A stretch of DNA of 64,000 nt, from positions 193,913 to 257,912 of the forward strand of contig CAWJGT010000006.1 in NCBI GenBank assembly GCA_963842525.1, given 5' to 3'. The stretch comes from an uncultured Holophagales bacterium. GTDB lineage: Bacteria > Acidobacteriota > Thermoanaerobaculia > Multivoradales > UBA5704. Shown piece by piece: positions 1-64,000 of the stretch. Numbering within the stretch: position 1 is the stretch's first letter; each line of letters opens with the position of its first letter. The position numbers and the translations under genes were made by a program. The notes below the pieces were generated by a model. It did no database searches, was not told the origin of the DNA, and saw only the letters and a program-made list of their open reading frames with translations.

Positions 1-80
1 GGGCTCCCTGGGCTTCTCCTCGACGGCGTCGAAGAAGGCTTGGCATGGTTCCTGAGCTTGGTGAAGGTGGTTTCGCGCAT
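1..80 (-). CDS. Phd/YefM-like antitoxin N-terminus (partial at window edge, apparent 1-bp frameshift)
   Basis: ATG at 80 gives MRETTFTKLRNHAK; after a 1-nt shift it continues AFFDAVEEKPREP, resembling the prevent-host-death antitoxin N-terminus. Confidence 0.45.
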   Translation of the reverse strand, partial: MRETTFTKLRNHAKPSSTPSRRSPGS

Positions 81-94
81 GCCGCCATTCTCTC

Positions 95-334
95 AGAGGG
101 TGTTTGGAAATTGAGTCCCGCAGGGACGGACGGAATTAGCCCGGGCATTCATGCCCGGGAAGGGAAGGCCAACCCCCCCCATCCAGCCCCGTCAGGGGCG
201 GCAGGAGGCCCCTGCCAGCCGGATTCCTGTCGCCCCTCGCGGGGCTCCGGGAATTTGGATGCTTGATTCCCGGGCATGAATGCCCGGGCTAATCTCGGCC
301 GCCCCTCGCGGGGCTGATTTTCCAGACACCCTCT
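95..334. mobile_element. MITE-like element with 16-bp terminal inverted repeats enclosing REP-like palindromes
   Basis: AGAGGGTGTTTGGAAA (95-110) and TTTCCAGACACCCTCT (319-334) match 15/16; internal TTAGCCCGGGCATTCATGCCCGGG and its inverse copy; no transposase. Confidence 0.75.
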
Positions 335-374
335 CGGGCCCGGAAGGACTCTGTCCATCGATCTGTACACTGCT

Positions 375-665
375 GTGACTTCGTCGGCCTTGCGCGAGGC
401 GCCCCGGGTTCGTTGGCCAGGATGCGCTGACGGAGAGGTGGTCCAGCGCCATGCTATCGTGACGTCCATGGCCGATCCTTCGCAGCGTCCGCCCGATGTC
501 CCGGAGCTGGCATCGGACCCGTTGCCGCTGGAGGAATCTCCTGCTGCGATCGCCCGCGAAGAGCCACAGCCAACCCCCCTTCCCGCCATCGAGCTGAAAC
601 TCTCGCAGGCGTCGCCCCCGACCACCTGGCGCCGTGAAGAGATCTACGGCGATGACGGACGATAA
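375..665 (+). CDS. Small putative antitoxin upstream of a PIN toxin remnant (start uncertain)
   Basis: Acidic small ORF ending TWRREEIYGDDGR that overlaps the start of a PIN-like ORF. Confidence 0.45.
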   Translation: MTSSALREAPRVRWPGCADGEVVQRHAIVTSMADPSQRPPDVPELASDPLPLEESPAAIAREEPQPTPLPAIELKLSQASPPTTWRREEIYGDDGR

Positions 666-745
666 GACGGTCCTCGGCGATACCAACGTCCTCCTGTCCG
701 CAACGGCCCCCATCGTCCTCTTCATCGCGCAGCCCTCGCGGAATG
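652..745 (+). pseudogene. VapC/PIN toxin N-terminal remnant
   Basis: MTDDKTVLGDTNVLLSATAP carries the PIN first motif (DTNVL); similarity stops after about 20 aa. Confidence 0.5.
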
Positions 746-821
746 AGGGGCAATCGGGAATCCCCGCCCCCACCAATCCTGTTGTACAATTACGCCTCTC
801 TTTCACCAGGAGGCGTAGATC

Positions 822-5345
<4,524 letters not shown>

Positions 5346-5375
5346 GGGCGTAGGGGGGGTATACTGGCGGCATGA

Positions 5376-5879
5376 GCCGAGTGGCCGGCTTTCTGGAGCA
5401 GCCTCGCGGTCGGTCTGATCTGGGCTCTGTGGCACCTTCCGAACTTCTTCCTTTCGGGTTTTCCGCACCAGGATCTTCCATTCGCGGCCTTCGTCCTGAC
5501 CGTCGTGTCTTACTCCGTTCTGTTCACATGGTTGTATGCCAGGACGGATGGAAACCTCCTGGTGGCCGTCGTGTTCCATGCCGCGTTGAACCTGTTCTCG
5601 GTCGCAGGGCTCGATCCCGCGCGGCAGTCCTGGTGGCGGGCGCTGGTGTATGGGCTTGTCGCCCTCCTGCTGATCGCGACCGGTGGTCTGCGCAGCGGTG
5701 AGGGAGAGGCCAGCGGGCAGACGTTTGAGGATCTAGAGGCGGGCACGGCGACGACGAAAGATGGGCATGTGCAACACTTCGAGGGGCACTACGTATTGAG
5801 GCGGTCTGTCGTCGACGGAGCCTCGGCGGAGCAGCGGGCATGGCACATCCACTCGGCCGATATCAACAAGCTGAAATAG
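5376..5879 (+). pseudogene. C-terminal fragment of a CPBP (CAAX/Abi) intramembrane protease fused to an unrelated tail
   Basis: Frame reads SLAVGLIWALWHLP...TWLYARTDGNLLVAVVFHAALN (CPBP motifs); in-frame stop at 5373 and no N-terminal EExxxR motif. Confidence 0.6.
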
Positions 5880-7195
5880 AGGATCCGGATCTCGGCGAAG
5901 CACGGGAGGTGCACGTGGTGGGCGCTACGCAGGACCCCGCTTGGGGGCCTGTCAAGCGGCTCCTGTTCCGGCTCGCCTTCGCCTACCTGCTCCTCTACAA
6001 CCTGCCGTTCCCTCTGTACTCCATCCCCTATGTCGGGGTCGTCGCCGACCCCTATGCCGAGCTCTGGAACAAGCTCGTGCCCTGGGTCGGAAAGCAGGCC
6101 TTCGGACTCGACATCAACGTCGTGCCCAATGGCAGCGGAGACACGACGTTCAACTACGTGCAGGTTTTTTGTTTTCTGGTCCTGGCGGTGATCGCGGCAG
6201 GGGTCTGGACTCTGCTCGACAGGCGGCGGCCCAACTATGCGCGGCTCCAGGAGTGGCTGCGGGTCTACATCCGCTTCGCGCTGGCGGTGGCGATGATCAC
6301 CTACGGTGCGATCAAAGTGATCAAATCGCAGTTCCCCGCTCCCACCCTCGACCGGCTCATGGAAACGTACGGCGATTCCTCGCCGATGGGGCTCCTGTGG
6401 ACGTTCATGGGGGCGTCGGCGAGCTACAGCGCGTTCACTGGCGCGTCCGAGATGCTCGGCGGCCTGCTCCTGACCGTCCGCCGGACCACTCTGTTGGGCG
6501 CGCTGGTGTCCGCCGGCGTCATGACCAACGTGGTGATGTTGAACTTCAGCTACGACGTGCCGGTCAAGCTCTATTCGCTGCATCTGCTCGCGATGGCGGT
6601 CTTCCTGGCCGCTCCGGACCTGCGGCGGCTCGCCGATCTGTTCCTGCTCAACCGCAAGGTGGAGCCGGCTCCGGTCAGGCCGCTCTTCGCGCGCAAGGGG
6701 CTCGACCGCGGCGCCCTGGTCCTCCGCACGGTCTGCGTGGTCGGCTTCGTCGCGATGTCCCTGGTCCAGGCCAGCCAGACGCGCAGGCTCTACGGCGAGC
6801 TCGCTCCCAAGTCGCCGCTGTACGGCATCTGGAACGTCGAGCGGTTCGAGGTCGACGGGGTGGTCCGGCCGCCAACAGGCACAGAGCCGGACCAGTGGCG
6901 GCGGCTGATCTTCGATGTTCCGCGCCGGTTCGCCATCCAGACCCCTGTCGAGTCCCGCCGGCGCTACTTCCTGGAGCTGGATCCCATCGCGAGACAGCTC
7001 GTGTTGACCACGATTGAGGACCCGGACTGGAAGGCGACGCTTTCCTATAAGAAGCTCGGGCCGGATCTCCTTGCGCTCGAAGGGCCGATCGACGGCCGGA
7101 AGATCCGGGCGATGGCCCGCCGGGCTCCGACGCCCGAGTTCCTGCTCGTCAACCGCGGCTTCCACTGGATCAACGAGTACCCCTTCAACCGGTAG
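5840..7195 (+). CDS. DoxX-like multi-pass membrane protein (true start probably ~5909-5915)
   Basis: Several TM segments; YGAIKVIKSQFP, SPMGLLWTFMG, LNFSYDVPVK and RGFHWINEYPFNR motifs. Confidence 0.75.
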   Translation: MAHPLGRYQQAEIEDPDLGEAREVHVVGATQDPAWGPVKRLLFRLAFAYLLLYNLPFPLYSIPYVGVVADPYAELWNKLVPWVGKQAFGLDINVVPNGSGDTTFNYVQVFCFLVLAVIAAGVWTLLDRRRPNYARLQEWLRVYIRFALAVAMITYGAIKVIKSQFPAPTLDRLMETYGDSSPMGLLWTFMGASASYSAFTGASEMLGGLLLTVRRTTLLGALVSAGVMTNVVMLNFSYDVPVKLYSLHLLAMAVFLAAPDLRRLADLFLLNRKVEPAPVRPLFARKGLDRGALVLRTVCVVGFVAMSLVQASQTRRLYGELAPKSPLYGIWNVERFEVDGVVRPPTGTEPDQWRRLIFDVPRRFAIQTPVESRRRYFLELDPIARQLVLTTIEDPDWKATLSYKKLGPDLLALEGPIDGRKIRAMARRAPTPEFLLVNRGFHWINEYPFNR

Positions 7196-8183
7196 TCTGA
7201 TCGATCCCGGTCACGAGCTGGCCGAAGCGCTCGAGGTCGACGTTGCCGCCGGAGAGGACGACGCCGATGCGGCGGCCGGCTGCGTCCGGCACCTTGCCAT
7301 GGAGGAGGGCGGCGAAAGCTGCAGAGCCCCCGGGCTCGACGACGACCTTCAGGCGTGAAGCGAGGAGCGCCATGGCCCGCCGCAGCTCGAGGTCGCTGAC
7401 GGTGAGGATGCCTTCGGTCAGCGCGCGGACATGGGCGAGGGTACGCCGCGACGGGCTCAGGGTCTGGAGCGCGTCGGCGATGGTGGCCGGCAGGGGGATG
7501 GTCACAGGCTCGCCTCGCTCGACCGAGAGCTGCACGTCATTGCCGGCCTCGGGCTCGACGCCCCAGAGGCGAATCTCCGGCCGCAACGCCCGGGCTACCA
7601 CGGCGCAGCCGGAGAGGAGGCCGCCGCCACCGCAGGGAGTCAGGAGGACGTCCAGATCCGGCACCTCCTCCAGCAGCTCCAGCGCCACCGTTCCCTGGCC
7701 GGCGATGACCGCGTCGTCGTCGAACGGAGGCACCAGGGTCGCCCCCTGCTCTTCGACGAACCGGCGCGCGATGGCCTCCCGGTCCTCGCCGCCGAGGCGG
7801 TCGTAGAGGATGACATCGGCGCCGTAGCCGCGGGTCGCCTCTGCCTTGAGGGCCGGGGCGTCCCGCGGCATGACGATGGTGGCGTGGATCCCCAATTCGC
7901 GAGCGGCGAGGGCGACCGCCTGGGCGTGGTTGCCCGACGAGAAGGCCACCACGCCGCGCCGCCGCTCGTCCGGCGAGAGCAGCGTCAGCCGCGAGAACGC
8001 CCCGCGGGCCTTGAAGGCTCCGACCCGCTGGAAGACCTCGCACTTGAAAAAGACGCGGGCGCCGACGAGCGCATCGATCTGCCGTGATGTGAGGACAGGG
8101 GTGCGATGGACGTATGGCGCGATCCGCTGGCGCGCGGCCTGGATGTCTTCGAAAGTGACGGACAGGGACGGGGAAGAGGTCAT
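7185..8183 (-). CDS. PLP-dependent threonine/serine dehydratase family (threo-3-hydroxyaspartate ammonia-lyase-like)
   Basis: FKCEVFQRVGAFKARGA, SSGNHAQ, GGGGLLSG, SGGNVD motifs. Confidence 0.92.
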   Translation of the reverse strand: MTSSPSLSVTFEDIQAARQRIAPYVHRTPVLTSRQIDALVGARVFFKCEVFQRVGAFKARGAFSRLTLLSPDERRRGVVAFSSGNHAQAVALAARELGIHATIVMPRDAPALKAEATRGYGADVILYDRLGGEDREAIARRFVEEQGATLVPPFDDDAVIAGQGTVALELLEEVPDLDVLLTPCGGGGLLSGCAVVARALRPEIRLWGVEPEAGNDVQLSVERGEPVTIPLPATIADALQTLSPSRRTLAHVRALTEGILTVSDLELRRAMALLASRLKVVVEPGGSAAFAALLHGKVPDAAGRRIGVVLSGGNVDLERFGQLVTGIDQTTG

Positions 8184-8213
8184 GGGCCAGGTCGCTTGCC
8201 TGATCCGTGAGGA

Positions 8214-9554
8214 TCAGGCGGGCTCGGGGCGGAGCAGCAGGCCCGGGCCGCCTGGCAGGCGCTGGAGGACGCCGGAGACCAGAGCGAGCAGCTCGAGAGT
8301 GCTCTGGTCCTTCTCCACGGCTTCGACGAGCAGGAGCAGGGCGACCATGGCCTCGCGTTCGACGCCAATGGATCGGAAGGTCGTCACCAGCTCGGAGACG
8401 AGCAGGCGGACCTCCTCTCTCCGGCCCTGCCGCAGCCAGACCGCAGCGAGCTCGAGCGAGACCAGGGCCGCGAGGTAGCCCAGCCCGGCCGTGTCCACGC
8501 CGCGGCGTGCATCGAGAAACAGCTCCTCGGCCTGGGCGAGGTCGCCGAGCCCCGCGGCGATCTTGCCTTCGATGATGTGCAGCTTGGTCTGCTCGCTCGG
8601 GCCGGCATGGCGGGCGTAGAGGGGCCGCATCCTCTGGATCTGCCGCCTCGCCTCCCCGAGATCGCCGAGCTCGACCCGGAACAGGAGGGTGTTGTGCAGA
8701 GCGTGGAACGCCAGGCGCGGGTCGCGCTCCCGGTCGATCGCGGCAAGCCCCTCGGCGAGAAGAGGCAGAGCCTGATCGGGGCGGCCCATGTACCCGGTGT
8801 AGAGGCCCTTGGTGATGAGCATCCGGCCGGCCTCATGCGTGTCTTCCCTCTGCGTATAGAGGGCGTGCGCCTCGTCGAGCATGCGGAACGCCTCCGGGAA
8901 CTGCCGCTGGTCGCAATAGAGCGATGCGCGCAGGTCAGCCAGGCGGGCGAGCAGGGCCGGTGAGCCGTTGCCTCCGGCCTGCAGCTCCAGGGCCCGCGCC
9001 ATGGCATCCTGGGCCTGCGCGAGGTCTTCCCGGACGCGCCAGGCGTTGGCCAGCTCCGCCCATGCACGGACACGCAGGTCGAGGGTCTCGCGCATGCCGT
9101 ATCTCCCGGAGTCGAGCCGGTCGGCCGCGTGCTGCGCGAGCTGTGCCAGCCGCAACATGCCCGCGGGGTCGTCGTGCCGCAGCTCGCGGCTCTTCTCCAG
9201 CAGCGTCGTGAAGAGGTCCAGCGTCCAGAAGCGAGGGTCCTCGGGGAGCGCCGGGCCGCGGAGCAGGCGTGACACCTTGCGCTCCACCTCCTGGCGGGCG
9301 ATCAGCTCGCGGTTGCGGGTCAGGACATGGGTGAAGGCCGAGGCGATCGCCGTGTCGTAGGCGGCGTCCAGCTCGGGGGTGAGCTCGGCTTCCTGCAGGC
9401 CGGGTTGGAACATGGCCGTCGCGTACGGCCCCATGGCGTCCTGGCAGTGACGGCAGCCGGCCGCCAGATGCCGCAAAACGGCGTGCGCCTGCTCGGCCGG
9501 TAGACCGCTGCGGAGGAAGCCTTCCAGCGTCTCGCGATCAGGATGTCCAATCAT
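8214..9554 (-). CDS. TPR-like protein with an N-terminal anti-sigma-like zinc motif
   Basis: MIGHPDRETLEGF...HLAAGCRHC followed by helical TPR-like repeats (RAWAELANAWR, HNTLLF, LVSLELAAVW); paralogous to 35300-36499 and 50998-52305. Confidence 0.75.
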   Translation of the reverse strand: MIGHPDRETLEGFLRSGLPAEQAHAVLRHLAAGCRHCQDAMGPYATAMFQPGLQEAELTPELDAAYDTAIASAFTHVLTRNRELIARQEVERKVSRLLRGPALPEDPRFWTLDLFTTLLEKSRELRHDDPAGMLRLAQLAQHAADRLDSGRYGMRETLDLRVRAWAELANAWRVREDLAQAQDAMARALELQAGGNGSPALLARLADLRASLYCDQRQFPEAFRMLDEAHALYTQREDTHEAGRMLITKGLYTGYMGRPDQALPLLAEGLAAIDRERDPRLAFHALHNTLLFRVELGDLGEARRQIQRMRPLYARHAGPSEQTKLHIIEGKIAAGLGDLAQAEELFLDARRGVDTAGLGYLAALVSLELAAVWLRQGRREEVRLLVSELVTTFRSIGVEREAMVALLLLVEAVEKDQSTLELLALVSGVLQRLPGGPGLLLRPEPA

Positions 9555-9615
9555 CGTGGCTCCTTCCATCAAAACAACAGCAAAAGAAATACCAGCCTGC
9601 TCCGCACAGCCCGCA

Positions 9616-9912
9616 TCAACCGCCGTTGCCGGCAGGTGGAGTCGGCACACCGGTCAAGGAGCCTCCATTCGGGTCCACGCCGAACCCCTTGTCCACTTCG
9701 GACTGCGTGGCTGCTTGCCAAAACGAAAAGATGCCGCTCATCCTCTCGCCGAGCCCGCTCTGCTCGACGACCGCGGCCCAGAAGACGAGCCAGCCCTGGC
9801 TCCTGGACGTCCTTGCGGTCTCTTCCGCGGCGGCAGGCCAAGCCCCTGCAAGCCCGATCCCGGCGGCGAGCAGCAGCACGGCTATCCCTCTGCGGATGAT
9901 GTGTCGGTCCAT
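9616..9912 (-). CDS. Small secreted peptide precursor with a GFGVDPNG motif
   Basis: RBS AAAGGAGGGA; signal peptide MDRHIIRRGIAVLLLAAGIGLAGAWPAAA; Trp-rich amphipathic middle; C-terminal DKGFGVDPNGG. Confidence 0.7.
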   Translation of the reverse strand: MDRHIIRRGIAVLLLAAGIGLAGAWPAAAEETARTSRSQGWLVFWAAVVEQSGLGERMSGIFSFWQAATQSEVDKGFGVDPNGGSLTGVPTPPAGNGG

Positions 9913-10061
9913 TCGGTCCCTCCTTTGACTCGAACGAAAGCAGGGCATCTTACAATCCAAGGTGCGCAAGGATAGCAGATCCGCGCCATCCCCTTGCGCA
10001 CCCGGTGAGCAATCCGGCTTGTTTTGCGCTCAAGAGCTGAGCAATTTAGACCCTCACCAGC

Positions 10062-13000
10062 CTACAAAGTCGCGACCGCCGCCTTGCGCCGGAGCTGGAG
10101 CACCTGGACATCGGGGTCGACGACCACCTTGTCGGGCTCGAAGGCGCAGCGGATGCGGACCACCTTCTCCTCGCCGGCTTTGAGCAGGACCGTGCTGCGT
10201 GCCTCGCGGTAGCCGGCGACCGGCTTGCCGTCCTCGGTGAAGCGCTCGCCCTTCGTCGCCGCCACCTCGACCGGCATGCGGCCGGTGCCGGCGTTCTTGA
10301 CGCGGACGATCGCCTCCCACCCGCCGCCGGAGCGCGCCTTGCGTGAGCCGCTCAGCTCGTACATCGGCATGACGACCTCATGGAACCACTGCTTCACGAA
10401 GGCGTCGTACCCCGGCTTGTCGGCGGCGAAGGGGCGCATGGTTGCGATGAAGTCCTGGAGCACGGGGTGGTCGGGCTTTTCGCTCCAATCGGCGATGAAC
10501 TGCCGCAGGCCGGCGAGGGCGCGGTCACGGCCCATGTGCCGGAGGAGCATCCAGAAGACCCAGCCGCCCTTGTCGTAGGTGACCGTCTGGTCTCCCGCCT
10601 TGGTGCCGTCGATGCGGACGAGCGGGCGCTCGGCGTCCACCTGCCGGTCCTCGCCGTAGTTCTCCTCGATCCGCTTGGCGAACTCCATGCGCGCCCGGGC
10701 GCCCTTGACCTGCTCGAACAGGAGCATGGTGGAGAAGTGCGACATCCCTTCGGAGAGGATATTGCCGCCCGGGCCCTTGCCGGGCGTCAGGAGGTTGCCC
10801 CACCACTGGTGGGCCGCCTCGTGGGCCGTGACCATGAAGGCGGCGTCGGTCTTGATGTCGCTCTTGGTGAGGAAGCCGATCCCCTCCGAGAAGGTGATGT
10901 TGGTCGGGAACCCCTGGGCGTAGGTCGCGAGGTTGGGGAACTCGGAGAGCTTGAGCTCACGCCAGGGATAAGGGTGGAACCACTCCGAATACCAGCGCCG
11001 CGAGGCGTCGAGCGCCCCGATCATCTCGTCGATGTTGTAGCCGTGCCCGGGGTGGTGGTAGATCACCGTGCCGTTGCCCCGCCGCTCCTTCCAGCGCCCG
11101 GCGACCACGTTGAAGAAACGGACCGGCCGGTCGCTCTCCCAGACCACGGTGCGCTGGCCCTTGTCCACCTTGTCCTGCAGCTTGGTGCCCACCGAGTTCC
11201 AGGTGTACTCCGCCGGTCCGGTGATGCGGATGCGGGTCGTATAGGAGCGGTTCATGCCGAAGGCCGAATCGGTCTTGCCCTCGTAGAAGTCCGGCGGGTA
11301 GTCGCGCGGCTCGTACTGGTTCTCGTCCTCGTCGACGCCGACACCCTCGATGTAGCCCACCACCGGCACGAAGCTGGGGCCGAAGCTGGTCAGCACCACG
11401 CCGGAAGGGAGGATGAACTCGTTGGTGCCGCCGCCGTTCTCGGTGATCCCCTCGGGGAAGGCCCCCTCGAAGTCGAAGCCGATCCGCAGCCGGCCGCCGG
11501 GCGGGAAGGGGCCGGGCGGGGTGAACACGTAGAGGCTCGACTTGTCCTCCGGCTTGTAGGGCTTGCCGTTCAACGTCCACTTGACCTTCTTCCAGTGCGC
11601 GCCGCCGGTCAGGGCGAAGCGGGAGAGGGCGTGGTCGCGGTCGTTGACCAGGTCGTAGGTGCCTTTGTTGTGGAACCAGCGGCGGGCCGGATCGAAACGC
11701 AGGTCGAGGCCGACGGCGGTGACCGCCGGCTGCGGCGCGTCCTTCCAGGTGGCGAGGTTCTGCTTCCAGTAGTCCTTGCCCTTCTTTTCGTAGGCCCCGC
11801 CCCGGAAGCCGTCCTCCACCGCCAGCCAGAGCATGATGCCGGTGACCAGCGGGACGATGGCAAAAGGGGCCAGGCGCAGCGCCTGCCGGAAGAACGGCCG
11901 GGGGGAGAGGCGGTGCATGGTGCCGATGGCGTCCACCTGCCGGCGCTGGAAGCCGCGGACCGAGACGGCGATGAACAGCGCGGCGAGGCCGAGCGCGGTC
12001 AGCCGGTTGAGCAGCAGGGCGCGGGCGTCGAGCTCGAAGGTGCCCATGTCCGTCCACTCCAGCGCTCCCCAGAGCGGCCAGTTGCCGACCCAGTTCATCT
12101 TGCCGGTGATCAGGCAGTAGCCGGTGAGGAAGATGACGGCGAGGCCGACGCCGTAGGTGACGAAGCGCTGGCCGGTGATCGCCCGGACCGCGGTGATGAA
12201 CGAGGTCCAGAGCAGGAAGGTGGGGATCAGCAGCAGCCCCCAGACGAGCAGGAACGGCCGCAGGTCGAAGCCGACCTTGCCCTGAACGAGCAGCGCAATG
12301 GCACACCCGATGAACGCCGCGAGCACCACCACCAGGCCCACCAGGCTGTTCGCCAGCGATTTGCCGAAGAGCATCGAGGCCGTGCGGATCGGGCTCGCGT
12401 AGGCGATCGAGCCGAAGCCCGTGGCGCGGTCGCGCTCGATCGACTCGACGGTGTAGAACATCAGGAGCAGGGAGAGCAGGAAGCTCAGCACGCCCATGGA
12501 ATTCACCGCCAGCCCGCCCGGCGTCAGCAGCATCCGGGTCTGGAACGCTCCCAGGGTGAACATGGCATTGCCCAGCGTCTCGACGAGGATGAGGACCGCG
12601 AAGAGGTAGATGCCGGGCGAGGCGAAGAGGTTGCGGATCTCCGTTCCCGCGATCCGGGCGGCGCCGGCGAAGAACCCGGGCGCGGAAGTGCGCATCCCCA
12701 GATCGGCGAGGAGCGGGGGGGCGGCGCGCGGTGCGGGCTTCGACCACCGTCGCCTCGGCGGCGGCGCGGCGGCGGCGGAAACGGAGGATGCGGCGCTCGC
12801 GCGCGGGGATCTCCGCGCCGCGTACGCTGCGCGCCAGGTGCCGCTGCGCCAGGGCCACGCCGAGCAGGCCGATGCCGCTGAAGGCGAGCCGCGACAGCAC
12901 GAAGGGCAGGTCCAGGCCGATGCGGGCCGTGTTGTAGAAGCCCGCGCCGCGGTCGAGCTTGATCCAGGTCTCGTCGAGCCAGCGGAAGCCGGCCGGGTCG

Positions 13001-13671
13001 ACCAGCATCAGGGCGCGGTTGATCCGCGGATCGAGCCAGGTGGGCGCCCAGTCCCACAGGAAGAAGGTGCAGAGGAGGAGCACGCCGATGGGGAGCAGGA
13101 ACACGGTGATCGGCTTGCGCCAGCGCTCGCCCAGGAAGAAGGCGACCCCGGCCAGGAACAGCAGGGTCGGCAGCCCGAAGATCAGCGCCGGGCGCAGGTA
13201 GTTGACCGCCTCCAGAGGGCCCCGGATCTCGGCCGCCTCGGCGTTCGGCACCACGTGGTTGAAGAAGACCATCGACAGGAGATGGAGCCCGAGGACGGCG
13301 AGGAAGCCGGTCAGCACCGCCAGGAACTTGCCCCAGACGTACTCGCCGGGCCGCAGCGGGGTGGAGTGGAGGACCTCCCCGAGCCGGTTCTCGTCGTCCT
13401 GGACCACGGTCATGCCGGCGGCGATCGAGACGAAGAAGCCGTGCATGGCGCAGACCATGATGGCGAGGATGATGCCGACGTTGAACTCGGAGGTGATCCA
13501 GGCCTTGGTGCCGCCCACCGAGGCGTCGCCCGACTGGATGCGGGCATTGCCGGTCGACATCAGCCAGCTCAGGAGGAAGACGAGGAGGAACAGCCACCAG
13601 AAGAGCGGACGCCGGAGGGTGTGCGCGAGCTGCAGGCCGTAGACCGAGCGGAACCGCGCGAAGCTCCTCAT
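10062..13671 (-). CDS. ABC-2 permease / M1 aminopeptidase fusion (frameshift at ~12715)
   Basis: Two multi-TM permease halves followed by an M1 domain with AHEAAHQWWG and LSEG; split at a G homopolymer. Confidence 0.85.
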
Positions 13672-14589
13672 CGAGCCCCTCCCGCCGCCGCCGTGGCCTC
13701 TTCCTCCTGCGGCTCCGCCGCGGCGTCCTGCATCCGGAGGAGGTAGGCGTCCTCCAGCGTGGCCTGGACCGGCTCGAAGCCGAGCGGCGCCTGGCCCGTC
13801 GGGCTCGTAGATCCGCACCCGGTGCTTGCCCTCGACCAGGATGGCCTGGGTGACCTGAAGGCGGCTGCGCACCTCCTCGAGCTCCTCGCGCGCCACCCGG
13901 CCCTCGAAGATCCGGCCCTGGATCGTCGTCCGCGCCTCGTGCGGCGAGGTCAGCGCCACCAGGCGTCCCCGGCGGATCACCGCGAAGCGCGGGCAGAGCA
14001 CCGCGACGTCCTCGACGATGTGGGTCGACAGCAGGACGATGCGGTCCTCGGCCAGCTCGGCGAGCAGGCGGTAGAAGCGGAGGCGCTCCTCGGGGTCGAG
14101 GCCGGCGGTCGGCTCGTCGGCGATGATCAGCCGCGGATTGCCGGCGATCGCCTGGGCGATGCCGAGCCGCTGGCGCATGCCGCCCGAGTAGGTCTTGACC
14201 CGCCGCTTCGCCGCATAGGTGAGGTTGACCCGCTCCAGCAGCTCGGCGCAGAGCTTCTTCATGCCGCCCGGCGCATCGATCCCCTTGAGCTCGAGGAGAT
14301 GGGCGAGCATCTTCTCGCCGGTCAGATGGGGATAGAAACCGAAGTCCTGGGGCAGGTAGCCCAGCCGTTGCCAGACCTCCTCCGGCTTGGCGAGGACGTC
14401 CTTGCCATCGAGAAGGACCTGTCCCGACGTCGGCTCCAGCAGCCCGGCCAGGATCCGCATGAGCGTCGTCTTGCCGGCGCCGTTCGGTCCCAGCAGGCCG
14501 AACATCCCGGGCGGGACGTCGAGGTTGATGCCCTGCAGGGCCGTCACGGGGCCGGGGTAGACCTTCACGAGATCGCGGATCGTCAGCAT
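13668..14589 (-). CDS. ABC transporter ATP-binding protein (frameshift at ~13790)
   Basis: GPNGAGKTT, YSGGMRQR, DEPTAGLD, STH; C-terminus TLEDAYL lies in the alternate frame. Confidence 0.9.
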
Positions 14590-14757
14590 GGGTCGGTTCC
14601 TTTCTGGTGCCGGAGCGGCCGGCGCAGGCCGGTCCCAGCGTGTTCTACGCACGAGCTGTGTGAGAGGTTACTCGACAACAGGCGGAATCGGCCGGGGGCC
14701 GGGCTCGGTTATCCTGTGGGGACTTTGCCGGCCGGGTTTCCGGCCCAAGGAGTGAAC

Positions 14758-15699
14758 ATGAGCCGCACGCAACCTGGTTTCCGCCTCTTCGCCGCCCTGC
14801 TCGCCGCAGGCGCCTTCTGCTTCGCCGTCCGCCCTGCCGCGGCGCAGGGCAGCCCGAACCTCTCCGCGCCCGCCGCAGGCTCCTACGTCCAGGAGGTCGA
14901 GGACGCCCGCAAGGAGCGCAACGCCGGGCTCAAGGAAGAGAACAGTTGGCTCACCCTGGTCGGCCTCTACTGGCTCGACGAGGGGGAGAACCGCTTCGGC
15001 AGCAGCGCCGACAACAAGGTCCTCTTCCCGGAGGGCAAGGTGCCGGCCGTGGCCGGAACCTTCGTCCGCAAGGGCAATGCGATCAGCATCCGGGTCGAGC
15101 CCGGCGTCAAGATCACCCATGACGGCCAGCCGGTGACCGCGATGGACATCCGGAAGGACACCGACGACAAGCCCACCGTCCTGGACCTCGGGAGCATCAG
15201 CTTCTTCGTCATCCAGCGGGGCGACCGGATCGGCGTGCGGATCAAGGACAAGGAGAGCCCGGTGCGCACCGCGTTCCACGGCCTCGACTTCTATCCGGTC
15301 CGGCCGGATTGGCGGGTCGAGGCGCGCTTCGAGCCCTACCAGCCGGCGAAGAAGGTCAAGATCCCGAACGTCCTGGGGCAGATCTCCGAGGAGGATTCGC
15401 CGGGCGCGGTGGTCTTTGCCCGCAACGGGAAGACCTACCGGATGGACGCCCTGGGATCGGCCGAGGAGGGGCTGTTCCTGATCTTCGCCGACGAGACGAA
15501 CGGCAAGGAGACCTATGGCGCCGGCCGCTTCCTCGACGCCGCGCCGCCCAAGGACGGCAAGGTGATGGTGGACTTCAACATCGCCTACAACCCGCCCTGC
15601 GCCTTCACAGCCTTCGCCACCTGCCCGCTGCCGCCCGCCCAGAATCGCCTGGCCCTCCGGGTCGACGCGGGGGAGAAGAAGTTCGGGGCGGGGCACTGA
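14758..15699 (+). CDS. DUF1684 family secreted protein
   Basis: Signal peptide; WLTLVGLYWL, TYGAGRFL, DFNIAYNPPCAFTAFATCPLPP. Confidence 0.88.
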   Translation: MSRTQPGFRLFAALLAAGAFCFAVRPAAAQGSPNLSAPAAGSYVQEVEDARKERNAGLKEENSWLTLVGLYWLDEGENRFGSSADNKVLFPEGKVPAVAGTFVRKGNAISIRVEPGVKITHDGQPVTAMDIRKDTDDKPTVLDLGSISFFVIQRGDRIGVRIKDKESPVRTAFHGLDFYPVRPDWRVEARFEPYQPAKKVKIPNVLGQISEEDSPGAVVFARNGKTYRMDALGSAEEGLFLIFADETNGKETYGAGRFLDAAPPKDGKVMVDFNIAYNPPCAFTAFATCPLPPAQNRLALRVDAGEKKFGAGH

Positions 15700-15724
15700 G
15701 CCTGGGATTGAAATCCCAGGCTAC
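15699..15724. repeat. GTAG-type REP hairpin between convergent genes
   Basis: AGCCTGGGATT-GA-AATCCCAGGCT followed by AC (GTAG on the minus strand); related to the palindromes at ~137 and ~22138. Confidence 0.6.
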
Positions 15725-15733
15725 CCCCCCAGG

Positions 15734-16441
15734 CTATCTCCCCAATAATCCGAATGGATTGACCGCCGCCCCCTTCCACCACTGCTTCTCCGGGGTCAGC
15801 CGGAAGATGGCGAAGTGGAGGTGGGGGCCGTCCGGGGAGGCGTTGCCGGTGGACCCGACGGAGCCGAGGGTCTGGCCGCGGCGGACCCAGCTCCCCTCCT
15901 GCAGGCCGTCGGCATACTGGTCGAGGTGGGCGTAGTAGTAGGTGTAGGTCTCGGCCGGATCGAACTGGTAGATCGTCAGCCCGCCCTGCTTGCTGGTGAA
16001 CAGCTTGACGATCCGCCCGTCCTCGACGGCGAGGACCGGCGTGCCGCGCGGCGCCATGATGTCCATGGCCCCGTGGACCCGGCCCTCGCCGCGAGCGTCG
16101 TCGTAGGTGTTCTGGAGCTGATCGGCCCGCAGCCCCTGGACCGGCACGATCAGGTGCTTGGCCACGAGATCGGCGGTGGGCGGCAGAGACGGGGTCCAGG
16201 GACGTGAAGGCGTTGCCGGCTGTGATGATCCCTGGGGGGCGGCCGGTCCGGGGACAGGCCGCGCCGGCTCCGTGGGCACGGACGCTGGAGGCCGCACCTC
16301 GCCGGGGGCCGGAGGCGGAGGTGCGGCCGAGGGCGACCGGAACATCCAGAGGATGAAGAGCACCGTGGCGGCTCCCAAAAGGAAGCCCCCCAGGCCCGAC
16401 AGCATCACACGTCCGCCACCCCTCTCACCCTTCTTCTCCAC
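15734..16441 (-). CDS. M23 family peptidase
   Basis: HGAMDIMAPRGTPV, YYAHLD, PHLHF; N-terminal TM and Pro-rich linker. Confidence 0.9.
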   Translation of the reverse strand: MEKKGERGGGRVMLSGLGGFLLGAATVLFILWMFRSPSAAPPPPAPGEVRPPASVPTEPARPVPGPAAPQGSSQPATPSRPWTPSLPPTADLVAKHLIVPVQGLRADQLQNTYDDARGEGRVHGAMDIMAPRGTPVLAVEDGRIVKLFTSKQGGLTIYQFDPAETYTYYYAHLDQYADGLQEGSWVRRGQTLGSVGSTGNASPDGPHLHFAIFRLTPEKQWWKGAAVNPFGLLGR

Positions 16442-16454
16442 ACCGCACCTCCCC

Positions 16455-17486
16455 TCACTCCACGAAGAAGACGTCCGTCCCCGGCCTCACCAGAGCCGCG
16501 ACCGTGAGCGCATCCCAGTTGGTCAGGCGCACGCAGCCATGCGAGAGAGTCTTCCCGATCATCTTCGGCTCCGGCGTGCCGTGCAGGCCATAGTGCTCCT
16601 TGGACAGGTCGATCCAGACCAGGCCCACCGGGTTGTTGGGACCGGCGGGGATCTTCGCCTTGGAGTGCGCCGGATCGGCGTCCCAGAACAGGTCGGGGTT
16701 GTAGTTGAAGGTCGGGTTGCGGGCGACCGCCTTGACCTTCCACTGCCCAAGGGGGAGCGGGTCGTGCTCGCTGCCGGCGCTGACCGGCGCGAAGAAGAGG
16801 ACGTCGTCCCCGCGCTCCACCGTCAGCGTGGAATTGGACTTCGAGACCGTGACCCGCACGCCGTCCGGCCCCGCAGTGGGCTCCGTGGGGACCGGACGCA
16901 CATGAGGCACACGGATCTGCTCGCCGGCCACGAACCGGGCCTGCGGGTTGAGCGCCTTGAGATAGCTGGGATTGGTGTGGAAGCGCTCGGACAGCATCTC
17001 CAGGACCGACGTGTAGCCGAGGGCCGGCAGCTTCGACTTCTCGACCAGGTCCTCGGGGATGGCCTTCACGAAGGGTCCGTCCGCGTCCTGGGGCGTGATG
17101 GCGTAGGCGGCGAGGACCTGCCGGCCTCCGGAGGCCACCAGGTTCTCCCAGGTGGCCTCGTCGATCTTGCCGGTAGGCTCCAGGTCGTGCGCCGCCTGGA
17201 AGGCCGTGAGGGCCCGGCGGGTGTTGGTGCCTCCCTGGCCGTCGATGACCCCCGGCGAGAAACCGGTCCGGTCGAGCAGGATCTGGACGTCGCCGGCCGA
17301 CTTCATGGACGGCCCCTCGCCGTCCGCGGCCTGCGGTTGCCCCGGCTGTGGCTGGACCTGTTCGGGCGGTGCAGGGGTGGCCGCCCGCTGGCCCTCGCCG
17401 GGCAGGGGCGGCCGGGCAGCGGCAGCGGTCAGGCCCGGGGTGAGCAGGCAAAGCAGGATCAGGGACCTATGAAAAGCCTTCGGCAT
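16455..17486 (-). CDS. L,D-transpeptidase with a peptidoglycan-binding domain
   Basis: Signal peptide; PG_binding_1-like region; YGLHGTPEP...SHGCVRL catalytic motif. Confidence 0.92.
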   Translation of the reverse strand: MPKAFHRSLILLCLLTPGLTAAAARPPLPGEGQRAATPAPPEQVQPQPGQPQAADGEGPSMKSAGDVQILLDRTGFSPGVIDGQGGTNTRRALTAFQAAHDLEPTGKIDEATWENLVASGGRQVLAAYAITPQDADGPFVKAIPEDLVEKSKLPALGYTSVLEMLSERFHTNPSYLKALNPQARFVAGEQIRVPHVRPVPTEPTAGPDGVRVTVSKSNSTLTVERGDDVLFFAPVSAGSEHDPLPLGQWKVKAVARNPTFNYNPDLFWDADPAHSKAKIPAGPNNPVGLVWIDLSKEHYGLHGTPEPKMIGKTLSHGCVRLTNWDALTVAALVRPGTDVFFVE

Positions 17487-17591
17487 GATGTTGTCTCCTG
17501 GTGGGTCCGCGCGGAGCGGAACCGGTCTGACCCCCTAGGATGCAACGCGCGAGCCACCGTGTGAAAGAATGGAGCCCCCGGGAGCCCATAC

Positions 17592-18728
17592 ATGCTCGAC
17601 AAGCCTGAAAAGACCCTCAGCCGCTACTTCTTCATCGTCGTCCTGATCGCCACCACCATCGTCTTTTTCCGGATGGTGGCGCCGTTCCTGGTGCCGGTCC
17701 TGCTGGCGGCGGTGTTCGCGACGCTCTTCTACCCGATGTACGAGGCCTTCGTGCGGCTCTTCCGGGGCCGGCGGTCCCTCGCGGCCTTCCTCTCCTGCTT
17801 CATCCTCCTCCTCGGCATGATCCTGCCGCTCTACGGGATCGCCCACCTGGTCACCCGCGAGGCGATCGACGTCTACCACACGGCACAGCAGAAGGTGGCG
17901 GAGATCATCCGCCTGGGCGAGTCGGGACCGCTGGGCCGCATCCGGAGCTCGCGCTGGGTGCAACAGCTCCAGCTCGACCAGATCAACTGGCGCGACAGCC
18001 TGCAGAACGCCGCCGCCTCGGCCGGCACCTTCGTGGCCGGGCTGATCAACCGCACCTCGCGCGGCACGCTCCAGCTCGTCGTCCTGATGTTCATCACCCT
18101 GTTCACGATGTTCTACTTCTTCCGCGACGGCCGGGTCCTGCTCCGTCGGGTGCGCTACCTGATCCCGATGGACCGGGAATCCAAGAACGCCCTCGTGGCC
18201 CGCTTCACGGCGGTCTCGCGCGCCACGGTCAAGGGCACCCTCCTCATCGCGCTCGCCCAGGGGGCGCTCGCCACCCTGACCCTCTGGATCTTCGGCGTCG
18301 GCTCGCCGTTCCTCTGGGGGGTCGTGTCCACGCTCTTCGCCATCATCCCGCTGGTCGGCGTGTGGCTGGTGCTCTACCCGGCGGCCTTCATCCAGATGGC
18401 GATCGGCAACCTGTGGCAGGGGGTCGGCATCCTGGTGGTCACCATCGTGGTGATCGTCAACGTGGACAACCTGTTGCGTCCGCGCCTGGTGGGGCAGGAG
18501 GCGGGCATGCACGACCTGATGGTCTTCTTCTCGACCCTCGGCGGCATCGGCATGTTCGGCGCCGCCGGCTTCATCATCGGCCCCATGGTGGCAGCCTTGT
18601 TCCTCTCCCTCCTGGACATCTACAGCCGGGAGTTCAAGGAGGATCTGGACGGCACGCTGACGCTGACGAACGTCCCCATGGTGACCGAGGCCCCCCCTCC
18701 TGCCGCGGGGGAGGGCGGGGCGGCGTAG
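17592..18728 (+). CDS. AI-2E family transporter
   Basis: Multi-TM; IPLVG, VDNLLRPRLVG, GFIIGP motifs. Confidence 0.9.
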   Translation: MLDKPEKTLSRYFFIVVLIATTIVFFRMVAPFLVPVLLAAVFATLFYPMYEAFVRLFRGRRSLAAFLSCFILLLGMILPLYGIAHLVTREAIDVYHTAQQKVAEIIRLGESGPLGRIRSSRWVQQLQLDQINWRDSLQNAAASAGTFVAGLINRTSRGTLQLVVLMFITLFTMFYFFRDGRVLLRRVRYLIPMDRESKNALVARFTAVSRATVKGTLLIALAQGALATLTLWIFGVGSPFLWGVVSTLFAIIPLVGVWLVLYPAAFIQMAIGNLWQGVGILVVTIVVIVNVDNLLRPRLVGQEAGMHDLMVFFSTLGGIGMFGAAGFIIGPMVAALFLSLLDIYSREFKEDLDGTLTLTNVPMVTEAPPPAAGEGGAA

Positions 18729-18768
18729 GGGCAGGCCGTCAACAAGGGCTTTGCCGAGACGGAAGAGC

Positions 18769-18799
18769 AACCTGGGCCGCCCGGTGGGCGGCCCAGGTT
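18769..18799. terminator. Putative bidirectional terminator hairpin
   Basis: AACCTGGGCCGCCC-GGT-GGGCGGCCCAGGTT, a perfect 14-bp stem between convergent genes. Confidence 0.6.
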
Positions 18800-18818
18800 G
18801 TCGGGTTTCTGCGGCGTC

Positions 18819-21413
18819 TTATCGGACCGCGGTCGACTCCACCTTCTCTCCGACCGTGTGGGTCACCTCGCCGCTGCTGGGCAGGAGCTCGGTGCGCTCG
18901 GAGGGAGTGTAGGTCGCTGTGATGCGATAGGCGCCGGGCGCGGGGAACTTCGGCGTCCAGCTCGCCCGACCCTTCGCGTCGACCTCGACCTGCGCCATCT
19001 CGGTGCCGTCGATGAAGAACTGGACGGAGCCGGTCGGTGCGCCTCTTTCGCGATCGGGCACCTTCCGCTCCACGACTGCGGTGAACGTCACCTGCTCATC
19101 GAGCTTGGTTTGCTTCTTGTCGGCGGTCACCGTGGTGGCGGTCGCGCCGGCCTGGAGCTTTTCGGTGAGCTTATAGGTTCGTGCGAAATCCGGATCGTTC
19201 ATCACCATCACGTCGAAGACGCAGTCGTCCTTCCGCCGTTCGGCGCGGATTCCGAGGCAGGCCTCCAGCGCCTTTTTCTCATCCAGGAGCTTCTCGATGG
19301 GCGGCTGCTGCGGCACGACACACGGCGCCGTCTCCGGCGGCCAATCGAGATAGGTGAACGTGTAGGTCGACGTGCCGGGCGCGTAGTCGAAGAGGCTCGA
19401 GACGGTGGTGACACGCCACGCGTCGCCGAAGGTGTTGTACAGGTCGTCATAGCGGTCGGACAGCGCGGCCGGCCTCGCTCCGAGCGAGGTGCCGTCCGGG
19501 AGCCGCGGCAGCCAGCCGTCCGTGACGTCGCCCATGATGCCCTCGAGGGCCGGCGTCTGGGAGACGTTCAGGTTGAGGTACCACTTGCTCTGCCACGCCC
19601 ACCAGCCCGGCGTCACGATCAGGTGGGTGCCGTTGGGGAATTCGATCTCGATGCCGCCCGCGATCGCCGTGGGGCTGATGCGGCCGCCGTCGCCGAGGTC
19701 GATCCCGGTGGGGCTCAGGGTCGTGAGGATGCCGTCCACGCGGAGCTGGAGACCGGCCGGATCCGGGATGCCGTTCAGATTCGGCTGGTAGGTGACCCGG
19801 TGTGCGCCCACCCGGGCGGCGACGGCGGAGGTCAGGCTCACGCAGCTCGTGAGCCCGGTGTGGCCGTTCGGCCCGAGCGTGTAATCCGTCGCGATGGGGT
19901 CGTGGCGGGCCTGGATCTCCATCCCGTCCAGGTCGAACAGCACGGTGAACTCGCCCCCGCCCTGGAAGTCGTAGTAGACCCCGTCGACGGTCGCGATATG
20001 CGGATCTCCTTCCATCGCCGCCGCCCCTCCCATTACCAGGTCGGTGTAGGCATCGAACCTCGTCGCGCCGTTGGGGTTGTCGCCGGTGCTGTTGGACACG
20101 TCGGCCCAGATCGGATGCACCCGGCCCTGGAAGTAGCTCATGCCGGAGTAGTCGCCGAACTCGATGTTCGCCTCGCCGGGGGCCGGCGGGACGGAGCCGT
20201 TGCCGCTCGTCAGAACGTCGCCCACCTGGCCGTTGGGGATGAAGGCCGGGTACATGGACGGCGTCGAGATGGTGCAGAACTCCTGCATGGTGGTGTTGGT
20301 CGGCGAGTTGCGCGCATCGTGCCAGCAGACGGCGATGTTGCCCGACAGCGGATTGCTCGCGATCCGTGGCAGGAACTGGCTGCGGATCGGTGCCGCCGGG
20401 TCGTCGTTGAAGCGGGTCGGCGCGCTCCAGGTCGCACCGTCGTTGTCCGAGTGGCGCACCATGATGTCGAGGTCGTGATTCTCGTTGACCGTCTCTTCCG
20501 TGTAGACGAGGTAGAGGCGGCCGAAATGGGGGCTCGCCGGGAGCCGGTCGTAGGCCAGGCCGGCCTCCGAATCGACGGACCGGACGTTCTGGGCCGGGAT
20601 GAAGTCGAAGCCGCCGACGTTGGTGGTGGTCGCCGCGACGCCGGCGTTGAAGTTGCCGGCGCCGAGCCCGTCGGCGTCGGTATTGACGCGGATCGTCCCG
20701 GGACCCTGGCCGCCGGTCGGGGTCTGGCAGGCCTGCACGACCGCACCGTTCGGTGCGATGGTGATGTCACCGAAGCTGCAGTTGCCCGTGTTCGGGATCG
20801 TCTGCAGCGCACCGAAGGCGCCGACCGCGCCCAGGCCGGTCACCGCGGCGCCGCGCGCCCGCATCGTGCCGCTCTGGTTCCACACCACCCAGACCGCGGT
20901 GCCGGCCGTGGTATCGGCCGCCACCACCGTCGGCTGGTCGACGCTGCCCGCGAAAGTGACGAGGGTGGTGAAATTTTGCCCGCTGTCGGTGCTGATCAGG
21001 ATCACGACGTTGGCCGCCGTGCTGTCGAGGTAGCCGAAGTAGAGATTCCCGAAGCTGTCCCAGGCCAGGGTCGGGTCGCAGCAGGAGAGCGGACCCTGCA
21101 AGGGGTCGCCGTCGGCGAGTGTCCGGTCCGTGGCGTCCGGATAGGTCCAGGTCACGCCGTGGTTGGTGCTGCGCGCGGCGAAGATCCCGGCGCCCGCGTG
21201 GTTGCAGGCGGCGAAGAGCTCCGTGTGGTTGGTCGGGTTCTTGATGATCGCGCACTCGTTCTGGTAGTTGGCCAGTTGCGAGGTGTTGACGTCGGGGTTG
21301 CTCGACATCTGAGCGTGGGCCGTGGAGCACGGAAGGAACAGCAAGAAAACTCCCGCGCAGGCCGCGGCGACGATCAGCCGGGCGGAGCGGGAAGGATGCA
21401 TGTCATTGCGCAT
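18819..21413 (-). CDS. Secreted protein: BNR/sialidase-like propeller + von Willebrand type D domain + C-terminal Ig-like domain
   Basis: Signal peptide; Asp-boxes STNHGVTW, STDSGQNF, SDNDGATW; GDPHIATVDGVYYDFQG (VWD); TGSVQFFIDG...YRITATY (Big_3-like). Confidence 0.8.
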   Translation of the reverse strand: MRNDMHPSRSARLIVAAACAGVFLLFLPCSTAHAQMSSNPDVNTSQLANYQNECAIIKNPTNHTELFAACNHAGAGIFAARSTNHGVTWTYPDATDRTLADGDPLQGPLSCCDPTLAWDSFGNLYFGYLDSTAANVVILISTDSGQNFTTLVTFAGSVDQPTVVAADTTAGTAVWVVWNQSGTMRARGAAVTGLGAVGAFGALQTIPNTGNCSFGDITIAPNGAVVQACQTPTGGQGPGTIRVNTDADGLGAGNFNAGVAATTTNVGGFDFIPAQNVRSVDSEAGLAYDRLPASPHFGRLYLVYTEETVNENHDLDIMVRHSDNDGATWSAPTRFNDDPAAPIRSQFLPRIASNPLSGNIAVCWHDARNSPTNTTMQEFCTISTPSMYPAFIPNGQVGDVLTSGNGSVPPAPGEANIEFGDYSGMSYFQGRVHPIWADVSNSTGDNPNGATRFDAYTDLVMGGAAAMEGDPHIATVDGVYYDFQGGGEFTVLFDLDGMEIQARHDPIATDYTLGPNGHTGLTSCVSLTSAVAARVGAHRVTYQPNLNGIPDPAGLQLRVDGILTTLSPTGIDLGDGGRISPTAIAGGIEIEFPNGTHLIVTPGWWAWQSKWYLNLNVSQTPALEGIMGDVTDGWLPRLPDGTSLGARPAALSDRYDDLYNTFGDAWRVTTVSSLFDYAPGTSTYTFTYLDWPPETAPCVVPQQPPIEKLLDEKKALEACLGIRAERRKDDCVFDVMVMNDPDFARTYKLTEKLQAGATATTVTADKKQTKLDEQVTFTAVVERKVPDRERGAPTGSVQFFIDGTEMAQVEVDAKGRASWTPKFPAPGAYRITATYTPSERTELLPSSGEVTHTVGEKVESTAVR

Positions 21414-21428
21414 TGGTTTCCTTTCCTC

Positions 21429-21899
21429 TTACCGTGATTGGCCTGCGGCCCAGAGACCGCGGCGAGCCGTCCGGGCTTCGTTCTCGGCCGCGGCCAGCTC
21501 TCCGTATTTGAAGTCGAAACCCTCCTGGCGCCGGGCAAGCCCTGCCCGCACCAGCTCCTGAGCGACCTCCTTGATCCCGAGGACCGGATCGTCGGTGAAC
21601 AGCCGGGACTCCATCAAGCCGTCCTCTGCGCGGCCCTCGAAGCGCATGCGCACGTTCTTGCCGAGCACCATCTCGGTGAGCCGCCGGACCGCCTCGTCGG
21701 CGAGCGGTCCCTTCTTCTCCGCCTCGATCCCGACGAGCCGGAGCACGTACTGTCCGTCGCCGTAGTCGAACGTCACCACGTTTCCGCTCTTCACCTCGAT
21801 GACCTTCCCATAGAGCGAATCTCCCGCGTGGGCAGGAAGCCAGCTCGCCCCCAGGATCAGAAGACCCAGGAGTCCTGCGCCAGCCCATTTTGTCCTCAT
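21429..21899 (-). CDS. Secreted thermonuclease (SNase)-like protein with degenerate catalytic motifs
   Basis: Signal peptide; RLVGIEA, ELVRAGLA, AENEARTARRGLWA typical of the SNase fold. Confidence 0.75.
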   Translation of the reverse strand: MRTKWAGAGLLGLLILGASWLPAHAGDSLYGKVIEVKSGNVVTFDYGDGQYVLRLVGIEAEKKGPLADEAVRRLTEMVLGKNVRMRFEGRAEDGLMESRLFTDDPVLGIKEVAQELVRAGLARRQEGFDFKYGELAAAENEARTARRGLWAAGQSR

Positions 21900-22111
21900 C
21901 AGAACGCCTCCTTAAGAGATGGATCGAGCTCCCAAATTGGAGCTCCTTCGACTTCACCTGCTTGAACCTCTAATAAGAAAGGTGCTTCAAGGGTGGGAAA
22001 CGAGCCGCGAGAGGGAGGCACGGCGCGCGCGAACGCCGCGGACCGCCACCCAGTGTGGCGGGTTGTGGTGCCAGCATTTGTTTGCCGCGAGACGGATGGG
22101 CAGGGCCGGCC

Positions 22112-22319
22112 AATCAGCCCCGCAGGGGCGGCCGGAATTAGCCCGGGATTTCAATCCCGGGGATCGGGCGCACACCCAAACCCGGAGCCCCACCAGGGGC
22201 GACAGGAATACGACCGGCGAGCCCCTGCCGCCCCTACCGGGGCTGATGGAGAGGGTTTGGCCTTCCCTACCCGGCCCTGAAGGACCGGGCTAATTCCGGC
22301 CGCCCCTGCGGGGCTGATT
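22112..22319. repeat. REPIN-like palindromic element
   Basis: Perfect 35-bp terminal inverted repeat AATCAGCCCCGCAGGGGCGGCCGGAATTAGCCCGG; related to the interior of 95-334. Confidence 0.85.
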
Positions 22320-22386
22320 TCCAGCCCTGGGACTGCCGGCATAATGAAATAATGAAGGTGTTGCCTGTCGAGCCAGCGAGGACTCC

Positions 22387-23781
22387 ATGCGAGACCAGGT
22401 CTTCATCAGCTACAGCCATCGCGACAAGAGGCTCATGGAAGATCTTCTCGCGCACCTGAAGCCCTACGTCCGCTCAGGCTCCATCACGGCCTGGTCGGAC
22501 AAGCAGATCGCTGCGGGCTCGAAGTGGCTGGCCGAGATTCAGGCGGCCTTGGAAAAGACCAGGGTCGCAGTCCTGCTCGTGAGCCCCCATTTCCTCGCAT
22601 CGGATTTCATTCACGACCACGAGCTTGGACCGCTTTTGAAAGAAGCCGACGCAGGAGGCGTCAAGATCCTGTGGGTTCAGGTCCGGGCGTCCAGCTACAA
22701 GGAAACCCCCCTCGAAGCCTACCAGGCCGTGGTTTCACCGCCGGCCAAGCCGTTGGCGCAGATGGGGCCAGAGCGCGACCAGGCGTGGGTTCAGCTCTGC
22801 GAGGAGGTGAAGAAGGCTGTAAGCGCGCAGAAAACGCCGCTGCCTGTGTACTCCACCCCCCTCCTCGACCTCGGCCGCCTGCCCATCCCCGGCCCGACGT
22901 TCGTCGGCCGCGAAGCCGAGCTCGCCCGTCTCGATGCCGCCTGGGAGGAACCATCCATCCACGTCCTCACCCTGGTGGCCTTCGGAGGCGTCGGCAAGTC
23001 AGCCCTGGTCGCCCGCTGGCTCGACCGCATGGCGGCCGACGGCTGGCGCGGAGCCGCGCGGGTGCTGGACTGGTCGTTCTACAGCCAGGGCTCCGAGGAC
23101 CGGGTCACCTCCGCCGAGCCGTTCATCAACCACGCTCTCCTCTTCTTCGGCGATCCCGATCCCAAGGCCGGCTCCCTGCACGATCGCGGCGCCCGTCTTG
23201 CCATTCTAATAAGGATGCAACGCTCCCTGCTCGTCCTCGACGGCATCGAGCCGCTGCAATACCCGCCGGGCCGGCCGGAGATCGAGGGCCGCCTTAAGGA
23301 CCCAGGCCTCGCCGCTCTGCTCAAGGGCCTGGCCGCGGGCAATCCGGGCCTCTGCGTGGTCACCACCCGGGAACGGATCGCCGACCTCGACGGTTCGCTG
23401 AGCACGGCGCCCCTCACCCTGACCCTCCTCGGCAACTTCCTGCGCAAGGCCCACGACGGCGATGTCCGCAATCTGCGCGAGATCGACCTCCATCAAGCCG
23501 ATAAGAAGCAGGGCGGCCACGCCTCCGCCGTGATCGCCGCCTATGCCGGCTGGCTGGGAGAGGGACCGGAGCTGGCGATCCTCCGCCTCCTCGGCCTCTT
23601 CGACCACCCCGCGGAGGCCGACGCCCTGAAGGTCCTGCGCGCGGCGCCGCCTATCCCGGGGCTGACGGAGCCTCTGGTGGACCTCTCGGACGAGGACTGG
23701 CGGCTCGCCGTCGCCACCCTGCGGGAGGACCACAGCCTGCTGGCGGCGGCCGATGGTCGACCCCTTGTCAACGGGCGCTGA
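22387..23781 (+). CDS. TIR domain + STAND/P-loop NTPase, apparently truncated (no C-terminal sensor repeats)
   Basis: VFISYSHRD...SPHFLASDFIHDHEL (TIR); FVGREAEL, GGVGKS, LLVLDGIE, VVTTR (NTPase). Confidence 0.8.
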   Translation: MRDQVFISYSHRDKRLMEDLLAHLKPYVRSGSITAWSDKQIAAGSKWLAEIQAALEKTRVAVLLVSPHFLASDFIHDHELGPLLKEADAGGVKILWVQVRASSYKETPLEAYQAVVSPPAKPLAQMGPERDQAWVQLCEEVKKAVSAQKTPLPVYSTPLLDLGRLPIPGPTFVGREAELARLDAAWEEPSIHVLTLVAFGGVGKSALVARWLDRMAADGWRGAARVLDWSFYSQGSEDRVTSAEPFINHALLFFGDPDPKAGSLHDRGARLAILIRMQRSLLVLDGIEPLQYPPGRPEIEGRLKDPGLAALLKGLAAGNPGLCVVTTRERIADLDGSLSTAPLTLTLLGNFLRKAHDGDVRNLREIDLHQADKKQGGHASAVIAAYAGWLGEGPELAILRLLGLFDHPAEADALKVLRAAPPIPGLTEPLVDLSDEDWRLAVATLREDHSLLAAADGRPLVNGR

Positions 23782-23963
23782 TTGCCCCTGGTCAATTCTC
23801 GACCTGCCAGACGGCTTCAATTGGGGACGCCTACCCCGGAAAGATCACCACCCGCCGGTAGGGCTCAGGGCTCCTCGCGCAGCGCCTCTTCGTCCTGCGA
23901 CCGCACGTCGCCTTGGCCGGTTCTGCTACACTGGTGCGGTCGATCCCTGCGGACGAGTAGTCC

Positions 23964-24503
23964 ATGAGAAGCACCGCCCGCAGCGCACTGCGTCCGTTCG
24001 TCGTTGCTTTTGTCGCGCTCTGGCCTCTGGTGTTGCCGTCTGCCGGCCGGGCGATCTCCGAGACGGCTTGGTCCGGCCCGTCGATCCCCTGGTGGAACCA
24101 GATCGTCGACGACGGCATCGCGTTGCAGGTGGACATCGGCCCGCTCGATGTGGCCCGGGGCGGCGTGCTGCGCGCGCGGGACGAGATTGCCTTCCGTTTC
24201 CGGCTCTATGACGCGGCCACCGGCCTGCCTCTCGCCGGGCTGGCGCCATCGGCCTGGGTCGAGCTAATCCCCGAAGGCGAGCCGTTCGATCCGGAGCGTT
24301 GCGGCGGGCGGGCGGTGCGCACCCTCGCCGGCGCGCCTCTCTCAGGCCTCGCCGAACAGTCCCGGCCCGGCACCTACGAGACCGTCGCCCGGCTCGGGCG
24401 CGCCGGACGTTATGAGGTCCTGTTCCTCGTGGAGACGCCGCGCGTCGTCCAGTGCTTCCAGGTGGACGTGCGGCCGGGCCGGGTTGCTTGGCTACGGCGT
24501 TAG
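23964..24503 (+). CDS. Hypothetical secreted protein
   Basis: Signal-peptide-like N-terminus; beta-rich; stop codon overlaps the left end of the adjacent MITE. Confidence 0.55.
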   Translation: MRSTARSALRPFVVAFVALWPLVLPSAGRAISETAWSGPSIPWWNQIVDDGIALQVDIGPLDVARGGVLRARDEIAFRFRLYDAATGLPLAGLAPSAWVELIPEGEPFDPERCGGRAVRTLAGAPLSGLAEQSRPGTYETVARLGRAGRYEVLFLVETPRVVQCFQVDVRPGRVAWLRR

Positions 24504-24717
24504 AGGGTGTCTGGAAATTCCTGCGCGAGCCCTGGCCCCTCACCCCCGACCCCTCTCCCATCCGCACTCACACCCGCCCGGGAGAGGGGAGCCCCCACCC
24601 AGGAACTTCCTGATCATGCATTTCTCCCCTCTCCCGGGGGAAGGGAGTGCGGATGGGAGAGGGGTCGGGGGTGAGGGACCAAGGCGACGCCCCCAGCAGA
24701 GTTTTCCAAACATCCTC
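24503..24717. mobile_element. MITE-like element (GAG-ended TIRs, TTA target duplication) containing a CCCTCACCCCC-family palindrome
   Basis: TTA|GAGGGTGTCTGGAAA ... TTTCCAAACATCCTC|TTA; internal palindrome at 24537-24677. Confidence 0.75.
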
Positions 24718-25470
24718 TTAGGCGGGAGGAGGCAGCGCGTCCGGCAGGGGCTCCGGTCCGGTGCCGAGCCGCCGTTGGATCTCAAGTTGGCGCCGGTGGC
24801 TCAGCCAGCCGTTCAACCAGCACAAGGGGCCGAGCAGGAAGAAGATGATCCCGGGGAGCCCGTAGAAGATGCCTATGCCCTGCCAGGCCAGCGCAACCGA
24901 GAGCAGGCCTACGCCGACGTAGATCAGGTAGTGGCGGGCCCACATCCGCGCCTCGTGCCGCTCGAGCTCGTCGAGGTCGAGCTCGTCCCGGAGCCGCCAG
25001 GCGTGCAGGTAGAGCAGGACGAAGCACATGAAGACGGCGACGAAGCCCCATCCATAGATGAGCATCACGGACTGCAGCTCTTCGACGGAGCGGATGCTGT
25101 TTTTCGCATCTTCGAGGCCGAGGAACCGGCCGACGAAGCTGGTGAAGAGGAACTTCAAAGGATAGACATAGAAGAGGACCAGGAACAGCAGCACCGAGTT
25201 GATCGTCACGGTCCAGCCGTCCTGCAGCCCGTAGCGACGAAAGAACCCGTTGTGCGCCACCCACATCATCAGCAGGATGGCGAAGCTGAGGCCGAAGCCG
25301 ACGAAGCCGCGCAGGCTTTGCATCAGCTCGGGATAGGTTCGCGGCACCTCGAGCGTGACGACCAGCAGCGTCGCGGCGAAACCGAAGACGGCGTCGCTGA
25401 AGGCCTCCAGGCGCGAGACCTCACGGCCGCGGATGTGAAAGACGCGCCGTTCGGGGGGAGGGTTGGCCAC
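24718..25470 (-). CDS. TMEM175 / DUF1211 family potassium channel
   Basis: SRLEAFSDAVFGFAATLLV signature; about 6 TM; GTG start at 25470. Confidence 0.88.
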   Translation of the reverse strand: MANPPPERRVFHIRGREVSRLEAFSDAVFGFAATLLVVTLEVPRTYPELMQSLRGFVGFGLSFAILLMMWVAHNGFFRRYGLQDGWTVTINSVLLFLVLFYVYPLKFLFTSFVGRFLGLEDAKNSIRSVEELQSVMLIYGWGFVAVFMCFVLLYLHAWRLRDELDLDELERHEARMWARHYLIYVGVGLLSVALAWQGIGIFYGLPGIIFFLLGPLCWLNGWLSHRRQLEIQRRLGTGPEPLPDALPPPA

Positions 25471-25481
25471 GGGTCGCCTTT

Positions 25482-27216
25482 TTAACCCGCCTTCTCGTCC
25501 AGCACCGCCCGGTCGCGCAGCTTCTCGGCGGCGGGGGAGAGGGGGGCATGGGTCAGGATCTTGTTGATCCGCTCGACCGCCTTCACGGCGTCGCCCATCC
25601 GCTGGTAGAGGACGACCTCGGCGTAGAGGTTGTCGGCCAGGACGTTCAGGCGGGTCAGGACATCCGCCACGTGCGGGCCTTCGGGGAAGCGGCGCAGGTA
25701 CTCGGCGCCGTTGGCGACGTCGTCGTAGGACTTGACCATGGAGGTCAGCCGCTCGGCGGCGATCTTGCGGATCTCGGCGTCGCGGTCCTGGATGGCGAGC
25801 TGTTCCAGTGCCGCCAGCTCCTTCAGGTTGGGCGCCAGGTTGCGCAGCCCGGTGCGGGCGCGTTTGCCTTCGGCGCTGTTGGGCGCCGTCTCCCAGGCGG
25901 CCATGTAGCGGGTCACCGCCTCGGTCTGGTTGCCCAGCCGGCTGTAGGCGTCCCCGAGGGCGAGCCCCGCCTCGGGCGACTGCGTTGCATCGGGGAAGTT
26001 GCTCAGGAAGCTGACCAGGAACGAGGTCTCGTAGACGCCGCCGCCGAGCACCTCGACCGCCCGCGGATAGAGCTCCTTGCGCTTGGCCTCCAGGTCCGAG
26101 ATCTCCGCCTCCAGCGTGGGCAGGAGGTCGCTCTTGGCATCGACGGCGCGCACCGCGCCCAGCTCCTCGCGGTACCGGCGGACGACCGAGGCGTAGTCGC
26201 GCGACAACAGTGGCTTGGCGAGCTCGATGTCGCGGAGCTTGTGGAGCCTGTCGAGGCGGAGCGTCTCGGCCACCTTGCCCTGCGGCCAGGTCGAAAGCGA
26301 CGCCCCCTCCAGGAAGGCGATCACCGGCGGCTCGGGCTTCTGCCGCTCCTTGTAGGTCATCAGCACCGCCTGGGTGCGCTCGCGGTAGGCGTCCGCCGGC
26401 TTTTTCGGCTGCGGCTTCCAGGTGTCCTTGCGCGCCTCCGCGGCGCGGATCCGCACGTCGGCGAAGGGGTGGGTCTGCAAGTACCCGAACTCCTTGAGCT
26501 GCGGCATCCGGCTGTTCATCAGCTCCCAGACTTTCTGCGCGCCGCCCGGATCGAAGCCGGCAGCCGCGGCGAGCCGCTGCCCTTCGGCGTCGGACTCGTC
26601 CTCGTGCTCGCGGCTGTAGTTGCGCAGCAGGAGCTCTCCGAGCACCAGGCTGGTGGCCGCCGCCCCTTGCACCCGGTCGGCGGCCGGATCGCGCTCGCCC
26701 CGCGGGTCGTAGGGGACGTCCGGGTCGCGCGTGTTGTTGCCCTGGTCGAGCATCACGCCGACCACGAGCAGGCTTCCCGAGGACCTGCAGCAGGGTGGCC
26801 TTGCGCTGCATGCGCTTGTAGTGCTCCAGGGTCACGTGGCCGATCTCGTGGCCGAGCACCGCGGCGAGCATGTCGTCGTCGAGCCCGAGGTCGAGCATGC
26901 CGCGGGTGATGAAGATCTGGCCCGCCGGCAGCGCGAAGGCGTTCGGCACCGGCATGTCGACGAGGCTGAAGGTGAAGGGGAACTTCTGGAAGTCGGACTG
27001 CTGCGCCAGCTCGTAGCCGATGCGGTTGACCCGCGCCAGCTCGGTCGGGTTGTCGTATTTTCCGTACTGCTCGACGACCTGGCCGGCGGCCTGGACGCTC
27101 TTGGCGAAGAGGTCGGGATTGGAGATGGTCTGCGCCGCCAGGTCCCGGAGAGGGAGGATCGTCAGGAGCAGGAAGGCGGTGGCGAGTCGGCCGGGTCGAT
27201 TCCGTCGATTGCTCAT
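25482..27216 (-). CDS. M48 family metalloprotease with a TPR-like C-terminus (frameshift at ~26775)
   Basis: Signal peptide; PNAFALPAG, LGHEIGH, YSREHEDESD, THP motifs across two frames. Confidence 0.85.
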
Positions 27217-27337
27217 GGGGTCCTCACAACAGTCGGTTTCCTGGCAAAGCGTCAACCCCTCACAACACGGCCCCCGAAGTCAAAACTCCCACCTTACTCC
27301 GATAGGGTAGCAGCATCTCATGGTAGCTTTCCCCTCC

Positions 27338-27616
27338 ATGAGCGAGCTGACCATCACGGTGGAGACCGGCCGGGGATCGATGGAGGAGATGCGGTCCGCC
27401 CTGGACGCCGGTCTCAAGGAGGAGTTCCCCGGGGGGATGCTCAAGTGGCGTTGGGAGGGCGACGTGATGCACCTCTCGGGTCCCGGCGCCAAGGCCACGA
27501 TCGTCCTGGAGGACGGCCGCCTCGTCGGCCGCGCAGAGCTCGGGCCGCCCGCCAGCCTGATGCGTCCGGTGATCGAGCAGAAGATCGCGCGGGCGATGAA
27601 AAAGGCCGCCGACTGA
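27338..27616 (+). CDS. Polyhydroxyalkanoic acid system protein-like small protein
   Basis: WRWEGDVMHLSGPGAKATI...MRPVIEQKI pattern; upstream of fatty-acid metabolism genes. Confidence 0.55.
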   Translation: MSELTITVETGRGSMEEMRSALDAGLKEEFPGGMLKWRWEGDVMHLSGPGAKATIVLEDGRLVGRAELGPPASLMRPVIEQKIARAMKKAAD

Positions 27617-28550
27617 CGGACGCACCCTCCCTTCCCGCCGCGCTGCTCCTTCACGCCGGGGCCGATCCGGAAGCTCCCTGGCTCTTCCGGCGCGAAGGTT
27701 GGGACTGGCGCTGGTGGCCCTGGCGACGGGTCGCTGACGCCGTCGCAGGATGGTCCGCCTCTTTCGCGGAAATCTCCGAACCGCGGATCGCCTTTCCCTG
27801 GGTTCCTGAGCCTTCCCTCGTTGCTTTCGACCTGGCCATCCAGGCCTCCGGCCGGACCGCGGTCCCGGTGAGCCTCGGCGCCTCGCGGCCCGATCCGGCC
27901 GGAGGCTGTGCCTGGGTGGAGCCCTCTCCCCCTACCCCCTCTCCCGTGCGTCCCGCACCCCCCGCCCCGAACGGGAGAGGGGGAAACCCGAAGGAACCGG
28001 GTGGTGGCGCCCCTCTCCCGCTCGGGGTGGGGGGCGGTGGCCGCGCGGGGGAGGGGTCGGGGGAGGGGGGGAGGGGGCCGGCGGCGTCGTGGTCCGCGGT
28101 CCCGATGGCGCTCCGGTCGAGCTCTCCCAGGCCGATTTGATCTCCAGGGCGGAGAGCCTTCGCCAACAGATCCCGGCCGGGAAGCCCGGCAAGCGCGACA
28201 TCCTGGTCCTTGCCGGGGATCTCGCGGAGCCGGCCGAGCGGACGCTGCTCGCCTGGGCGACGGTGGCCGGGGCCGCCCTGCTGCTCGAGCCGCTCCGGGA
28301 AAGCCTCGTGGGCACCGCCGTCTGGGCGCGCCCCACCGTGTTCGCCGGCACGGCCGAAGAAACCGCCCGGCTGCGGCAGGCCGTCGAGCGCGAAGGCTCG
28401 CGATGGTGGAGGAGGAGACCGCGGCTGCCCTTTGGCCGGCTGCGGGCAGTGCTCCAGACCGACACGGCGGAGGTCGCGCCCGGGGATGTCGCACGCTGGG
28501 CCGAGCACGGCGTGACGCTCTTGCCGCAAAGCGGCAAAGCCGTGGTATAA
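27613..28550 (+). pseudogene. Degenerate AMP-binding (acyl-CoA synthetase-like) N-terminal domain interrupted by a palindromic repeat
   Basis: LFRREGWDWRWWPW...DLAIQASGRTAVPV, then repeat 27922-28077 and a frame change, then VELSQADL...WARPTVFAG...PFGRLRAV. Confidence 0.5.
27922..28077. repeat. CCCTCTCCCC...GGGGAGGGG palindromic element
   Basis: Nested inverted C-rich/G-rich arms like those at 2579, 24537 and 53757. Confidence 0.7.
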
Positions 28551-28579
28551 ACCTCCCGGAGGAGGAGAGGAGGCGCACC

Positions 28580-30031
28580 ATGGCAGAAGAGAGGCAACCC
28601 GTCGAAGCCCGTCCCCCCGCACCCCTGCGGCCGGCCAACAACGCGTCGGCCCTGGAAGAGGTGACGGAGCGGGCGGACACCGTCTGGACCCGGGGCTCGG
28701 GTCCTCCGGTGTCGGTGAAGAAGTCCGAGCGCCGCGAGCTCAGGGGGCCGCGCGGCCGGGTCGCCATCGTCGATGGGTGCCGCACGCCGTTCACCAAGTC
28801 CGGGACCGACTTCCAGAACATGGATGTGACCGACCTGGCGAGCACGGCGGCGTCCGAGCTGCTCGCGCGCACGGCGATCGACCCCGCGGGCATCGACCTG
28901 TCGGTGTTCGGTGTGGTCGTCCCGGCTTTGCACGCCCCGAACCTGGGCCGCGAGGTGGTCTTCCGCACCTCCATGCCCATGCGCATCCCCGGAGTGACGG
29001 TCAACCTGGCCTGCGCCTCCTCCACCCGCGCGTTGACCTTCGGCGCGGGGGCGATCCTTTCGGGGGAGTGCGACGTGGTGCTGGCCGGCGGGGCCGAGTC
29101 GCTGTCGAACGTGCCGATCCAATTCTCCCGCAAGGCGGCGCACACGTTCATGGAGCTGTCGCGGGCCAAGACGCTGCCGCAGAAGGTGGGTGCCCTCTCC
29201 AAGCTCCGGCCGGCGGACCTGGCGCCCGTGGCCCCCGCCATCGCCGAGTACACCACCGGCATGAGCATGGGCGAGTCGGCCGAGAAGATGGCCAAGGAGA
29301 ACGACATCTCGCGCCGGGCGCAGGACGAGATCGCCCTGATGTCCCACCAGCGCGCAGCCGCCGCCACCGAGGACGGCCGTTTCACCGCGCAGATGGCCCC
29401 GACCTTCCCGCCGCCGCGCTACGACAAGGCGGTCGCCCGGGACAACGGCGTGCGGGCCGACAGCTCCCTGGAGGCGCTCGCCAAGCTCAAGCCGGTCTTC
29501 GACCGCCGCTACGGCACCCTGACGGCAGGCAATTCGAGCCCGCTGACCGACGGCGGCTCGGCCGTGCTCCTGATGAGCGAGGAGCGGGCGAAGGCGCTCG
29601 GCTACACCCCGCTCGGCTATCTCCGCTCCTATGCCTTCACCGCCCTGAACCCGGGCGACCAGCTCCTCCAGGGGCCGGCCTATGCAGCGCCGGCGGCCCT
29701 CGACGCCGCGGGCGTCACCCTGGCCGACATCGACCTGGTGGAGATGCACGAGGCCTTCGCCGCGCAGATCCTCTCCAACATGAAGGCCTTCGCCTCCAAG
29801 AAGTTCGCCCGCGAGGAGCTGGGACGGAGCGAGCCGGTCGGCGTGGTCGACTTCGACCGTTACAACGTGACCGGCGGCTCGATCGCCATCGGCCATCCCT
29901 TCGGCGCCACCGGCGCCCGCGTCGTCACCCAGCTCCTCTACGAGCTGCGCCGGCGCGGCAAGAACCTCGGGCTGGTGACCGTCTGCGCCGCGGGCGGCGT
30001 CGGCTTCGCCATGGTCGTCGAGCGCGAATAG
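28580..30031 (+). CDS. fadI: Acetyl-CoA C-acyltransferase (thiolase, FadI-type)
   Basis: RTPF, NLACAS, MGESAEKMAK, TAGNSSPLTDG, EMHEAFAAQ, GHPFGATG, CAAGG. Confidence 0.9.
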   Translation: MAEERQPVEARPPAPLRPANNASALEEVTERADTVWTRGSGPPVSVKKSERRELRGPRGRVAIVDGCRTPFTKSGTDFQNMDVTDLASTAASELLARTAIDPAGIDLSVFGVVVPALHAPNLGREVVFRTSMPMRIPGVTVNLACASSTRALTFGAGAILSGECDVVLAGGAESLSNVPIQFSRKAAHTFMELSRAKTLPQKVGALSKLRPADLAPVAPAIAEYTTGMSMGESAEKMAKENDISRRAQDEIALMSHQRAAAATEDGRFTAQMAPTFPPPRYDKAVARDNGVRADSSLEALAKLKPVFDRRYGTLTAGNSSPLTDGGSAVLLMSEERAKALGYTPLGYLRSYAFTALNPGDQLLQGPAYAAPAALDAAGVTLADIDLVEMHEAFAAQILSNMKAFASKKFAREELGRSEPVGVVDFDRYNVTGGSIAIGHPFGATGARVVTQLLYELRRRGKNLGLVTVCAAGGVGFAMVVERE

Positions 30032-30040
30032 GGGAGGGGC

Positions 30041-31237
30041 GTGTCCCCTCCCGCCCCCCTGTCCGGCCTCCTGGTGGTGGACCTCTCCCGCCACCTGCCC
30101 GGACCCCTGACCGCACGCCTGCTGGCAGACCTGGGCGCGCGCGTCGTCAAGGTCGAGGAGCCAACATTGGGCGATCCGGTGCGGCAGGCGCCGCCGCGGC
30201 GCGGCGGCACTGGAGCCCTCGCGGCGATCCTGCTGGCCGGGATCGAGAGCGTTGCGCTGGACCTCAAGCAGCAGGGCGCCCGCACCGTCCTGGAGCACCT
30301 GCTCGAGCGGGCGGACGTCCTGATCGAGAGCTTCCGGCCGGGGACCCTGGGACGGCTTGGCTTCCCACCGGAGGAGCTGCGCGAGCGCCATCCCCGGCTC
30401 GTGGTCTGCTCGATCTCCGGCTGGGGCCAGGGCGGCCCCTATGCCCGGCGGGCCGGGCATGACCTCACCTACCAGGCGCTGGCCGGGACCCTCGCATCCA
30501 CTGCCGCCAGCGTCACCATGCCGGCTGTCCAGACCGCCGATCTGACCGGAGCCTGGAGCGCCGTCTCATCGATCCTGGCCGCTCTGCTGGAGCGGGAGCG
30601 GACCGGCCGCGGCCGGCACATCGACGCCGCCCTCTTCGACGCCGCCGTCCACGCCAACCTCACGGCCTGGGCGGACGAGGCCGGAGGGCGGAAGGCCGTG
30701 GGAGAGCGGCTCCAGCTCACCGGCGCCCTGCCCTGCTACAACCTCTACCGTACGGCCGAAGGGGACACCCTGGCGCTCGCCGCCCTGGAGCCGCACTTCT
30801 GGCGCCGCTTCTGCGAGGCGGCCGGCCGCAAGGACCTCATCCGGCTCCAGTTCAAGACCGCGGACCGCGCCCGCCGCAAGGTGGCATCGCTGATCCGCAG
30901 CCGCACCCGGGCCGAGTGGATGGACCTCCTCGTCCGGGAGGACATCCCGGCCGAAATGGTCCTCTCTGCGGCCGAGGTCCGGGCCCATCCGCAGACCCGC
31001 GAGCGCAGCGTCCTGGCCGAAGGCCCCGACGCCCTCCCGCGCCTCGGCTTTCCAACGCGTTTCGACAACGAGCGGCCCCGCGCCGGAGCCCGCGTGCCAG
31101 GCCTCGGCGAGCACACCCGGGCCGTGCTCGAAGAGCTGGGGATCCGCGAGTACGAGGAGTCCTACGGCGTCGGCCGCCGGTTCAGTTGGAAGAGATTACT
31201 GGGACGTTGGCTGGGAGAGGAGGCAGCCGCGAGATGA
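30041..31237 (+). CDS. CaiB/BaiF family (class III) CoA-transferase
   Basis: DLSRHLPGP, LADLGARVVKVE, ESFRPG, GHDLTY, PGLGEHT. Confidence 0.9.
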   Translation: MSPPAPLSGLLVVDLSRHLPGPLTARLLADLGARVVKVEEPTLGDPVRQAPPRRGGTGALAAILLAGIESVALDLKQQGARTVLEHLLERADVLIESFRPGTLGRLGFPPEELRERHPRLVVCSISGWGQGGPYARRAGHDLTYQALAGTLASTAASVTMPAVQTADLTGAWSAVSSILAALLERERTGRGRHIDAALFDAAVHANLTAWADEAGGRKAVGERLQLTGALPCYNLYRTAEGDTLALAALEPHFWRRFCEAAGRKDLIRLQFKTADRARRKVASLIRSRTRAEWMDLLVREDIPAEMVLSAAEVRAHPQTRERSVLAEGPDALPRLGFPTRFDNERPRAGARVPGLGEHTRAVLEELGIREYEESYGVGRRFSWKRLLGRWLGEEAAAR

Positions 31238-32357
31238 CCAGCAGGGTCACGTCGTCGCGCAGCGGCTCTTCCCCGATGTGCTTCTCGAACGTGCGCAGGA
31301 CCAGGTCGTGGACCATCTGCGGCGAGCCTCCCAGGTCCAGGACCGTGCGGATGCCGTCATATCCGAACGCCTTGCCCTGGACGTCCACCGACTCGGCGAG
31401 GCCGTCCGTATAGAGCACCAACAGGTCCCCCGGCTCCATCTCGACCGTCCGGCATTCCACATCCAGCGTGTCGCGGAGGCCCAGGGGCAGCCCGCCCGAG
31501 CCGAGCTCCTCGAGGGTGCGGTCCGCGCGCCGCAGCAGCGGAAACGGATGGCCCGCGCACACGTACTCGAGCTGGCCGGTCTCGGGGGTCAGCAGCGCGT
31601 AGAAAACGCTCACGAACGTCCGCTTCGTGCCCGTGCGGCAGAGCGTGCGGTTGAGCAGCGAGAGCACCCTCTGCGGGCTCGGATCGAGGTCGAGGGCCGT
31701 CTCCAGCGTGGCGTTGGCGATCGCCATCACCAGGCCGGCGGCCATGCCGTGGCCGCTCGCGTCCGCCATGACCACGGCGACCCGCCCATCCGGCAGCGGC
31801 GTGACATCGTAATAGTCGCCCCCCACCTCGTTGGCGGTGCGGTACGAGTGGGCGAACATATAGCCTGGTACGGTCGCGATGACGTTGGGCAGCAGGTCCC
31901 GCTGGAGGTCCCGCGCCACCTCCAGCTCGTCGCGCACCCGGATGCGGTCGACCAGCTCCAGCGCCAGGAGATAGACCAGAGACAGCACGCTGCCGATGAA
32001 CCAGAGCCGGGAGAAGTCCACCTCGACGACGGGCTTACCTTCGCGTCTTATGAGGACCTGCGGGTCCTGGAAGACACCGAAGAAGAAGAAGATCAGTGCC
32101 AGAGCGAAGAGCAGCCGGCGGGCCGGCGTCAGCTTATAGGACAGCCCCAGAAACGCGATCTTGGTGCGGTAGAAGAGGCGCCTGAGCTTCCCTGTGGGCT
32201 CCGCCTGGCTCGCGTGCTCGCGGGCGAGCACGGCGTAGGCCTCCGACGCGTCACGGTCGAAGAGGCGGCTCAGCTCGCGGCCGCTGAGACCCTCGGTGTA
32301 CTCACTGACGAAGGTCTCCAGACGCTGGAACAGGTTCTGTGTGCGTGCGCGGGCCAT
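31182..32357 (-). CDS. SpoIIE/PP2C family serine phosphatase with N-terminal TM helices
   Basis: EVGGDYYD, ADASGHG, CAGHPFP, YTDGL, DDVT. Confidence 0.9.
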   Translation of the reverse strand: MARARTQNLFQRLETFVSEYTEGLSGRELSRLFDRDASEAYAVLAREHASQAEPTGKLRRLFYRTKIAFLGLSYKLTPARRLLFALALIFFFFGVFQDPQVLIRREGKPVVEVDFSRLWFIGSVLSLVYLLALELVDRIRVRDELEVARDLQRDLLPNVIATVPGYMFAHSYRTANEVGGDYYDVTPLPDGRVAVVMADASGHGMAAGLVMAIANATLETALDLDPSPQRVLSLLNRTLCRTGTKRTFVSVFYALLTPETGQLEYVCAGHPFPLLRRADRTLEELGSGGLPLGLRDTLDVECRTVEMEPGDLLVLYTDGLAESVDVQGKAFGYDGIRTVLDLGGSPQMVHDLVLRTFEKHIGEEPLRDDVTLLVISRLPPLPANVPVISSN

Positions 32358-32460
32358 CTCGCTCTGCAATACGAAGACGCGAGCCGGGAGTTTTTTCCGG
32401 CCGTGGTGCGTCTCATTCTAGCGCCTGGGCCGGACGGGAGGGGGAGTCTCGGCCCGAAAA

Positions 32461-32475
32461 GTAGTAAACTACTAC
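32461..32475. promoter_or_regulatory. Possible TA autoregulatory operator
   Basis: GTAGT-N5-ACTAC inverted repeat just upstream of the antitoxin RBS. Confidence 0.3.
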
Positions 32476-32495
32476 CGACGTAGGTGAAGGAGGTC

Positions 32496-32924
32496 ATGAT
32501 GGGCACGCCCCTCAAGGTATCCGACGGCCTGTTTGCCATGGCGAAGCAGGAAGCACAGGCGACGCAGCGCTCCATTACGGCCCAGATCGAGCACTGGGCG
32601 CGGATTGGTCGCGCCGTCGAAACAATTCTTGCCCATCAGGAGTTGCTTGGCCTCAAGCAGGCAGGCGAGCTTTTGACACCTCTGTATCCCTCGGCAGCGC
32701 GGCGGCGTGAGGTGCACGACCTGCTGGCCCAGATCGCGGACAGCAACGATCGCGAGGCCACGACCTCGGGCCTGCGCACCTCTGGGAAACCGGTCTATGC
32801 AACGGATCCCAAGTATCCCGGCATGATCGTTCAAGTGTTGCCTGATGGCACTCGGACCCCTGGGCGCCTGGAAGGCCGGCGTTTCATACCGAAGCAGAGC
32901 AGTCCGATCAAGAGCGCAGAGTGA
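32496..32924 (+). CDS. ParD-like (RHH) antitoxin
   Basis: RBS AAGGAGG; PLKVSDGLFAMAKQEAQATQRSITAQIEHWARIGRAVE motif. Confidence 0.8.
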   Translation: MMGTPLKVSDGLFAMAKQEAQATQRSITAQIEHWARIGRAVETILAHQELLGLKQAGELLTPLYPSAARRREVHDLLAQIADSNDREATTSGLRTSGKPVYATDPKYPGMIVQVLPDGTRTPGRLEGRRFIPKQSSPIKSAE

Positions 32925-33268
32925 TCCCTGAGGTTTTTGCGCCGCTTCGTGGGTTTCTCGCACGAGCCGAGCCAGTCCTCGTCTTTCTCGCGGGATCGAA
33001 CGGGGCAGGCAAGTCCACCTTCTTCAGGGACTACCTCCAGCCGCTTGGGCTTCCCTCTATCAATGCAGACGAGATCGCGCGTTTGCTTCGCGAGGCCTCC
33101 CCTCATGCCGGGGCCGAGAGCTTGGATCGGCTTGCATTCGAGAAGGCCGAAGAGCTGCGTCACTTGATGTTGGCTGGGCGGTTGTCCTTCTGTACCGAGA
33201 CCGTGTTCTCCGATCCTCAGGGTGCAAAGTTGGAGTTTCTGAGAAAAGCCCATTTGTCTGGCTATGCG
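32921..33268 (+). pseudogene. Zeta-toxin/AAA_33-like P-loop toxin, C-terminally truncated
   Basis: LAGSNGAGKSTF, INADEIA, SFCTETVFSDP...KLEFL; GTGA overlap with the antitoxin; similarity ends at SGY. Confidence 0.7.
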
Positions 33269-33269
33269 C

Positions 33270-34013
33270 GGCCAGGCCGGCGAAGGTCCCGGTCCTCGTC
33301 CTCGGCACCTACCACTTCGACAACCCGAACCTCGACTACGTCAAGTCCAACGTGGACGACCACCTCGCCGAGAAGCGCCAGAAGGAGATCCAGCAGGTGG
33401 TCGACCTCCTGGCGAAGCTCAAGCCCACGAAGATCGCCGTGGAGTTTCCAGAAGGAGATGGCCGTCTCCAAAGCCGGTACGAGGCGTACGTCAAGGGAGA
33501 GCACACCTGACCGCCAACGAGACCGAGCAGCTCGGCTTCCGTCTCGCGAAACAGCTCGGCCATGCCAGGATCCATCCCGTGGACCACAAGCTCGACATGG
33601 ACTTCGAAGCCGTCATGAACGCCGCCCAGCAGAGCGGAGACCGCAAGTTCCTGGAGACCGTCCAGAGCGCCATGGTCATGATCCAGGACCTCCAGAAGCG
33701 CCAATCCACCCAGACCGTCCGCGAGAACCTGGCTGAGATCAATGATCCCCAGATGGCGGCCACCGCGCGTGACCTCTACCTGCAGCTCTCCAGGGTGCGC
33801 ACTACTGACAAGTACGTGGGAGCCGACGTGCTGGCCGGCTGGTACCAGCGCAACTTCCGGATCTTCGCCAACCTCGTCCGGGTGATCGAAACCCCCGAGG
33901 ACCGCCTCCTGGTGATCTTCGGCTCAGGCCATCTGGCGACCCTGCGGGAGCTGGTGCGCAGCAGCCCGGATCTGGAATTTGTGGAAGCCGGGGAGTATCT
34001 GGGGACGCGGTAG
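33270..34013 (+). pseudogene. DUF5694-like protein lacking its N-terminus (frameshift at ~33500)
   Basis: VLVLGTYHFDNP, PTKIAVE, NETEQLGFRLA, WYQRNFRIFANL, IFGSGH. Confidence 0.65.
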
Positions 34014-34085
34014 AGGAGCGTACGGCTCCCCTGCGAAGCATCATTTGGGGCCGATCAGTAGGATGAAACGGGTGCTCCTCTTGGC

Positions 34086-34138
34086 GCTGGGAACGCCGGC
34101 TTCCAGCCGGCCTCTTTCGCCGCGGCGGCGCTCCCAGC
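34086..34138. repeat. REP-like palindrome (third family)
   Basis: GCTGGGAACGCCGGCTTCCAGCCGGC...GGCGCTCCCAGC. Confidence 0.55.
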
Positions 34139-34184
34139 CTGGGCAGGATCAACTGCCGATTGATTCAGTGGTGGCTTGCTTGTG

Positions 34185-34532
34185 TCAGTTGTTGCTCAGT
34201 TCGGCCCGCCTAAGCTCTAACCTCCGCATAAGGACAAGCAGCTCCTCTACGATCTGTTGATCGGTACGCATTTCATGTTCCGGCTCGACCGATTGAGCTT
34301 CAGCAGTTCGTAAGACGGTCTCCATCTGGTTCCAGTTTGCATCGAAAACAATTCTGAGAACTGCTTCGCCAAGGTAGTGTTCACCTGCGGCTTTCACTGC
34401 TTTGTTGATCGTGCTCACCAAGCCAAACATGTCTTCCTTGTTGGTCGTCGTGTGCTGGAATTGTGAGAGCGGAGGGCTAAGATCTGAGAGGCGGCTGGGA
34501 CGCAAGCCCCAGGAACAGGGCCCACATCCCAT
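34185..34532 (-). pseudogene. C-terminal remnant of a TIR-domain-like protein
   Basis: SDLSPPLSQFQHTTTNKEDMFGLVSTINKA...VFDANW resembles the C-terminal half of bacterial TIR proteins; lower GC than the flanks. Confidence 0.45.
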
Positions 34533-34624
34533 CGGAAAGCCGCACGGTGCACACTCTTCCCCCAGGGCGGATGCGGACAGCCAATGGCGGCGGTCCTCGA
34601 TGCCGCCCGGAAAGGGGACTCTTT

Positions 34625-34946
34625 ATGACCCGCCGTTCTCTCTTCCTCTGCGCTGCGGTCATCGGCCTCGCTATGACCCTCGCCGCCGGACCGGCCGCGG
34701 CTGCTCCGGACCGGCTGGGGTTCCATCCCTCCACCGAGGTCCGCGGCCCTCTTTGCTCCGGTGTGGGACTTCCTCTCCTCTCTGCTCTCGGGCTGGGAGA
34801 CTTCCGATACCCGCTGCGGCATCGATCCCGACGGTTATACGTTCTGCGGGGAGACCGGGGGACCCGGCACGAGCCTCGATAACCGCTGCGGCATCGATCC
34901 CGACGGCCATACGTTCTGCGTGGACACGCCTCCGTTGAACGGCTGA
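34625..34946 (+). CDS. Small secreted peptide precursor with two CGIDPDG-x-TFC cores (apparent frameshift at ~34740)
   Basis: Signal peptide MTRRSLFLCAAVIGLAMTLAAGPAAA; amphipathic VWDFLSSLLSGW; DTRCGIDPDGYTFC and DNRCGIDPDGHTFC. Confidence 0.65.
34806..34920 (+). repeat. Two 43-bp direct repeats encoding the peptide core
   Basis: 34806-34848 and 34878-34920 are nearly identical. Confidence 0.85.
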
Positions 34947-35049
34947 TCCCTCCGGGCCGGAGGAGAAGGCGGCTCCTCCGGCTCGCTTTTCCGTGCCCTC
35001 TTGCCCCGAAGTTCTGTGTTGCGGTATATTCCCGTCGTCGAGAACGACG

Positions 35050-35319
35050 ATGGAACCGCCAGAGCGCCGTCCAACCCGGGAGGAGATCGATCGTCTGTTG
35101 AAGAGCATCGGTCCGCGGATCGATCGCCTTTTCCGCCGTCACGGCATCCCTCCCGAGGAGGCCGAAAGGCAGATCGGCGAGGCGTTGACCATCCTGGTCT
35201 TTCGCTGGGACCGGATACGCAATCCCAAGTGGTGGTTGCTCGACCGGCTTGGAAAGACGGCCCGGCGGTTCTCGACTCATTCCCCAGAGGAGCCTGACGA
35301 TGAAGAGGCGCCGTCCTGA
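35050..35319 (+). CDS. Small ECF sigma factor region-2-like protein (no region 4)
   Basis: RLFRRHGIPPEEAERQIGEALTILVFRWDRIRNPKWWL resembles sigma-2 (xAEDxxQE...W..I..P..WL). Confidence 0.55.
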   Translation: MEPPERRPTREEIDRLLKSIGPRIDRLFRRHGIPPEEAERQIGEALTILVFRWDRIRNPKWWLLDRLGKTARRFSTHSPEEPDDEEAPS

Positions 35320-36499
35320 GGCCGAGCCCACAGTTCCGCAGGAGACGGAGTACGGCGCGATGTTCGAACGCATGTCCAGCGCCGCGGGCAGGCAGGTCGA
35401 GTCGCTTTTCCGCGAAGTCGACGTGGCGGCCGGACTCCTTGCCGAGATGCTCGGAGCTTCCCGAGGCCGAGCGGCGGGCTCTTCTCGATCAGGGAGTCCG
35501 GTTCCGTTCCCTGAGGCTCTGCGATCTGCTCGTGGCGAGGAGCCGTGAGGTCTGGTTCCACGATCCGACCCAGGCCGTGTCGCTGGCAGAAGTCGCGGTC
35601 GCTGTGGCGGAGCGGCTGGACGAGGGGCACTACGGATTGACGTTAGCCGAGGATGCCCGGGCATCGGCCTGGGCTCACCTGGGCAATGCGCTGCGGATCG
35701 CCGCGGATCATCGCAGGGCCGAGGCGGCACTCGATAAGGCCGAGACCCACCTCCAGCGCAGCGGTGGCGAGGCCTACACCGAGGCGCTTGATTCTGAGCT
35801 TCCGGGCCTCGCTACGTAGTGCCCAGGGACCTTCATGAGGAAGCGGTCCGGTAGCTCGACGATGCGATCGCCATCTACCGCGAGGCGCGGGACCGCCATC
35901 TGGAAGGTCGTACGCTGATCAAGAAGGGGACCACGCTTGGCTATGCGGGCCAGTTCAAGGAGGCGGTCCGGCTGATCCGCCGTGGGCTGTCGAAAATCGA
36001 TCTCGTCCAAGAGCCGGGTCTGTTGGTGACGGCGCATCACAATCTCATTCTTTTCCTGACCGAGAGCGGCCAGCATCAGCAGGCGCGAGAGGATCTCGCC
36101 AGGACGCGGCAGCTCTACCGCGATCTGGGTGAGCGGATGAACCTGGTGCGGCTGCGCTGGCTGGAGGGCAAGATCGCCCGGGAGGAGGGGGCTCTGGAGG
36201 AGGCCGGAGCCGCTCTGCGGGAGGCGCGGGATGCGTTCCTCCAAGAAGGGATCGCGGTCGACGCCGCTCTGGTCTCTCTGGATCTGGCCGTCCTCTATGC
36301 CCGCCCAGGAGACACGGCGGCGATCCGGCAACTCGCCGTCGAGATGCTCCCCATCCTCCAAGCCGGCGGCGTCCATCCCGACGCCATGGCAGCCCTGCTC
36401 CTCTTTCAGCAGGCCGCCGAAGCGGACGAGGTCACCCTCGATCTCCTCGACCAGATCGCCGCCTCGGTCCGCCGTGTGCACGGCCGTCCGGGCCGGTGA
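35300..36499 (+). CDS. TPR-like protein, paralog of 8214-9554 (several frameshifts)
   Basis: RFRSLRLCDLL, RASAWAHLGNALR, AHHNLILFL, RLRWLEGKIA, ALVSLDLAVLY. Confidence 0.7.
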
Positions 36500-36540
36500 G
36501 CGGCCCTAGCGGCCTCGGCGTTCCGTCCCTGCGGCCGATC

Positions 36541-36559
36541 CCGGCAGCTCTGCTGCCGG
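36541..36559. terminator. Hairpin downstream of the TPR gene
   Basis: CCGGCAGC-TCT-GCTGCCGG; no clear U-tract. Confidence 0.3.
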
Positions 36560-36776
36560 CGCAGATAAGCTTATCCTCGCGGCATGCGCTTATCTGGAGC
36601 GGATACGGGTCACCCATGAGCATGCCGGGCGTTTCCGCTTTCCAGGATATCGCTCTCTGGAAACGCTGCGTCCGGCTCCGGCAGGTCTCGCCTAGATCCT
36701 TTATCGCTCTCCCTATCCAAAGAGGTGTGTCCCCTGTCTTCTGTAGTATTCAAGCCATCCGTAGGAGGGAACGTCC

Positions 36777-37877
36777 ATGCCCGCAAGTCCGTCTCAATCT
36801 TCGCGAGGGCTGCTCGCCGCAGGTCTCGCGCTGGCCGGTCTCCTGTTCGTCGTACCCCGCCACGCCTGGGCCCAGGGCTGAGTGGCGGCCCGCCTCGACA
36901 CGCCCGTGCTTGGCGTGCAAGACACCTATTCCGGACCGAACCGCTGGCAGGTCTCGACGAGCTGGCGCCATCAGCGCTCCCATCGCCATTTCGTGGGCTC
37001 CGAGGAGCAGCACGAGCGCGCGGAAGAGGCCAGCGAGGTCATCAACACGCTCGAGCTCTTCGAGATCGGGTTCCGCTACAACCCCAACGAGCTGTGGAGC
37101 CTCTCGCTCAACATCCCGTATCTGATGGCCGAGAGATCGAGCCCGATCCGCGACGCCAACCGCGTCGTGATCGACCGCAGCCTCACGCAGGCGCACTCCC
37201 TCAGCGACATCACGCTGACCGCGCGCCGTTTGCTCTGGAAGCCGCAGGAGCATCCGGACGGCAACGTCTCGTTCGGGCTGGGCTTCAAGCTCCCCACCGG
37301 CAACGACGACGTGTATGACACGCGGGAGAGGCTCGTCAACGGGCAGCGCGTCCAGAGCGTCGAGAGCGTCGACCAGTCGATCCAGCCGGGCGACGGCGGG
37401 TTCGGCGTGATCGTCGACCTCCAGGTCTTCCACCGCATCGGTCGCAGCAATGGCATGTTCTACGGCTCGGGGACCTACCTGATCAACCCGGAGAACACCA
37501 ACGGCGTGCCCACCTTCCGCAACAACCTGGGCGAGGAGGTGATGTCGATCGCCGACCAGTACGTGGCCCGGATAGGCGCTGCCTACTCCAGGGAGAGTTG
37601 GAAGGGGTTCGGAGCGAGCCTGGGCGGCCGCATCGAGGGGGTGGCGGTCGAGGACCTGATCGGCGAGAGCGACGGCTTCCGGCGTCCGGGGTATGCCATC
37701 TCGGCCGAGCCGGGCCTGAGCTACTCGCGGGGGGCGCACACCTGGTCGCTGGCGGTCCCGGTCGCTCTCTACCGCAACCGCCAGAGGAGCGTCGCCGACC
37801 GCCTGATCCCCGGGCGCCACGGCGACGCGGCGTTCGCCGACTACGTCGTCATGTTCGGGTACGGACAGAAATTCTGA
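36777..37877 (+). CDS. Outer-membrane beta-barrel (transporter-like) protein with an in-frame UGA; candidate selenoprotein
   Basis: RBS AGGAGG, ATG 36777, signal peptide ending AWA, then QG-UGA(36879-36881)-VAAR in frame with a 331-aa barrel ORF (GLGFKLPTG, DQSIQPGDGG, C-terminal F). Confidence 0.7.
36899..36917 (+). promoter_or_regulatory. Candidate bacterial SECIS hairpin
   Basis: Stem CACGCC/GGCGTG with loop CGTGCTT (G at loop position 2); loop begins 24 nt after UGA. Confidence 0.45.
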
Positions 37878-37884
37878 GAGAAAT

Positions 37885-37912
37885 TCCTCACCCCCTGGCC
37901 CGGGGGTGAGGG
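37885..37912. repeat. Short CCTCACCCCC...GGGGGTGAGG palindrome
   Basis: Minimal member of the same family, lying between convergent genes. Confidence 0.6.
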
Positions 37913-37953
37913 ACCCGGCCGTGCGCTAGGAATCGCACTCCACGCAGGGCGCT

Positions 37954-38871
37954 TCACGATTCTGACCGTCCGGCTCCCAGCGCTGCTGCGGCAGTGTCGT
38001 GCACCGGAGTCTCGACGCCGGCCCGGCGGCCGAGGCGGGAGACGGCTCCGCTGAGGTCGTCGATCTCCGTGGGCCCGCCTGATTCCAGGTCCAGGAGGAA
38101 GCTCGGCTTGATCCCTGGGGCCAGGGAGTCGACGAAGGCGAGGATCTTCGACTCGTCGTCGCTGGAGAGCGCCACGCCGAGGGAGCGGCCGACGGCGAGC
38201 ACCTCGTGGACTGCCCTTTCGATCAGGAGATACCCCAGCGGCGTGTCCCGGATCGGGCCGACGGACGAGCGGGAGAGGCCACAAGCGGCGGCCATGGAGG
38301 CGATGAAGGCGAGCTTCCGCCACAGGTCGGCGGTGATGTCGGTTGAAGCCCGGGCGTTCACGCCGGCCTCCCGAAAGGCGGCGGCGATGCGTTCCGCGCG
38401 CTCGGAGGTCCCGCCCCGCCTCTCGCCCACGACCACGCGCTGGAACGGGCTCCGGCGCTCGACGGCTCCCGGCGAGATCCGGGCGGCGCTGATCTCCGTC
38501 AAACCGCCGAGCACCCGTTCGTCCGGGACGCCGCCCGCGATCAGCCGATCGGCGGCCTCGACTCCGTTGAGCAGCGGCAGGATGACCGCGCCGTTATCGG
38601 CCAGGAGCCGCGCCGCCGGGACGATCTCCGGCAGCGAGTAGTTCTTGACGGCCACAACGGCGAGCTCGACCTCGCCCAACTCCTCCGGGCGGTCGCTCGC
38701 CTCGACGGCCACGGTGAATGTCTCCTCGGGTGTCCGGACCTCGAGGCCCCGCGAGCGGAGAGCATCGAGGTGATCCCCTCGGGCCAGCAGGGCCACGGCA
38801 TGACCGGCGCGTGCAAGGATGCCGCCGTAGTAACCGCCGACTCCGCCTGCTCCCAGGATCGCGATTTTCAT
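37954..38871 (-). CDS. panE: Ketopantoate reductase (2-dehydropantoate 2-reductase)
   Basis: MKIAILGAGGVGGYYG, AVKNY, LLNGV, LWRKL, SFLLDL...TEIDDLSG. Confidence 0.88.
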   Translation of the reverse strand: MKIAILGAGGVGGYYGGILARAGHAVALLARGDHLDALRSRGLEVRTPEETFTVAVEASDRPEELGEVELAVVAVKNYSLPEIVPAARLLADNGAVILPLLNGVEAADRLIAGGVPDERVLGGLTEISAARISPGAVERRSPFQRVVVGERRGGTSERAERIAAAFREAGVNARASTDITADLWRKLAFIASMAAACGLSRSSVGPIRDTPLGYLLIERAVHEVLAVGRSLGVALSSDDESKILAFVDSLAPGIKPSFLLDLESGGPTEIDDLSGAVSRLGRRAGVETPVHDTAAAALGAGRSES

Positions 38872-38976
38872 CTCCTTCTCCAGTGTACCTCGGCACGGCT
38901 TAAACAAAACGCACCGTTGCGGGTCTCATCGATCAGCCGCAACGAGGAGCACACTTGGCACAAAGCGAGGAGGCAG

Positions 38977-40899
38977 ATGGAGGCAGCGGAACGTCTGGCC
39001 AGGTCATCCCTGGATGACATCGTCGACATTCCCGGACATGTGTGCTTCGTCGAGGACCTCCTCGGCAGGTACGACCTCGACAGCAGCCGGAAAGACACCT
39101 GGACGGCCGCTCTGGGGAGGATCCGCACCCGGCAGACGGACCCGGACCTCTATCTCGCGGTCGTCGGCGAATTTACGAGCGGCAAGAGCTCTCTCGTCAA
39201 TGCGCTGATCCGGCAGGAGCTCCTGCCGACTGATGTCCTGCCGGCAACCACTGCCGCGGCAACGCTGGTGCGGTATGGCGACCAGCCCCGGCTGCGGGTG
39301 GACTATATCGACGGACGGCATGAGGAATTCCTGAATGGGCACGGACAGCCCAGCCAGAGCCTCGGCCCTCTTGTGCACCGGGTCACGGCTATCGAGGAGG
39401 TCGCGAGCACCGTCACCCACGTCACAGTGCACTATCCGGCTCCGGTGCTGCGCCAGGGCCTGGTGGTGGTGGATACGCCAGGCGCCAACGTCGAGAATCC
39501 CCGTCACGTGGAGCTCGCCGGATGGGTCCTCCGAGAGCTTTGCGATGCGGCGATCGTTGCAGTGCCCGCCAGTATCCCGGTCGCGGACACCCTGGCGGAT
39601 TTTCTGCGCGTCCATCTCCAGGACAGCCTGCACCGGTGCGTGTTCCTCGCCACCAAGATCGATTCGATTCCCGAGAGGGATCGCCCGCGGCTTCTGGAGA
39701 TGATAGCGAGCCGGCTCACCTCCAAGCTCGGAATCGAAAAACCCGTGGTGCTGCCGGCGAGCGCCATAGCGGCACTCGGGAAGCCACTGGCTGACGGCAC
39801 GGATTCTCGCACTCTGGGGCCGGCGGGCGAGGCCTATCGGGCGCTGCAGGCCCAATTCATGGAAACCGAGGAGACGATCGCCCGGACGCTCCAGGAACAG
39901 CGGACGCTGATCCTGCTCGAGCGCCTATCGTCCCTCGTCTCCACCGTCCTCGATGGCCTCAAGGCGGAGCTAGAGGCCGTGGAGCAACGCTACCAGGTGG
40001 ACCACGCGGCGCTCGAAGCGAACCGGATTCGCGAGCTCGCACCCTACATCGAACAGAGCAAGGCCCGGCATGGGAAATCGCTCGCGTTGCAACTCGATCC
40101 GCTGGTCATCAACGGGCGGGAGATGGTAGCCGCGTCGCGGAAGAGAATTCTGGAACAACTCAAGATAAGGATCGATAAGGCTGTCAGTCGGATAGGCCTC
40201 GAAAACGTCGTCAGCGAAGCGGCGTGGATGCTGGGTGAGGAGGCACGGGCGCTGCAGGAGAAACTCGGTACAGTTTTTTCAAGGATTCGAGAGGCAGCTC
40301 AGGAGGAGATTGACAGATTCGAGGCCAAGTTTCTGCGATTGCACCCATCTCTCCAGACGCTTGACGGGAGGATCATGCTCGATGGAGTCGAAGGAGGAAA
40401 GAGTCTTCCGAGAGATTTTTCTCCTGTGTTGGCCTTGGCCTTGACGCCCGTGATTGACTATATGCGTGAGGTGAGCTCGAAGATAAATTCCCGTACTTGG
40501 GTGGGCGCGCTCATTGGATGCCTTTTCTGTGGTGTCGGCGCCATTCCGGGAGCCATTATCGGCAACCGGTCCGGCCCCCCGCTCGAAGAGCTTCGGCGGA
40601 CATGCTGGGACAAGTCGCGTTCTGCAATGGATAACAACTTCTCTGCTCTCGGCTCTGCGATCGACCAGCAACTCAGGAAAGCGCAGGACGATGTCCGCCG
40701 GCAGTTGAGTCAGACCATCGATCGCTATTTTGACCAATACGACTCCCTGTTCCAGCGGATGGTCTCTACGGATCAGCAGAGGGCGCGAGAGCTGGATCTC
40801 TTGCGACGCAAAGTGCAGGACGACCTCTCCAGCCTCGAACAGCGCCGCCGGCGAATGCAGCAGGCACGCGCCGGCCTTCAGGGGCTTCACAAGTTGTAA
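38977..40899 (+). CDS. Bacterial dynamin-like GTPase 1
   Basis: RBS GAGGAGG; GEFTSGKSS, PATT, DTPG, TKID; coiled coils; Gly-rich hydrophobic hairpin WVGALIGCLFCGVGAIPGAIIG. Confidence 0.9.
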   Translation: MEAAERLARSSLDDIVDIPGHVCFVEDLLGRYDLDSSRKDTWTAALGRIRTRQTDPDLYLAVVGEFTSGKSSLVNALIRQELLPTDVLPATTAAATLVRYGDQPRLRVDYIDGRHEEFLNGHGQPSQSLGPLVHRVTAIEEVASTVTHVTVHYPAPVLRQGLVVVDTPGANVENPRHVELAGWVLRELCDAAIVAVPASIPVADTLADFLRVHLQDSLHRCVFLATKIDSIPERDRPRLLEMIASRLTSKLGIEKPVVLPASAIAALGKPLADGTDSRTLGPAGEAYRALQAQFMETEETIARTLQEQRTLILLERLSSLVSTVLDGLKAELEAVEQRYQVDHAALEANRIRELAPYIEQSKARHGKSLALQLDPLVINGREMVAASRKRILEQLKIRIDKAVSRIGLENVVSEAAWMLGEEARALQEKLGTVFSRIREAAQEEIDRFEAKFLRLHPSLQTLDGRIMLDGVEGGKSLPRDFSPVLALALTPVIDYMREVSSKINSRTWVGALIGCLFCGVGAIPGAIIGNRSGPPLEELRRTCWDKSRSAMDNNFSALGSAIDQQLRKAQDDVRRQLSQTIDRYFDQYDSLFQRMVSTDQQRARELDLLRRKVQDDLSSLEQRRRRMQQARAGLQGLHKL

Positions 40900-40979
40900 G
40901 GCTTAAACAAAACGCACCCTTGCGTGTCTCATCGATCAGCCGCAAAGAGGAGCCCACTTCGGTACAAAGCGAGGAGGAA

Positions 40980-42922
40980 ATGGAGACAGCGGAGCGTCTG
41001 GCCAGTTCATCCCTGGATGAGATCGTCGACATTCCCGGACATGTGTGCTTCGTCGAGGACCTCCTCGGCAGGTACGTCCTCGACAGCAGCCGGAAAGACA
41101 CCTGGACGGCCGCTCTGGAGAGGATCCGTGACCGTCAGACGGATCCGGACCTCTATCTCGCGGTCGTCGGCGAGTTCTCGAGCGGCAAGAGCTCTCTCGT
41201 CAATGCGCTGATCCGGCAGGAGCTCTGCCGACCGACGTCCTGCCGGCAACCACGGCTGCAGCCACGCTGGTGCGGTATGGCGACCATCCCCGGCTGCGAG
41301 TGGACTACACCGACGGACGGCATGAGGAATTCCTGAATGGGCACGGACGGCCCGGCCAGAGCCTCGGCCCTCTCGTGCAACGGTTCACGGCCGTCGAGGA
41401 GGTCGCGAGCACCGTGTCCCGCGTCACGGTGCACTATCCGGCGCCGGTGCTGCGCCAGGGTCTGGTGGTGGTGGACACGCCGGGCGCCAACGTCGAGAAC
41501 CCCCGTCACGTGGAGGTCGCCGGGTGGGTCCTCCGTGAACAGTGCGATGCGGCGATCGTCGCGGTTCCCGCCAGCTTCCCGGTCGCGGACACCTTGGCGG
41601 AGTTCCTGCGCATCCACTTCCAGGACAGCCTGCACCGGTGTGTGTTCCTGGCCACCAAGATCGACCTGATTTCCGCGGGAGAGCGCCCGCGGCTCCTGGA
41701 GACGATCGCGAGCCGGCTCACTTCCAAGCTCGGGATCGAGCGACCGGTGGTGCTGCCGGCGAGCGCCACGGCGGCGCTTGGGGTGCCGTTGCCGGACGGT
41801 ACGGGCCCCAGCACTCTCGGACCGGCGGGTGAGGCGTACCGGGCGCTTCGGGCCCAGTTCGTGGAGACCGAGGAGACGATCGCCCGGACGCTCCAGGAGC
41901 AGCGGGCCCTGATCCTTCTCGAGCGCCTCTCCTCCCTCGTCTCGACCGTTCTCGACGGCCTCAAGGCGGAGCTAGAGGACGTGGAGCAACGTTATCAGGC
42001 GGACCATGCGGCGCTCGAAGCGAACCGGATCCGCGAGCTCGCACCCTATATCAAGCAGAGCAAGGCCCGGCACGCGAAGTCGCTCGCGTTGCGGCTCGAT
42101 CCGGTGGCCATCCGGGGTCGGTCGATCGTTGCCAACGCGCGCGAGAAGGCCCACAAAAAGATCAAGAAGACGCTGGACGAGGCAACCGACAAGGCAGCGC
42201 TTCAGGCAGCCTCTACCCAGGGCGTGACGGAGCTGCTGGACGATCAGACGGACAAGATACAAAGCAAGCTGGGGAAGGTTCTTCGGGACATGGGGGAAAT
42301 CGCCCTGAACGAAATCCAGTCCTTCGAGGCTTCTTTCCTCCAGATCTATCAGTCACTGGCCACCTTGGGAGGAAGAATCGCCCTGGACGGTCAGACCGCG
42401 TCTCGTAAGCTGTCCGAGATTCCCAAAGAGCTTCTCGTTTCCGATGCGCTCGATGTGATCCGCAAAAGCGACGAGAAGGTGGACGGCATCATGAAAGGGT
42501 TTGCCTGGACCGGTGCTGCGATCGGGACCGCCATCTCGCCGATCATCGGGACCGCGATCGGCTTCCTCGCCGGAGCCTTCCTCGGTGCATTTTTCGAGCC
42601 CTCCATCGACGAGCTGCGCAATCGTTGTTGGCAGGCGTTGCGCCCCGACGTCGAGCAGAGATTCGAGAGGCTCGAGTCGGCCGTCGAGGAGAGGGTTGCC
42701 ACGGCGGAAGGGGCGATCCGGCAGCAGTTGAACGCTGTCATCGATCGCTATTTCGAGCAGTACGACGCCCTGGTCCGGCGGATGATTGCCGCGGACCAGA
42801 AGAAAGCGCGAGAGCTGGGCCGCCTGCGACGGAAGGTGCGCGATGACCTGGCCAGCCTCGAGCAGCGCAGCGAGCAGTTGCATCTCGCGCGCACCGGTCT
42901 CCAGAGACTTCACAAGCTGTAA
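40980..42922 (+). CDS. Bacterial dynamin-like GTPase 2 (1-bp frameshift at ~41226)
   Basis: GEFSSGKSS, DTPG, TKID; GAGCTCTG versus GAGCTCCTG in the paralog; glycine-zipper TM segment. Confidence 0.85.
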
Positions 42923-42932
42923 GGAGGACACC

Positions 42933-44699
42933 ATGGAGCATCTCACGTACGAGCCGCAGGCTACCCTCGCGGCTCCGCCGCCGGACGCGGAGCCGGCGCA
43001 TCTCGTGGAAGCGGTCCGCAAGCTCGTCGAAGATACGGGCTCGGAGGTCCTGCGCCGGGAATGGCGGCGCCTGGGTGCCCGCTCCCGCGAGCCACACTTC
43101 TCTGTCGCCGTGGTCGGTGAGTTCTCGCGCGGCAAGAGCACCCTCGTCAACCGGCTGCTCGGTGTGGACCTTCTGCCGGTCGGCCCTGTCCCCACCACCG
43201 CCCTGCTGACGCGCGTCGCATACGCCCCCGAAGCCTCGCTCGTCGGGATCCTGCCCGATGGCCGCCGCGAGGATCTCGGAACCGGCCCGGAGGCCTGGGA
43301 GAAGGCCGCCGCGGAGTCTCGTTGGGCGGCGCTGGAGGTCGCCGTCCCCAACCAGTGGCTCCGCGACAGCGGGCTCCAGCTCCTCGATACCCCCGGTGCC
43401 GGCGATCTCGGCGAGGAGCGGATGGAAGAGGTGATCGATGCAATTTCGGTTTGTGAGGCAACTGTGGTCGTCATCAGCGCGACGATGGCGCTCAGCCTCA
43501 CGGAACGATCTTTCCTGGAACAGCATATCCTCGCGCGCAGCGTGCCGCGCGTCCTTGCCGTGCTGACGCGCCTCGACGAGGTCCCGCCAGGCGAGCGGAC
43601 CCTGGTGATCAATCACGTCCGGGACCGGCTTGCCACCATTCATCCGGACATCGCCTTTGCCGTGTCCCATGCAGAGCCCGTGCTGCCGCCGGACAGCGGC
43701 GTCGAGATCGCCGGCCCGGCGGCGATTGCGGACAAGCTCCTGTCCTGGGCTGCCGGTCCGGAACGCCAGGACCGTGCGCGGCGGCAGCTCAACTCCAACC
43801 TCGCCCGCGTCCTCGCACTGGTCGAAGTGGATTTGGCGGCCCGCAGGGCGGCGGCCGGCCTTGCCGTGGAGGAGCGGCGTCGCAAGGCCGAAGCGGAACG
43901 GCAGGAGCTCGACCGGATGCGTCTCGACTGGGAAGACCTCCGCCTGGGGCTGCGGGCACGGAACGAGGCCCTCCTGGGTTGGGTGGAGGAGCAACTCGCC
44001 GCGGCGGAGCGCTCTGTTTCCGGGAGGTTGGGCCATGAGCTTCAACAAGCGCCAGACGCGCGGCTCTGGTGCCGTCAAGAGCTGCCCTTCCGGCTTCGGC
44101 AGGAGCTCGGAGCCGTGGCACGAGCCGTGGGAGAGTCGCTCCAGCACCAGATGACAGCCGATATGGGATGGCTGCGCCAGGAGGTGAAAGCGCGATTCGA
44201 GAGACGGCTCGACGCGGTCTGCGTCGAGCCGCTGCTCGGGTTTACGGAGGAGGTGGATCCCGAAACCGGGGATGCGCGTGACCTCGGTTCCCTGCGGCTG
44301 ATGACGCGCGTGGGAGCCGGTGTGGCCGGCATCCTGGCGTATGCCCTCTACGGCCCGCTCGGCATTGCGGCGGGCGTCGGCGCCGGCCTCGTCGGTGAAT
44401 ACCTGATCAATCGCCTTGATGAGACTCAGCGAGAGGCGCTGGTCCGCGTGCTCTCGATGGCGATCGACAAGGCATTCAAGCGCGGGCGGGACCTTGCGGT
44501 TGCGCGATTGAGGTCCGCCTACACGTCGATCCTTGCGGACGCGGTCCGCCAAGAGGAGATCTGGTACGAGGCCCGCCGGGAGGCGCTCGGGCGCAGCATG
44601 CCCTCCGAGGCCTCGGAGCCTGAGCACATCGAAGCGAGCTTTGCCGAGTTGCGCCGCTTCCAGAGCCTGCTGGCCAATGAACAGGAGGACCAACGATGA
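42933..44699 (+). CDS. Bacterial dynamin-like GTPase 3
   Basis: RBS AAGGAGG; GEFSRGKST, PTT, DTPG, TRLD; hydrophobic VGAGVAGILAYALYGPLGIAAGVGAGLVG. Confidence 0.9.
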   Translation: MEHLTYEPQATLAAPPPDAEPAHLVEAVRKLVEDTGSEVLRREWRRLGARSREPHFSVAVVGEFSRGKSTLVNRLLGVDLLPVGPVPTTALLTRVAYAPEASLVGILPDGRREDLGTGPEAWEKAAAESRWAALEVAVPNQWLRDSGLQLLDTPGAGDLGEERMEEVIDAISVCEATVVVISATMALSLTERSFLEQHILARSVPRVLAVLTRLDEVPPGERTLVINHVRDRLATIHPDIAFAVSHAEPVLPPDSGVEIAGPAAIADKLLSWAAGPERQDRARRQLNSNLARVLALVEVDLAARRAAAGLAVEERRRKAEAERQELDRMRLDWEDLRLGLRARNEALLGWVEEQLAAAERSVSGRLGHELQQAPDARLWCRQELPFRLRQELGAVARAVGESLQHQMTADMGWLRQEVKARFERRLDAVCVEPLLGFTEEVDPETGDARDLGSLRLMTRVGAGVAGILAYALYGPLGIAAGVGAGLVGEYLINRLDETQREALVRVLSMAIDKAFKRGRDLAVARLRSAYTSILADAVRQEEIWYEARREALGRSMPSEASEPEHIEASFAELRRFQSLLANEQEDQR

Positions 44700-46780
44700 C
44701 CGAGCCCCAGACCAGCGAGATCGAAACCCTTAGCGGGTTCGAGATCTTTCAGCGCAACCTCCAGTCCCTCGCCCGCGCGACCTCGCGGGTGAGCAGCGTT
44801 TATGACCAGCTTGGCATGGAGAGCCGCGCCCAGGCGCTCGCCGTTCTCAAGAAACGGCTCGAATCGGATGGCTTCAAAGTCATGGTTCTGGGAGAGTTCA
44901 AGCGCGGCAAGAGTACATTCATCAACGCGCTGCTGGGCGAGGAGGTGCTCCCCGCCTCAGTCGTTCCCTGCACGGCCGTGATCAATGAGATCAAGTGGGG
45001 CGAAGAGAAGAGAGCCGTCCTCCATTTCCGCCACCCTCAGCCCGCGGTGCCCGGCGTCAAGCTGCCCCGCGAGGTCGCCGCTCATATACGGCGGGGGAAC
45101 GGCGGGCCGGTCCCGCCTCTCGAGGTGCCGGTGGCGAGCCTGGATACGTTCGTGGCCATTCCTGATCCGGGCAGAGAGCAGGCGGATTCGATTGCGGAGT
45201 CGCCGTACGCGCGGGTCGAGGTCTCCTGGCCGCTGGAGCTCTGCCGGCAAGGCATCGAGATCATCGATTCGCCCGGTCTGAACGAGAACGTCACACGGGC
45301 CCGCGTTGCCAAGGATTATGTCGCCAACGTCGATGCGATCCTGTTCGTGATGTCCTGTGACGCGCTCGGGGCCGAATCGGAGCTGCGGGTGATCGATCAG
45401 GAGCTGCGTGGCGTGGGCCACGAATACCTTTTCTTCATCTGCAACCGTTTCGACCAGATCCGGCCGGCGGACCGGCCGCGGCTCGTCGAGTACGCGAAGA
45501 AAAAGTTGGGGGGACGCACGGCGCTGCAGGATGGCATCTTCTTCCTTTCTGCGCTCCAGGGATTGGACGCGCGCCGGCGGGACGACGACGCCCTGCTCGA
45601 AAGCTCCGGCCTGGCAGGGCTCGAAAGAGAGCTGACCCGTTTCCTTACCGAGGACCGTGCCAAGGTGAAGCTCCTGCAGCCGGCCCGGGAACTGAGCTTC
45701 GCTCTGAGTGAAGCGCGCGACAAGATCCTCCCGGCCCAGCGGGCCGCTCTCGACGTGAGCCTCGCCACCCTGGAAGCCCGAGTCGAAGAGCTTTCCCCGC
45801 GCCTCGCAGATGCGGAGCGCTCCAAGCGGCAGATCGTCGCCAACATCAACCATCACCGGCAGTCGTTGCAATCCGAGGTCCGTCTCGAAGCCGAGCGCTT
45901 CCTGCGCGACATTGCCGACTCGCTCGAGACCTGGGTGGATGAGTTGGATCTGGAGAGCACGGTCAGTCTCTTCAAGCTGAAGCACGAAGAGCAGATCGAG
46001 GCCATGGCCAAGGAGATCTGCACCAAGGTCGGCGTCAAGGTCGAAGAGGAGGCGGTGGAGTGGAGCCAGCAGACCCTGCAACCCCTGGTGGAGAAGAGGT
46101 TGGAGGCGATGGCGGAAGACGCCAGTGTGCGGGTGAGCGACTTCTGCTCCAGGATCGACGAGATCCGCACAGCGTTTTCAAAAGTGGAGCTGCGGGAGAA
46201 CGAGGAGCTGAAGGATGCCTCGGGTGGCCAGCGGCTGATAGCTGCCGTCGGCGGACTCCTTCTCGGAGACGTTTTCAGCATGGCGCACGGCGCCCGGTTC
46301 GGCTTCAAGGGGCTCGCGTCGAGCATCCTGGCCCAGGCCGCCACCTTCGGTCTCCTCTACGGCGTCCTGGGCATTGCGAACCCGTTCGTTCTCATCCCGG
46401 CTCTGCTTGGCGCCGGCGCGGCGACGGCCTGGCTCCGAACCGGTGCAATCACCGGGAAGGCAAAGAAAGAGATCGCGCGCTCGCTCACCGAGCAGTTCCG
46501 GAGCGAGCTGGGATCGACTGCCCAGAAGATCGCCGATGAGGTCCACGAGGGCACGCAGGAGTTTGTGAGCACTGCCGAAGAAGGGCTGGATCGCGAGATC
46601 AAGAGCCTCCGCGAACAGATGGATTCCGTGCTCAGCGACAAGAAGGCGGGGGAGGTGCAGGTGCAGGCAAAGAAGCGGCTCCTGGCCGATCTGGATGGCG
46701 AGCTCCGGGACGTCGATGGTGTGATCACTGAGCTGATTTTTGCTGTCGCCGGAAGGCCGAGAACAGCCTGCGCGATGTGA
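44696..46780 (+). CDS. Bacterial dynamin-like GTPase 4
   Basis: ATGA overlap; GEFKRGKST, PCT, DSPG, NRFD, LSA; hydrophobic paddle region. Confidence 0.92.
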   Translation: MTEPQTSEIETLSGFEIFQRNLQSLARATSRVSSVYDQLGMESRAQALAVLKKRLESDGFKVMVLGEFKRGKSTFINALLGEEVLPASVVPCTAVINEIKWGEEKRAVLHFRHPQPAVPGVKLPREVAAHIRRGNGGPVPPLEVPVASLDTFVAIPDPGREQADSIAESPYARVEVSWPLELCRQGIEIIDSPGLNENVTRARVAKDYVANVDAILFVMSCDALGAESELRVIDQELRGVGHEYLFFICNRFDQIRPADRPRLVEYAKKKLGGRTALQDGIFFLSALQGLDARRRDDDALLESSGLAGLERELTRFLTEDRAKVKLLQPARELSFALSEARDKILPAQRAALDVSLATLEARVEELSPRLADAERSKRQIVANINHHRQSLQSEVRLEAERFLRDIADSLETWVDELDLESTVSLFKLKHEEQIEAMAKEICTKVGVKVEEEAVEWSQQTLQPLVEKRLEAMAEDASVRVSDFCSRIDEIRTAFSKVELRENEELKDASGGQRLIAAVGGLLLGDVFSMAHGARFGFKGLASSILAQAATFGLLYGVLGIANPFVLIPALLGAGAATAWLRTGAITGKAKKEIARSLTEQFRSELGSTAQKIADEVHEGTQEFVSTAEEGLDREIKSLREQMDSVLSDKKAGEVQVQAKKRLLADLDGELRDVDGVITELIFAVAGRPRTACAM

Positions 46781-46804
46781 GCTGCCGTCGACAGGAGAGA
46801 TCTT

Positions 46805-49450
46805 ATGACCGGGACGCGATCAGGCAGCTCCGTACAGAATGAGAGCCTGGGCAGCTTCGAGAGGAATCAGCGGGCGCTGGTCAGCCTCGCCTCGCGTACC
46901 GCCACCGTCGTTGGCCGACTCGGCATGGAGGACCGGGCCAGAGCATTGACCCAACTGGCCGCCAGAATCGGGTCCGAGCAGTCCCGGATTCTCGTGATCG
47001 GCGAGTTCAAGCGGGGCAAGAGCACGCTCGTCAATGCCTTGCTGGGAGAAGAGGTGCTGCCCTCCTCGGTAGTCCCCTGTACGGCGCTCATCAGCGAGAT
47101 CAAATGGGGAAAGTGGAAGCGCTTGTTCCTGCACTTCCGTCACCCCTTGCCGTCACCCCTGCCGGAAGGGCTTTCTCCCGACCTGATGGTCCATCTCCGG
47201 AATGGCGGCGGCTACCCGGCTCCGCTCGAGATCCCCGTCGACCGGCTGGCAGACTATTTGGTGATTCGCGATCCCTGGAAAGATCCGGCAGACGCGGCTC
47301 CCGACGCCCTGTACTCGCACGTCGAGGTGTTCTGGCCCGCTGAGCTGCTGAGGCACGGGATCGAGATCGTCGACTCTCCGGGTCTCAATGCACAGCGCGA
47401 CCCCATTGCCCGCGAATACATCGCGAGAGCGGACGCCATCCTCTTTGTGCTCGGGTGCAATGGGCTGGCCTCGCAATCGGAGCTGCGATTCATCGACAAA
47501 GATCTGGACGAGACCGAGCGCGAGAATCTCCTCTTCGTCTGCAACCGCTTCGACGAAATCCGGGAGAGCGACCGTCCGATCGTCATGACCTACGGCAGGG
47601 AGAGACTTGTCAGCAGGACTGGGCTGGGCGAGGCCGGAGTCGTCTTCCTCTCGGCCCGAGAGGCGCTGAGCGCCCGTTCGGGGGAAGGCGGCACGCTCCT
47701 CGAGAAATCGGGCCTGCTTGCGCTCGAGAGCGCGCTCGCTGTCTCTTTGACCTCGGGCCGTCACCGTCTGAAGCTGCTTCAGCCGGCCCGCGAGCTCATT
47801 GACGCGAGCGAAGAGGCTCGCGGCGAGATGCGTGTACGAAGTTCCTCTCTCGAGCAGGATCTAGCCCGGCTGGAAGCCAAGGTCGCGCAGGCCACCGACG
47901 AGTTGGACATCGCCGATCGCGCATGCGGCCGGATTCTGGCTCGCATCGATGAAGGCCGCCGCAGACTGCGGTGGGACGCGATTCATCCTGCAGCCAGTGA
48001 GTTCCTGTCCGAGCTTGCGGAGCGTCTGTGCCACTGGATGGAGAATGTGGCGCTCCAGAGGCGATCCCCTTCGGCATTTCCCGGGTTTGCCGCGCAGGTG
48101 GAGGACGCAGCCAAGGAGGTCTGCCGTGACGTCGGCGTGCGGCTCGGAAAGGAGATCGCGAAGTGGAGGCTTGCAGGTTTGGAGCCGCTCGTGGCCGCCT
48201 GGTTCGAGACGATGGTACAGGAAGTGAGCCCGCACTCGACCAGGTTTTTCTCCAGGATCGAGCGTATCCGCGATGGTTTCCTGGATTCGGGAGGAGCGGG
48301 TGCGGAGCACTCGCAAGGTATGACCCGTGGCGAAGAAATCGGCGCCGAGTTTCTGGCCCGTGTCTTTGCCTACAGCGTCCTGACGAGGATGCTGGAGGGC
48401 TCGCATACGATCCTCCTTTTGCCGATCTTCCTTGGCCAGATGTCGCGAATCTTCCCGTTTATCAACGGCTTCTGGCTGTGGCGGCTCAAGGGGCACCTCT
48501 CTCGCGTCTTCGTGGGCTGCTTCCAGGCCGAGCTCGCTACATTGGCGAATCTCATTGCGGAAGAGATCCATACACGGACCCGCGAGATCAGCCGCACGGC
48601 GGAAGACCTCCTGTGGCGGGAGCTCCAAGCGGCCCGCGACCAGTTGCACGCCGCGGCACTCGACTTGCGGGCGCGCCAAGAGCAGGCTGCGGCCCAGAGG
48701 GGTCTGTTCTCGGAGATCGAGTCGGAGATCCAGGATCTCCAGCTTGCAGTCCATCGCGTCATCGTCGAGGTGGCCGGAGACCGGCCTGGTCCAAAGATGC
48801 TGGACCGGTCTGCGGAGCCGCCTTCGGGCGGAGGGGCGCAGCGCATCCTTTTTCTCGCCGCCGACCCATTCGGTGAGCTGCGCCTCGCTGTGGAGCTCCG
48901 CAACATCCGGGAGCAACTCGCGCGGACCGCGCCGCCGGACATGCGCAGTGACGTTCGCATCGAGCTGGCCGTCCGGATGGAGGACTTGACGCGCGCTCTC
49001 AATGAGCACTCTCCTGACATCGTGCACTTCGCCGGACACGGAGAAGAGGACGGGACGATTTATCTCTTGAATGGAGACGGCCAGCCCCATCCCATTGCAC
49101 CGTGTGTCCTCGCAGAGCTGTTTGACTTGGTCTCCAATCGGATCGAGTGCATCGTGCTCAACTGTTGCCACTCACAGAAGCTGGCGCGCGCCATCCGCAA
49201 GAGAATTCGCTATGTGATCGGCATGCGGCGTGACATCGAAGACAAAGCGGCGATCGCTTTCTCGGTCGGCTTCTATCAGGCTCTGGGAGCAGGACGCTCC
49301 GTCGAGTCGGCCTTTCGCTTCGGATGCGTCCAAACTGCAGGGGTGGACCTGCGCGAAGGCCGGAATCCGGCCCTCTGGAAAGAAGGGTACCTCGTTACCG
49401 CAAGATCCGCCGCGCAACGGCGGAGGCGCGACAGCACAGTGCAATCCTGA
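46805..49450 (+). CDS. Dynamin-like GTPase fused to a C-terminal CHAT (caspase-like) protease domain
   Basis: GEFKRGKST, PCT, DSPG, NRFD; C-terminal RILFLAADP...LRLAVE...IVHFAGHG...IVLNCCHS...VIGM...FYQALGAG. Confidence 0.88.
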   Translation: MTGTRSGSSVQNESLGSFERNQRALVSLASRTATVVGRLGMEDRARALTQLAARIGSEQSRILVIGEFKRGKSTLVNALLGEEVLPSSVVPCTALISEIKWGKWKRLFLHFRHPLPSPLPEGLSPDLMVHLRNGGGYPAPLEIPVDRLADYLVIRDPWKDPADAAPDALYSHVEVFWPAELLRHGIEIVDSPGLNAQRDPIAREYIARADAILFVLGCNGLASQSELRFIDKDLDETERENLLFVCNRFDEIRESDRPIVMTYGRERLVSRTGLGEAGVVFLSAREALSARSGEGGTLLEKSGLLALESALAVSLTSGRHRLKLLQPARELIDASEEARGEMRVRSSSLEQDLARLEAKVAQATDELDIADRACGRILARIDEGRRRLRWDAIHPAASEFLSELAERLCHWMENVALQRRSPSAFPGFAAQVEDAAKEVCRDVGVRLGKEIAKWRLAGLEPLVAAWFETMVQEVSPHSTRFFSRIERIRDGFLDSGGAGAEHSQGMTRGEEIGAEFLARVFAYSVLTRMLEGSHTILLLPIFLGQMSRIFPFINGFWLWRLKGHLSRVFVGCFQAELATLANLIAEEIHTRTREISRTAEDLLWRELQAARDQLHAAALDLRARQEQAAAQRGLFSEIESEIQDLQLAVHRVIVEVAGDRPGPKMLDRSAEPPSGGGAQRILFLAADPFGELRLAVELRNIREQLARTAPPDMRSDVRIELAVRMEDLTRALNEHSPDIVHFAGHGEEDGTIYLLNGDGQPHPIAPCVLAELFDLVSNRIECIVLNCCHSQKLARAIRKRIRYVIGMRRDIEDKAAIAFSVGFYQALGAGRSVESAFRFGCVQTAGVDLREGRNPALWKEGYLVTARSAAQRRRRDSTVQS

Positions 49451-49465
49451 GGCTTGGGTACCGGA

Positions 49466-50920
49466 TCACCCCGCCACAGCCCGCGTTTCGTCTTCGGGCA
49501 ACAGATGCTCGATCGAATTGGCGTAGTAGCGCAGGACCAGCAGCTCTTCGGGGCGGACCTGATAGAGGCCGTCCTTCTCTTCGACGAGGTGGCGGAGGGT
49601 GAGCATCCGCAGGCCGGCTTCGAGGGCATAGTCCTGGTCCTGGCGTGGGATGTAGACGTGGACGCCGGCGGCTGCGAGTTCGGCCATGCGGCGATGGGCG
49701 TGGGCTTTCAAATCGAGCTCGGAGAGCGGCTCGGCGGCGCGCTCGACGAAGATCGAGGCGACCAGCGGCACCGGCAGGACCGGGATCACCCGTCCCACTT
49801 CGGCCATCAGATCGGCGCCGAGCCGTTCGAGGTGGACCGAGCGTTCCTCCTTCTCCAGCCGCCGGAAGTCGAGACCCCGCTCGGTCGTCCAGCGCCGCAT
49901 CGAGATCGGCGAGCCGAAGTTGACACAGGCATAGCCGAAGCGGTGCCAGCGGCTCTGGAGCATCTGCTTGACGTTGCGCAGGGCGAAGCGGAGGGTCGTG
50001 GTTGCGGCGTGGAGCGCATCGGGCTTGTGGGCCTCCGGCTGCATGTCGAGCAGGAGCGTCCGGTCCTCCAGCACCCGGTCGTAGTTGATCCCCACCGGGA
50101 TGAAGACGAGATCGCGCTCCCCCTGCGGATCGAAGCCGCGCAGCATGTAGTCGAGGAGGCCCAGCCTGGGTTTGCGCAGCCGGCCGTCCCGCGACAGGCC
50201 GCCTTCGGGGTAGACCGCCTGCGTCACGCCCCCGGCGGTCGCCATGTGGATGTAGCGCTCGAGCACCCGCCGGTAGAGCGGGTCGCCCGAGCTCCGCCGC
50301 ACGAAGTAGGCCCCGGTCGAGCGGATCAGCGTCTGGAGCGGCCAGATGCGCGCCCACTCGCCCACGGCGTAGGAGAGGGCCGTCTGGCTCGCCGCCAGGT
50401 AGGCCACCAGGACGTAGTCCATGTTGCTCCGGTGGTTCATGAGGAACACGACCGTCGAGGTGGGCGCCACGGCCGCGAGGCCTGTCTCGTCCGAGTAGCC
50501 GAGACGCACCCGATAGAGAAGACGGGCAACTTTGCGTGACAGCCAATAGCCGACGCGGAAGTAGAAGTATGCGTTGAAGGCCGGGACGATCTCGCGGGCG
50601 TAACGCTCCACGCGGGCCATGACCACGTCCCGCGGCATGCCCTGCTCGCGCGCGAAGGCGTCCACCGCCTGGACCACCTTGGGGTCGTACTGCAGCCGAT
50701 CGACGAGCACCTGGCGCTTGGTGCGGTGGAAGGGCGGGATTTCGAGCTTGAGGCGGGTGTTCAGCTCGTCGATGACGCGGTTGACCCGCCGCCGCAGGAA
50801 CCAGCGGACGCTGGGGACCAGCAGCCGGTCGAGCACCGCCCAGGCAGAGAGCAGGGCGAGCACGACGGCGAGCCAGACGGGAAGTGCGACGGTGCCGGTC
50901 ATGGAGAACCCTCGCGCCAT
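49466..50920 (-). CDS. Glycerol-3-phosphate / 1-acyl-G3P acyltransferase (PlsB-like)
   Basis: NHRSNMD (HxxxxD), GAYFVRR, YPEGGLSRDG. Confidence 0.88.
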   Translation of the reverse strand: MARGFSMTGTVALPVWLAVVLALLSAWAVLDRLLVPSVRWFLRRRVNRVIDELNTRLKLEIPPFHRTKRQVLVDRLQYDPKVVQAVDAFAREQGMPRDVVMARVERYAREIVPAFNAYFYFRVGYWLSRKVARLLYRVRLGYSDETGLAAVAPTSTVVFLMNHRSNMDYVLVAYLAASQTALSYAVGEWARIWPLQTLIRSTGAYFVRRSSGDPLYRRVLERYIHMATAGGVTQAVYPEGGLSRDGRLRKPRLGLLDYMLRGFDPQGERDLVFIPVGINYDRVLEDRTLLLDMQPEAHKPDALHAATTTLRFALRNVKQMLQSRWHRFGYACVNFGSPISMRRWTTERGLDFRRLEKEERSVHLERLGADLMAEVGRVIPVLPVPLVASIFVERAAEPLSELDLKAHAHRRMAELAAAGVHVYIPRQDQDYALEAGLRMLTLRHLVEEKDGLYQVRPEELLVLRYYANSIEHLLPEDETRAVAG

Positions 50921-50997
50921 GATATCCGGCCCCTGCGTCACGAGAAAGCGCCCTGCGGCAACTTATTAGTAGGGGCGAGGAAAGTAGGACCGAAGCC

Positions 50998-52305
50998 GTG
51001 CCAAGGATACACCCGAAGTCCGACGTCGCGCTCGAAGCGTTGCACAAATCACTGGACAAAGCTGCGCCGCTTTTGCCCGCTTCCGAGGCGGGCCATCGGA
51101 TCCTGGCCTGGCGGGAGCCCGAGCCCGACTATGGGCTGGTGATCGACAAGGTCCTGCGTACGCTGCGGCCGAAGATCTCCGCCGTCGAGCAGGAGCGTGG
51201 CGAGGCACCCGGCCTGCTGGCCGAGCTGTTGCGGCACCCGCCGGAGCGCCGCGAGGTGCTGGTCCGCAACAGCCGGCGCTTCGGCAGCCTCAGCCTCTGC
51301 GGTCTGCTCCTCCAAGCGAGCCGCCAGGAAGGGATGCGGGATCCTCTGAAAGGTGAGCAGCTTGCCAAGCTGGCTCTCCTGCTCACCGATCGGCTGGAGG
51401 CCCACAGCCATGATCCGCGTTTGGTGGAGGACCTCCGAGCCCGGTGTTGGGCCTTGATCGCCAACGCGCGTCGGATCGCTTCCGACTTCTACGGCGCCGA
51501 GCAGGCGTTTCTCGAAGCGGAAGCTCATCTGCGCCGCGGTACGCGGGATCTCCTGGAACGAGTCTCAGCTCATGGTCCTCAAGGCATGCCTGCGGCGGGA
51601 CCAAAGCTGGTTTCCGGAGGCGGTCCGGCTGCTGCGGCGTGCCGTTTCGATCCGCAGGCTGCGGGGGAACGACAAGGAACCGTCGAGGCGCTCGTACCTG
51701 GGCGATGACTTGCGAGGACAACGGCGAGCCGGAAGAGGGGATCCGGCTCCTGCACAAGGCGCGTGCGCTCTGCGAGCCTGACACCGATCTGGAAATGGAT
51801 TTGTCCGTTATAACCTGATCTGTTGCCTGGTGGACGCGGGCCGGACATTCGAAGCAAAGGCGTTATTCGACCCCTACCGGCAGCTCTACAAGCAGATCCA
51901 GAATCCAATTTCTCAGCTCCGGATCTCCTGGTTGGAGGCGAATATCGCGCTAGATTTGGGCCGGATCCAGGAGGCGGAGGATCTGCTGCGCGGAATCCGG
52001 GACGGCTTCGTAGAGCGAGGGAACGTCTTTGAAGCAGCCCTCGTCACACTCGATTTGTCCCTGCTGTGCGCCGACCGCGAGGCCGGCTGGCCGAGGCGGA
52101 GCGCCTCGCCCGGCAGGTGCAGCCCGTGTTCCAGGCTTACCGTATTCCGCGCGAGGCGCTCGCCTGTCTGATCCTGATCAGTAATTCTTCGCGAAAACGG
52201 CGGTCTCCTGCTTCGGCCGGTCGCAGACGACGCAGCGGTCGAAGCCGCCGTCGTCCACCGGATCGAGCGGCAGACAGCGGATCGTCACCTTCAACGACTC
52301 CTTGA
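50998..52305 (+). CDS. TPR-like protein, third paralog (multiple frameshifts; end uncertain)
   Basis: RRFGSLSLCGLL, DLRARCWALIANARR, RISWLEANIA, AALVTLDLSLL, IPREALACL. Confidence 0.6.
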
Positions 52306-53719
52306 CCTCGGCTTCGCACTTGGCGTCGCCGCACCAGGGCGAGACGGCGAAGCCGCCGTGGATCTCCGGCTTCTCGGCGTTCTGCGGCGTGAAGAACGCC
52401 ACGAATTCCTCCTTGGTGCCGATCGCCCGCGTGTGCTCCTCGCGGTAGGCCTTGGCGCGCTCGAAGAGCCCGCGCTGCATCTCGTCGAGGATCTCCAGGA
52501 CGCGTGCCGCGATCTCGCCGCGCGGGACGTCGGACTTCTCCGACGCAGGCCGGTCGCGGCGAGCGAGGAAGACGGTCCCCCGCTCGACGTCGCGCGGCCC
52601 GATCTCGAGGCGGATCGGGACGCCCTTCTTGATCCACTCCCACTGCTTCTGGCCGCCGCGGGCCTCGCGGAGGTCGATCTCGACGCCGAGCGGCCGGTCG
52701 CCATAGCGCTGCGCCCGCAGCTCGGCTGCGACTTTTTCGACGTAGTCGAGCACCTGGGCGCGGGTGTCGTCCGCGCGCAGGATCGGCAGGATGACGACGT
52801 GCGAAGGGGCGAGGCGCGGCGGCAGGACCAGGCCGTCGTCGTCGCTGTGGGTCATGATCAGGCCGCCGATCAGCCGGGTCGACATGCCCCAGGACGTCGT
52901 CCAGGCGAATTCCTCGGTCCCTTCGCGGGACTGGAACTTGATCTCGCTGGCGCGGGCGAAGTTCTGGCCGAGGAAGTGCGAGGTGCCGGCCTGCAGGGCC
53001 TTGCGGTCCTGCATCATGGCCTCGATGGCAAAGGTATCGACGGCGCCCGGGAAGCGCTCGCTCGGCGTCTTCCGGCCGCGCAGGACCGGCATGGCCATGT
53101 AGTCCTCGGCGAACTGCGCGTAGACGTCGAGCATGCGCAGCGTCTCCTCGCGCGCCTCCTGCTCGGTCTCGTGCACGGTGTGCCCCTCCTGCCAGAGGAA
53201 CTCGGTGGTGCGCAGGAACATGCGGGTGCGCAGCTCCCAGCGCACGACGTTCGCCCACTGGTTGATGAGCAGCGGCAGGTCGCGGTAGCTCTGGACCCAC
53301 CTGGCGAACATGGCGCCGATGATCGTCTCGGAGGTGGGCCGGACGATCAGCGGCTCTTCGAGCTCGGCCGCGGGATCGGGAACCAGCCCGCCTTTCGGCC
53401 CCTGGATCAGCCGGTGGTGGGTGACCACCGCGCACTCCTTGGCGAACCCCTCGACGTGCTCGGCCTCTTTTTCGAGGTAGGACAGGGGGATGAACAGCGG
53501 GAAGTAGGCGTTCTTGTGCCCGGTCGCCTTGAACATGGCGTCGAGGTCGCGCTGGATGTTCTCCCAGAGCGCGTAGCCCCACGGCTTGATGACCATGCAG
53601 CCGCGGACCGGCGAGTTCTCGGCCAGGTCGGCGGCCTTGACGACCTGCTGGTACCACTCCGCATAGTCTTCGTTGCGCGTCGGGGTGATGGCGGTGCTGG
53701 GGGTATCTTTCTTGGCCAC
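52178..53719 (-). CDS. proS: Proline--tRNA ligase (archaeal/eukaryotic type)
   Basis: VRGCMVIKPWG, RPTSET, QWANVVRWE, FLWQEGHT, QAGTSHFLGQNF, C-terminal AKNY; GTG start. Confidence 0.96.
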   Translation of the reverse strand: MAKKDTPSTAITPTRNEDYAEWYQQVVKAADLAENSPVRGCMVIKPWGYALWENIQRDLDAMFKATGHKNAYFPLFIPLSYLEKEAEHVEGFAKECAVVTHHRLIQGPKGGLVPDPAAELEEPLIVRPTSETIIGAMFARWVQSYRDLPLLINQWANVVRWELRTRMFLRTTEFLWQEGHTVHETEQEAREETLRMLDVYAQFAEDYMAMPVLRGRKTPSERFPGAVDTFAIEAMMQDRKALQAGTSHFLGQNFARASEIKFQSREGTEEFAWTTSWGMSTRLIGGLIMTHSDDDGLVLPPRLAPSHVVILPILRADDTRAQVLDYVEKVAAELRAQRYGDRPLGVEIDLREARGGQKQWEWIKKGVPIRLEIGPRDVERGTVFLARRDRPASEKSDVPRGEIAARVLEILDEMQRGLFERAKAYREEHTRAIGTKEEFVAFFTPQNAEKPEIHGGFAVSPWCGDAKCEAEVKESLKVTIRCLPLDPVDDGGFDRCVVCDRPKQETAVFAKNY

Positions 53720-53756
53720 GTGTGTGTCCTTTTCAGTGGATCTGCGCGGGCTGGGT

Positions 53757-53891
53757 CCCTCACCCCCGGCCCCTCTCCCATCCGCCCTCCCAAACCGCCG
53801 GGAGAGGGGAGAAAAGATCTGGTTTTTAGCTCTCCCCCCTCTCCCGGGGGAAGGGAGTGCGGATGGGAGAGGGGGGCCGGGGGGGTGAGGG
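53757..53891. repeat. CCCTCACCCCC-family palindromic element
   Basis: Arms closely match those of 24537-24677. Confidence 0.85.
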
Positions 53892-53912
53892 CTCCCGGCA
53901 GAGCCGCCTATC

Positions 53913-55755
53913 CTATCCTGGAGCCAAGCGGAATTCGAGCTGCGCGGCGGTCTCGGCGACGCGGCGCTCATAGTCCTCTCCCTGCACCCGCTCGCGCAGG
54001 CGGTCGCTGACCGGCAGCGCCATGGGCATCGGCTTCCAGGCGAAGGGCTGGCCTGTGCGGGCGTCGAGCACCCGTCCCTCGGCCACGCCGTGGCTGGCCT
54101 CGGCCAGGGGGACGCCGGCGAAGGTCTTCTCCAGCGTGCGCAGCAGGGCTTCGTCGTCGGGAGAGAGGAAACGCAGGTTCTTCCGGCCCTGGCGGGCGGT
54201 GTGGTAGTGGGCCGGCACGAAGAGCAGCCCGTCGAGCTGCAGGCGGTCGCAGACCAGGACGAGGAGCGCGATGACGTCGGCCAGCATTCCCAACCCTGGA
54301 TGTTGCTGGCCGGGCAGGTGGGGACGCTCGGCGGTGAACTGCGCCCGCGGGTTCTGGAGGAGCAGCCATTCGATCCGCAGGAGGGCCAGGCCGGGGACCT
54401 CCTGCCGGTCGATGCGCAGCCGGGTCTCCAGGATCAGCTCGCGCCTGCTCGGCCCGGCGAAGATCCGCACCGTGTCTCCGGTCGGATTGCCGATCTCGGT
54501 CTCGACGACCAGGTCGGCGAAACCGCGGTTGCGCAGCCGGCCGAGGAAGCCGGTCCGCTCCATCGCCAGCTCCAGGCCTGCCGGCGAGTAGTAGCCGAGC
54601 AGGCGGTGCGACCGGCGCAGCCCGCCGAGCATGCCGAGGTCCTCCTCGGTGAGGCCCCAATCGTCGCTGGGAGCGTCGCCGGTCAGCTCGTGCGGGGAGA
54701 AGCTCGCGGGCGATGCGCCGGTAGCGCAGCAGCGTGGACGTTTCCTGATCGGGGGGCTCCAGGGCCTTGCCGCGGTTGAGGAGAGAGGAGAAGAACCGCG
54801 CGCTGTAGCGCCAGGCCTCGGGTCCATAGCCGCCGCCGAGCAGCACGACCAGCGGCGGCTTGCGGGCGCCGCCCCGGACACAGGAGAGGACGAAGCGGTC
54901 GCGCTCCAGCATCCCCTCGGCCGAGACCTTCCAGTTGCCGATGCGGTCGTCGTGGGCCGGGTCGCAGCCGGCGATGTAGAAGACCAGCTCCGGCCGGAAG
55001 CTCGCGACCACAGGTGGAAGATGGATGCGCAGGGCCTCCAGGTACTCCTCGTCGCCGACCTCCCCCGCAAGCTCCATGACGGTCGCAGCCGCGGCGTTGC
55101 GTGCCCGCTCGTCGGGCGTCGAGAGGTTGTGGATCGAGAACGTATGGACCGTCGGGGCCTCGGCGAAGATCGAGCGCGTGCCGTCGCCGTCGTGCAGGTC
55201 GAGGTCGACGACCAGGACCGGACCCGCGAAGCCGCGGGCGCGCAGCTCGGCGATGGCCACGGCGGCGTCGTGGAAGACGCAGAAGCGCTCTCCTTTGTAG
55301 GCGAAGGCGTGGTGCAGCCCGCCGCCGAGGTTGACGGCGATCCCCTTGGACTGGAGCGCGAGGGCGGTGGCGAGGAGGGTGCCGCCCGTCATGGTGCGCT
55401 GCGCCTCCAGGACCCGCTCGGACTGCTCGTCCGAGAGAGCGAAGCCGACGATCGGCGTGAGGGCGCCCGGCCGGTGGAGGGCCTCCAGATACTCGTCGGT
55501 ATGCACCCGCCGGAGGTGGCGGAAGGAGGCCGGGAGCGCCTCATGGACCGCGCGCGCGGGAAGAAGGCCGGTGGCGTCGAGGAAGCTCAGGATTCGTTCG
55601 CCGCGCAGCGGGTCGTTGACGCCGCCGGGCAGGTCGAGCTGGTAGCGCCGGCTGTAGACGAAGTCCGCGGGGTGGCGGCCGGCCAGGCCGAGGAGCCGGC
55701 GCCGGCCGCGGCGAAGCGTGCGGGCGAGAGGGGCGATCAGGGCGAGCGGGCTCAT
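53913..55755 (-). CDS. Histone deacetylase family protein with a C-terminal extension (frameshift at ~54700)
   Basis: GGGLHHA, FCVFHD, DLDLHDGDGT, GCDP, LGGGY. Confidence 0.85.
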
Positions 55756-56045
55756 CGCAGGCGCACCCAGGTGGCGCCCCAGCCGCCGGCCTCCAGGGGC
55801 GCATCGCCGAAGGCTTCGACCCGCGGGTCGCGCCCGAGGAGCGTCCGCACGGTCTGCCGCTGCACGCCGATCCCCCGCCCGTGGATGATGCGAAGCTGCC
55901 GCAGGCCCTTGTCATAGGCGGCGTCGAGGTAGTCGCGCACCACGTCCGCCACCTCGGCCGGCCGGAAGCTGTGGAGATCGAGGACGTCCGTGATCGGGAC
56001 CTCGACCGGTTCCATTTCGTCTGGGGGCTCCTGGTCCTCGTTCAT
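55752..56045 (-). CDS. Smr/MutS2 family protein
   Basis: LDLHSF, IIHGRGIG, GGWGATWV. Confidence 0.9.
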   Translation of the reverse strand: MNEDQEPPDEMEPVEVPITDVLDLHSFRPAEVADVVRDYLDAAYDKGLRQLRIIHGRGIGVQRQTVRTLLGRDPRVEAFGDAPLEAGGWGATWVRLR

Positions 56046-56150
56046 GGTCCTCTCCCTCCACTATAATGGGTTCGTCTTTCGATCCACAGGCGAAATCGGA
56101 TGCGGGCGTACAGGCCCGCGGTCCCCTTTGTCCGGGGGTGAGGTTCTCGG

Positions 56151-58118
56151 ATGCACGGCAGGCAAATGGCCGAGCGCGCTCTGCTGGAGAGCGACGAGCG
56201 CTATCGGGCGGTCATCGACTCGCTGGAGGAGGGCATCGTGATCCACGAGGCCGACGGCACCATCTCCAGTTGCAACGCCAGCGCCTGCCGCATCCTCGGC
56301 CTGTCCGAACGCGCGCTGCTGGGGCGCAGCGCCCGCCACCCCGGCTGGCGCGCGGTCCGCGAGGACGGCAGCCCCTTCGAGCCGGAGAGCGATCCCGCCG
56401 CCATCACCCTGCTGACCGGCCAGCCGTGCTCGCAGGTGGTGATGGGGATCGAGAAGCCGGGCCGGCCGCGCGTCTGGATCTCGATCAATTCGCGCCCGCT
56501 ACGCCGCTCCCCGGAATCGGACCTCTACGCCGTCGCCGTCTCCTTCACCGACATCACGCGGCACAAGGGCACGGAGGAGGAGCTGCGGCGGCGCGCCTTC
56601 CAGCAGGCGGCCATCGCCGATCTCGGGCGCCATGCCCTGGAAGGGACCGGGATCGAGGTGCTGCTCGACGAGGCGGTGCGGCGGACCGCCGCGGTCCTCC
56701 AGGTCGAGCACTGCAAGATCGCGGACAAGCCGGGCGCGGGCGGCCTGCTCCTGCGCGCCAGCACGGGCTGGATGGACCTCGCCGGCCGGCCGGAGCTGGC
56801 GGCGCCGCGGCACGGCAGGGACGGCTCCGTCTCGATGCGCGGGGCGCGGCTCGCCGGGATCAGCGTGCCGATCCCCGGCCGCGAGCGCCCCTGGGGGATG
56901 CTGAGCGCCCACACCCGGGCCGACCGCAGCTTCAGCCCCGAGGACACCGATTTCCTGCAGGCGGTGGCCAACGTCCTCGCCGTGGCCGTCGAACGCCAGC
57001 GTGACCAGGAGGCGGTCCGCGGCGGCCAGGAGCTCATCCGCAAGGCGGCCACCGAGTGGCGGCTCACCTTCGACACGATCGACTATCCGGTCCTCCTGCT
57101 CGAGATGGAGGGTGGAGTCGTACGTGTCAACACGGCGGCTCGCGACCTGGCGGGCCTGCCCTTCGACGAGCTCCTGCAGCGGCCGGTGGCGAGCCTCGGG
57201 GAGGGCGAGCCCTGGACGGCCATCGCCGAGCTGCTGCCCCAAGTGAAAGCCACCGGCGAGGCCGCCTCCACCCAGGTCCGGGATGAGCAGGAGCGGAGCT
57301 GGGACGTGTCGCTGCGGCCGGTCACCCATCTCGACTACCGCGGCGTGGTCGCGGTGGCGCGCGACGTCACCGAGCAGGTCAAGCTCCAGGAGTCGCTGCG
57401 GCGCAGCGAGACCATGTCGGCCATGGGTGGCCTCGTGGCGGGCGTCGCCCACGAGGTGCGCAACCCGCTTTTCGGCATCTCGGCCACCCTCGACGCCTTC
57501 GCATCCCGGTTCAAGCGGCGGACGGAGTACCGGCGCTACCTCGAAGTCCTGCAAGGGGAGGTCGACCGCCTCAACGAGCTGATGCAGGACCTGTTGGACT
57601 ATGGCAAGCCGCTGCGGCTCGTCCTCGCCCCGGAGCGGCCGGACGAGCTGATGCGCCAGGCCATCGCCGCCTGCGAGCCGCTGGCGACGCAGGCAGGCGT
57701 CGAGATCGCCGCGAACGCCGCCCCCGGCCTGCCCTGCCTGCCGGTGGACCGCAACCGGATGGTGCAGGTGTTCCTCAACCTCCTCGAGAACGCGATCCAG
57801 CACTCGCCGCGCGGAGCGCGGGTTGCCTTCCGGGCGGACGAGGCGAGCCCCGGCCGCGCCGCTGGCTCCGGCGGTATCCGCGGCATTCGCTTCCATGTGG
57901 AGGACGACGGCCCCGGCTTCCAGACGCAGGATCTGCCCCGCCTGTTCGAGCCGTTCTTCACCCGCCGCCGGGGCGGCACCGGGCTGGGCCTTTCGATCGT
58001 GCAGCGCATCGTGGAGCAGCATGGCGGCGAGATCGTCCCCGCCAACCGTCCCGCTGGGGGCGCGTCGGTGTCGGTGACCCTGCCGCTTGGCCCGGACCCT
58101 GGAGAGGAGCCCACATGA
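56151..58118 (+). CDS. PAS/GAF/PAS sensor histidine kinase
   Basis: AHEVRNPL H-box, NLLENA, DDGPG, FEPFFT, GTGLGL. Confidence 0.92.
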   Translation: MHGRQMAERALLESDERYRAVIDSLEEGIVIHEADGTISSCNASACRILGLSERALLGRSARHPGWRAVREDGSPFEPESDPAAITLLTGQPCSQVVMGIEKPGRPRVWISINSRPLRRSPESDLYAVAVSFTDITRHKGTEEELRRRAFQQAAIADLGRHALEGTGIEVLLDEAVRRTAAVLQVEHCKIADKPGAGGLLLRASTGWMDLAGRPELAAPRHGRDGSVSMRGARLAGISVPIPGRERPWGMLSAHTRADRSFSPEDTDFLQAVANVLAVAVERQRDQEAVRGGQELIRKAATEWRLTFDTIDYPVLLLEMEGGVVRVNTAARDLAGLPFDELLQRPVASLGEGEPWTAIAELLPQVKATGEAASTQVRDEQERSWDVSLRPVTHLDYRGVVAVARDVTEQVKLQESLRRSETMSAMGGLVAGVAHEVRNPLFGISATLDAFASRFKRRTEYRRYLEVLQGEVDRLNELMQDLLDYGKPLRLVLAPERPDELMRQAIAACEPLATQAGVEIAANAAPGLPCLPVDRNRMVQVFLNLLENAIQHSPRGARVAFRADEASPGRAAGSGGIRGIRFHVEDDGPGFQTQDLPRLFEPFFTRRRGGTGLGLSIVQRIVEQHGGEIVPANRPAGGASVSVTLPLGPDPGEEPT

Positions 58119-58490
58119 AACCGAGGATCCTGATCGTCGACGACGAAGAGCCGATCCTGCTCGCCATGCGCGAATACCTCGCGTCCCGGTTCGAACGTGG
58201 ACTGCGCGCGCGAGCTGGAGGAGGCCGAGGCGCTGCTCTCGCACGTCCGCTACGGCCTGCTGATCGCCGACCTGCGGCTCACCGGCGGGCACAGCAGCGA
58301 AGGGCTGGAGCTGATCCGCTTCGCCCGCGAGCGCTCTCCCTGGACGCGGGTCGTCCTGCTGACCAGCTATGGCTCGCCGGAGCTGGAGAGCGAGGCGATA
58401 AGCCGCGGCGTCGACAGGTTCCTCCAGAAGCCCATGCCGCTCGCCGACCTGGCCCGCATCGCCGCCGACCTGACGAGGGCCACTGCATGA
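58115..58490 (+). CDS. Single-domain response regulator (frameshift at ~58195)
   Basis: RILIVDDE, then LLIADLRL, LLTSYG, FLQKP in the next frame. Confidence 0.85.
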
Positions 58491-59302
58491 GCCTGCTCTG
58501 GAACCGCATCCTCGAGCCGGAGGGGCTGACCACGGAGTTCCAGCCCATTTTCGAGGTGCGCGAGAACGGACGTTCGATCTTCGCCCTGGAGGCGCTCACC
58601 CGCGGCCCGCGCGGCACGAACATCGAGCGCTCGGACGTCCTGTTCGAATACGTGCGGCGCAAGCGGCGGGAGTCCGAGGTCGACCTGCTGGCCATCGAGG
58701 CCGCATTGCGCCACGCCCGCGGCCTGCCGGCGGTGCCGGCCCTCTCGCTCAACGTGCACGCCTCGACCCTGGAGCGCGAGCGGCGGCTCGCGAGCTGGCT
58801 CGCCAGCGCGAGCGAGGAGTACGAGATCCCGCTCGAGCGCATCATCGTAGAGATCGTCGAGCACGCGCCGCCGTGGAGCGGCCCGGGCTTCCTGGCCAGC
58901 CTGGAGGAGCTGCGGGCGATCGGAGTGCGGATCGCCTTGGACGACGTCGGGCTCGGGCAGTCCAATTTCCGCATGATCCTCGACTGCCGGCCCGACCTCC
59001 TGAAGATCGACCGCCATTTCGTCCACGGCGTGCACGCCGATCCGCACCGCCGGGCGGTGCTCGAATCGATCTGCGGGCTGGCGGACCGGCTGGGAGGGCG
59101 GGCGGTGGCGGAGGGGATCGAGGACCCGAAGGATCTGGAGGTCGTGCTCGCGATCGGCATCCCGCTGGTCCAGGGCTACCTCCTCTGTCCCCCCTGCACG
59201 AGCCGCGGCCTGCGGCGCATGGACCTCCTGGAGAGCCACGGCCGGGCGGACGAGCCCACCCAGGAGATCACGTTCATCCCGAAAGGAACGCGTGGCCTGT
59301 GA
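58487..59302 (+). CDS. EAL-domain c-di-GMP phosphodiesterase
   Basis: FQPIF, EALTR, SLNV, EIVE, ALDDVG, KIDR, AEGIE, QGYL. Confidence 0.92.
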   Translation: MSLLWNRILEPEGLTTEFQPIFEVRENGRSIFALEALTRGPRGTNIERSDVLFEYVRRKRRESEVDLLAIEAALRHARGLPAVPALSLNVHASTLERERRLASWLASASEEYEIPLERIIVEIVEHAPPWSGPGFLASLEELRAIGVRIALDDVGLGQSNFRMILDCRPDLLKIDRHFVHGVHADPHRRAVLESICGLADRLGGRAVAEGIEDPKDLEVVLAIGIPLVQGYLLCPPCTSRGLRRMDLLESHGRADEPTQEITFIPKGTRGL

Positions 59303-59324
59303 ACCGTACGCCCGAAGGCTTCCG

Positions 59325-59881
59325 CTGGCCCAGCGCACGCTCCGCAAACCCAGCGTGAGCTCGCGCTGGCGCAGCGTGTCGGGACACTGGCCCAGCGTAC
59401 GCTCCGCAAACCCAGCGTGAGCTCACGCTGGCGCAGCGTGTCGGGACACTGGGCCAGCGTGCGCTCCGCAAACCCAGCGTGAGCTCGCACTGGAGCAGCG
59501 TCCCGAGACACTGGTCCAGCGTACGCTCCGCAAACCCAGCGTGAGCTCACGCTGGCGCAGCGTGTCGGGGCGCTGGCCCAGTGCACGCTCCGCAAACCCA
59601 GCGTGAGCTCGCGCTGGAGCAGCGTGTCGGGACACTGGCCCAGCGTGCGCTCCGCAAACCCAGCGTGAGCTCACGCTGGCGCAGCGTGTCGGGACACTGG
59701 TCCAGCGTACGCTCCGCAAACCCAGCGTGAGCTCACGCTGGCGCAGCGTGTCGGGACGCTAGCCCAGCGTGTGCTCCGCAAACCCAGCGTGAGCTCGCGC
59801 TGGCGCAGCGTGTCGGGACACTGGCTCAGCGTGTGCTCCGCAAACCCAGCGTGAGCTCGCGCTGGAGCAGCGTCTCGGGAC
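59325..59881. repeat. Tandem array of 9 x 62-bp units, each containing a 20-bp palindrome
   Basis: Units start at 59325, 59387, 59449, 59511, 59573, 59635, 59697, 59759 and 59821; core CCAGCGTGAGCTC(A/G)CGCTGG. Confidence 0.92.
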
Positions 59882-60487
59882 TGAAACTGCTTGTCCAGAA
59901 GTTTCGAGACATCTTCTTAGTCCCTGCTTTGAGGGACCGCAGACAACGAGTTGCTTCCTTTACTAGATGCTTGAATTAGCGTGCTCCGCGGCACAGGGTG
60001 TGTCGAGGCAACTGGCCGTGACCCTTCAGTCCGTGCTCGAGGGATCGCGGTTCCTGAGGCCTGACGCGGAAACGTCAGGGGATCCATATGGCGACGCAGA
60101 AGACTCTGGAAGCCGTCCGTCAGGCTGACACGATCTCTCAGAGAGCCATAGAGATAGATCTTGTTCCTGAGAGGGGGCAGAGCCGCGTATCCGTCTGCTG
60201 GAGACGGCGAAGCCCCCTCCGGGATGCCTTATCGTCCTTCACCAGTCGCGTTGACTCTCCCCGAGCGAAGGCGTATCCTTCTTCAAGTCGAGGCACGAGA
60301 ACACGTTACGAGCAAGAAAGCGAAGAGCCGTGGGTTCTTATGCGGCGCGTAGAAGCCTTAAAAGGTGGTCGCTCCCCGCAGAGGTTAGGCTGCACGGGAA
60401 GCATCCGTTGACACCGTAATGAGGGTGAGTGCGCTACACCTGCTTTTGCGCGGAGCACCAAGGTCCTTCAGAGCACATGAGGTGAAC

Positions 60488-60931
60488 ATGCCCACGCCCT
60501 TCGTCCCAGACCTGTCTTCACGCCCATTCTCGATGACCGTCGAGCGCCAAATGGTTGCATCGGCCGAGCTCATCTATGACGCCTGGACTAGACGTTTCGA
60601 CAAGTGGTTTGCCCAGCCGGGTGAGCTAATCATGACGCCGAATGAAGGGAGTCTTTTCTTCTTCTACAACCGACACGACTGGGGGCGACACGCTCACTAC
60701 GGACGGTTTCTGGAACTTATCAAGAACGAGCGAGTGAGAATGACCTGGCTGACCGGCGCGCCTGGCACCTACGGTGACGAAACGGTAATTGAGGTCGCGC
60801 TAAGCCCTCGAGAGAGGGGCACCCTCCTTCGACTCACCCACTCAGGCTTCAGCACCAAAGAAGCCTGCAAGGCGCACCAGGACAACTGGCCAGCTGCCCT
60901 GGAGGCACTGGACGAGGCTCTGCGTCCTTAG
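60488..60931 (+). CDS. SRPBCC/AHSA1-like protein, cassette-like
   Basis: ERQMVASAELIYDAWT, GRFLELIKNERVRMTW, GTLLRLTHSG...HQDNW; lower GC; followed by attC. Confidence 0.8.
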   Translation: MPTPFVPDLSSRPFSMTVERQMVASAELIYDAWTRRFDKWFAQPGELIMTPNEGSLFFFYNRHDWGRHAHYGRFLELIKNERVRMTWLTGAPGTYGDETVIEVALSPRERGTLLRLTHSGFSTKEACKAHQDNWPAALEALDEALRP

Positions 60932-60975
60932 AGCACGGGACCTAGCACGCAAAGTTGTTGGCAATGAAGCGTGCT

Positions 60976-61079
60976 GCCTAACCAATCGTTCAAGCGGACA
61001 TTTGGGCCGCATCCAGCATGTTCCTGATCTTGTAACATGCTGGGCGCGGCCCAAATGCCGCTTAACTCCGGCGTTCGGC
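60976..61079 (+). mobile_element. Integron attC recombination site
   Basis: R'' GCCTAAC, L'' GTTCAAGC, long imperfect palindrome with extrahelical bases, L' GCTTAAC, R' GTTCGGC. Confidence 0.8.
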
Positions 61080-61142
61080 GTCAGAGCAGGAAACGTAGCA
61101 TGAGGCCGGCGAGCAACGTCAACTGCTCGAAGAGAGGGAACC

Positions 61143-61508
61143 GTGCCGACCTACACAAATCGCGAGCGCATTGTCGCTCTTGTTGCTCTCTGCTTCGCCT
61201 TGATCTACCAGATCTACGCTGTCGTGGCTGCTGTCTGGAAGGCACCGGTCTTCGCGCAACTCTTCGCTGGCCTCGGCGGCCCTCTACCCTTCATTACCCG
61301 AGCCTTCTTCTTAACGCGACTCTTCTGGTGGCTGATCCCCATAGCCTTTGCGGCACTGTCCTTTGACGTCCTGCGACGCCCGGATCCCTCCCTCCGCTAC
61401 TTTGTTTTCGTGCTCGTCGGCTCCGTATTGGCTGCATTCTTCATGCACACTTGGCTTGTCGAGGCCATGTATGCTCCTATGTATCGGATCCTTCGAAACA
61501 TTGGGTGA
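61143..61508 (+). CDS. Small 3-TM membrane protein, cassette-like
   Basis: RBS GAGGG; three hydrophobic helices; PVFAQLFAGLGGPLPFITR resembles a PilC/GspF segment; directly after attC. Confidence 0.6.
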   Translation: MPTYTNRERIVALVALCFALIYQIYAVVAAVWKAPVFAQLFAGLGGPLPFITRAFFLTRLFWWLIPIAFAALSFDVLRRPDPSLRYFVFVLVGSVLAAFFMHTWLVEAMYAPMYRILRNIG

Positions 61509-61516
61509 CAATCAGC

Positions 61517-64000
61517 CTACCGGAACAATTTCAAGAACACCAGATACAGCACGAACCCATCGTCCGGGCCGGCCACCGGGACGCCCACGTCCAGGTTGAC
61601 CACGGTCTGCCAGGGGCCGATGAAGGTCCCGGCGAGGCCCACGCCGCTCGAGAGCTCGTTTTTGAGGCCGGTCACCTCGTCCGTGGCCCAGGCGGCGTCG
61701 GCCACCGCGTCCAATCGCAGGAACTCGCCGATCTCGAAGCCGTAGGTGAGGTGGGCGGCCCAGGCCTCCTCGGCCCGCACGCGGTTGCTCTGATAGCCGT
61801 GCACCCGGGTGCCGCCGAAGAAGCCGAACTGATACTTGCTGAAGCGGTCGAGGTTCGAGCCGCCGACGTAGTCGATCTCGGCGCCGACCTTCTGGAACCG
61901 GGGGAGATACCAGTTCTTGCTCGCCCGCACCTGCCAGCGCTGGAACTCCTTGAAATCCGGGTTGTACTCGGGATTGCCCGGCCTGCCCCAAGGCTCCCAC
62001 TCCGAGCGCCGGCTGGAGCTGCCCGTCAGAGAGAAGCCGTAGCCGGCGCGCGAAAATGAAGCGCTGAGCTCCAGCGAATGCGTCAGGTTGTCGCTCGGCA
62101 CCACAAAATCCGAGGCCGTGTTGTCCGTGTCGCCATACTGGAGGACGAGCACGTCATAGTCGAGGCCGAGCTTGACGAAGTTGCCAAGTGGATGGCCGAG
62201 CTTGAGCCCGAAGCTTCCCGTTCGCGCTTCCACCTCCTCGGTCGGCACCTCGCCCTCAGGCCGGAAATAGTTGTCGGTGAACGGGATGCCTAGGGCGAAA
62301 GCATCGGCGCCGAGGTCGAAGCGGCTGCCGAAGAGCCGCGGGTCGGCCAGGTTGACCGTCAGCAGGGGACCGGCGAAGAAGAGGTTGAACTGGCTGCCGG
62401 TGCCGCGGAGGTCCAGGTTGAAGTAGTTCACGCCGGCCAGGGGGAGCGGATAGTCGAGGGAGTCGTCATAGAAGACGCCGCCCGCGGCGAAGATCTTGCT
62501 GGTGTCGAACCCCTCCTTGACCACGCGCTCGCCGGACTCGTCCTTGACCAGGTAGCGCAGCCCCTTGTCCGTATCGCGCACCATGGTCATCTCGGACGAG
62601 GCGACCTCGGCGCGCCGTTCCTCGTAGTCGGGGCCGTTGATGTGGACATTGGTCAGCAGGGTCTCGCGCTCGACCACGGTCGTGGCATTGACCACCGAGA
62701 GGATCTGCTGCGCCACCAGCCGCAGCGGCAGGATGTAGCTCTGGGCCGACCATCCGGCCGGGTTCCCCTGGCCGTCGATCGGTGTGTAGTGCATGGTCTC
62801 CTCGTTGGAGATGACCTCCCCTTCGAGGCCCACCTGCACGGCCCGGGTACGCAGCCGGGAGTAGAGCTGGCGGTCGACCCAGACGGTCCCCTGGTAGAGC
62901 TTGCCGGCGGCACCCCCCTCCTCGCCGGCCGCTGGGGCGAAGTCGACCACCCAGGCGTCACGGCCGTCGATCTTGTCCGTCCCGCGCAACCGGTAGCGGT
63001 ACTGCCTGCTGAAGTGGATGGCGAGCGGCATGGCCGCAGCCTTCTCCGGCTGGATCAGCGGGATCTCGGGGAGCGTCTTGCCGCGCCATTTGACGCCGTT
63101 GACGTAGAGGGTCTCCCAGGCCCAGTCGATGCCCGTGGGGCCGGAGAAGAAGGGGCCCTGGAGCGTGGCCTCGACGGTCTGCGAGCCCGCCGCCGGCTGG
63201 AAGCGCAGATGGGTCGTGTTGGTGGCGCTGTAGTGGTCGAGCCGCCGGTTCTGGGCGTCCTCGAAGGCCTGGAGGCGGCGCAGGATCTCTTCGACCGGCA
63301 TCTCGCGCTGCGAGGCGACGGTCAATTTTTCTGCCACTCCTTCGCGCTCCTCGGCCGTCTGCCGTTCGAGCCCGAGCACGGCCACCCGCCCGGGGTCCGC
63401 CACTTCGAGCTCCAGGCCCGTGGCGGTCACCCGGCCGCTGGGCGGGGCGACCCTGCCCGGCGCATACGGGAACCGGATGGGCCGGCGCAGGCTCGGGTCC
63501 GGGAAGTTGAGGCTCAGCACGGAGCTCCCTTCCGGAGCCCGCGCGATGACCCGCAGCCCGAGGTCCTTGCCGCGCACGAAGCTCCAGGCCTCCGTCGCAC
63601 CCTGGGGCGCCGAGGTCGGGTCATAGGACAGGTCGCCGGAGAATTCGCGAGCCAGCAGGGCGAGGGGCCGGAGCGCCGCGAGCGGCAGGGAGGACGTGCG
63701 GAACAGCGCCAGATCGAACCCCGCCGCGGCGGCGCGGGCGGCTTCGGACAGCACCTCAGCCGGGGGATCGGGGAACGGCAGGGCGTCGAGCACCATCGGC
63801 CGTCCAGGGTCGAGCCTCTGCACCGCCTCGCGGGCCGCCGCGAGCGCCGGCTCCGTCCCCGGCTGGAGCGCGACCGCTTCGAGGTAGGCCGCGACCTCCT
63901 CCTGGTAGAGGGCTTCGAGGAAGCTGACCTGGAGGGGAAGGGGCTGGGTGGCGACGAGAGCATCCGCCTGCGCACCGGTCAGGGCCACGGCGGCGCGCTT
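61517..64000 (-). CDS. Large hypothetical outer-membrane protein (5' end outside the window)
   Basis: Open frame of more than 820 aa; alternating beta-strand pattern in the C-terminal half ending YLVFLKLFR. Confidence 0.7.
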   Translation of the reverse strand, partial: KRAAVALTGAQADALVATQPLPLQVSFLEALYQEEVAAYLEAVALQPGTEPALAAAREAVQRLDPGRPMVLDALPFPDPPAEVLSEAARAAAAGFDLALFRTSSLPLAALRPLALLAREFSGDLSYDPTSAPQGATEAWSFVRGKDLGLRVIARAPEGSSVLSLNFPDPSLRRPIRFPYAPGRVAPPSGRVTATGLELEVADPGRVAVLGLERQTAEEREGVAEKLTVASQREMPVEEILRRLQAFEDAQNRRLDHYSATNTTHLRFQPAAGSQTVEATLQGPFFSGPTGIDWAWETLYVNGVKWRGKTLPEIPLIQPEKAAAMPLAIHFSRQYRYRLRGTDKIDGRDAWVVDFAPAAGEEGGAAGKLYQGTVWVDRQLYSRLRTRAVQVGLEGEVISNEETMHYTPIDGQGNPAGWSAQSYILPLRLVAQQILSVVNATTVVERETLLTNVHINGPDYEERRAEVASSEMTMVRDTDKGLRYLVKDESGERVVKEGFDTSKIFAAGGVFYDDSLDYPLPLAGVNYFNLDLRGTGSQFNLFFAGPLLTVNLADPRLFGSRFDLGADAFALGIPFTDNYFRPEGEVPTEEVEARTGSFGLKLGHPLGNFVKLGLDYDVLVLQYGDTDNTASDFVVPSDNLTHSLELSASFSRAGYGFSLTGSSSRRSEWEPWGRPGNPEYNPDFKEFQRWQVRASKNWYLPRFQKVGAEIDYVGGSNLDRFSKYQFGFFGGTRVHGYQSNRVRAEEAWAAHLTYGFEIGEFLRLDAVADAAWATDEVTGLKNELSSGVGLAGTFIGPWQTVVNLDVGVPVAGPDDGFVLYLVFLKLFR

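Follow-up and report, generated by a model that had tools for sequence, protein, structure and literature searches.

The 64-kb stretch of DNA analysed here (the window) contains a cluster of five dynamin-like protein (DLP) genes, g1 to g5, whose paralogue classes follow each other in the order A, A′, B, C and C′-CHAT (Table 1). Five co-oriented dynamin-like genes had been proposed in an original prediction made from the DNA, and this was borne out: all five are plus-strand open reading frames whose products pass the Pfam gathering score of 27 bits for Dynamin_N, the match of g2 being partial (E 2.7e-9, 37.7 bits, for the 41270-42922 part). The tight packing described for the cluster was also found, with an ATGA overlap between g3 and g4 and gaps of 10 nt between g2 and g3 and of 24 nt between g4 and g5. 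Shine-Dalgarno-like sequences (GAGGAGG/AGGAGGA) lie upstream of g1 and g4, GAGGAGG preceding the ATG at 38977, and a promoter and terminator scan yielded no signal exceeding shuffled expectation.

Table 1. Features of the dynamin cluster and its flanks, in window positions
Feature	Position	Strand	Description	Dynamin_N match
PanE/ApbA reductase	37954-38907	-	Flank of the dynamin cluster	
Leader/promoter region of g1	38897-38976	+	Makes up, in addition, the first 80 nt of the unit duplicated in tandem	
g1	38977-40899	+	Class A dynamin-like GTPase, 640 aa	E 4.7e-24, 85.7 bits
g2	40980-42922	+	Class A′, tandem copy of g1; reading frame broken in the assembly by loss of 1 nt at 41225/41226	
g3	42933-44699	+	Class B dynamin-like GTPase, 588 aa	E 1.7e-18, 67.6 bits
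g4	44696-46780	+	Class C dynamin-like GTPase, 694 aa, BDLP-like	E 8.3e-26, 91.4 bits
g5	46805-49450	+	Class C′ dynamin-like GTPase fused to CHAT	E 1.3e-24, 87.6 bits
g5 residues 1-658	46805-48778	+	Class C′ dynamin-like GTPase part; diverged paralogue of g4	
g5 residues 659-677	48779-48835	+	Predicted disordered linker; pLDDT <50 in the full-length model; columns variable among fusion proteins	
g5 residues 679-865	48839-49399	+	Small CHAT (caspase-like) peptidase domain	
g5 His745 codon	49037-49039	+	Dyad codon, checked	
g5 Cys788 codon	49166-49168	+	Dyad codon, checked	
GPAT-like acyltransferase	49466-50941	-	Flank of the dynamin cluster	

Reciprocal best hits to L020, L022, L023 and L026 and a paralogue tree assigned g1 and g2 to class A, g3 to class B, and g4 and g5 to class C; the tree was built by a quick search and has SH-aLRT values as its sole support, and the interior of its CHAT-linked clade is not resolved. 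The g1 and g3 proteins are 54% and 55% identical, respectively, to the first and second DLPs of L020, a cluster of the same genus, and 95 homologues of g3 were found. The g4 protein is the only member of the cluster that also matches the bacterial dynamin helical domain (PF21808, E 2.3e-17). Its best solved relative is the Nostoc BDLP (2j68, E 9.5e-42), which it matches nearly end to end. A plasmid search with g4 returned two cyanobacterial matches, both distant and uninformative.

The GTPase motifs G1 to G4 had been attributed to all five proteins, and the G1 P-loop, G3 DxxG and G4 (T/N)(K/R)xD can indeed be read in every translation, except that the P-loop of g2, as assembled, is split off into a separate frame by a frameshift. 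The Gly-rich membrane hairpins described for each protein are visible as hydropathy peaks in g1 to g4 (residues 507-530 in g1) but not in g5, which has no segment above the hydropathy threshold at the corresponding place.

The origin of g2 is evident from local DNA alignment, in which 38897-40131 and 40900-42133 share approximately 81-93% identity per 150-nt block. The first 82 codons of g2, which include the P-loop, lie in one frame (75 of 82 residues identical to g1), and the remaining 565 codons form an open frame in another register, with 262 of 303 residues identical over g1 residues 83-385 and 99 of 249 over residues 386-640. Comparison with g1 revealed the missing C at 41225/41226 that separates the P-loop from the rest. 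Four soil or rhizosphere sequencing runs, none of them an RNA run, cover minor fractions of the stretch (0.04-0.16); they provided no contig with sequence on both sides of 41225 against which the frameshift could be checked. Since g1 and g2 differ at approximately 10% of nucleotides and their 3′ parts are fully diverged, the pair is not a repeat that the assembly collapsed or duplicated.

The CHAT domain of g5 and its fusion to a dynamin

An HMM scan for Dynamin_N and CHAT placed both families above their Pfam cut-offs, and the g5 C-terminus, which had been predicted to be a CHAT domain, scored as one: residues 697-838 match PF12770 with E 1.8e-8 and 34.6 bits, the cut-off being 24. When a profile of 47 homologues was compared with the PDB, the closest solved relative was SAVED-CHAT (8tl0, E 2.5e-27). 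An AF2 model of the domain (pLDDT 86.4) gave 8tl0 chains as the top Foldseek matches, with TM scores of 0.74-0.78 and 27-28% identity, followed by legumain, C11 peptidases, caspases and MALT1. His745 and Cys788 align with H375 and C422 of SAVED-CHAT (chain numbering offset by 20) and are invariant in two sets of homologues (47/47 and 70/70). As judged from sequence and model, the g5 domain is a genuine CHAT domain with a predicted caspase-like fold and an intact putative His/Cys dyad, and the invariance of these two residues points to retained catalysis.

The company kept by this CHAT subfamily elsewhere was examined in the 70 proteins with the closest CHAT homologues. TIR_2 is present in 10 of them, AAA_35 in six and SIR2_2 in four, and some carry EAD1, EAD7 or EAD11. 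Kaur et al. (2020; PMC7159879) described the same partner domains (TIR, SIR2, STAND-like ATPases and EAD) with caspase-superfamily peptidases. These associations suggest a conflict-system flavour for the subfamily. The GTPase-centred systems in that paper are built on DO-GTPases with GAP1 and not on dynamins, and its main text mentions neither "dynamin" nor "CHAT".

The dynamin part of g5 is identical to g4 at 268 of 646 positions and forms a long end branch inside the clade of g4, the class C protein of a same-genus genome (G004) and the fusion proteins in the quick tree. In the full-length AF2 model (mean pLDDT 67), it consists of a GTPase and long helices. Its paddle region differs from that of the fused homologues and is approximately 26 residues shorter; when four fusions and g4 were used as tblastn queries, no significant match in another frame was obtained there that would place hidden frameshifts behind this oddity. 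Because g5 lacks a clear hydrophobic hairpin, its recruitment to the membrane would depend on its partners.

Fusions of a DLP to CHAT are rare. The search table contains seven other full-length proteins, which are 38-41% identical to g5, and the His and Cys are invariant in all eight. The recurrence of an intact dyad in this rare architecture suggests that the fusion is kept by selection. One further protein (P0110) is a fusion of a different build and was placed elsewhere in the tree. A first contig-level genome scan contained no fusion, and the matches listed from a metagenome scan were almost only CHAT-only loci. The sole link of class B to the fusions is one class B homologue that shares a longest-contig figure of 148,897 bp with two of them.

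A conserved operon family and its distribution

An alignment of class B proteins anchored on g3 was scanned against one genome per species, and 79 loci from approximately eight phyla were kept. Classes A, B, C and P (a C39-like peptidase) were called by best BLAST hits, with three of the 57 peptidase calls below 100 bits. All three dynamin classes are present in 63 loci, the C39-like peptidase lies inside the cluster in 57, and 45 loci have both. The commonest gene orders are P-S-B-C-A-T (20 loci), P-S-B-C-A (11), A-P-B-C (8) and A-B-C (8). Thus, the five-dynamin unit of the original prediction gives way to a three-paralogue operon with two lineage-specific tandem duplications, as supported by the alignments, the tree and this survey. 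The proposal of CHAT as the protease of the system is likewise to be revised, as the usual partner elsewhere is the C39-like peptidase.

The 57 peptidase sequences share invariant Gln, Cys, His and Asp residues, and 35 of them match PF13529. No transmembrane segments were found in the four examined, and the enzyme is predicted to be cytoplasmic. Cyanobacterial clusters with no peptidase at all occur among the 79 (eight A-B-C and three B-A-B-C loci), and the protease is therefore not obligatory. An HMM for the small protein S gave no match to long class B proteins, in which a fused S had been considered. The S and T proteins, which belong to the Bacillota/Bacteroidota form of the operon, had no match in the six-frame translation of the window when HMMs of 47 S and 28 T sequences were used.

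The C39-like peptidase is absent from the window. With the peptidase of L116, an uncultured Acidobacteria locus of the order A-P-B-C, as query, there were no matches at E<=0.01 in the genome to which the window belongs (96% complete). In the same-genus genome G004, the A-B-C genes are followed by two small ORFs and then by a separate WD40-CHAT gene, whose CHAT domain is approximately 51% identical to that of g5; the two small ORFs have no match in the window's genome at E<=1e-3. The lack of a C39-like peptidase in the window, together with the presence of CHAT in both same-genus clusters, indicates that one cysteine protease replaced another.

The cluster is patchily distributed. Of 401 genomes of the class, two gave a strong match to class C, the window's genome included, and the full cluster was seen in two of six genomes of the genus. 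Its GC content is 64.3% compared with a genome mean of 67.8%, a mild deviation (10th percentile). The cluster had been placed between housekeeping genes, and both flanks are such genes, but compared with congeners this segment has undergone rearrangement: the acyltransferase directly adjoins a SpoIIE-family gene in G004 and G001, and the two are 17 kb apart in the window. The idea that the cluster was simply inserted between the panE and acyltransferase genes was discarded, as the five congeners carry this pair on separate contigs. Patchy occurrence, rearrangement and GC shift together suggest that the locus is accessory in character.

Known systems, proposed mechanism and alternatives

Compared to known systems, the cluster shows several likenesses and differences. 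First, g4 is predicted to share with the Nostoc punctiforme BDLP (2j68/2w6d) an architecture in which a GTPase is combined with a helical stalk and a hydrophobic paddle. Even the class C protein that Nostoc has in the A-B-C family is no more than a distant relative of BDLP (E 5.8e-40). As in paired operons such as that of Campylobacter DLP1/2 (5owv), more than one DLP paralogue is encoded in the same operon, an arrangement that suggests hetero-oligomers (PMC6104087; PMC5827413). BDLP and the paired operons comprise two classes and no described protease partner, whereas three paralogue classes are found here. Second, Bacillus subtilis DynA clusters on the membrane when phage or pore formers act on the cell, and it is reported to have a part in phage defence (PMC12998192). 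DynA, however, is a single two-headed protein with no protease, and the NCBIfam DynA model gave 45-51 bits against a cut-off of 1600. Third, in the SAVED-CHAT of a Haliangium type III-B CRISPR/CBASS module (8tl0), filament formation by the sensor domain activates the CHAT protease. The sensor in that protein is a cA3-binding SAVED domain, whereas in g5 it would be a dynamin-like GTPase, and the window's operon lacks a second, PCaspase-like protease as well as genes for a sigma factor or an inhibitor. The PADLOC SAVED_CHAT model matches g5 at model positions 287-451 only, which is the CHAT part with no N-terminal SAVED. By analogy, SAVED-CHAT offers a real precedent for proteolysis activated by polymerisation. 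The literature searched yielded no description of a three-dynamin/peptidase operon or of a dynamin-CHAT fusion, in keeping with the original expectation that no described system would match.

Our preferred reading, held tentatively and at a little short of even confidence, is that the locus is a lineage-specific elaboration of the widespread A-B-C dynamin/cysteine peptidase operon, in which dynamin assembly on the membrane would switch on CHAT. First, a three-paralogue operon would have been expanded, g2 arising by duplication of g1 and g5 from a diverged copy of g4. Second, within the genus, CHAT would have replaced the C39-like peptidase, either fused through a flexible linker, as in the window, or as the separate WD40-CHAT gene of the congener. 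Third, the paralogues may use their hydrophobic hairpins to co-assemble, in a GTP-dependent manner, on the cytoplasmic membrane, the trigger being a perturbed membrane, for example under phage or pore-forming stress. Such an assembly would bring the g5 CHAT domains together or rigidify them, and the CHAT protease activated in this way could cleave some target, so that a signal from the membrane would be answered by proteolysis as part of a stress or defence response.

A broader form of this idea, which we regard as possible but doubtful, is that an apparently undescribed bacterial machine exists in approximately eight phyla, in which membrane-triggered polymerisation of three dynamin paralogues activates a dedicated cysteine protease, making it a sensor of membrane damage or phage that signals by proteolysis. 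The protease of such a machine would be C39-like, in many cases with N-terminal repeats that resemble Ca2+ loops, or else the dynamin-fused, caspase-like CHAT domain of this lineage. Such a sensor would be a prokaryotic parallel to assembly-activated caspases and calpain-type repair responses.

The leading alternative, a minority view in our estimate, is that the cluster is a housekeeping or stress-related membrane-remodelling machine with no immune role, whose protease acts on the dynamins themselves in maturation, production of short forms or turnover. Proteolytic processing is known for the mitochondrial dynamins OPA1 and Mgm1. A substrate located inside the system would fit a cysteine peptidase that is a near-constant partner of A-B-C across phyla. 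It would also fit the absence from the operon of a candidate external substrate such as a gasdermin, second caspase or sigma factor, and that of recognised defence genes flanking the cluster in the window; both absences also count against the preferred reading. Rhomboid-domain genes are present around peptidase-less clusters (three of 89 flanking ORFs), and B. subtilis DynA and mycobacterial IniA are reported to act as membrane-integrity factors. Weighing against such a role are the patchy occurrence of the cluster in class and genus and the fusion of related CHAT domains to TIR, SIR2, STAND-like ATPase and EAD partners. Moreover, covalent fusion of a processing enzyme to one paralogue would be unusual.

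It is improbable that the g5 CHAT is a non-catalytic adaptor that recruits other CHAT, WD40 or STAND proteins to dynamin assemblies. The genome is rich in CHAT, with paralogous small CHAT domains in at least 12 places, and SAVED-CHAT filaments use CHAT-CHAT contacts, but the dyad is invariant in every fusion and in both sets of homologues. Membership in Eleos, which consists of two genes, LeoA plus LeoBC, and is reported as anti-phage, is very unlikely. Eleos and ETEC LeoABC are, like the cluster, DLP-based multi-gene systems, and all five proteins weakly match the PADLOC LeoA, LeoBC or LeoB models (best, g4 with 2.2e-24). However, the NCBIfam LeoA/HP0731 model (NF041922), with which g4 and g5 were scanned, gave 19.7 and 23 bits, respectively, far below its cut-off of 325, LeoA is absent from the solved-structure matches of g1, g3 and g4 at E<=0.001, and Eleos has no protease, whereas the cluster has one beside its three paralogue classes. 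That faulty assembly created the fusion or the array of five genes is scarcely credible: the assembly does have indel errors, as seen in g2 and in a conserved DLP gene and its neighbour split across several frames on contig C1, but the seven independent fusions from other sources align with g5 end to end, and g1 and g2 are diverged.

Bacterial dynamins are known to act in the fusion, fission or repair of membranes, and a few of them in defence against phage. We know of no route by which a dynamin signals to the rest of the bacterial cell. A protease that recurs as a dynamin operon partner, with two unrelated folds and here in covalent linkage, would provide dynamin assembly with a concrete and testable output. 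If the preferred reading is true, the principle of a polymerisation-activated caspase-like protease would reach beyond SAVED domains, which sense nucleotides, to a GTPase of the mechanochemical kind. The surveyed loci include those of cultured Bacteroides, Nostoc, Anabaena and Fischerella strains, and the broader operon is thus amenable to testing at the bench.

The dynamin–CHAT locus and its setting

Five long open reading frames (ORFs), g1 to g5, lie on the + strand at 38.9–49.5 kb of the window, which corresponds to positions 193913–257912 of contig C6 in an assembly of 9.95 Mb and 34 contigs. Each of the five products scores over the threshold of Pfam Dynamin_N; further domain matches are the bacterial dynamin helical domain in g4 and the caspase-like CHAT domain at residues 697–838 of g5. 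The observation of a five-dynamin/CHAT cluster of co-oriented genes holds, except that g2 is broken as assembled and the paddle of g5 is weak. The tight packing described for the cluster was confirmed at three junctions (see the table).

Features of the dynamin–CHAT locus in window coordinates
Feature	Position	Strand	Remark
SpoIIE-family gene	31182–32417		
ORF	34477–35730	-	
ORF	35774–36481	-	
PanE/ApbA reductase gene		-	flanks the cluster
g1 start	38977	+	ATG with GAGGAGG ahead of it
g2 start	40980	+	ATG
g3 start	42933	+	10 nt beyond the g2 stop
g3/g4 junction		+	ATGA overlap
g5 start		+	24 nt past g4
GPAT-like acyltransferase gene		-	flanks the cluster

The second gene is a tandem copy of g1, broken in the assembly. 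At the DNA level, 38897–40131 aligns with 40900–42133 at 81–93% identity per 150-nt block, and the alignment is lost in the 3′ parts of the two genes. Codons 1–82 of g2, which contain the P-loop, are identical to g1 at 75 of 82 positions; CTCCTG then lacks one C (41225/41226), and the remaining 565 codons are open in a different frame. The product of this downstream frame is identical to g1 at 262 of 303 positions over residues 83–385 but at only 99 of 249 over residues 386–640. That the 565-codon frame stays open at divergence to 40% identity argues for selection on g2, either now or until recently. On contig C1 of this genome, beyond the window (~59.5–62.5 kb), the genes for a conserved ~600-aa dynamin and the adjoining transporter are split over at least three frames, which points to local indel errors in the assembly and bears on the g2 frameshift. 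On these two grounds, g2 was treated as probably functional, with its frameshift unverified.

The housekeeping flanks of the original prediction are present as a panE-like gene and an acyltransferase gene, but in two genomes of the same genus (G004 and G001) the acyltransferase gene directly adjoins the SpoIIE-family gene, and therefore ~17 kb (32.4–49.5 kb, with panE and the cluster) are interposed in the window. In G004, panE and its neighbour are found at another place with no dynamins beside them. Among six genomes of the genus, the cluster was seen in this genome and in G004. At 64.3%, the GC content of the cluster falls at the 10th percentile of 4,815 windows (genome mean 67.8%), and its GC3 is 0.74–0.82 compared to 0.85–0.91 in four neighbouring housekeeping genes. 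The stretch at 32418–38900, which together with panE and the cluster parts the two genes adjacent in the two congeners, also has a lower GC (0.62 at 32–35 kb), and the two - strand ORFs of the table match no Pfam, NCBIfam or PADLOC family. No convincing match to a defence model was found among the ORFs flanking the cluster.

Three dynamin classes and the CHAT fusion

The five dynamins had been regarded as one five-dynamin system; BLAST against related loci instead assigned them to three paralogue classes, namely A (g1 and g2), B (g3) and C (g4 and g5, identical at 268 of 646 positions). Of 401 genomes sampled from the taxonomic class, two gave a strong class C match, this genome counted. On contig C46 of G004, there is one gene of each class, 54–55% identical to g1, g3 and g4, followed by two small paralogous ORFs and a WD40-CHAT protein, which shares ~51% identity with g5 in the CHAT domain. 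The small ORFs (L020:6383–7045), which lie in tandem after the class C dynamin and ahead of WD40-CHAT, encode ~100 and 118 aa with 55% identity; they match no family, and the window's genome has no homologue of them. Five co-oriented genes were also observed on an uncultured-bacterium contig of GC 0.36 (L022:477–10198), in the order of a 583-aa protein with a partial dynamin P-loop region, A, B, C and a 606-aa protein without a Pfam match. Triplet expansion thus occurs outside the window as well.

The dynamin–CHAT fusion is rare but conserved. In a search of 5.8 billion proteins, 65 of 7,999 candidates were found at E ≤ 0.001, and these included, g5 aside, seven full-length fusions (867–911 aa, 38–41% identical to g5), one of them labelled Thermoanaerobaculia. 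The 150 best matches among 1.84 billion 50%-identity representatives added one full-length fusion (P0069) and P0110, a protein of 1240 aa with CHAT at residues 1046–1216. In a quick maximum-likelihood tree with SH-aLRT support only, eight fused proteins grouped with g4, g5 and the class C dynamin of G004 in a clade with a support of 99, in which g5 sits on a long branch and the interior is not resolved; P0110, a differently built fusion, was placed elsewhere. The sole context evidence for the fused homologues is a longest-contig figure of 148,897 bp common to one class B homologue and two fusions. Class C dynamins were also seen with other partners, as a fused Hsp70-like domain or a Ser/Thr kinase domain (P0081, P0214).

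A wider operon family with cysteine peptidases

When one genome per species was searched with a profile built from 20 class B proteins, 217 stretches matched, of which 187 passed confirmation; the best 80, which were retained, correspond to 79 distinct loci. ORFs in these were classed by their best BLAST match to reference A, B, C, peptidase (P), S and T sequences. From their record titles, we take these loci to come from Bacillota, Bacteroidota, Cyanobacteriota, Chloroflexota, Planctomycetota, Acidobacteriota, Desulfobacterota and Riflebacteria. With regard to conservation of the neighbourhood, the dynamin triplet is conserved (A, B and C in 63 of the 79 loci), but the usual protease partner is a C39-like peptidase, P, encoded within the cluster (57 loci; 45 with the triplet). 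The orders were P-S-B-C-A-T (20 loci), P-S-B-C-A (11), A-P-B-C (8), A-B-C (8), P-S-B-C (5) and B-A-B-C (3), with rarer orders in the rest; the 22 loci counted as lacking P include at least two in which the contig ends beside the cluster (L118, L149). S is a soluble protein of ~180 aa (47/79 loci), and T, of ~175 aa with a Gly-rich hydrophobic stretch, was found in 28/79 by BLAST; neither has a Pfam match in the members scanned. The six-gene operon P, S, B, C, A, T is conserved in Bacillota and Bacteroidota (L113–L187; e.g., L142:8062–16228 and L023:8017–16196). Around 17 P-less clusters, 89 pooled flanking ORFs gave TPR (7), NB-ARC (4), protein kinase (4), TIR_2 (3) and Rhomboid (3).

Gln, Cys, His and Asp are invariant in the 57 P proteins and arranged as would be expected for a papain-like enzyme, and 35 of these proteins match Pfam Peptidase_C39_2 at E ≤ 0.001; two from unrelated loci share 30% identity over 174 residues. 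No hydrophobic segment was found in four P proteins inspected. Many N-terminal parts consist of Asp-rich DxDxDG repeats (e.g., L142:8062–9264 and L023:8017–9237), and their profile weakly resembles calmodulin EF-hand regions (best E 5e-6). The repeats hint that P, a cytoplasmic protease, may be under Ca2+ control. PADLOC 2.0 has no model for P, and its Leo models match the dynamins of two P-containing operons only weakly.

An uncultured Acidobacteria locus (L116) has the order A-P-B-C. The window contains no P, S or T, and this Acidobacteria P protein as single query found no match in the window's genome, which is 96% complete. CHAT is present in place of P, fused in the window and as a separate gene in G004. 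The most fitting interpretation is that this locus is a variant, enlarged by two tandem duplications, of a conserved operon for a dynamin triplet and a cysteine peptidase, with CHAT in the place of C39.

Described systems and the CHAT domain

The cluster matches none of the described systems with which it was compared, as had been supposed: scores of the NCBIfam LeoA and DynA models are far under their cut-offs, and Eleos is defined by two genes, LeoA and LeoBC. Among solved structures, the nearest to g4 is Nostoc BDLP, g1 and g3 are matched over their GTPase domains only, and LeoA was not matched by any of these three queries. The main text of a review on cyanobacterial dynamin-like proteins (PMC5827413) describes tandem pairs and KGK, HSR1 and chaperone-linked clades, and mentions neither a triplet nor a protease partner; that of Kaur et al. 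2020 (PMC7159879) contains neither dynamin nor CHAT. Literature searches on bacterial dynamin-like proteins with CHAT, C39 or another cysteine or caspase-like protease, or on such a defence system, gave nothing relevant among the papers listed.

The C-terminal CHAT domain of the last gene was borne out by profile and by structure. A profile of 47 homologues matched a single solved protein, SAVED-CHAT (8tl0; E 2.5e-27), and the AF2 model of g5 residues 671–881 (pLDDT 86.4) gave 8tl0 chains as best Foldseek matches (E 1.5e-13, TM 0.74–0.78), followed by legumain, C11 peptidases, caspases and MALT1. The full-length model is moderate (pLDDT 67, pTM 0.39), with the GTPase, long helices, a low-confidence paddle region, a disordered linker (residues 659–677) and then CHAT. 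H745 and C788 of g5 align with SAVED-CHAT H375 and C422 (numbering offset 20). According to the SAVED-CHAT preprint, cA3 binding leads to polymerisation and then to CHAT activation, and H375A/C422A abolishes activity. SAVED-CHAT is like g5 in its CHAT fold and His/Cys dyad, and its protease is switched on by polymerisation. By analogy, dynamin assembly would activate the protease in g5, and assembly-activated proteolysis is the most economical mechanism, one with direct structural precedent. A role in defence or in membrane housekeeping, and the substrate of the protease, would likewise be a matter of inference.

The closest CHAT homologues carry the domain at the N- or C-terminal end of very diverse proteins. 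A scan of 70 such proteins found CHAT in 69, TIR_2 in 10, TIR in 7, AAA_22 in 7 and AAA_35 in 6, together with SIR2_2 (4), EAD1 (2), EAD7 (1) and EAD11 (1). In some proteins (P0083, P0115, P0136), the small CHAT domain is present in two or three tandem copies.

Follow-up and report, generated by a model that had tools for sequence, protein, structure and literature searches.

The last gene of a five-gene dynamin operon in the window, the whole 64,000-nucleotide stretch of DNA that was analysed, encodes a bacterial dynamin-like GTPase joined in one polypeptide to a predicted caspase-like protease of the CHAT type. The fusion (dyn5-CHAT, or P0001) occupies positions 46805..49450 on the + strand, on which all the features with coordinates below also lie, and is read in one open frame as a protein of 881 amino acids. 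The pairing of dynamin and CHAT is rare and, from the literature searched, undescribed, and it hints that a protease can be activated when a dynamin assembles on a membrane. The reading that we tentatively favour, at a little short of an even chance, is that dyn5-CHAT is an active protease tethered to a BDLP-type dynamin, switched on by dynamin assembly and acting in a defence or stress module.

The preliminary description of this DNA had recognised a CHAT domain from the motifs HFAGHG (49025-49042) and LNCC (49157-49168). Both motifs were in the frame of the open reading frame 46805-49450, and the identification was borne out by Pfam, PADLOC, phmmer and structural matches. The compact CHAT module (clan CD, caspase-like) spans residues 679-865, about 185 residues, at 48839..49399. 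Pfam CHAT (PF12770) matched residues 697-838 with an E value of 1.8e-8 and 34.6 bits (cut-off, 24), and the module was assigned to a compact form of CHAT because only positions 109-260 of the 289 in the profile were covered. The PADLOC models "chat" (E 8.5e-9) and "SAVED_CHAT" (E 2.9e-6) also matched, the latter only in the CHAT part of the protein (residues 678-838, profile positions 287-451). Using phmmer against PDB sequences, we found SAVED-CHAT (8tl0_A) with an E value of 3.3e-12, its HFIGHG and LNACC aligned to HFAGHG and LNCC of the fusion.

The predicted catalytic residues are His745 (codon 49037..49039), the second His of HFAGHG, and Cys788 (codon 49166..49168), the second Cys of LNCC. 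They align with H375 and C422 of SAVED-CHAT, respectively, in agreement with the earlier claim that the dyad is kept. The corresponding indices in 8tl0_A, H355 and C402, lie 47 residues apart, equal to the spacing of the published H375 and C422, and the SAVED-CHAT report describes the H375/C422 double mutant as inactive (bioRxiv 10.1101/2023.06.23.546230). In the AF2 models His745 follows the strand 739-744 and Cys788 follows the strand 782-787, and the other family-invariant residues (His741, E697, D813, F819 and Y824) are all present in P0001. The AF2 model of the CHAT domain had a pLDDT of 91 and a pTM of 0.87. It matched 8tl0 in Foldseek (TM 0.77-0.79, E 5e-15) and in VIA-align (Z 24.0, rmsd 2.1 A over 181 residues), with 26-29% sequence identity to the SAVED-CHAT protease, while gingipain, C11 proteases, the DdvA CHAT, caspases 6 and 7, legumain, MALT1 and a metacaspase were matched in VIA-align with Z scores of 12.3-14. 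As modelled, the module has the caspase-hemoglobinase fold, that of the SAVED-CHAT protease domain. The alignment of the dyad with validated residues, the fold match and the conservation of the dyad together predict that dyn5-CHAT is protease-competent.

The CHAT module belongs to a very large family. At an E value of 1e-3 or below it matched 13,728 representative proteins, and the match is therefore far beyond chance. The dyad was invariant in 97 of 97 word-selected homologues. Among the best 144 of the 13,728 representatives, His was retained in 161 and Cys in 155 of 175 module copies, and the dyad was intact in all but one of the 115 single-copy proteins. The remaining 29 of these 144 carry tandem modules: 22 pair an intact copy with a degenerate one, in 4 every copy is intact, and in 3 no copy is. 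This pattern suggested that the CHAT module probably works as a pair. If pairing is the rule, a single-copy module would need a second copy in trans, and an oligomerising partner domain can, on this view of the sequences, supply it. A prediction of the complex of two module copies scored 0.01 (mark, 0.42), a value uninformative on binding. The fusion partners of the module, as collected from a domain scan of 14 chosen proteins and from precomputed Pfam accessions, include TIR, SIR2, PNP, NUDIX, trypsin, NACHT, nSTAND2, STAND, iSTAND, EAD7, Roc-COR and WD40 domains, which are mostly typical of conflict systems. Since the module is joined to such a wide range of domains, any single fusion may be incidental.

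In the dynamin part of the fusion, Pfam Dynamin_N matched dyn5 with an E value of 1.3e-24, and the GTPase domain (residues 62-247; 46988..47545) has intact motifs, namely the P-loop GEFKRGKS, PCT, DSPG and NRFD. The full-length AF2 model had a pLDDT of 85.9, and the top PDB fold match of its dynamin part was the Nostoc BDLP 2j69 (E 4e-23), with further matches to IniA 6j72, SynDLP 7zw6 and the Cj-DLP1/2 pair 5oxf. By its GTPase motifs and modelled fold dyn5 is thus a BDLP/mitofusin-class dynamin, with a paddle that is present but degenerate. The degenerate paddle or membrane-hairpin region, delimited from alignments and from a pLDDT of 51-58, spans residues 494-556 (48284..48472). It lacks about 26 residues relative to the other fusions, including a conserved G..GARFGFKG stretch, and retains a single hydrophobic segment (535-553). 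A hidden frameshift in the divergent paddle was ruled out, as five queries, four fusions (P0007, P0009, P0010 and P0012) and dyn4 of the window (P0002), aligned there in one frame. The whole protein likewise aligns end to end in a single frame with the other fusions. It is the most divergent of them, at 37-41% identity where the rest share 48-94%. A flexible, Pro/Gly-rich linker (residues 659-678; 48779..48838) connects the CHAT module to the last stalk helix; its residues 659-675 have a pLDDT below 50 in the full-length model. The linker is disordered, and the protease may therefore be free to meet a neighbour.

The operon consists of five dynamin genes only, with intergenic gaps of 0-80 bp. 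The first, dyn1 (38977..40899), encodes a dynamin-like GTPase (Dynamin_N, E 4.7e-24) with a hydrophobic, Gly-rich paddle near residue 511 and 54% identity to the first dynamin of the congeneric locus L032; its start was placed at Met70 of the ORF 38770-40899 from the matching start of dyn2. The tandem paralogue dyn2 (40980..42922) has a broken frame, with a one-base deletion between 41224 and 41225, directly past the P-loop (GAGCTCCTG against GAGCT-CTG in the DNA alignment with dyn1). It is therefore found as two ORFs, 40920-41336 with the P-loop of Dynamin_N and 41270-42922 with the C-terminal part. The break is either a pseudogene or an assembly error. Among the sequencing runs listed for this DNA there was no RNA, and only soil-metagenome DNA matched, with at most 0.29 of the sampled words; the contigs built from it were short and fragmentary, and none spanned the frameshift. 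A second type of dynamin-like GTPase is encoded by dyn3 (42933..44699; Dynamin_N, E 1.7e-18), whose start we placed at MEHLTY; its identity to the second dynamin is 55% in L032 and 52% in L034. The fourth gene, dyn4 (44696..46780), encodes a full BDLP-type dynamin (Dynamin_N, E 8e-26; helical domain PF21808, E 2e-17) and precedes dyn5 by 24 bp. It is the nearest paralogue of dyn5 (39% identity), has 55-61% identity to the gene that directly precedes CHAT in L032, L033 and L035, and is likely the partner of dyn5.

With a frameshift in dyn2, and with dyn5 the most divergent of the fusions and its paddle partly deleted, the system may be decaying in this genome. The same observations, together with the degenerate module copies in 25 of the 29 tandem proteins, could be taken to mean that CHAT here is a non-catalytic adaptor or a decaying remnant. 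We consider this very improbable, because both dyad residues and all the other family-invariant residues are kept in P0001, the frame is open across 881 codons and the domain model folds with high confidence (pLDDT 91).

Dynamin and CHAT were found to be linked in three separate ways. The C-terminal dynamin-CHAT fusions form about ten clusters in one clade. In P0072, CHAT is instead N-terminal, on a dynamin that shares only 23-24% identity with the dyn4/5 type. The congeneric genome G004 has three orthologous dynamins followed downstream by a separate WD40-CHAT gene, with 52% identity in the CHAT module. The dyad is retained in 12 of 12 dynamin-associated CHAT proteins, and a dyn4-type gene is directly upstream in all four fused loci (the window, L033, L034 and L035), where dynamins are the only conserved neighbours. 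Other neighbours vary. An M48 (HtpX-like) peptidase gene follows in L033 and L035, two of the three other fused loci, with 73% mutual identity and no homologue in the window, and two small ORFs adjoin the CHAT gene in G004, with no Pfam family and no homologue in the window or any locus compared. Distinct related dynamin-cluster loci were without CHAT in 22 of 26 cases within the DNA examined, a count against the favoured reading, and a scan of genome contigs yielded 13 loci and zero fusions. A Nostoc locus (L020) was rejected as a dynamin-CHAT locus: its CHAT-WD40 gene lies among caspase genes with no dynamin.

The operon of the window is not in a classical defence island. It is flanked by housekeeping-type genes. 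Upstream is PanE, in divergent orientation; downstream, an acyltransferase gene converges on the operon, ending 15 bp past the CHAT stop codon, and is accompanied by genes for ProRS and HDAC. The metagenome locus L035 shows synteny with the window in the SpoIIE/acyltransferase/HDAC flanks. This setting also counts against a role in defence or stress. No mobile-element gene adjoins the operon, and the GC3 of the dynamin cluster (0.75-0.81) is lower than that of the flanking genes (0.85-0.92).

Such surroundings could instead point to housekeeping membrane remodelling or quality control, in which the dynamins would repair or reshape the cytoplasmic membrane and CHAT would trim or remove membrane or dynamin-bound proteins. 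Consistent with this, a glycerol-3-phosphate-acyltransferase-like gene adjoins both in the window and in L035 (flank identity, 76%), a membrane peptidase of the M48 type follows in L033 and L035, and mobile elements are not adjacent. On the other hand, the dynamin cluster is patchy, being present in just 2 of 6 genomes of the genus; of 41 relatives searched, one has the fusion in full-length form. Most of the genomes of that search carry a separate and commoner single dynamin of about 600 residues. The other partners of CHAT are mostly immune-type effectors or sensors, and dyn5 has diverged far more quickly than the flanking genes (40% against 73-76% identity). We therefore regard a housekeeping role as unlikely.

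It had also been proposed that no separate substrate gene accompanies the protease, and this was confirmed. All the ORFs between 37954 and 55755 were assigned (PanE, the five dynamins, the acyltransferase, ProRS, HDAC and two family-less ORFs of 159 and 236 residues), and with gaps of at most 80 bp and PanE and acyltransferase at its two ends, the operon holds no gasdermin, EACC1 or substrate-like ORF. No gasdermin gene lies beside the protease gene among the ORFs of that interval. The operon has no small ORF, and dyn4 stands where a small EACC1 gene would be expected, directly upstream of the CHAT gene. EACC1 (PF19953) was unmatched at an E value of 1e-3 or below in the organism's own 96%-complete genome, a weak negative because control genomes were likewise unmatched. 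Unlinked or lineage-specific substrates are possible, since the M48 gene and the small G004 ORFs vary by locus. A dedicated substrate gene is also not a necessity for such a protease, as shown by the type IV Thoeris protease, which on activation degrades proteins indiscriminately (10.1101/2024.10.24.620036).

Alternatively, as the preliminary description proposed, CHAT may cleave either itself or one of the dynamins of the operon. Such a cut could, for instance, free the protease, or a Gly-rich membrane hairpin which would go on to damage or seal the membrane. The operon offers no other substrate gene, and dynamins are the sole neighbours conserved across the fused loci. Auto-proteolytic effector release was proposed for related EACC1-associated caspase proteins (Kaur et al. 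2020, PMC7159879). EACC1 itself, a pore former proven to be released by a caspase, likewise has a Gly-rich TM segment. The paddles of dyn1 and dyn2 are Gly-zipper-like, although their matches to Pfam Gly-zipper_Omp (E 0.002) and Bacteriocin_IIc (E 6e-4) are weak and under the Pfam cut-offs. The Gly-rich paddle motif, however, is equally kept in dynamins with no CHAT partner, which argues against a CHAT-specific releasable hairpin, and is partly deleted in dyn5 of the window. The linker has no conserved motif across the five fusions aligned, which speaks weakly against a conserved self-cleavage site. Cleavage of this kind is in our view rather improbable.

The favoured reading of a protease switched on by dynamin assembly would work as follows. 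A caspase-like cysteine protease would be attached through a flexible linker to the stalk helix at the C-terminus of a dynamin, itself encoded alongside three or four partner dynamins. The dynamins would co-assemble on a membrane in a GTP-dependent manner, with dyn4 and dyn5 pairing as other bacterial dynamins do. Assembly could then juxtapose the CHAT modules of adjacent dyn5 subunits and switch them on by induced proximity, in a manner resembling the activation of SAVED-CHAT by cA3-driven filament formation. The activated protease would cut in trans at or near the membrane, its targets being partner dynamins or unlinked cellular proteins, and the whole may act as a defence or stress module triggered by membrane damage or phage. 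This reading is supported because the dyad alignment, the fold match with a Z score of 24 and the dyad conservation indicate protease competence, because dynamin and CHAT are linked repeatedly, and because the other partners of the module are conflict-system domains. The probable working of the module as a pair, the disordered linker, the matches to PADLOC LeoA/LeoBC models described below, the patchy distribution and the lower GC3 support it further.

The nearest characterised relative of the protease is SAVED-CHAT of Haliangium ochraceum (PDB 8TL0), which shares with dyn5-CHAT the compact CHAT fold, the positions of the His/Cys dyad and a flexible hinge that joins the protease to an oligomerising domain; in SAVED-CHAT this oligomerisation activates the protease (bioRxiv 10.1101/2023.06.23.546230). 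The partner in SAVED-CHAT is a cA3-binding SAVED sensor, whereas residues 1-657 of dyn5-CHAT are dynamin and hold no SAVED domain. The SAVED-CHAT locus is of a type III CRISPR/CBASS kind with an adjoining substrate gene, PCaspase, whereas the dyn5-CHAT locus has neither a CRISPR context nor a substrate gene.

Comparable in design are the EACC1-caspase two-gene systems (Kaur et al. 2020, PMC7159879; Evans et al. 2025, bioRxiv 10.1101/2025.11.14.688446). They too combine a constant caspase-superfamily module with many alternative domains (STAND NTPases, peptidases, repeats and Hsp70-like chaperones), a set that agrees with the fusion partners of the CHAT module, and they act at the membrane. Unlike them, dyn5-CHAT has no upstream EACC1 gene, which defines those systems. 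The word "dynamin" does not occur in the searched text of PMC7159879, and dynamin is not named as a partner in the searched text of Evans et al. (2025).

Bacterial dynamin-like proteins share with the operon the BDLP architecture and the tandem paralogous genes. Among them Eleos (LeoA/LeoBC) has been described as a dynamin-like pair that acts against phage (bioRxiv 10.1101/2022.12.12.520048). The PADLOC LeoA/LeoBC models matched all five dynamins (E 1e-8 to 2e-24). In contrast, NCBIfam NF041922 (LeoA/HP0731) gave only 15-23 bits against a cut-off of 325 for four of the five, the C-terminal piece of dyn2 (P0004) being unmatched, and the NCBIfam DynA model gave 44.6 bits against a cut-off of 1600. 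As these scores are far under the cut-offs, the PADLOC Leo matches may reflect just general dynamin homology. The operon also has five genes, against two or three in Eleos and other bacterial dynamin systems, and we know of no bacterial dynamin-like or Eleos system, in the texts covered or otherwise, with a protease domain.

Other clan CD proteases act as switchable immune effectors. TPR-CHAT (Csx29) of the type III-E CRISPR "Craspase" is one, and its structure (8eey_B) was a weaker fold match to the CHAT module (Foldseek E 4e-4). The caspase-like protease of type IV Thoeris is another. Csx29 is activated by RNA-guided Cas7-11, and the type IV Thoeris protease is activated by a TIR-made nucleotide; both components are absent from the dyn5-CHAT operon.

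Mammalian guanylate-binding protein (GBP) coats recruit caspase-4/11, so that a polymer of a dynamin-superfamily GTPase on a membrane serves as a platform for caspase activation. In that case the proteins are separate and act in eukaryotic cytosolic immunity, whereas dyn5-CHAT is one bacterial polypeptide, and the resemblance is an analogy that implies no homology beyond the superfamilies. Carried further, the analogy would make dyn5-CHAT a bacterial GBP-caspase platform in one polypeptide, in which the dynamin polymer is the scaffold of the caspase and cleavage turns membrane repair into killing with no gasdermin or EACC1. Membrane damage or phage attack would cause the dynamin set to co-polymerise, and the protease would then cut partner dynamins or other envelope proteins, leading to regulated cell death. 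We consider this extended version distinctly unlikely.

Searches of the literature turned up no description of a bacterial fusion between a dynamin and CHAT or a caspase, although one may be listed in the domain-architecture tables of Kaur et al. (2020) and of Evans et al. (2025). The function of bacterial dynamins and the trigger of their assembly are a largely open field. If the favoured reading of dyn5-CHAT is true, the built-in protease would make dynamin assembly measurable and mutable via cleavage. GTP-driven polymerisation on a membrane would then join cyclic nucleotides, RNA-guided complexes and STAND sensors as a switch of bacterial caspase-like proteases, and would provide a prokaryotic parallel to animal innate immunity, in which coats of dynamin-superfamily proteins activate caspases. 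The suggestion that compact CHAT modules generally work in pairs could also guide the study of thousands of uncharacterised CHAT fusions.

The last of the five tandem dynamin genes encodes an 881-residue protein, dyn5-CHAT (P0001; 46805-49450, plus strand), in which Pfam placed a Dynamin_N domain at residues 62-247 (E 1.3e-24) and a CHAT domain at residues 697-838 (E 1.8e-8; 34.6 bits, cut-off 24), the CHAT match spanning only positions 109-260 of the 289 in the profile. The PADLOC models 'chat' and 'SAVED_CHAT' also matched P0001, and no NCBIfam model scored at or above its cut-off on the protein. Among the PDB sequences, the sole significant phmmer match was the SAVED-CHAT protease of Haliangium ochraceum (8tl0_A, E 3.3e-12), whose HFIGHG and LNACC are aligned with HFAGHG (49025-49042) and LNCC (49157-49168) of P0001. 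Both motifs lie where the preliminary description had placed them, and Pfam, PADLOC, phmmer and fold matches agree with its view that the CHAT domain keeps a caspase-like His/Cys dyad. In the sequence indices of 8tl0_A, the His and Cys are numbers 355 and 402, each 20 below the authors' 375 and 422, and the spacing is 47 in both numberings. According to the SAVED-CHAT preprint, the H375A/C422A double mutant is inactive, and Cys422 and His375 are about 4 Å apart in the active filament (bioRxiv 10.1101/2023.06.23.546230). Given the alignment to 8tl0_A and its spacing of 47, equal to that of H375/C422, His745 (the second His of HFAGHG) and Cys788 (the second Cys of LNCC) are predicted to form the catalytic dyad of P0001.

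Residues 679-881 were modeled with AlphaFold2 from an alignment of 60 rows (mean pLDDT 91, pTM 0.87). In this model and in the full-length model, His745 directly follows the strand 739-744 and Cys788 directly follows the strand 782-787. Foldseek returned 8tl0 as the top match (E 5e-15, TM 0.77-0.79, rmsd 2.4 Å), followed by C11 proteases, caspase-11, MALT1, legumain, Csx29 and caspase-3, and VIA-align superposed 181 residues on 8tl0 with a Z of 24.0 and an rmsd of 2.1 Å, compared with a Z of 12.3-14 for other clan CD enzymes. The protease part of P0001 belongs to the CHAT family, in which its nearest counterpart is the protease domain of SAVED-CHAT.

In the full-length model (pLDDT 85.9), N-terminal helices and a GTPase domain are followed by a stalk of very long helices and by a paddle (about residues 494-556) that was predicted poorly; a last helix at residues 577-657 and a disordered linker at residues 659-675 (pLDDT <50) then lead to the CHAT module. 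The dynamin part is a bacterial dynamin-like protein (BDLP): its top PDB fold match was Nostoc BDLP 2j69 (E 4e-23), and IniA, SynDLP, the Campylobacter DLP1/2 pair and mitofusins were also matched. The GTPase motifs of dyn5 are intact. About 26 residues are missing from its paddle, among them the G..GARFGFKG stretch, which the dyn4/5 clade conserves throughout, whether or not a CHAT partner is present. A hidden frameshift in the dyn5 paddle was excluded.

Another member of the row, dyn2 (40980-42922), a tandem paralogue of dyn1, is split by a 1-base deletion relative to dyn1 at 41224-41225, just past the P-loop (GAGCTCCTG versus GAGCT-CTG), which may be an assembly error. Contigs from public reads did not span this position. 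Since the two genes are 95% identical over the 170 bp around the deletion and their proteins only 62% identical over the C-terminal 550 residues, the local similarity points to gene conversion or to a partial duplication of recent date.

The five dynamin-type genes run head to tail on the plus strand. They are flanked on one side by a divergent PanE/ApbA gene (37954-38907) and on the other by a convergent acyltransferase gene (49466-50941; 491 aa), both on the minus strand. The gaps among the dynamin genes are 0-80 bp and thus leave no space for a small substrate gene, and Pfam found no substrate-like family in the flanks, so that no separate substrate gene is evident, as had been stated. The Pfam model of EACC1, the partner gene in EACC1-caspase two-gene systems, had no match in the organism's own genome, and the control genomes were silent too. 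It had been proposed that the CHAT substrate may be one of the co-encoded dynamins or the fusion itself. The comparisons neither supported these candidates nor spoke against them: the operon partners of dyn5-CHAT are other dynamins only, the linker between dynamin and CHAT carries no conserved motif among five fusions, and the Gly-rich paddle is not peculiar to CHAT-linked dynamins.

In the window, which has a G+C content of 67.5%, the GC3 of the dynamin cluster (38770-49450) is 0.75-0.81 versus 0.85-0.92 in the flanking genes, which hints that these genes are foreign in origin or under different selection. About 15 kb upstream of the cluster, a gene at 22387-23781 (plus strand) encodes a protein with TIR and AAA_16 (STAND-like) domains, an architecture typical of conflict systems.

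The CHAT module of about 185 residues is very widespread: an exhaustive HMMER search with it matched 13,728 representatives at E<=1e-3, 9,310 at <=1e-10 and 1,432 at <=1e-30, with the module at the N- or C-terminal end of the protein. The fusion partners, taken from precomputed accessions with domain names verified on 14 proteins, include TIR with trypsin, SIR2, PNP_UDP and NUDIX; Hsp70 with TIR; response-regulator/sigma-54 ATPase; NACHT, nSTAND2, iSTAND and EAD7; and LRR-Roc-COR, WD40, TPR, pentapeptide repeats and kinases. The range of partners matches that of the EACC1-caspase systems, in which Kaur et al. described one constant caspase joined to about 50 different domains (PMC7159879). The dyad was unchanged in all 97 word-selected homologues. 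Among the best 144 of the 13,728 representatives, His745 was present in 161 and Cys788 in 155 of the 175 module copies, and both were present in 114 of the 115 single-copy proteins. The other 29 carry two or three modules in tandem: in 22 of them an intact copy stands beside a degenerate one, in 4 every copy is intact and in 3 no copy is. We infer from the pairing of protease and pseudo-protease copies in these 22 sequences that the compact module may function as a pair or dimer. In the own genome (9.95 Mb in 34 contigs; 96% complete), Pfam CHAT matched 63 times, many of these matches lying in long open frames (950-1500 aa), and a 265-aa frame (C9:830513-831061) holds another compact module, which is 44% identical to that of dyn5.

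Dynamin-CHAT fusions of the P0001 type are rare. Ten were found at 90% clustering (P0001, P0007, P0009, P0010, P0012, P0152 and P0246-P0249), and their database names go no further than 'dynamin family protein' or 'GTPase SAR1 family protein'. Each has the P-loop, DxPG, the His motif and the Cys motif. Together they form one clade with a mutual identity of 48-94%, P0001 being an outlier at 37-41%. P0010 and P0012, which are 71% identical, each lie on a 148,897-bp contig and possibly represent one locus bearing two fused genes.

Three metagenome loci carry such a fusion. In L034, genes of the dyn1, dyn3 and dyn4 types precede dyn-CHAT, and a convergent epimerase gene follows it; L035 has SpoIIE (minus strand), dyn1-type, dyn4-type, dyn-CHAT, M48 peptidase, acyltransferase (minus) and HDAC (minus) genes; the cut locus L033 has dyn4-type, dyn-CHAT, zinc-ribbon and M48 peptidase genes. 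The window is syntenic with L035 in the SpoIIE, acyltransferase and HDAC flanks, and identity is 76% for the acyltransferase, 73% for HDAC and 59% for dyn4 but only 40% for dyn5-CHAT. The acyltransferase has 846 aa in L035 versus 491 in the window, where an upstream 159-aa ORF (51049-51528, minus strand) is 35% identical over 140 aa to part of the L035 protein; in the own genome, this may be a split or truncated gene. A stretch of about 6.5 kb between SpoIIE and the dynamin cluster, absent from L035, may be an insertion; it contains overlapping candidate ORFs (32921-33736 and 33264-34013, both plus strand), one weakly similar to Zeta_toxin (kinase; E 2e-6) and the other matching DUF5694 (E 9e-47). 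An M48 (HtpX-like) metallopeptidase gene follows dynamin-CHAT in two of the three other fused loci (L033, 5074-6144, after the intervening zinc-ribbon ORF; L035, 8967-10019; 73% identical), and none is present in the window.

Across 41 related genomes, the full fusion was found only in the own genome and dynamin/CHAT adjacency only in the congeneric genome G004; in four other genomes of the genus the matches came only from other CHAT proteins or from a single dynamin of another kind. In G004, three dynamins orthologous to dyn1/2, dyn3 and dyn4 (53-55% identity) are followed by two small ORFs (6386-6688 and 6713-7045 of locus L032, on contig C46) and then by a WD40-CHAT gene, the module of which shares 52% identity with that of P0001. 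The small ORFs (100 and 110 aa; paralogous, about 55% identical; no Pfam family or TM segment) are candidate substrates or regulators in G004, with no counterpart in the window or any other compared locus. P0072 has an N-terminal CHAT, an unstructured stretch of about 150 residues and a dynamin 23-24% identical to the dyn4/5 type; its dynamin-CHAT association and that of G004 are independent of the P0001-type clade. Overall, a CHAT module is present in 4 of the 26 distinct dynamin-cluster loci compared.

In P0001, a flexible linker joins a BDLP-type GTPase to a CHAT protease that carries the predicted catalytic pair, all within one chain. We propose that the dynamins would co-assemble at the membrane. 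In solved BDLP structures, the C-terminal helix folds back to the neck, alongside the GTPase domain, so that the CHAT modules would be exposed close to the GTPase-GTPase contacts of the dynamin polymer. Assembly would join two CHAT modules and switch them on, by analogy with the SAVED-CHAT protease, which according to the preprint is activated through filament formation (bioRxiv 10.1101/2023.06.23.546230), and consistent with the tandem-copy pattern. The activated protease would then work in trans. A dedicated substrate gene may not be required, since the caspase-like protease of type IV Thoeris, as its report describes, degrades proteins indiscriminately once activated (10.1101/2024.10.24.620036).

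The CHAT partner repertoire, the matches to the PADLOC LeoA/LeoBC profiles of Eleos, which is described as an anti-phage dynamin-like pair (bioRxiv 10.1101/2022.12.12.520048), and the patchy distribution and rapid divergence suggested an immune or membrane-stress role. Several points speak against the proposed mechanism and role. Housekeeping-type genes with conserved synteny surround the locus, and the dynamins score far below the NCBIfam LeoA cut-off. Since the CHAT module is promiscuous, the fusion could be incidental. The own-genome copy also bears signs of decay: dyn2 is frameshifted, the paddle of dyn5 is degenerate and P0001 diverges as an outlier.

The locus differs from known systems in their defining components: it has no EACC1 gene (EACC1-caspase systems), gasdermin gene (gasdermin-protease systems), SAVED domain (SAVED-CHAT), or TPR or Cas7-11 (Craspase). 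Full-text searches turned up no account of a dynamin-CHAT or dynamin-caspase fusion in bacteria, although supplementary tables may list one, and the word 'dynamin' is absent from the main text of Kaur et al. 2020 (PMC7159879). The protease module and the dynamin scaffold are each known, and their combination appears undescribed. The pairing implies an activation input, GTP- and membrane-driven polymerization, that is not yet known for bacterial caspase-like proteases.
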